This document shows, piece by piece, positions 1-24,407 of a DNA stretch of 24,407 nt. The stretch comes from a virus (lineage: Duplodnaviria; Caudoviricetes). The number at the start of each line of letters is the position of its first letter. Position 1 is the first letter of the stretch. A model generated the notes under the pieces. It saw only the letters and a program-made list of their open reading frames with translations. It was not told where the DNA came from and did no database searches. Where the stretch lies: positions 1 to 24,407 of IMG/VR virus record IMGVR_UViG_3300023435_000092; one strand, given 5' to 3'. The position numbers and the translations under genes are program-made.

Positions 1-662
1 ATAATTCTACAGATGGAAAAGCTTATTATTTACCAATTAAAGACGGATTATTACAAACATCTAATTCAGGAGACCTTAATGTTGATTCTACTTCAGTATC
101 TACTGAAGGATTAACAGGTAAAGTTTCGGGAGCAGATTTTACAACTGCATATTTAGCAGGAACTACTATTACAGTGGCTAGTTTACCATCATATCACGCT
201 ACATTTTTAGGTGATGATATTGTTACTATTGTTCAAATAGATAATACAGGTGCAGTGGTACAAACTTACAGTAGGGACGACGCAGTAATGACTGTGGCAG
301 CTAATGTAATTACAGTAACAGGCGCAGTATTTGCAGCTACAGATACATTTGTAATTTATACTAATATTAATAGAATGACATCAGAGGAAACACCAACTAC
401 TTTAACTGACGCAACTAAATCAGTAACTACAGCAGGAACAGCTGAAGCATTAGGTGCAAGTACAGGTATATCAAGTGTTTCAATTAAAGCAAATGCCGCA
501 AATACAGGAAATATTTATGTAGGTGGTAGTGGAACAAGTTCAGCTACAGGTAAAACTTTAGCAGCAAACGATTCATGTGATATAACTATTGCAAATTTGG
601 CAACGGTGTTTATTGATTCAGACGTTGATGGAGAAGGAGTAGGATTTATTTACTTCAGTTAA
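1..662 (+). CDS. Virion structural protein (beta-rich, fibre/decoration-like), 5'-truncated by the window
   Basis: Frame is open from position 3 to the TAA at 660-662, so the ORF-track start at 174 is not the true start. T/S/G/A-rich; C-terminal domain SVSIKANAANTGNIYVGG resembles small beta-sandwich phage structural domains; next to the fibre gene. Confidence 0.6.
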   Translation, partial: NSTDGKAYYLPIKDGLLQTSNSGDLNVDSTSVSTEGLTGKVSGADFTTAYLAGTTITVASLPSYHATFLGDDIVTIVQIDNTGAVVQTYSRDDAVMTVAANVITVTGAVFAATDTFVIYTNINRMTSEETPTTLTDATKSVTTAGTAEALGASTGISSVSIKANAANTGNIYVGGSGTSSATGKTLAANDSCDITIANLATVFIDSDVDGEGVGFIYFS

Positions 663-712
663 ATAACCTAATCGGTTATACGGTTTAATTCCGGTTATTG
701 ATAAATTTATAC
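662..712 (+). promoter_or_regulatory. Intergenic inverted repeats plus TATA-like box upstream of the fibre gene
   Basis: ATAACC-N5-GGTTAT (663-679); three CGGTT(A/T) copies at 673, 681 and 692; GATAAATTTATAC at 700-712; SD AGGTGA at 716-721. Confidence 0.4.
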
Positions 713-726
713 GATAGGTGATTAAA

Positions 727-3700
727 ATGGGAAATGTAAAAACAAACTTATGGCCACCTTTTAAAAGGTCAGGCACAAAAATTACACAAAGAACTGCTGG
801 TGATGTATTTGAGTTAACTGGAAGTACGGACGATGGTAGTACAGATTTTATTTTAGGTAAAGATAAAAATGGTGTTGAAACATTTTCTATTGATACTAAT
901 GGTGCGGCTGTATTTACGTCAATAAGTGGTGCAACATCAATATTTACAGATACAATTTTCTTAGCTGATGGAACAGCTGCTAGTCCATCTATGGCGTGGA
1001 CTAATTTTCCAACAACTGGTCTTTATAATAATGGTGGAAACCAAATAGCATTCGCAGCAGATGGTCAATTAGTTGCATATTTTACTTCAGGTGATGCTAG
1101 GTTTAAAAAGATAGTAACATTCAATGGAGGAATACCTCTATATATTGAAGGTCAAGAGACCGATACTTCTGACGCTGTTATTGCAAGAATAGGGAACTCA
1201 ACAGAATTAACTACAACTGGTAGTAGATTACTAGAACTTTATAATAATAATGTATATACAGATGCGTATCTTAAAGCTTATGTAGACTACAAAGGCGGGT
1301 TTATTGGATCTAATTTTGACACTCGTAACGATGATGCAACTGGTTCGGAATGTTTAAATGAGACAGATTTCGCTACTTCTACTGATTGGACTGAAGCGGG
1401 TGATTTTACTATTGCTTCTGGTTATGCTGAATATAATTGGACTACTGGTGCAGATTCAACAATTACTCAAGCTACAGGTGATTTGGCAATAGCATTAAAA
1501 GCAAGTAAATGGTATGTGTTTGAATATGATATTACTTATACAAATTCACAAGTTAATAACATAAAAGCAACATTACCTGCATCTGTATCTACTGAAGTTA
1601 AAACATTAACTGTTAATACAATAGGAACAGGTCGTAAGGTTTATTTTAAAACATTACATATACCTGGTGATTTTGTAATTAAGGTTGAAGACTTAGGCGT
1701 AACTGTTGATGCTGTATTTAGAATGGATAATGTAAGTGTTAAAGAAGCATTGGGCGGAGATATGAATGCTGCTAATGTAATTGTGAGAGATGAATTAAAT
1801 GCTGTAACTATAACAGATGGTTCATTAATTATATCTGATGGCAAAATAGTATCGTCTACTACTGTATCCGATGGAGAGAAAGCGGTTGAGTTTGCAATAA
1901 CTTCTAATGGATTGGGTGCTGATGAGATAGCATACGGTGATTATAAAACTATTATTACTGATGCTAGTGATGACGCGTCCTCATTAATATTCGGGGATTA
2001 TTATAACTTAGATAAAACAGCTGGTGGTAGTGCATTCAATGTAGGTGTTGTATTTACTGGTGATGACTGGGATCAATGTGTAACCTCTCTTAACCAACAG
2101 CTAACTATAAGTAGTATAACCACAGTTTCAGGAAACGGGGACGACATAAAAATGGAGACTGCCGATGCTGATACTTCGGGATCTGGTGGTAATTTTTATA
2201 TTAGTCTAGGTGACGCTGCAACAAGTGGAACTGGTGGAAGTTTGTATATTAAACCAGGAACTGGCATATCATTAGGTGATGGAAACATTGTTGCTTGTTG
2301 GGATACAACAGGAAGTTCAGCAATAGGTAATTTATTTGTGGGTACTAATACTCCTGGCGATTCAAGATTTATCAGTTCTGCAAGTACTAATGACGGAACA
2401 ACTTACGCAGGGTTATTCCAAGATTCAGATTTCGCTAATGTAGTAACGATTAATAGTAATGGTGATGTAGTTATATCTGGTGACTTAACTGTTAATGGAA
2501 CTACTACTACTATTGATACTACAACTTTATTAGTAGAAGATAAAAACATAGAAATTGGTGTAGTTGGAACACCTAGTGATACAACCGCCGATGGTGGTGG
2601 AATTACACTAAAAGGTGCAACAGATAAAACAATAATATGGGATAACACTAATGATAATTGGACTTCTAATCAACATTGGAATCTAGAAACAGGATTAGAT
2701 TATAAGATTAATAATGTAAGTGTTCTTAATGCAACTACCTTAGGAAGCTCAGTAGTTAATTCAAGCTTAACAAGTGTGGGCACATTAGGAAGCTTGGCTG
2801 TAACCAATGGTATAACAGCGAAGAACTTAACTCTTACAAGTACGTTAACTAGCGAAGATTACTTACTTAGTAATACAGGAACATCTTCTGGACTAGGTGC
2901 TGACGAGATGGCTTATATTAATAAGTATAAAATAGTAACAGCAGCTGGTGATGATGATTCTTCAATGATGTTCGGTAGTTATTACGAATTAGACCAAACA
3001 GCTGGTGGTAGTGCAGTTAATGTAGGTATTGTATTTACTGGCGATACTTGGGATAATTCTATTGTAGCTTTAGATCAAGATTTAAATATAGCAACAGTAA
3101 CAATGTCTTCTGGTAACGCTAATGCTATTGTATTAGAAGCAGCAGATGCAGATGATACAGGCAACGGTGGAAATGTAAATATTAAACTAGGTGCTGCTGA
3201 TACTCAAGGAGACGGTGGAAACTTATACATTGAAACAAATGCAGGTGCTGGAACAGGTGTATCTAGTAGTGTTATATCTAATTGGAATTTAGGTGATAGT
3301 GCTGCTTATGGTAGTTTCTATATAGGTAAGAATGGTGGTGACGGAACAAGCAGATTATTCGTTGCTGGAACTACTAACGATGGAACTACTGATATAATTA
3401 ATTTAATGGATAGTGATTATAGCTCAGTTCACACAGTAGACACTAATGGTCGTGGATATTTCGCAAGTCAAGTTAAAATTGGCGGAGATTCAACTTTCGG
3501 TAATGAATTATTTCATATAGCTTCTGAAACAGATGCAGATATGATTTTGGAACATGTCAAAGATGACGGTAACCCTTTATTTATATTTGATAGAGCAAAA
3601 GGAGATTTAACAACTAAAGCAATAGTAGGTGATGGCACTATTATTGGCTCTGTTGTAGCGCATGGATATGATGGCGTTGCTTATAGAGATGCAGCCAATA

Positions 3701-4110
3701 TTAGATTTGAGGTAGATGGTACACCAGCTGCTGATGATATGCCTGGAAAAATAATGCTTTCAACTTCACCAGCAGGAGCAACACTACCAGTAGCTAGGCA
3801 AACAATATATCAAGATGGAACTATGGAGTTTAATTCTGTTAAAGATAAAACATTTTCGGTAAGTATTGCCGATGATGGTACTATTGTTTTACCTACAGCC
3901 GTGTTTGGAATGTTAGAAGTATTTACAGATGCAGAGTATATGCACGTTTATATAACGGTAGATGGAACAGTAACAAGCGTTTACGCATCTACCAATACAG
4001 CTACAACCGATAGTGATACTAATTTATGTGTATACGATGGCGGAACAGGAGCAGTAATTAAGAACAGATTAGGTGCTACAAAAACAATTAAATATAGGTT
4101 CTTATATTAG
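727..4110 (+). CDS. Long tail fibre / receptor-binding protein with an internal ~200-aa duplication
   Basis: About 1127 aa from ATG727 (SD AGGTGA). G/T/D/S-rich; fibre motifs DGTAASPS...TGLY, GDLTVNGTTTTIDTTTLLVEDKNI and VDGTPAADDMPGKI. Confidence 0.75.
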   Translation: MGNVKTNLWPPFKRSGTKITQRTAGDVFELTGSTDDGSTDFILGKDKNGVETFSIDTNGAAVFTSISGATSIFTDTIFLADGTAASPSMAWTNFPTTGLYNNGGNQIAFAADGQLVAYFTSGDARFKKIVTFNGGIPLYIEGQETDTSDAVIARIGNSTELTTTGSRLLELYNNNVYTDAYLKAYVDYKGGFIGSNFDTRNDDATGSECLNETDFATSTDWTEAGDFTIASGYAEYNWTTGADSTITQATGDLAIALKASKWYVFEYDITYTNSQVNNIKATLPASVSTEVKTLTVNTIGTGRKVYFKTLHIPGDFVIKVEDLGVTVDAVFRMDNVSVKEALGGDMNAANVIVRDELNAVTITDGSLIISDGKIVSSTTVSDGEKAVEFAITSNGLGADEIAYGDYKTIITDASDDASSLIFGDYYNLDKTAGGSAFNVGVVFTGDDWDQCVTSLNQQLTISSITTVSGNGDDIKMETADADTSGSGGNFYISLGDAATSGTGGSLYIKPGTGISLGDGNIVACWDTTGSSAIGNLFVGTNTPGDSRFISSASTNDGTTYAGLFQDSDFANVVTINSNGDVVISGDLTVNGTTTTIDTTTLLVEDKNIEIGVVGTPSDTTADGGGITLKGATDKTIIWDNTNDNWTSNQHWNLETGLDYKINNVSVLNATTLGSSVVNSSLTSVGTLGSLAVTNGITAKNLTLTSTLTSEDYLLSNTGTSSGLGADEMAYINKYKIVTAAGDDDSSMMFGSYYELDQTAGGSAVNVGIVFTGDTWDNSIVALDQDLNIATVTMSSGNANAIVLEAADADDTGNGGNVNIKLGAADTQGDGGNLYIETNAGAGTGVSSSVISNWNLGDSAAYGSFYIGKNGGDGTSRLFVAGTTNDGTTDIINLMDSDYSSVHTVDTNGRGYFASQVKIGGDSTFGNELFHIASETDADMILEHVKDDGNPLFIFDRAKGDLTTKAIVGDGTIIGSVVAHGYDGVAYRDAANIRFEVDGTPAADDMPGKIMLSTSPAGATLPVARQTIYQDGTMEFNSVKDKTFSVSIADDGTIVLPTAVFGMLEVFTDAEYMHVYITVDGTVTSVYASTNTATTDSDTNLCVYDGGTGAVIKNRLGATKTIKYRFLY
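1900..3450 (+). repeat. Intragenic duplication: copy 1 ~1900-2460, copy 2 ~2881-3450
   Basis: GLGADE...LDxTAGGSAxNVGxVFTGDxWD...TNDGTT occurs twice. DNA aaacagctggtggtagtgca occurs at 2015 and 2996 (offset 981 bp). Confidence 0.9.
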
Positions 4111-4118
4111 GTGATTAA

Positions 4119-4268
4119 ATGGGACAAAAATATGGTAATAATAATATAAAAGTTTCAGAAGATGGTTCTGCTAATGATTATATAACTATTGATGGTTGGC
4201 ACGATGCTGGTGTAGACAAAAATATAGTAAACGGATACGAAACATTTGTATCAGTAGAGAAAATATAA
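4119..4268 (+). CDS. Small hypothetical protein (49 aa, MGQKYGNNNIKVSEDG...), absent from the ORF track
   Basis: SD AGGTGA before ATG4119; open to TAA4266-4268; fills the gap after the fibre gene. Confidence 0.65.
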   Translation: MGQKYGNNNIKVSEDGSANDYITIDGWHDAGVDKNIVNGYETFVSVEKI

Positions 4269-4282
4269 TAGTAGGGATTAAT

Positions 4283-4582
4283 ATGGATATGGAGAAGTTT
4301 GTAATGACACAATTTGATAAAGTAGACAAAAAACTAGATACAGTAGTGAAAGGTATAAACGATCTAAAAACAGAAGTGCGAGTAACAAACCAAAAAAATT
4401 GTGATGATCACGAAGTTTTTAATGGAAGAATAGAAAAAGTAGAAACTAAAATTAAGATCCCAATTACTTCTAATACCTTCATTTCAAGTTTGTTAGGGCA
4501 AACACCCGTACATAAATTAATTAATATAGTATTCATGTTAGTTGTTATTGTAGGTGTATTTTTAGGAATAAAATTTATATAG
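4283..4582 (+). CDS. Coiled-coil protein with a C-terminal TM helix (holin/lysis-associated-like)
   Basis: Likely start ATG4283 (MDMEKF); heptad-like N-terminus; hydrophobic C-terminus LINIVFMLVVIVGVFLGIKFI; lies after the fibre genes. Confidence 0.55.
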   Translation: MDMEKFVMTQFDKVDKKLDTVVKGINDLKTEVRVTNQKNCDDHEVFNGRIEKVETKIKIPITSNTFISSLLGQTPVHKLINIVFMLVVIVGVFLGIKFI

Positions 4583-4591
4583 GTGATTTAA

Positions 4592-4819
4592 ATGGTAGTA
4601 AAGAAATTTGATAATAGTATAACTATTAAAAAAGTAGGTAAAGCCATGGCTGCATTATTAGTTGGTGGATTGGCTAGTTACGGATTTAATTTAGATTCAC
4701 AAATCGCTATGTCTGCAAGTGTATTAATTTTGTTAATAGCTGACAATGTACTTAAACATAAATATAAATTTGATTTAATTGAATATATAAAAAAATTAGT
4801 TTCCAGAATAAATTTGTAG
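4592..4819 (+). CDS. Putative holin (2 TM segments)
   Basis: 75 aa, two hydrophobic segments, basic C-terminus, SD AGGTGA, last gene of the structural operon. Confidence 0.5.
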   Translation: MVVKKFDNSITIKKVGKAMAALLVGGLASYGFNLDSQIAMSASVLILLIADNVLKHKYKFDLIEYIKKLVSRINL

Positions 4820-4846
4820 GTATTTTTTTACCTATACTTTTTTTTA
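4817..4846 (+). terminator. Terminator between convergent operons
   Basis: TAGGTA-T6-TACCTA hairpin followed by a T8 run, at the junction of the + and - gene blocks. Confidence 0.6.
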
Positions 4847-5038
4847 TTATGGAGATTTATATTGTGACTGGTTAAAACTAGTAAACCAATTTGGTTCTTT
4901 GACACGCCATCTATAAGTAAAAGCATATTCTATTGTATTTTTATCTATTACTCTGCCTATATCATAGGCCACTAACAGACAACGTTCGAAATTGTCTGCT
5001 TGTAACTTTAATGATTCACGAGTTTCGTTAGGGAACAT
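4847..5038 (-). CDS. Hypothetical protein (63 aa)
   Basis: ORF track; SD AGGAG upstream; last gene of the leftward block. Confidence 0.55.
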   Translation of the reverse strand: MFPNETRESLKLQADNFERCLLVAYDIGRVIDKNTIEYAFTYRWRVKEPNWFTSFNQSQYKSP

Positions 5039-5043
5039 AATAT

Positions 5044-5265
5044 TTACTCCTTTAGTTTTTTACCACATCTAGGGCAAAAATCTATATTACTTGTTATAGA
5101 TTTTTTATTTCCATTTTTATCTTCATATAGTATTGTATAAAATACAATGTCTTCTGTGACATTAGATCGTATTATTTCTATAGATTCATTCCAACCTTCT
5201 TTAGCATCTCGTTTATTTATTTGTTTAATCCTGTCACATTCGTGTATTTCATAATCTTCACTCAT
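5044..5265 (-). CDS. Small Zn-ribbon-like protein
   Basis: HEC ... FCPRCGKKL motif; starts 2 bp after the chaperonin stop. Confidence 0.65.
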   Translation of the reverse strand: MSEDYEIHECDRIKQINKRDAKEGWNESIEIIRSNVTEDIVFYTILYEDKNGNKKSITSNIDFCPRCGKKLKE

Positions 5266-5267
5266 AT

Positions 5268-6776
5268 TTACGCATCCATTCTTCCCAATAGTATATTATT
5301 TATCCTTAAAATAGATTTTGTTACTTCCATCGCACTATTTAAAGCTTGTACTTTAATTAATAATGGTTCTATTACTTCTGACATATCAGCCGCTGTTCCG
5401 TTCATTACATCTATGCCTACATTTGTGTTGTTCTTATTCTGTGATCTTGCCTTTAAGAATGTTTCAAACTGATTAGATCCTGAACTTGTAGCTAATGACA
5501 TTGGTATAATCTCAATAGCTTCAGCTAATTTCTGTATTATTAATTGTTCAATACCCTCAAATTTTAATGCGTAATCTCTTAGTTTATTAGCTACTGCTAA
5601 CTCACAAGATCCTGCACCAGTTAGTATTAAATTACTCTTCTTAATTGAATCTACAACTTTAATAGCGTCCTCTATGCTTCGTTCCATTTCTTCTATGAAA
5701 CTATTATTAGTACCTCTAATAATTATTGTTCGTGCTTTAGTGTTTTTATTAGTTATTTTAGCGTATTCTTCACCGTATTTATTGACAACTTTAAAACTAC
5801 CTACACCTAATTGAAAAGGGTTTAAATCTTTAATACTATTAACCACACTAGCACCAGTAATTTTAGATATATGTTCTAAGTCTTCCATCTTAACTCTCTT
5901 AATACATGATATTCTTTCTTTTGTTAAGTAGTCTTTAACAATATCAGACACCATTCCGTTACATAACACAACGTCAGCACCTATTTTTTTAATACTAGAT
6001 ACTATTTCCCTTGACAATAATTCTTCTTGATCCATATAAGTTGATAATTGGCTAGGGTCTGACATATTTATATCAGGAACTTTAACTACTAACTCTCTAT
6101 TAATTAATAAAAAGTGCGCTACTGGTTTATCTTTTGACATATCTTTATGTATTAATTCCTTATCAATAACAAATCCTTTTACAGTTTCAATTTCATTAGC
6201 GCTTGATCCTTTAATAGTACAAGTAAATGTGGTATCCTTGCTATCAATATTTCTAAGTGCTGCTGCTACATCCTTAAATAATTTAGGTTTACCTGCAATC
6301 TTACCTGTTAATGTAGTCTTAACTATATTCTCTATATCTTCATCCTTAACTTTACGAGATAATTCTTTATAATATTTAATTGCTTCATCAATACCGATCT
6401 CGTAAGTATCAATAATCTTCTGTGGGTGTTGGTTATATGGTGACTTTCTCAATTCTCCAGCTTTCTTTAGTAAAGCACCTGTCAATACTATTGAACTGGT
6501 AGTCCCGTCTCCTACTTCTTCATCCTGTGTTCTAGCAATATCAACTAACATCCTAGAAATAGGATTATCAATATTAAGTTTTTGAATTATAGTAGCACCG
6601 TCATTAGTTATTGTTGATTTATCTGAACCTTGGAATAAAATTAGTTTGTCCATACCTTTTGGACCTAGTGTTGTTGCTAACTCATCAGCTGTAGCTTCTA
6701 CAACCATTGAATTTTGTGTTAAAGCATCAATACCACGAGCTTGTGAATTGATTGGTTTTGCATTATTTTCTGTCAT
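5268..6776 (-). CDS. ths: Group II chaperonin (thermosome subunit)
   Basis: TLGPKGMDK, TITNDGATI, QDEEVGDGTTS P-loop, ERSIEDA catalytic Asp, GAGSCEL, VIEPLLIK; apical SDPSQL...EE protrusion typical of group II rather than GroEL. Confidence 0.95.
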   Translation of the reverse strand: MTENNAKPINSQARGIDALTQNSMVVEATADELATTLGPKGMDKLILFQGSDKSTITNDGATIIQKLNIDNPISRMLVDIARTQDEEVGDGTTSSIVLTGALLKKAGELRKSPYNQHPQKIIDTYEIGIDEAIKYYKELSRKVKDEDIENIVKTTLTGKIAGKPKLFKDVAAALRNIDSKDTTFTCTIKGSSANEIETVKGFVIDKELIHKDMSKDKPVAHFLLINRELVVKVPDINMSDPSQLSTYMDQEELLSREIVSSIKKIGADVVLCNGMVSDIVKDYLTKERISCIKRVKMEDLEHISKITGASVVNSIKDLNPFQLGVGSFKVVNKYGEEYAKITNKNTKARTIIIRGTNNSFIEEMERSIEDAIKVVDSIKKSNLILTGAGSCELAVANKLRDYALKFEGIEQLIIQKLAEAIEIIPMSLATSSGSNQFETFLKARSQNKNNTNVGIDVMNGTAADMSEVIEPLLIKVQALNSAMEVTKSILRINNILLGRMDA

Positions 6777-6850
6777 ATATACACCCCTTACCTACATACC
6801 AAAACATTTATATACGTCTTGGATATAATAGGTAAAAGTAATATATATAC

Positions 6851-7054
6851 TTATCGTTTAATTCCTAGATACTTTTTGATTTTTGTAGAGAAATTATCTT
6901 TACATAATTTTAGCTTTGTATTTTCTTTATAAAGCTCACCATATTTTTTATGTAAATCTTGATATTCTTGTAAATTTACTAATTTTACATATGTTGATCC
7001 TATATCTATTTCTCTATTAAGATATTTTGTATCTATTCTATAAAACTTAAGCAT
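6851..7054 (-). CDS. Hypothetical protein (67 aa)
   Basis: ORF track; tightly packed in the operon; SD-like AAGGAA. Confidence 0.55.
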   Translation of the reverse strand: MLKFYRIDTKYLNREIDIGSTYVKLVNLQEYQDLHKKYGELYKENTKLKLCKDNFSTKIKKYLGIKR

Positions 7055-7055
7055 A

Positions 7056-7355
7056 TCATTCCTTCTTTTTTTTAGGTGTTACTGATTTACTTAATAATTT
7101 TTTTGGTACTTGTTTAGGCACTTCCACTAATTCAAATGTTTTCAAGTCTTTACTAAAACTTATATTATATTTTTCAGTGTCAATATCATTCTCACCACAT
7201 AGTTTAGCAAATAACTCCTGTCTAATGTGATTTAAACCTTTTATAACAAATTGTGACTTAGCTATAATTGAGTTGTGCTCATTAAATAATTGAAATAAAT
7301 TATTTAATTCAACTTGTTCTGATTGTTTTAATGCGTATATTTTGTTTTCTACCAT
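7056..7355 (-). CDS. Hypothetical helical protein (99 aa) with a basic C-terminal tail
   Basis: SD GGTGA upstream; ORF track. Confidence 0.7.
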   Translation of the reverse strand: MVENKIYALKQSEQVELNNLFQLFNEHNSIIAKSQFVIKGLNHIRQELFAKLCGENDIDTEKYNISFSKDLKTFELVEVPKQVPKKLLSKSVTPKKKKE

Positions 7356-7375
7356 TATATCACCATTTTTATTTT

Positions 7376-7427
7376 AAAAATGCGATAGGGTATATTAGTT
7401 TTTTGAATAAAACTAGCTCCTACCACA
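7376..7427 (-). terminator. Long hairpin plus U5 tract on the minus strand
   Basis: UGUGGUAGG pairs with CCUAUCGCA (2 G-U pairs, valid only on the - strand); inner UAGUUUU/AAAACUA stem; followed by UUUUU. Confidence 0.6.
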
Positions 7428-7428
7428 A

Positions 7429-7629
7429 TCACTTCCTATTTTTAACCTTAACAACTTTTGGTGTTTTTGCTGCATAATATATTAAGTAAAATAATGCTCC
7501 GATACCTGTAAGAAATAACCATGCTAAAAATGCAAACCAGTTAAATTTCTTTTTAGACATGAACGTGTATATCTTAGTTTCTTTTACTATACTATAACCG
7601 TCCATAATATATTCGTCTACTTCACTCAT
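7429..7629 (-). CDS. Small membrane protein
   Basis: KKKFNWFAFLAWLFLTGIGALFYLIYY hydrophobic hairpin; TAATG coupling to the upstream gene. Confidence 0.7.
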   Translation of the reverse strand: MSEVDEYIMDGYSIVKETKIYTFMSKKKFNWFAFLAWLFLTGIGALFYLIYYAAKTPKVVKVKNRK

Positions 7630-8360
7630 TAAATCCTCTCCTCTAACATTTCTTTAACTTCTTTCTCTAAGTAATCACATTCAATAACCCTAGAACCTGT
7701 CTTGCTTAGGTGTACTAAAAATAAATCTCTTACCTTAATACCCCATTGTTCTAATAAATACTTATACATTGATAGTTGTAAACAGTATTTGTTATAACTA
7801 TTATCTACTAAGTGTTTAATTGGTCCTTTTAATTTGTTATTATACTTATCATTAGCTACTATATATTCATTTGTTTTCCAGTCGCCCAAAGAAACAGTTC
7901 CATCACTATTATAAATTATAAAGTCAATCTGTCCAGCAACTTTATAACAATCTGAATATACTATAGGTTCTGTGCATAATAATTCACAACTCTCTAATAG
8001 TTTTTCAGTAAACATTATTCCATTCATTGCGTGTGGGTACTTTTCTGTTTCATCTCTATTAAGTAACCGACCGTAGTCCATATTTTTTTCTAATAGTTCA
8101 TGAACTGCAGTGCCGTAACTACACGCCTTATCACGTTTCTCATTCCATCTGTTTTTCAAAGCGTATTCACTAATATTTTCCTTATAAGCACACGCCTTTA
8201 GTATTTTACCATCGGGGTCAAACTCATTTGCATACTTTGATATAAGTGTTGTAACTGATATAAACTCCTCAGCGGCAAACCTATACACATGATCGTCCTC
8301 TGTGAAGTTAATTTGTTTCTGTTTAAGTTTGATAATATGTTGTATTTCTTTTTTATCCAT
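7629..8360 (-). CDS. PD-(D/E)xK RecB-family exonuclease
   Basis: SVTT, GTAVHELLE, TE...AGQID...GDWKT and QLSMY motifs; no Cas4 C-terminal Cys cluster. Confidence 0.85.
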   Translation of the reverse strand: MDKKEIQHIIKLKQKQINFTEDDHVYRFAAEEFISVTTLISKYANEFDPDGKILKACAYKENISEYALKNRWNEKRDKACSYGTAVHELLEKNMDYGRLLNRDETEKYPHAMNGIMFTEKLLESCELLCTEPIVYSDCYKVAGQIDFIIYNSDGTVSLGDWKTNEYIVANDKYNNKLKGPIKHLVDNSYNKYCLQLSMYKYLLEQWGIKVRDLFLVHLSKTGSRVIECDYLEKEVKEMLEERI

Positions 8361-8818
8361 TATTTATCACTTCCATCTTTCCAAAAGATACTTTTATTTA
8401 AATATTGTTGCTGTCGTTTATCATCCCAGCAATCTATTCTACTTAAATTACTTAATCTATCAGCGAATTTTAATATCATCCCACGCTTTGTTTTAAGTCT
8501 AGGGAAATAATATCCGTACTGATCTTTGCTACCTTCATGTGTTACTTCCATTACTAAATCAGCAACATCCTTATTGAACTCTTTAACAAGCTCCTCATAG
8601 GTGGTGTCTGTGTCTTCTATCGTATCGTGTAAATATCCTGCTGCAATTAAATTATCGTCCCAATCATAAAATAAACTATTTAATGAATTTAATATATTAC
8701 CAACAATATAACAGTGTTTATTAAAATAACTATCTTCGTTATCTGGATCACTATCATCAACTTGACCACGATGTTTTTTAATAGCAAATACATATGCTTT
8801 ATCTACTAATTTACTCAT
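8360..8818 (-). CDS. Stand-alone HD-domain hydrolase, RelA/SpoT HD (Mesh1/SAH)-like
   Basis: AYVFAIKKHRGQ, YFNKH, AAGYLHDTIEDT, EFNKDVADLVMEVT and LKFADRLSNL match the SpoT-type HD signature. Confidence 0.85.
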   Translation of the reverse strand: MSKLVDKAYVFAIKKHRGQVDDSDPDNEDSYFNKHCYIVGNILNSLNSLFYDWDDNLIAAGYLHDTIEDTDTTYEELVKEFNKDVADLVMEVTHEGSKDQYGYYFPRLKTKRGMILKFADRLSNLSRIDCWDDKRQQQYLNKSIFWKDGSDK

Positions 8819-9048
8819 CTAACCACTCCTATTGTAATTTCTTTCATAGCGAAAAACACCGTTACATCGGCAGGTATTTCTTTTATATCCAATACTACTC
8901 CAGCCCAGAAATCTTTTCCCCACGATGCCTTAAAATAACAGGGAAGGTTATTTTTAACCTGCTTCCAGTTATCTTTGTTTAGCACTATATCTTCTAGTTC
9001 TATTCTTCTTGATATTTTAATCATTTTTACCTTCTTCCAACCACTCAT
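8815..9048 (-). CDS. Hypothetical protein (true start may be ATG9024)
   Basis: ORF track; ATGA overlap with the HD gene. Confidence 0.6.
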   Translation of the reverse strand: MSGWKKVKMIKISRRIELEDIVLNKDNWKQVKNNLPCYFKASWGKDFWAGVVLDIKEIPADVTVFFAMKEITIGVVR

Positions 9049-9235
9049 ACCTAACTGGCATTATTAAATTCCATATTTTCCATTGCAAAATTTTAATAAT
9101 TGTTTTCTTATTATAGAATTGCCAAACTATTTTTTCGGCATCACCAAATAATAGTCTACCATTAATTTTAGATTCTGGTAAAAATACATATCCTTTATCT
9201 TTTAAAAATAAATCTTCTTCTTTATATTTAGTCAT
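9017..9235 (-). CDS. Hypothetical protein (72 aa)
   Basis: SD AGGTGG upstream; ORF track. Confidence 0.6.
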   Translation of the reverse strand: MTKYKEEDLFLKDKGYVFLPESKINGRLLFGDAEKIVWQFYNKKTIIKILQWKIWNLIMPVRYEWLEEGKND

Positions 9236-9245
9236 TCAACCACCT

Positions 9246-9389
9246 TTAAATCTCTTTTATTATTTGGTTGTTTACCCATTCTGATAATGATATTTGGTTC
9301 TTAGCGCAGAACTTTTGTAGTTTCTTTTTGTTTGCTGATTCTAAACTTACTAATGTCGGTACTCTTTTTATATATCTTCTTACGTTCAT
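9246..9389 (-). CDS. Ribbon-helix-helix DNA-binding protein (47 aa), absent from the ORF track
   Basis: MNVRRYIKRVPTLVSLESANKKKLQKFCAKNQISLSEWVNNQIIKEI: beta strand, helix, then S-L-S-E-W-V helix; ATGA overlap with the upstream gene. Confidence 0.7.
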   Translation of the reverse strand: MNVRRYIKRVPTLVSLESANKKKLQKFCAKNQISLSEWVNNQIIKEI

Positions 9390-9538
9390 TTATTCACCCA
9401 CATAGGATATGTTAATTTAATAACACCTATAAAAAAAACTATTAAAAACCAAAGACTATAGTTCATTGATAAGTATACCCCTAATATTGTTATTAATACT
9501 CCTACTGCTGTATAAAATAAGTTTTCTTCATTATTCAT
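9386..9538 (-). CDS. Small 2-TM membrane protein (50 aa, MNNEENLFY...)
   Basis: Start at ATG9538 via TAATG coupling; two hydrophobic segments. Confidence 0.65.
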   Translation of the reverse strand: MNNEENLFYTAVGVLITILGVYLSMNYSLWFLIVFFIGVIKLTYPMWVNK

Positions 9539-10044
9539 TAATAATCCCCTTCCTTTACGAACTTGAATAAGTCCACTGCTAACTTTTTTGTTCTTGGTAG
9601 TACAAAATTTGTGTCGTACTCTGGTGTGCATTTTATCTCGTTTGCAATTATGTGCGGTACAACCTTAAGTATAGCTAACATTTTTATTTGATCTTCTTTA
9701 CTGTGTTCTATTACAGGGCCTTCTGTTGTTTTTGGTAAAGTATCTAAATCTTTCATTGAATTATTTGCAGAAGCTTCATATTGCATTTTAGATACTTTCA
9801 TTGTTTCTGTTTCCTTTATTTCTTCGTGTGCTGTTACTGATTTCTTTGGCACTGCTGTTACTTCTATGTATGTTAGTATGTCGTTCTTTGATGATTCGCT
9901 TTTGATACTGGTAAAGTCCACACGTGTGCCCTTGTCCATTTTCTTAACTCTTTCTTCAAACAAATCGTCGCCAACGTTAAGCCACGCGTCGTCAATTAAT
10001 ACTGATTTGTTTTTTATACTTACTGCCCTTAATGTTCCTAACAT
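9538..10044 (-). CDS. Hypothetical protein with a possible N-terminal OB-fold (ssDNA-binding)
   Basis: SD GGTGA; beta-rich N-terminus with KGTRVDFT, charged linker and helical C-terminus. The fold is inferred. Confidence 0.5.
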   Translation of the reverse strand: MLGTLRAVSIKNKSVLIDDAWLNVGDDLFEERVKKMDKGTRVDFTSIKSESSKNDILTYIEVTAVPKKSVTAHEEIKETETMKVSKMQYEASANNSMKDLDTLPKTTEGPVIEHSKEDQIKMLAILKVVPHIIANEIKCTPEYDTNFVLPRTKKLAVDLFKFVKEGDY

Positions 10045-10796
10045 TACTCATCACCTGACCCTAGTTCCTCTTTAGATAATTTTATTTCATCTTCTTTAAC
10101 ATTATATTTCATAAATAATCCACCTAAGCTAATTAAGTTATATGTGATATTATTATCAATAGTAATAATTGCAGATATATAATATTTATTTTTTCTAAAC
10201 CAACTATATCTATCAGGTATATATTCAACTATATCATCTATTCTAACAAAGTCAGGCGCTTGTAAGAGTTTATCTGGTGGTGTAATCAATGAAAACTCAA
10301 TAGGCTCAACTGTTTTAAATGCTTTTATACCATCAGCAGCTATTTCTACTTCTCCAGTAGGCTTAAATGATCCGCCTATAGATAAACTCTTTGATGATAA
10401 TATATAAATTAATACTTGCCTAGCTTCTTGTGATAAACCTTCTACTGGAAGTTTATTACACTGTTTAGATTTTTGAAGAGAATCTAAACTTTCCAACTTC
10501 TCAACTCTTGCTCTTAGTTTGCATACATCAGAATCGTCTAAGACATCTTCTATATCTGACTTCATATCATCTATGTCATCATCTGTATCATCTAATAATA
10601 CTTCTAGTTTCTTCATCTTTTGTGACAAATCTTTTATTAAAAGTTTGTCGCTCTGTTTAGATTCTTGCAGAGAATTTAAACTTACTTCTAACTCTTTGAT
10701 TGATCTGAAAGCTATATCCAATGTTTCCATACCTAATTTATTATTTATTCTAATTCTTTTCTTATCTACTTTGATCTTATCTAACCATTTACCCAT
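10044..10796 (-). CDS. Coiled-coil protein with an internal 21-aa repeat
   Basis: Likely start ATG10796 (MGKWLDK); SLNSLQESKQSDKLLIKDLSQ versus SLDSLQKSKQCNKLPVEGLSQ. Confidence 0.7.
   Translation of the reverse strand: MGKWLDKIKVDKKRIRINNKLGMETLDIAFRSIKELEVSLNSLQESKQSDKLLIKDLSQKMKKLEVLLDDTDDDIDDMKSDIEDVLDDSDVCKLRARVEKLESLDSLQKSKQCNKLPVEGLSQEARQVLIYILSSKSLSIGGSFKPTGEVEIAADGIKAFKTVEPIEFSLITPPDKLLQAPDFVRIDDIVEYIPDRYSWFRKNKYYISAIITIDNNITYNLISLGGLFMKYNVKEDEIKLSKEELGSGDE
10428..10682. repeat. 63-bp imperfect direct repeat (10428-10490 and 10620-10682)
   Basis: About 50 of 63 bases identical by manual alignment; offset 192 bp, in frame. Confidence 0.85.
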
Positions 10797-10800
10797 AATA

Positions 10801-11043
10801 TCACAACCTATCCTCATTTTCCATTATTCCTTTTTCTATTGTTATTCTATATCTGTTTTTAAACTTGTATTTCTTTCTTAATTTCTTCTTTTCCATTAAT
10901 GCTAAGTTTCTTGACCATACTAATTGCGGGAGGCTTGTTTTGCCATCCTTTTCTGCAAATACATAGTAGTTAGGCATAAAATTCCATTTCCATCCTGTAA
11001 ATGTAATAGTGTGTATTTGTTTTTGAACAAACAAAGTCCACAA
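10801..11043 (-). CDS. Hypothetical basic protein
   Basis: ORF track; GGAGTGA upstream; start uncertain. Confidence 0.5.
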   Translation of the reverse strand: MWTLFVQKQIHTITFTGWKWNFMPNYYVFAEKDGKTSLPQLVWSRNLALMEKKKLRKKYKFKNRYRITIEKGIMENEDRL

Positions 11044-11044
11044 A

Positions 11045-11176
11045 TCACTCCATATACATTTTAAGGAATATAGTATTACCGTGTTTTATTAGGTGTGTAG
11101 TATATCCTCTGTCTTCGTACTCTTTAATTAACTCTTCTTGTTTCCATCTTCCCATTCTAGTTATATCAATTTTCAT
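11045..11176 (-). CDS. Small hypothetical protein (43 aa, MKIDITRMGRWKQEELIKEYEDRGY...)
   Basis: SD AGGTGAG; ATGA overlap; fills the operon; absent from the ORF track. Confidence 0.6.
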   Translation of the reverse strand: MKIDITRMGRWKQEELIKEYEDRGYTTHLIKHGNTIFLKMYME

Positions 11177-11289
11177 TCAATCTCACCTATTTCCTTTCCA
11201 CATCTAGGACATAATATAAAGTGCCCGTCTGTGATTACGTCGTCCTTTGTGAATTGTCCACAATCACTACAATAATAGTCTAACATCAT
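11173..11289 (-). CDS. Zn-ribbon micro-protein (38 aa)
   Basis: MMLDYYCSDCGQFTKDDVITDGHFILCPRCGKEIGEIE; two CxxC motifs; ATGA coupling at both ends. Confidence 0.7.
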   Translation of the reverse strand: MMLDYYCSDCGQFTKDDVITDGHFILCPRCGKEIGEIE

Positions 11290-11447
11290 CTGTCATCGCC
11301 CCATACTGCTTCTGATACTTTATAAGATAACTCGCCATAATACTCTTTGAACTTTTCAACTGTTGAGCAATCACTACATACATAGTTCTCATCACTGAAG
11401 TCTAACCTTTCAATTTTACCACAAATAACACATTTAATTTCTTCCAT
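11286..11447 (-). CDS. Zn-ribbon micro-protein (53 aa)
   Basis: MEEIKCVICGKIERLDFSDENYVCSDCSTV...; CxxC-x14-CxxC. Confidence 0.7.
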   Translation of the reverse strand: MEEIKCVICGKIERLDFSDENYVCSDCSTVEKFKEYYGELSYKVSEAVWGDDR

Positions 11448-11519
11448 TGCAACCAATTCCCAATTTTATACTAAAATTACTCCTGTATAATAAACATTAT
11501 TCTAATGTTAATTACCTAT

Positions 11520-11759
11520 CTAATAATACAGTATTTGTATTATATTATATAAATATAATATAACGTGAAAGTATATAAGGGGATATGCCGCTACATATTG
11601 TGTTGAGAATTAGTAGACCACAACATATTGTGGTTTAAGGAGGAGAAAGTGGGGAAAATAGTAATGAGTAGGAGGGTAATCCTTATAGCAAAACCGTCCC
11701 CACATATCTCAGAGTTTTATGTAACTATAGTATGTTATTAAAGTATTTAAATGTTGCTC
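11520..11759. other. Structured non-coding region with several inverted repeats
   Basis: 11-bp IR at 11540-11563; ACCACAA-N4-TTGTGGT at 11617-11634; ACATATTGTG twice; GTGGGGA...TCCCCAC at 11649-11703; minus-strand TTTAAATA box at 11744-11751. Confidence 0.55.
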
Positions 11760-13763
11760 CTACATTTTCCTATAACATCTAGGTTTGTACTCATAAATGT
11801 TACCTGATACTATTAACTTATTAAGGAAAAAATCTATATCTTCCCCGAACATTTCTTTTATCCTGTCGTATTCTAAATCACTATAGTCGTCAAACGCTTT
11901 AGATACTAGGTCTAATGTTGTTTTAGCCTCTGTATTCATGCCGCTCTGCAACAAACTTAGGTCTGTTTTAGTATTACGGATCTTAATTCCAGCGGACTCG
12001 TAGGAGTCTATTATTAACTCTTTAGCAAATAGTAAATCTTCTATATTAATCTCGTTGCTGAACCTTAACTTAGCACTAGCCTCGGATAATCTCTGTATTG
12101 TATTAGCTACCCTTAAATTGAAACCTTTTAAACTCTCAGAACCTTCCTTTATGTTCTTGAATAGATTAAACGCCTCACGCTTATAATCGTTAACTAATTC
12201 CTTTGGTACTACTGGGTTAAACTTCTTAGCGTGACTAATATACTTCCTAATGAAATCAACGTCTAAGTCTACACTGTCATCTATATTATTATTATAACTA
12301 AATATAGAGTCGTAAATATCTTCCATGTTGTCGTTAATTACTGTATTGTCAATTAAGAAGACTAAGTCAAACCTAGATAATAGAGACGGACTGAACGGAA
12401 GCTCCTGTATTCCTTTATGGTTAAATACGTTATTACGAGGATTAGCTGATGCTATAATACTGGTCTCAGTTTTTAGTACTTGGTGTTGGTTGAATTTATG
12501 TATGTTAATCTTACCGTCTTCCATAGCTGTGTGTAATGAAGCTTTATCGTCATCGCGCATCTTGTCAAACTCGTCAATTAATACTATACCTTTATTACCT
12601 AGTACTAATGCTCCAGGTGTTAAAACAACTTCCTTACTACCCATAAACTCCATTTGCTGAACGGATGCGGTTAATCCTACTCTAGTAGTATCACCACCAT
12701 TAGCTGTCTGAACTCTAGGAACTATATTTCTTACACTGTTCATTAGTTCGGATTTGGCTGTACCTGGGTTTCCTACCATCATTAAATGTATCTCACCACG
12801 CTTTCTATTATTAATGTGTGTTTCACGTGTAACGCCGCCAACTAATTGTAATAGTATAGCTTTTTTAATATTGTCCATACCCTTTACCTTAGGGACAATA
12901 TACTTAATTAACTCATTTACATGGTTATTACTTAGAGCTAATGATTTTAGTTTATCTATATCATTAGGTTCTATTGTGGTATTTTCTAAGCTGTCCTTGT
13001 CAGGTTGTATGTCTACTACCTCTAAATACCAATCCATTGTAGTGCTTTTATTCTCGTGGTCTTTTAATCGTAAGTACCCTATAAATATATTACTTAACCC
13101 TTCCTCAAACCTATTAACTAAGTTTTCAGGGATAAAACATTCTAACTGTATGGGCTTAGATGCCATTTCGCTATCCTCGTAAGGCTCTTGTATTAGCAAT
13201 CTTTGAGTTATTTGCGTGTCGCAGTGTTCTTTCTTTAATTTAAAGTATTTAGTATTATTACATTCAGCTTCAGGACATTCATATGGCTTCTCTATGTTTA
13301 AGCCGTCAATATCAATCATGAAAGTAGTCTTACACTTACCGCACTCGTACGCTGCTTTCTTAAGTGTAGGCTTAGGGAAGGTGTGCTGTATCACCATTCC
13401 CCTTGCTTGTATTAGTTTATCTATATGTTTAGTAGTGACCGACCCGAGGTAGACCTTAAGGGGATGGAGATGGTTAGAGGTCGCAACTCGTATATCATCA
13501 ATTAGTTCCATCCTTTCCTTGTCTAATTCAGATCGGTCTTCTAGTATACTAATAAAACTTGATTTAATTAAACTGTCCAATTCCTGTGTCCCTAGTTTAG
13601 CTTCTTTAAAAATAGTGTTTGAATCTTGCAGCTCCTTATAGTCTAGTTTGAATATATTATTATTATCCTTATCTATGATATCATCTATATAATCTAAATT
13701 ATTATCAATCAAAAAATCTTTTGTATATCGGATTAAAGAATCCATTTCAACCATGCTAACCAT
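11760..13763 (-). CDS. mcm: MCM replicative helicase (full length, ~667 aa)
   Basis: Zn finger CGKC...CPEAEC; Walker A GNPGTAKS; Walker B IDEFDKM; Arg finger SRFD; sensor-2 R; C-terminal wH-like GNIYEYKP. SD GGAGGT supports ATG13763. Confidence 0.95.
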   Translation of the reverse strand: MVSMVEMDSLIRYTKDFLIDNNLDYIDDIIDKDNNNIFKLDYKELQDSNTIFKEAKLGTQELDSLIKSSFISILEDRSELDKERMELIDDIRVATSNHLHPLKVYLGSVTTKHIDKLIQARGMVIQHTFPKPTLKKAAYECGKCKTTFMIDIDGLNIEKPYECPEAECNNTKYFKLKKEHCDTQITQRLLIQEPYEDSEMASKPIQLECFIPENLVNRFEEGLSNIFIGYLRLKDHENKSTTMDWYLEVVDIQPDKDSLENTTIEPNDIDKLKSLALSNNHVNELIKYIVPKVKGMDNIKKAILLQLVGGVTRETHINNRKRGEIHLMMVGNPGTAKSELMNSVRNIVPRVQTANGGDTTRVGLTASVQQMEFMGSKEVVLTPGALVLGNKGIVLIDEFDKMRDDDKASLHTAMEDGKINIHKFNQHQVLKTETSIIASANPRNNVFNHKGIQELPFSPSLLSRFDLVFLIDNTVINDNMEDIYDSIFSYNNNIDDSVDLDVDFIRKYISHAKKFNPVVPKELVNDYKREAFNLFKNIKEGSESLKGFNLRVANTIQRLSEASAKLRFSNEINIEDLLFAKELIIDSYESAGIKIRNTKTDLSLLQSGMNTEAKTTLDLVSKAFDDYSDLEYDRIKEMFGEDIDFFLNKLIVSGNIYEYKPRCYRKM

Positions 13764-13781
13764 AAAGGGCGACCTCCGCAA

Positions 13782-14175
13782 ACTTTTAAATAAAACTTAA
13801 AAGTATAATAGTTATAACAAGCTAGTATATATATGTTTTGTTAGCGTTTAATCAGGACACTAAAAAAAGACCCTAAAAAAGACCATATTTTTAGTTTTTA
13901 TTGCACATACATACTATTTCATACATAGATATATAAAACTAATGATAAATTTAATGGAAACAATAATCTAACAGCAACTGTGTGGAGAACCCTATAGAGT
14001 TATTCCTCTATAATATATATACATAATCACGTTATATAATAAAAAAACCTACTGTATACCTTCGGGGCGATACACTGTTAACCCACACCTTACATGAAAT
14101 GTATAGTATGTGTTTATAATACTTTTGTATGTTTAGGTTATATTAGCAATAAATAGCTAAAAAAGGAGTGATTTT
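13782..14175. promoter_or_regulatory. AT-rich divergent intergenic region: bidirectional promoters, candidate replication origin
   Basis: ~390 bp without a credible ORF at the strand switch; CTAAAAAA(A)GACC tandem pair at 13860-13884; several TATA-like boxes; adjacent to MCM. Confidence 0.5.
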
Positions 14176-14382
14176 TTGAGTAGAATTTTTCATGTAACAA
14201 CATTAGGAATATTACCACTTACAAATGGTGATAAAATTAATAAAAGTTGTTTTATATTTTATGATGATCATAAAGATATTATAAATGATATAAGAGTACA
14301 GTTATTAATGAAAACCAATAATATAGAACAATGGAATATGATAGATAAAATAATTAATAAATATATTAAGGATGTGATTTAA
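14176..14382 (+). CDS. Hypothetical protein, possible regulator
   Basis: SD GGAGTGA with a TTG start; first gene of the rightward block. Confidence 0.55.
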   Translation: MSRIFHVTTLGILPLTNGDKINKSCFIFYDDHKDIINDIRVQLLMKTNNIEQWNMIDKIINKYIKDVI

Positions 14383-14586
14383 ATGGTTAAAGCGGTAACA
14401 TTGAAAGATGAAGTGATAACATTATTAAATAGAATTAGAGATGATAGTAGATTTGGTATGTCATACTCACAATCTATACTATTTTTGTTTGGTGAAATAG
14501 ATAAGCTTGAACAGGAAGCGTTGAAGGATAGAAGGAACTATGTTTTAGCTATAGCTAAACTTGAAAAACATGGAATTAAGTTTTAG
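14383..14586 (+). CDS. RHH / archaeal antitoxin-like DNA-binding protein
   Basis: MVKAVTLKDEVITLLNRIR...MSYSQSILFL resembles the KTITISDEVYxxLxxxK...SFSxxIxxL pattern. Confidence 0.6.
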   Translation: MVKAVTLKDEVITLLNRIRDDSRFGMSYSQSILFLFGEIDKLEQEALKDRRNYVLAIAKLEKHGIKF

Positions 14587-14595
14587 GTGATAAGA

Positions 14596-14943
14596 ATGGA
14601 TGAGGAATATTTTAACAAGGATTCATTAAAGTATTTCACAATGTATTACTTTCTTATTAAGGATACATCTATTAATATAGATAATTTAATAACTAAGTTT
14701 GATGAATATAGTAATAATAAAGGATTAGATATTATTCTAAGTAATAAACAGAAGGAGGCATTATACTATTATTACATACAAAAGAAGTCTAGCGTTGAAT
14801 TTGAGTTAATCAATACGAAGAATCATAATGTTATTGAACAGAATTTGTTTAAGGCAGACTTGGAAATTAAGTTCCTGAAGGAAAGTGTCGCACACTGGAA
14901 GGAAGTAGTGTCTAAGTTGGAAAGATTAGAGGAGATTGAATGA
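14596..14943 (+). CDS. Hypothetical protein
   Basis: SD AGGTGA before ATG14596; LSNKQKEALYYYY helix and a C-terminal coiled coil. Confidence 0.65.
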   Translation: MDEEYFNKDSLKYFTMYYFLIKDTSINIDNLITKFDEYSNNKGLDIILSNKQKEALYYYYIQKKSSVEFELINTKNHNVIEQNLFKADLEIKFLKESVAHWKEVVSKLERLEEIE

Positions 14944-15320
14944 GAGAAATAAAATTTAGAGCATGGGATAAACAAATTAAAGAAATGTTAAGTGTTGATA
15001 AAATTGAATGGGATAGAAAATTAGTTTATATTAGAAGCTCAACAAGAGATCATATGGAAACTCCACGAAGAATATCTGAAGATATATGTTGCTTAATGCA
15101 ATACACCGGTCTTAATGATAAGAACGGAAAGGAAATCTACGAAGGAGATATAGTAGAGTATTTTAAGAGGCGTTATTTTATTAAATTTCATTTAGCTAAT
15201 TTTATGTTATCAAAGAAAGAATCTAATTTTTTAGGATTAAATAGTGCCATATATTCTCAAGACGGAGTATTAACAGTAATAGGTAACATACATAAAAACC
15301 CTAAATTATTAAAGGAGTGA
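14940..15320 (+). CDS. yopX: YopX-family phage protein
   Basis: MREIKFRAWDK, LMQYTGLNDKNGKEIYEGDIV and VIGNIHKNPKLL signatures. Confidence 0.9.
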   Translation: MREIKFRAWDKQIKEMLSVDKIEWDRKLVYIRSSTRDHMETPRRISEDICCLMQYTGLNDKNGKEIYEGDIVEYFKRRYFIKFHLANFMLSKKESNFLGLNSAIYSQDGVLTVIGNIHKNPKLLKE

Positions 15321-15325
15321 GGATT

Positions 15326-15430
15326 ATGGATGTTATAGAACATGATATTAAATGTATTAAGTGTGGAAAGGTAATGAGGACATTCTTGCCATTGGAAGAA
15401 TATATTTGCGATGAATGTAATAAGGAATAG
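15326..15430 (+). CDS. Zn-ribbon micro-protein (34 aa), absent from the ORF track
   Basis: MDVIEHDIKCIKCGKVMRTFLPLEEYICDECNKE; SD GGAGTGAGG. Confidence 0.7.
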   Translation: MDVIEHDIKCIKCGKVMRTFLPLEEYICDECNKE

Positions 15431-15499
15431 TAACCTTTATATAGTACTATATATATTATATATAGGAAGAAATTCCTTATAAATTATAGGTGATAAATT

Positions 15500-15742
15500 A
15501 TGGCAGGGCCAGAAAAAGAGTTCCGTAGTGGAGCAATTAAAGCAACAGTGTGGAAGAACGAAGTTGAATTTAAAGGCGTTAAGACAGATGTATTTAAAAT
15601 AACACTTACTAAATCATACAAAGATAAAAATGGTGAATGGAAAGATACTAACCAATACACTATGAATGATGCACTTAAAGCGGCAGAATTACTTAGAACT
15701 GTGGCTAATCAGTATAACATTGAAGAGGTTAAGAGGGATTAA
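15500..15742 (+). CDS. PC4/YdbC-like nucleic-acid-binding protein
   Basis: PEKEFRSGAIKATVWKN...ITLTKSYKDKNGEWKDTN; SD AGGTGA; TATA CTTTATATAG upstream. Confidence 0.6.
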   Translation: MAGPEKEFRSGAIKATVWKNEVEFKGVKTDVFKITLTKSYKDKNGEWKDTNQYTMNDALKAAELLRTVANQYNIEEVKRD

Positions 15743-15757
15743 TTTCCTTCATTTTAT

Positions 15758-15826
15758 AGCAGGGTAGTATAATAGTATTACGCAGTTTGATCAACTGAGA
15801 TGCGAGTTCAATTCTCGTTCCAGCTA
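15758..15826 (+). tRNA. Atypical tRNA-like gene (centred anticodon GAU; short anticodon arm)
   Basis: Acceptor AGCAGGG/TCCAGCT-A (one A-A mismatch); T8A9; D-arm GTAT..TTAC; T-arm GCGAG-TTCAATT-CTCGT; anticodon arm CAGT-TTGATCA-ACTG; no encoded CCA. Confidence 0.7.
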
Positions 15827-15895
15827 TTATAGAAAGACTTATAAAGATTGAATCCCTCTTTATAAATATATGCAGACTGACAAAGAAGTGACAAT

Positions 15896-16366
15896 ATGGG
15901 AAAAGTAGGAAGACCACCAGTAAAAACATCATTTAAGAAAGGTGATGCACGTAGCAGAGCTGCTGCTAGTAAAGGTGGGAAGACAAAGAAAATACAAACT
16001 AAAATACTTAAGGAACTTAAAGATATTGCTAAACTTGATTCTAATAATTACATGGAAAAGATAGATGTAATTAATCCGTCAACAGGTGACAGGAAACAAA
16101 CCTACTCAATCCTATTAGCTGGAGAGAAAGGGTTTGACTATTTATTATCTCGTAGATTTACTGAGATAGAAGAATCAATACAACAAGCGATGGCTAAGAC
16201 TAATAATCCTAAGGAACACATGGAATTGATGAAGCAAGGATTCAATACACTGAAACAATTAAGAGAAACATTGTACGGAACTAATACTAATATTAAAGCT
16301 GACGTTAAGACAGAAGATGTATCAAAAGACTTATGGGACAAATTAGGGCAGAAGTGGAAGAAATGA
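15896..16366 (+). CDS. terS: Putative terminase small subunit
   Basis: Directly upstream of TerL with ATGA overlap; basic N-terminus GRPP..FKKGD..ASKGG; helical body. Confidence 0.65.
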   Translation: MGKVGRPPVKTSFKKGDARSRAAASKGGKTKKIQTKILKELKDIAKLDSNNYMEKIDVINPSTGDRKQTYSILLAGEKGFDYLLSRRFTEIEESIQQAMAKTNNPKEHMELMKQGFNTLKQLRETLYGTNTNIKADVKTEDVSKDLWDKLGQKWKK

Positions 16367-17703
16367 AAGAGGCAATGCCTGACTTAGACTTAGTTGTTAA
16401 GTCTTACTTCGGAATTGATCTCTTCCCTTACCAGAAAGAAATAATAGAATCTATTTTTAGTGATGACCGTAAGGTTACAATTAGAGCAACAACACGTGCT
16501 GGTAAATCATATTCAGTTGCACTAGCTGCACTGTTATTTGCGTTATGTTACCCAGGTAAGAAGGTTGGGATAATAGCGCCAACACAGCATAAGACTAAAA
16601 TTATAATGGGATACATTGGTGAGTTCTTATCAGTTGCTCCAGACTTAGTTGGTATGCTTGACATGAGTATGTCTAGTAATGACATCGCAAGACTAAAGAA
16701 AGAAACATCTAAGCAGCGTCTAACATTTGTCAATGGAAGTTCAATAGAGGTTTTAACTGCTGACTTGCCAAGTGGTGGTCAGGGATTAATGGGACGTGCT
16801 TATCATTTAACTATAGTAGATGAGAGCGCTGAAATTAGTGCTGAAGCTTATTCAAAGATATACCGAATGCTGGTTGAGTCTAAAGATGCTAAATTGGTTG
16901 AGATATACAACCCATGGTATTTAAATCATACTTACGAACACTTCAATGACGAGTCATGGAAGAAGATACACATTGACTGGAGACGTTGCGTTAAGGAAGG
17001 ACGATTACACGAGAACGATATAATGGATCAGAAGAGGAACTTAACTGAGTTAGAGTTTAGTGTATTGTATGATGCTAACTTCCCGAAGGATATAGAGAAC
17101 AGTATATTCTCACAACAGGGCCATATAGAAAATGCTATACGGAAGAAAGAGTTTAAGTTATACGACAGAATATTAATAGGTGTAGATGTTGCACGAGGCG
17201 GTAAGGACTACACGGTAATTACCATAGTTGGTGAATACAAGGGCGACTTCAGTTATATAGAATACAAGAAGATGGACACCAACGACATAATGAAAGTGGT
17301 AGGAATGACAACATTATATGCTGATAAATACAAAGCTTACGAAGTGAAGATAAGTGTTGATACTGTTGGACTAGGCGCTGGAGTTCATGACAGACTCAAA
17401 GAAATGTCATACAATTCAACTGCATTCTCTGCAGGGTCACGTGCAAGGAATAAGTCACGATTCTATAATATAAAGGCAGAGACTATATTTGAGTTGGCTG
17501 ATATTATGAAGGAGGGTAAGTTTTACAATTTACCATATCCAAGCGAGTACGCACTACAGTTAAAGAAATGGATATTTGAAGTGAGGTCAGACAGACAGCT
17601 TAGAGTAATTGACCCAGAAGATAAGAGTCCTGATTTCGCGGATAGTTTAGCAATTACATTTAATAGACCACAACAAGTATTAGTGGGATCAATAGATTTA
17701 TAG
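16363..17703 (+). CDS. terL: Terminase large subunit
   Basis: LFPYQ adenine motif; Walker A TRAGKS; Walker B TIVDESA; YNP; RNase H-like GVDVARGGKD, VDTVGLG and SPDFADSL. Confidence 0.95.
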   Translation: MKEAMPDLDLVVKSYFGIDLFPYQKEIIESIFSDDRKVTIRATTRAGKSYSVALAALLFALCYPGKKVGIIAPTQHKTKIIMGYIGEFLSVAPDLVGMLDMSMSSNDIARLKKETSKQRLTFVNGSSIEVLTADLPSGGQGLMGRAYHLTIVDESAEISAEAYSKIYRMLVESKDAKLVEIYNPWYLNHTYEHFNDESWKKIHIDWRRCVKEGRLHENDIMDQKRNLTELEFSVLYDANFPKDIENSIFSQQGHIENAIRKKEFKLYDRILIGVDVARGGKDYTVITIVGEYKGDFSYIEYKKMDTNDIMKVVGMTTLYADKYKAYEVKISVDTVGLGAGVHDRLKEMSYNSTAFSAGSRARNKSRFYNIKAETIFELADIMKEGKFYNLPYPSEYALQLKKWIFEVRSDRQLRVIDPEDKSPDFADSLAITFNRPQQVLVGSIDL

Positions 17704-17717
17704 ATAAGTTTATAAAG
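17703..17717 (+). promoter_or_regulatory. BRE/TATA-like promoter for the portal operon
   Basis: GATAAGTTTATAAAG; similar elements precede TerS (~15832) and the protease (~20847). Confidence 0.5.
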
Positions 17718-17763
17718 TCACAGAACTTGTATACTATATAACTTATCTCTTGGAGGAATAAAT

Positions 17764-19194
17764 ATGGCATTTTTTGATTTTTTTAGTAACATATTCGTAC
17801 AGAAAAGCGCACCAGTACAAAAATCTGATTTTATGAGTAAACAAATAGGTAAATACACACAAGTAATTGATTCGATACCTACTTATAACCCTAATGATAT
17901 TACTGCATTTGAATTAGATAGGAATAAATGTTACATAATGGCTGAGGCAAACGACACATTAAAAAATGTTTTATACGTTGTCAATAGGGAAACTTTCAAG
18001 GAAGGATATGATATACAACCTAAATACAGGTTCAAATGTTTAGATTGTGGTGCTGAATATGATAGAGAAGTTGAAATTTGTGAGAACGATAAATGTAAGT
18101 CAAGTAATTTAATAGAGCCTGACGAAGAAGAGAAGAAAAGATTAGAGACAACACTTGATATTATTAACAGGAACGACGAGAGTGTTATTAAGTTATTCAA
18201 ACAAATAGAAAAAGACCTTAATATAGTTGATGAGGCTTACATTTTAAATACAGGTGAAGATGAATACTATAGATTACATCCACTGTCAATCAAGCCGATT
18301 ATATCTGAGCAAGGATTATTAGGTCACGATGAAGGCGGACGAATGTTAGTATTCCAAACATATGATAGAACTCAAGTATTTCCATTAGATGAAGAACAAG
18401 AGATACCTGAAGGACACGTTAGTGCAGATTACTTATCTAACGATGGTAAATATTATAACAGAAGGGAACTAATCAGGATACATAAATTTGATGATGGATT
18501 ACATGAGTCTTATCCTCCAGTAATGACTCTATGGGATAAATTATATATGTTGAATAAAATGGATGAATATTTAGCATTATGGTATGCAGGTAAGAGACCA
18601 GCAAAGGGTATTATGGTATTCAATACAGACGATCCAATCTCAATGCAAAAACAATTAGCTGATCAGGCTCTTAACCAAAAGAAGAACCCACATTCATTAA
18701 TGACTATATACACAGATTTAAAAGATGCTAAGAAATTAGTAGAGTATTTACCACTTACACCAACACCGAGTGAGTTAGATTCTGAAGCTACAAGAGATAA
18801 CATACGTAGATATATTGCAGGATTTTATGGTATACTTCCACTATATATGGGAGACGTTTCTAATACTGGTGGCTTAAATAACGAGACATTACAATTAACT
18901 GTAACACGTGACACAATTTTATCTAACGTTCGTAGGTACGATAAGATCCTTGAGTTGATAGCTAAGAGATTAGAAATTAACGATTGGGTTGTAACTATTA
19001 AATTACCAGACGAAATTAAAATGACAAGATCCTTAGAACTTGAGAACCAGAAGATAGACGTTGCTATTAAGAAGCAAAATTTAGGTTACGAGATGGAATA
19101 CGACGAGGATACTGATGATTGGGAACTTGGGGAAAAGCGAGAAGCTCCTACAGAAGAATCAGGAGTCCCGTTCAAGTTTGACGAACAGTTTTAG
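17764..19194 (+). CDS. Portal protein with a Zn-ribbon insertion
   Basis: Follows TerL; DLNIVDEAYI, RLHP and IAGFYGILPLYMG motifs; CLDC...CENDKC insert. Confidence 0.85.
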   Translation: MAFFDFFSNIFVQKSAPVQKSDFMSKQIGKYTQVIDSIPTYNPNDITAFELDRNKCYIMAEANDTLKNVLYVVNRETFKEGYDIQPKYRFKCLDCGAEYDREVEICENDKCKSSNLIEPDEEEKKRLETTLDIINRNDESVIKLFKQIEKDLNIVDEAYILNTGEDEYYRLHPLSIKPIISEQGLLGHDEGGRMLVFQTYDRTQVFPLDEEQEIPEGHVSADYLSNDGKYYNRRELIRIHKFDDGLHESYPPVMTLWDKLYMLNKMDEYLALWYAGKRPAKGIMVFNTDDPISMQKQLADQALNQKKNPHSLMTIYTDLKDAKKLVEYLPLTPTPSELDSEATRDNIRRYIAGFYGILPLYMGDVSNTGGLNNETLQLTVTRDTILSNVRRYDKILELIAKRLEINDWVVTIKLPDEIKMTRSLELENQKIDVAIKKQNLGYEMEYDEDTDDWELGEKREAPTEESGVPFKFDEQF

Positions 19195-19204
19195 GTGTGA
19201 TTAA

Positions 19205-20497
19205 ATGGCTAGGGTATATGTAAAAGACCCCAGCAAAGCACCCGCTGGAGCAAAACTTACACAAGGTAAACGTGGTGGATTTTATTATGAGTCTGGGCCT
19301 AAACAGCCTAAGGCTACATCTTCTTATTCTGAACAAGTAAGCCACTTTACTAAAGAAGTACCTATTAATTCTGAAGTTGAATATAACTACGATTACTTCG
19401 GTGATCATGTTATACGTACTAAGGGTGAGAGTGACAGAGTTGAGTCCCTTATAACACCTGAGCATTTCAGTAAGGATCATGTAAGTATCCATAACCACAC
19501 AGATAATACTCCTCCGTCCCCGCAAGATATAATGGCATTTTTATATATGAAGCAGAGCGCTAGCATTATTACTAATCCTGATGGAACTGTATATGTAATG
19601 ACTAAGGACGAGAACACTACTGATTTAGATTTAGGCATAGTACCTAAGGACAAAGAAGAGTTAAGGGATTTAGTTGGATATGTATCTGAAAGGTCAGAGG
19701 AAGAAATGAGAGACTTCGTTGTTAATGTATCTGATCAGACAGTGCCATTTAGTGTACAGGTATTACCATATTTCCAGAAGAAGTATAATTTCAAAGTAGA
19801 TGTAATTAATAAGACTGCTAAGAAGTATATCAAGAAGGCGGGGATTACTAACCAGATAGACAGTATAATAGGTGTGCGTAAAGACCCTAAAAAAGTTATA
19901 CTATTATTAAACTCATTTTTCAAGACCACACTTAAGGCATTTATATCTACTAAGTTATTTGAGGTATTCACTAAATCAAAGCGTAGTATAATACCAAGCG
20001 CTAAAATAACCCGTAATGACGACAATATAGTAGAAAGTGTTTTAAATAGTAAAGTACTATCTAATACATATTCATACTTGTCAAAAAGGACAAGCAAGAA
20101 GATAAATGACATTATAGCTCAGGGCGTTAAACAAGGCATCGGACAACAGAAGATCCGTGCCGCAGTTAGCAATGAGATCAAGACATTCACTAACAATAGA
20201 GTAGAAACTATAGTTAGAACCGAAAGTAACAATATAATGAACCTTGCAAGAGAGAAAGCATATTCCGAGATAGATCCAGAACAAAAGAGAAAGTATATAA
20301 TGCGAGGCCCTACAGATTCACGTAATGCAGAATCAAGCAGGGTAATAAAGAGAGAACAAGGACGAGGATTACCAATGAAAGACTTAAAGAAATTAGTAAA
20401 GAGAGTGGCAATGAAATACCATCCGACTACTTACGATCCAAGCCGTCCCTTTTCCTATCATATTAATCAAAGACATAGTTTAGGTGTAGCAATATGA
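19205..20497 (+). CDS. MuF/SPP1 gp7-like head protein with an N-terminal JAB/MPN-like domain
   Basis: C-terminal RVETIVRTES...DSR...HINQRH; internal HNHTDNTPPSPQD; lies between portal and protease. Confidence 0.75.
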   Translation: MARVYVKDPSKAPAGAKLTQGKRGGFYYESGPKQPKATSSYSEQVSHFTKEVPINSEVEYNYDYFGDHVIRTKGESDRVESLITPEHFSKDHVSIHNHTDNTPPSPQDIMAFLYMKQSASIITNPDGTVYVMTKDENTTDLDLGIVPKDKEELRDLVGYVSERSEEEMRDFVVNVSDQTVPFSVQVLPYFQKKYNFKVDVINKTAKKYIKKAGITNQIDSIIGVRKDPKKVILLLNSFFKTTLKAFISTKLFEVFTKSKRSIIPSAKITRNDDNIVESVLNSKVLSNTYSYLSKRTSKKINDIIAQGVKQGIGQQKIRAAVSNEIKTFTNNRVETIVRTESNNIMNLAREKAYSEIDPEQKRKYIMRGPTDSRNAESSRVIKREQGRGLPMKDLKKLVKRVAMKYHPTTYDPSRPFSYHINQRHSLGVAI

Positions 20498-20844
20498 GTG
20501 GATTCGCAGAGTATGAAAAATCAGGTTACGATCCAGTTAAGTGGAACGATGCCATTGAGAAGAGATATCCTAATGGAGGGGTGTGTGATTATTGTGGGAA
20601 GAATGCTGAGTTTTTGCACGTTTATGAAGAGAGTGTTTGTCGTAATTGTATTGAAGATATTAATAAGCATTGTAATACTTCTTTTCCTATTACCAGTATT
20701 GAGTCTGGTTTTTGTGACTTTTGTGGCCACTATTCTTCTATACCCGAGATGCAAGGACAAGTAAGAATAGATATATGTACTGAGTGTATGGCACGTATAG
20801 GTAAACAAACAAGAACAAACAACCACAAAAAAATGAAGCTTTAG
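20494..20844 (+). CDS. Double Zn-finger protein
   Basis: CDYC, CRNC, CDFC and CTEC; ATGA overlap with the upstream gene. Confidence 0.7.
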   Translation: MSGFAEYEKSGYDPVKWNDAIEKRYPNGGVCDYCGKNAEFLHVYEESVCRNCIEDINKHCNTSFPITSIESGFCDFCGHYSSIPEMQGQVRIDICTECMARIGKQTRTNNHKKMKL

Positions 20845-20846
20845 AC

Positions 20847-20861
20847 GAAAGCTTTATAAAC
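20847..20861 (+). promoter_or_regulatory. BRE/TATA promoter for the protease-capsid operon
   Basis: GAAAGCTTTATAAAC, about 45 bp upstream of ATG20904. Confidence 0.55.
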
Positions 20862-20903
20862 TACTTTTCACTTCTATTTTTATATACCTTCGGAGAGGTT
20901 GAT

Positions 20904-21839
20904 ATGAAACTAATAAAAGAGAATGACAGACGTATTGTACAGGGTTATGGTTCAGTAGAAGTATTGGATCGCCAAAATGAATTAATTCCGATTGACGAAA
21001 TAAGGAAGTTCATGAGGACTTATATTAAACGTGGCGCTCCGTTGATGTATAATCACACTAATCAGTCTGTAGGGAAGCTTATTGATTACGAAATAGTAGA
21101 GAAGAATAATAAACCTGCTATTTTAATCAAAGCCGAAGTATACGACGATTATCCAGAAGACGATGATATTTGGGACAAAGTTAATTCTAACATTATTACT
21201 GGGTTTTCTATAGGGGGCGGCCGTCCGGAACGTAAAGTTACCAAAGAGGGGGCTGTGTTATACAATACTCCTGTGTGGGAATTTAGTCTAGTTGAGAGAC
21301 CAGCAAATCAGATGTCTACTATAACGGCACATAGTGTGGCTAAATCTGATAATAGTGAGACATTATTTGTACCATTATCCAAGGCTTGTGATGAACAAAT
21401 TAAACCTGAAGTTAAAGACAAAAAGATTAATGAGGTGGAAACTATGGTAGTTAAAGAAGAAGCTCCTAAGGAAGAAACTCCTACATTGGAATCTCGTGTT
21501 GATGTATTAGAAAAAGCATTAGTAAAAATACAAAAAGCAGATGAAGAAGTTAAGGAAGCTCCAAAGGAAGAAGATAAAAAAGAAGAAGTAGCAAAAGAAG
21601 AAGCTCCAAAAAAAGAACCAGCTGCTGAAGAAGATAAAAAAGAAGATATAAAAGACATGCAAAAAGCAATGATTTCAGCTATAGCAGAAGGCTTCGCAAA
21701 TTTAAAGAAATCCGATAAGAAAGTAGAAGAGCCAAAAGTTGAAAAGAACATTAAGAAAAAAGTTGAATTACCAGTGAAAAAATCAGCTAGTAATGATTTC
21801 AACGACTTCTTAGTTAAAGTAGGAGCTAGAGGTGAATAG
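20904..21839 (+). CDS. Prohead protease (HK97-type) with a C-terminal scaffold-like region
   Basis: VQGYG..DRQNE, LMYNH, GFSIGG (catalytic Ser), EFSLVERPAN; E/K-rich C-terminal half. Confidence 0.9.
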   Translation: MKLIKENDRRIVQGYGSVEVLDRQNELIPIDEIRKFMRTYIKRGAPLMYNHTNQSVGKLIDYEIVEKNNKPAILIKAEVYDDYPEDDDIWDKVNSNIITGFSIGGGRPERKVTKEGAVLYNTPVWEFSLVERPANQMSTITAHSVAKSDNSETLFVPLSKACDEQIKPEVKDKKINEVETMVVKEEAPKEETPTLESRVDVLEKALVKIQKADEEVKEAPKEEDKKEEVAKEEAPKKEPAAEEDKKEDIKDMQKAMISAIAEGFANLKKSDKKVEEPKVEKNIKKKVELPVKKSASNDFNDFLVKVGARGE

Positions 21840-21841
21840 AT

Positions 21842-22993
21842 ATGGCTTACACAAATTTAGACGCATTACCAAGATTCAACACTCTTGAAGATCAATTTAG
21901 TTATTATTATGAAGCAGCAGTTAAGAAATCTGATGACCCGATTATTTCAACAACATCAGGTATGATTAACGCTAGATACGGAATGGAATTATTTTCCGCA
22001 TTATCTCAAGAAGCTAACGCATTCGGAATTTTACCTAAATTCTCATACACTAGAAAAGGTTTCAGAGCTATAACAGCAAACGAAGCAACTAGTGCAGGTG
22101 CAGCAGAAAACGCTAACTGGCCTGAAACAGACAAACCAGATGTTACAGAAGTATCTGTAGCTTTGAAAAATGTTAGAACTCCTTACGATATTTCAATGCA
22201 AGAAATGATTTACGAAGGTAATGATGACACTGTATCTAACGCTGACTTACACAAATATTACGGTGTTAGACACGCAAGTGTAATCAACGGTCAATTAATG
22301 GCTACTAACGGAACTTTAGCTTCAAACAATTTCGAAAGTTTAGACCGTGTTTGTGGTTCATACTCTGAGGTAACTAACTGTACAGATGCAGCAGCTGGTG
22401 CATACTCCGCTGGAGACTTAGATATTTACTCACAAGACAGAGACGCAGCTGTAAGTTGGGTTGATGCTTATGTTGATCATAACAGCTCAGTAATGAGAAC
22501 TTTTAGTTTAGACTTAATCGTAGATGCATTCGGTGAAGTTGAAGTATACGGTGGAAAAACAAATGTTATTATGACAGGTAAAGATACATGCGCTGACATT
22601 GAAAAAGAAGCAGATGTATATGTTAGATATAACATGACTGGTGGAGCATTAAAATCTTCATTTGTTAGCTTAGGTGTTAACGGTGTACAAACTATTGAAG
22701 GAACTGGAAAAGGAACTAGAACTGCTGAATTATATGGTGTACCTTTATTTAAATCTAAAGACACAGTAGCAGAATCAACAGGTTCAAGTAGAATTTACGG
22801 TTTAGACACAGGAATTAATGAATTGGGTGTAACTCCAAAAGTAGGAATTAAAATGGGAATGCCTCCAAAGAGATTCGTAAGTGAAGATGTTTTAGGAAAT
22901 AATAACTTAGCTGTAAAATACGGTTATGCAACTATTGCTGAATTACAATGTGAAATCTTCAGACATCAATGGAAAATTAGAGATTTAGCTTAA
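21842..22993 (+). CDS. Major capsid protein (HK97 fold)
   Basis: 383 aa directly after the protease; NNFESLDRV and LYGVPL motifs; strongly biased codons; followed by a T-rich terminator. Confidence 0.9.
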   Translation: MAYTNLDALPRFNTLEDQFSYYYEAAVKKSDDPIISTTSGMINARYGMELFSALSQEANAFGILPKFSYTRKGFRAITANEATSAGAAENANWPETDKPDVTEVSVALKNVRTPYDISMQEMIYEGNDDTVSNADLHKYYGVRHASVINGQLMATNGTLASNNFESLDRVCGSYSEVTNCTDAAAGAYSAGDLDIYSQDRDAAVSWVDAYVDHNSSVMRTFSLDLIVDAFGEVEVYGGKTNVIMTGKDTCADIEKEADVYVRYNMTGGALKSSFVSLGVNGVQTIEGTGKGTRTAELYGVPLFKSKDTVAESTGSSRIYGLDTGINELGVTPKVGIKMGMPPKRFVSEDVLGNNNLAVKYGYATIAELQCEIFRHQWKIRDLA

Positions 22994-22998
22994 TTGCT

Positions 22999-23022
22999 AT
23001 TTCTTTTTTTTCTTTTTTTTTA
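22999..23022 (+). terminator. Archaeal oligo-T terminator
   Basis: Two long T runs immediately after the MCP stop. Confidence 0.7.
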
Positions 23023-23037
23023 TAAAGAGGTGTATAA

Positions 23038-23316
23038 ATGGTATATTATATTAAGAGAAAATTCGCAGAGGGTGACAAAAAGCTTATCTGTGTTTTAGCA
23101 CCAAGATCAGGTATTAGATATGATTTCTTTGAAGACAAGTCTACAGGTAGTACTTACGGTGTAGATAGAAAGTTTTTTGAAGACAGCCCAATGTTTGAAG
23201 TATCTGACAAACCAATGAAAGTATCAAAGAAAGTAGAAAAAACAGTAGACGATATAGAAGAAGAAATAATAGAAGTAAAAACAGTTAAGAAGAGGGTTGC
23301 TAAAAAAAAAAAGTAA
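23038..23316 (+). CDS. Hypothetical virion-module protein with a charged C-terminal tail
   Basis: SD GAGGTG; ORF track. Confidence 0.7.
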   Translation: MVYYIKRKFAEGDKKLICVLAPRSGIRYDFFEDKSTGSTYGVDRKFFEDSPMFEVSDKPMKVSKKVEKTVDDIEEEIIEVKTVKKRVAKKKK

Positions 23317-23369
23317 CTGATAAAAGTTTAATGAGTAAAATAAAAAGTTTATTCTAAGAGGTGGATATT

Positions 23370-23720
23370 ATGACAGCAATAACAATTACTTATGCAGAGA
23401 AAGCATTAATTAAAGGAAGAAAAGGACCAGGTGTTGGAATTTCTGAAATTAAATATGTATCAGAAGTAATAACATTAGGTTCAACAAGTGAAACATACAC
23501 AACAGGTGGAAACGCATTTGATTTAAGAACATTCAGTAAAGATGGATCAACAGAACCAACTAAAGTATACTTCCACGACTTTGTTAATAATACATATTTA
23601 TTCAAATATGATGATGCAAACCACAAATTATTAATTTACGACCTATCAGCAGGTACAGAATTAGCTAACACTACAAACGTTGGTGCAAAAACAGTATTAT
23701 GTGAAATGGAATTTGAATAG
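23370..23720 (+). CDS. Putative minor capsid/decoration protein
   Basis: SD GAGGTGG before ATG23370; YTTGG...KYDDANHKLLIY...GTEL beta-rich pattern seen in small virion proteins. Confidence 0.55.
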   Translation: MTAITITYAEKALIKGRKGPGVGISEIKYVSEVITLGSTSETYTTGGNAFDLRTFSKDGSTEPTKVYFHDFVNNTYLFKYDDANHKLLIYDLSAGTELANTTNVGAKTVLCEMEFE

Positions 23721-23729
23721 TGATATAAA

Positions 23730-24407
23730 ATGGCTACATACGACTTCAATGTACTTGTAGAGGATCAAAGCGAGAACTTGGTATCTGGGGCAACAGTAAC
23801 AGTGTATAAAAGTGACAATACCAGTGCAGGTACAGGAACAACAACAGCTTCAGGTGTTCTTGCAGCAGCAATATCTTTAGATACTACTGACAATGTACAT
23901 TTAATTGAAGTTACTAAGACAGGGTATGAAACTGTATCTCGTTCTTATGAGATCGCGTACGAAGATACTAGTTATTATATCAAATTACCAAGTTACGATA
24001 CTACATACACAACAGTAGACAAAGTACGCAGATTTATGCAACTAAGTCAGAACGCATATCAGGCTAACACTAGAGTAACTGACTCAACTATAGCTGATAG
24101 AATAAACGAAGCAGAAGACTATATGGACAAGTATTGTCGTAGAGCGTGGCGTTCAACTACAGTTACAGAGAAATTTGGTGCATACAGAAGAGAGCGTGAC
24201 GATGAATTATTTAATCATTGTTTCTTAACATACCCAGATACATACACTTTAGATTCAGTATCATTAGATGAATTGAATGTATGGACTGAAAACGCTTGGG
24301 TAGATTACTTATCTACTAAGACTGAAGGCCGTGCAAACGATTTCTACCAAGATAACACTAAGGGAATAGTATATATCAAACCAGATTCATACGGTGAACG
24401 TAGAATA
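23730..24407 (+). CDS. Head-tail adaptor with an N-terminal Ig/carboxypeptidase-regulatory-like domain (3'-truncated)
   Basis: Open from ATG23730 to the window end. VEDQSENLVSGATVTV...VTKTGYET, then YTTVDKVRRFM...INEAEDYMDKYCRRAW. Confidence 0.7.
   Translation, partial: MATYDFNVLVEDQSENLVSGATVTVYKSDNTSAGTGTTTASGVLAAAISLDTTDNVHLIEVTKTGYETVSRSYEIAYEDTSYYIKLPSYDTTYTTVDKVRRFMQLSQNAYQANTRVTDSTIADRINEAEDYMDKYCRRAWRSTTVTEKFGAYRRERDDELFNHCFLTYPDTYTLDSVSLDELNVWTENAWVDYLSTKTEGRANDFYQDNTKGIVYIKPDSYGERRI

Follow-up and report, generated by a model that had tools for sequence, protein, structure and literature searches.

Viral thermosomes are known from marine archaeal viruses of 55-100 kb, and it has been suggested that they characterise large genomes (PMC5649160, PMC5434244). 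Marine et al. 2017 (PMC5649160) described such viruses from the virioplankton: archaeal and tailed, they encode a group II chaperonin beside a halovirus-like capsid and portal. Their long contigs measure 55 and 99.3 kb, more than the genome described here, and one of them has polB. The Magroviruses (Aoguangviridae; Magrovirales) have the same type of capsid, Zn-ribbon portal and protease as our virus (PMC5434244, PMC10768690) and likewise have a thermosome (group A) and an MCM, and no integrase or tail sheath, but their genomes are of 65-100 kb, compared with 34 kb and MCM only here. PolB, primase, clamp and clamp loader were found in 26 of 26 magrovirus genomes by Philosof et al. (PMC5434244). 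The Druskaviridae are haloviruses of about 100 kb with a preQ0 pathway and ribonucleotide reductase (PMC8651126).

The window (the whole stretch of DNA that we analysed, 24,407 nt; Table 1) is a fragment of a circular map of 34,045 bp, with about 49 genes and a GC content of 32.6%. It joins with a near-identical IMG/VR record, G001, into the same circle with different break points, and contigs of 20,821, 136 and 13,178 bases from run X1, minus three 30-base overlaps, also give 34,045, in a run that may itself be the source of the window DNA. The approximately 9.6 kb outside the window contain head-closure and tail genes and an HNH gene. IMG/VR labels G001 as linear and 30% complete; a fragment of a genome of about 115 kb (CheckV 30%) was rejected, and so was host contamination.

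Table 1. Features of the window, in window coordinates (G048 and G049 are relatives discussed in the text)
Feature	Coordinates	Strand	Evidence
Virion protein, likely tail fibre/adhesin, 1130 aa, end of late operon	718..4110	+	PHROG 6002 virion structural protein, E 9e-19; follows tail module in full record
Two short ORFs (128 and 75 aa) containing hydrophobic segments; possible lysis role, from position	4196..4819	+	No Pfam, PHROG or NCBIfam match
Thermosome subunit of 502 aa (group II chaperonin)	5268..6776	-	Pfam PF00118, NCBIfam, AlphaFold model
Intergenic, TATA-like box TATATAAA 38 nt upstream of thermosome start; predicted own promoter	6777..6850	-	Motif scan
PD-(D/E)XK exonuclease, 243 aa	7629..8360	-	PHROG 298, E 4.5e-31; PF12705; 47% partial match in G048
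HD-domain phosphohydrolase, 152 aa	8360..8818	-	PF13328, E 3e-11; PHROG 990
168-aa protein	9538..10044	-	30% identity in G049; Atlas matches to unnamed viral clusters only
257-aa orphan, largest unassigned ORF of non-structural arm	10044..10817	-	No match in Pfam, PHROG or Atlas searches
MCM replicative helicase, 667 aa from ATG at 13763	11760..13763	-	PF00493, E 3e-62, with OB and lid domains
AT-rich divergent intergenic region; candidate early promoters or origin	13764..14175		Strand bias flips
Small genes: 67-aa (common to G048/G049), variable accessory slot, YopX, 80-aa (38-58%)	14383..15742	+	
tRNA-like element, ARAGORN Ile-GAT, unusual C after anticodon	15757..15827	+	42.3 bits (gathering threshold 29); no counterpart found in either G048 or G049
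Terminase subunits: small (assigned by position; 28-31% to G049/G048) and large	15896..17703	+	
Portal protein, Zn-ribbon motif	17764..19194	+	
Mu gpF-like head protein, 116-aa Cys-rich protein, prohead protease/scaffold	19205..21839	+	
Major capsid protein (MCP), 383 aa, Magrovirus/Druskaviridae type	21842..22993	+	PHROG 24667, E 7e-27; HCTV-1 28%; tree
5' part of 299-aa protein, likely head-tail adaptor by position	23730..24407	+	Tail module continues in G001

Inspection of the complete circle upheld the original prediction of a compact virus without recognisable polymerase or integrase: ORF scans (36 + 14 proteins) and six-frame family searches found neither PolB nor a tyrosine integrase, and primase, clamp and clamp loader gave no match in family searches of the window and the missing part. 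Such searches overlook divergent viral genes (in four near-complete large records, MCM was found in 0/4 and PolB in 2/4); the controls G041 and G006 were positive, with PolB frames of 773-933 aa, and the largest unassigned non-structural ORF here has 257 aa. Neither the 65-100 kb of the Aoguangviridae nor their PolB, primase, clamp and clamp-loader set is found in the window genome. It had also been claimed that a chaperonin and an MCM are the sole large genes between the lysis-like genes and TerS, and this holds (the next largest ORFs have 257 and 243 aa), while the inference of a small-genome archaeal tailed virus with both was borne out at 34,045 bp. A lytic life style is likely, because of the lack of an integrase and of any long virus-host junction among the matches listed for the run contigs. 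GC skew switches sign at about 14 kb; the divergent intergenic regions of the window, G049 and G048 have 23-27% GC and hold no common origin motif of at least 11 bases. In run X7, 14 of the 15 listed strain differences in the MCM gene are in third codon positions.

Sequence-level family matches give the HK97-type MCP, portal, terminase and prohead protease of the Caudoviricetes, and a PF18906 tube with a 413-aa tape measure gives a non-contractile tail; none of 14 tail-region proteins matched a tail sheath. MCP and portal had been likened to a Magrovirus/HGTV-1 type, of which the Magrovirus part stands: they are 34% and 27% identical to those of G041, a 100.9-kb IMG/VR record with PolB and thermosome (called magrovirus-like from its size and gene content rather than its name, and with the window MCP outside its subclade), and the portal has the same Zn-ribbon motif, CxxC...CxxxxC at residue 92. 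The HGTV-1 part was rejected, as BLAST found no similarity between the MCP and portal of HGTV-1 and those of the window; this virus (Halomagnusviridae) matches by TerL alone, at 24.7%, and has a tail sheath. The best named MCP match, 27-29%, is to HCTV-1 and HVTV-1 of the Druskaviridae, with a weak portal match (18-22%), but these are haloviruses of 102-105 kb, the HCTV-1 portal is without the Zn-ribbon motif, and no Druskaviridae were among the matches listed for chaperonin or MCM searches; size and gene scans found none of their traits (size, preQ0 pathway, ribonucleotide reductase) in this genome. HFTV1, BJ1, HSTV-1 and MFTV1 resemble our virus in being compact (31-46 kb) and in encoding an MCM (23-31% identity to the window's), but their MCPs do not match the window MCP and they gave no chaperonin match. 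These compact MCM-encoding archaeal tailed viruses depend on the host polymerase. The MCM is unremarkable in a compact archaeal virus; the thermosome is the unusual part.

No close described relative had been expected, and this holds among the records searched: TerL matched INPHARED at only 24-26% identity among the matches listed, and a scan of metagenome contigs (13 of 64 parts) gave only distant MCMs, at 25-38%. One relative is G049 (32.7 kb), in which MCM (39% identity), small genes and thermosome (33%) follow in the same order, convergent on the fibre genes as in the window; synteny at such identities points to an old, roughly family-level lineage. Proteins in common at >30% identity and E <1e-25 number 10/49 with G049, 4/49 with G027, 3/49 with G018 and 1/49 with G017. 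Liu et al. 2021 place in one family those viruses that have 20-50% of proteins in common; on this basis the window, G049 and G048 fall in one family, at its border, since 10/49 is itself borderline and the 49 include a duplicate fragment. Two other complete viruses, of 38-44 kb, also encode a thermosome, apparently from separate captures. Chaperonins are present in two of 21 records chosen by MCP alone, most of which are fragments.

The 502-aa protein matches PF00118 at E 7.8e-120, and scores 382-394 bits with NCBIfam thermosome models against 48-65 with GroEL, all under the cut-offs because of its divergence. Its AlphaFold model (pLDDT 86.5) best matches Mm-cpn (3IZI/3KFB) and Thermococcus thermosomes (KS-1, 1Q3R), with TM up to 0.87; compared with these it is 33-37% identical and about 45 residues shorter, with a shortened N-terminus, no C-terminal tail and a 4-residue lid deletion found in the window protein alone among the four closest aligned. 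The ATPase motifs GPKGMDK, NDG, GDGTT and TGK are present, as is D370, at the position of the catalytic D393 in the Thermococcus KS-1 alignment. Sequence and model identify a group II chaperonin with thermosome fold, built-in lid and ATPase motifs, in which ATPase activity is likely and ring formation may be expected. With small substitutions the motifs recur in five of five chaperonins of the lineage, whose mutual identity is 33-53% compared with 52-64% for cellular thermosomes (five pairs compared); the viral chaperonins thus appear to diverge rapidly while maintaining the active site.

We hold, at somewhat better than even confidence, that this is a 34,045-bp lytic tailed virus of a small-genome DPANN archaeon, with its own MCM, a host polymerase and a thermosome ring of its own, likely ATP-active, that helps virion-protein folding. 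The viral MCM would unwind viral DNA, the host polymerase and replisome would be borrowed for its synthesis, and the ring may help to fold virion proteins, with capsid or tail proteins as substrates. Such substrates are favoured by the TATA-like box before the thermosome gene, which resembles those before TerS, portal and protease; by its GC3 of 0.185, like that of the MCP (0.203) and not of MCM and TerL (0.33-0.35); and by the position of the thermosome inside the tail module in G002, G003 and G016. The proposed dependence of the capsid on the chaperonin is weakened, because the complete G027 (34 kb; MCP 43% to the window's) and the G476 provirus (MCP 42%) have no chaperonin gene; the chaperonin is most likely an accessory that raises yield, rather than something that this capsid type cannot do without.

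The thermosome gene of the window lies on the MCM arm, outside the late operon, and a motif scan found no TATA box before that of G049; both points count against a late, virion-directed role.

The same placement on the MCM-bearing arm in the window and G049 would suit a chaperonin that acts early in infection and not on the capsid: it would fold the viral MCM, or raise the general folding capacity of a stressed host with a reduced genome. Philosof et al. 2017 argued likewise for magroviruses from gene position (PMC5434244), and the existence of related capsids without chaperonin is in keeping with it. We think this unlikely, though it survives best of the alternatives: G018 (complete), G002, G003, G016 and G019 have thermosomes without an MCM match, often amid structural genes, and the codon bias and promoter-like box here resemble those of late genes. 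Less likely again is that the viral subunit forms no ring of its own and enters the host thermosome, altering what this folds, much as T4 gp31 adapts GroEL. A single thermosome gene is usual in the candidate hosts (three of three Iainarchaeota-clade genomes; nearly all listed genomes gave one match), and the altered termini of the viral protein would fit, but its 40% identity to the nearest cellular subunits makes mixing harder, and the full ATPase site and the lid deletion, confined to the window protein among the four closest aligned, also argue against it. A passenger gene, recently captured or decaying, or mis-assembled with host DNA, might explain the divergence, sub-threshold NCBIfam scores and truncated termini, but is largely refuted and very improbable: one 13,178-base run contig spans thermosome and viral genes, the gene's GC of 31% fits the genome, its motifs are intact, it is in the same position in G049, and close homologues P0003 and P0125 (MCP, 57%) are each on contigs of 33,233 bases, which we infer to be the same contig.

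Returning to the preferred reading of a DPANN virus with its own folding ring, Iainarchaeota is the leading candidate host at a little under even, followed by archaea outside DPANN and then, close behind, by other DPANN. In an LG+C20 tree the viral thermosomes fall within Iainarchaeota with SH-aLRT supports of 99 and 95, on branches that are long and compositionally biased; in reduced trees the window protein and P0002 stay there in two of two, and G049 with P0302, and likewise P0003, in one of two. FastTree places the viral thermosome close to Woesearchaeota-labelled rows, and AU tests rejected none of the alternative groupings (magrovirus-like, p 0.41; Woesearchaeota-phylum, 0.48; Aenigmatarchaeota, 0.43). 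Magrovirus thermosomes group with Marine Group II, whereas that of the window branches elsewhere in the best trees, and no tree, all being built without Poseidoniales cellular sequences, grouped it with magrovirus-like thermosomes. Two genomes from the phylum of a Ca. Iainarchaeum genome contain related viral DNA: in G476 a provirus, flanked by an integrase, is integrated and has the same head-tail module, and in G507 there is a viral contig. The MCPs of the two are 40-42% identical to the window MCP and lie in a different MCP clade. Among 400 genomes of the Woesearchaeota-containing phylum there was one weak partial MCP match. The MCM, not placed in a tree, favours that phylum by BLAST at E <= 1e-62 (about 91/215 genomes vs 16/215). 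When positions 4408-24407 of the window were compared with 401 genomes of the same phylum, two candidates being scored per genome, none of the 150 matches listed was spacer-like; they reflect homology between thermosomes, or are short and of low identity. An MCP scan of GTDB genomes with the close alignment confirmed none of 32 pattern matches.

We offer tentatively, as possible but doubtful, a wider proposal: that lytic Iainarchaeota viruses of about 33-35 kb form a possibly undescribed family in which the thermosome, 4% of the genome, has co-evolved into a dedicated virion-protein folding machine, and that host thermosomes were taken up in several independent events by compact DPANN viruses with this type of head. 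Families already named for DPANN viruses, by Wu et al. 2024, are Zhurong-, Gonggong-, Houtu-, Houyi-, Nuwa-, Kirin- and Ditingvirus (PMC13573593). If the host is indeed among the Iainarchaeota, a lytic virus lineage would be added to a phylum without a described virus family in the literature searched.

The closed 34-kb genome shows that viral thermosomes are not limited to large viruses. We found no biochemical study of a viral thermosome in the literature searched; this virus, with its roughly 49 genes, one relative in synteny and others that have a similar capsid but no chaperonin, offers a short list of substrates together with natural controls. If a dedicated folding machine does exist in a family of about 34 kb, this would be the simplest system in which to learn what a viral group II chaperonin folds.

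The window is a single contig of 24,407 bases. Together with the near-identical IMG/VR record G001 (IMGVR_UViG_3300022871_000058, 34,577 bp; 99.99% identity), whose ends overlap (427-532 equals 34472-34577) and whose break points differ from those of the window, it closes a 34,045-bp circle. In sequencing run X1, from which this DNA may itself derive, contigs of 20,821, 136 and 13,178 bases, overlapping by 30 bases each, total exactly 34,045; runs X7, X8 and X14 cover 30 of 30 bins on the stretches compared. All 23 listed runs carrying the virus are salt lake metagenomes by label, 13 of them with at least half of the words. The IMG/VR labels (linear, 30% complete) contradict this closure; that completeness estimate probably leans on relatives of about 100 kb, and the virus genome is complete and small.

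The original prediction, of a virus with a thermosome (group II chaperonin) and an MCM helicase but no recognisable polymerase or integrase, is borne out on the closed circle: neither PolB nor integrase was found in its 36 + 14 proteins or in six-frame family searches of the genome. Because such searches overlook divergent viral genes (near-complete large records gave MCM in 0 of 4 and PolB in 2 of 4), gene size also counts: PolB frames in the controls span 773-933 aa, and the sole ORF large enough to conceal an integrase is a 257-aa orphan with no match in family or Atlas searches. None of the remaining genes between the fibre gene and TerS exceeds 257 aa; among them are those for a PD-(D/E)XK exonuclease, an HD hydrolase and YopX. 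The part outside the window, also inspected for polB and integrase, holds head-closure and tail genes (adaptor, neck, tail tube, a 413-aa tape measure, hub, fibre-region genes, likely also a terminator) plus an HNH gene; no tail sheath was found among them.

Features of the virus genome (L001, L002 and L003 are sequence stretches other than the window)
Feature	Position	Strand	Remarks
Group II chaperonin	window 5268-6776	-	502 aa, PF00118 E 7.8e-120
MCM	window 11760-13763	-	667 aa
Head module	right part of window		TerS, TerL, Zn-ribbon portal, gpF, protease, MCP
Duplication in fibre gene	window 1997-3196		within the 1130-aa gene; ~115 bases, 80% identity, about 980 bases apart
Accessory slot	window 14586-14601; L003 141-442; L002 1-307		variable
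tRNA-like element	window 15757-15827		Rfam 42.3 bits, odd anticodon loop
HNH-AP2 endonuclease	L003 10909-11517		between neck and terminator genes
Transglutaminase/LapG-like cysteine protease	L001 14918-15748		276 aa; tail region, outside window

The HNH-AP2 gene may be optional, with joints in X7 and X14 skipping about 700 bases there, and the fibre region shows dense variation in X7. At the accessory slot G001 carries 286 additional bases, bounded by 16-base direct repeats in which the ribosome-binding motif and start codon lie; this insert is a minority bubble in X1 (depth 4.3 vs 16.6), and L002 has a different sequence upstream of YopX, so that the slot looks like a site where gene cassettes are exchanged at common translation-start motifs. 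The protease, possibly acting on the host surface, has counterparts in two other viral records, G027 and G034; the distant relative G049 has a metallophosphoesterase at its place. The tRNA-like element was not found in G049 or in a second relative, G048, and G027 has a tRNA-Trp immediately upstream of TerL.

G049 (linear, 32,743 bp, 36.7% GC) has the gene order of the window, with identities of 39% for MCM, 57% for TerL, 32% for MCP, 49% for the hub and 33% for the thermosome, which lies near the end of the MCM-bearing arm, facing the fibre genes; PolB and integrase searches of G049 gave no match. G048, a 14 kb fragment, matches the window from MCM through the head genes. A TerL scan of 41 of the 64 parts of IMG/VR gave four records with more than 50% identity, namely G048, G049 and two that belong to this virus; after these, near-full or long matches reached at most 27%. 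By the stringent cut-off of Liu et al. 2021, this virus has 10 of 49 proteins in common with G049, the lower edge of family level. Closer kin occur among unnamed proteins (thermosomes 52, 45 and 39%; MCPs 74, 70, 69 and 57%; MCM 50%). By these comparisons this is a lineage, not a one-off.

The head had been likened to the Magrovirus/HGTV-1 type. The Magrovirus half held: the MCP is 34% identical to its counterpart in G041 (100.9 kb, encoding PolB and a thermosome), a record that we judge magrovirus-like from content, not name, and the Zn-ribbon portal motif occurs in 12 of 17 portals examined. The HGTV-1 half fell, its MCP and portal giving no match to those of the window. Named MCP matches are HCTV-1/HVTV-1 (27-28%) and vir519 (25%), and the MCP phylogeny called for at the outset sets the window's clade (support 100) outside the group with G041, HCTV-1 and proviruses. 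Since MCM is well represented in 31-46 kb archaeal viruses, the MCM half of the finding is ordinary.

The chaperonin scores 382-394 bits against thermosome models vs 48-65 for GroEL; its AlphaFold model (pLDDT 86.5) has archaeal thermosomes as top Foldseek matches, D386A mutants of Mm-cpn among the structure matches. It retains GPKGMDK, NDG, GDGTT, TGK and D370, which aligns with D393 of Thermococcus KS-1 and which we take to be the catalytic residue. These motifs are kept, with small substitutions, in all five lineage proteins at identities of 33-53%, whereas five compared pairs of cellular thermosomes are 52-64% identical. The N-terminus is short, the C-terminal tail is lost, and a four-residue lid deletion is confined to the window's protein among those aligned. 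The gene has a predicted TATA-like box at -38 (motif scan), and its GC3 resembles that of the MCP gene. Elsewhere, P0299 (1057 aa; NCBI name Ca. Freyarchaeota, its cluster including a full-length protein from a contig of 119 kb) and P0300 (1047 aa) are tandem two-domain thermosome fusions.

We consider it most likely, at a little better than even chance, that the virus would replicate lytically with its own MCM and a host polymerase, while a viral thermosome ring would raise the yield of folded virion proteins. That the chaperonin, with its MCP-like GC3, instead serves an early programme or general folding capacity is unlikely, and mixed rings with a host thermosome subunit are somewhat less likely again; with its motifs kept throughout the lineage, a passenger or artefact is very improbable. 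Of the interpretation first proposed, obligate dependence of the capsid on the viral chaperonin is the weakest part, because G027 and a provirus in the cellular genome G476 do without a thermosome gene; these could use the host thermosome instead.

An Iainarchaeota host is a lead suggested by sequence, not a result. Top thermosome matches in a GTDB scan are Iainarchaeota-clade genomes (37-40%), and the lineage's thermosomes nest within Iainarchaeota with SH-aLRT 99 + 95 (LG+C20 tree) and 99 + 98 (second tree). The FastTree tree and 2 of 6 reduced trees disagree, AU tests reject none of three alternative placements (p 0.41-0.48), and MCM, whose tree gives no placement, scores higher against the Woesearchaeota-containing phylum than against Iainarchaeota. 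A TerL profile matched 3 of 215 genomes of the Iainarchaeota phylum; an MCP profile matched 1 of 400 of the Woesearchaeota-containing phylum, weakly. One of these TerL matches lies in G476, of the Iainarchaeota phylum, on a 154,759-bp contig (G476:C4): a tailed provirus of ~26 kb (about 105000-131300; L440, L441) that has an integrase at its edge. It is flanked by ribosomal-protein/AlaRS genes on one side and RNase HII/oxidoreductase genes on the other, all identified by eye from sequence; these flanking genes best match comparison genome G050, L11 weakly so. The provirus has the head-tail gene order of the window, its MCP is 68% identical to that of G027, and no tRNA was found at its edges. 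A weak CRISPR search of window 4408-24407 against 401 Woesearchaeota-containing-phylum genomes, unpublished ones included (two candidates scored per genome), gave no spacer match among the matches listed. Salt-in halophiles have acidic proteomes; that of the virus is non-acidic (D+E 14%, median pI 6.1), which argues against such a host.

Compact viruses with a thermosome are found more than once. A search of 47 IMG/VR records, 26 of them chosen by thermosome and the other 21 by MCP, included three with terminal repeats. G017 (44,041 bp, 58% GC; L116-L118) is a separate complete virus with thermosome, MCM and a distant MCP (30%), without a match to PolB or integrase; G018 (38,504 bp) encodes a thermosome but gave no match to MCM; G027 (33,967 bp, MCP 43%) matched none of thermosome, MCM, PolB and integrase. 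The thermosome lies inside the tail module in G002, G003 and G016 (between adaptor and terminator genes; L005, L006, L022), suggesting that a tail protein may be its substrate in that group, upstream of terminase or portal in G019 and G017, and downstream of the fibre genes in G018. The LG+C20 tree nests the thermosomes of G002, G016, G018 and G019 (98) in the phylum of cellular genome G053, a phylum that includes a protein named Woesearchaeota by NCBI, and places magrovirus-like thermosomes with Euryarchaeota and Thermoplasmatota. The G053 genome itself (0.9 Mb; L160) is titled 'uncultured Methanosarcinales', probably wrongly, its thermosome grouping with Woesearchaeota-type sequences.

Because viral thermosomes fall in separate cellular groups and the gene sits at different places, the data point to repeated thermosome capture. 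Searches of the accessible literature gave no paper describing a compact archaeal virus with a thermosome (PMC5649160, PMC5434244, PMC10768690, PMC8651126, PMC11705971, PMC11706807, PMC13573593, PMC11310336 and bioRxiv 10.1101/2025.02.15.638363 were among the texts consulted); the DPANN virus study of Wu et al. 2024 (Nat Microbiol) could already cover the lineage. The observation is real: these archaeal tailed viruses of 33-35 kb form a roughly family-level, apparently undescribed lineage that has kept a divergent thermosome.
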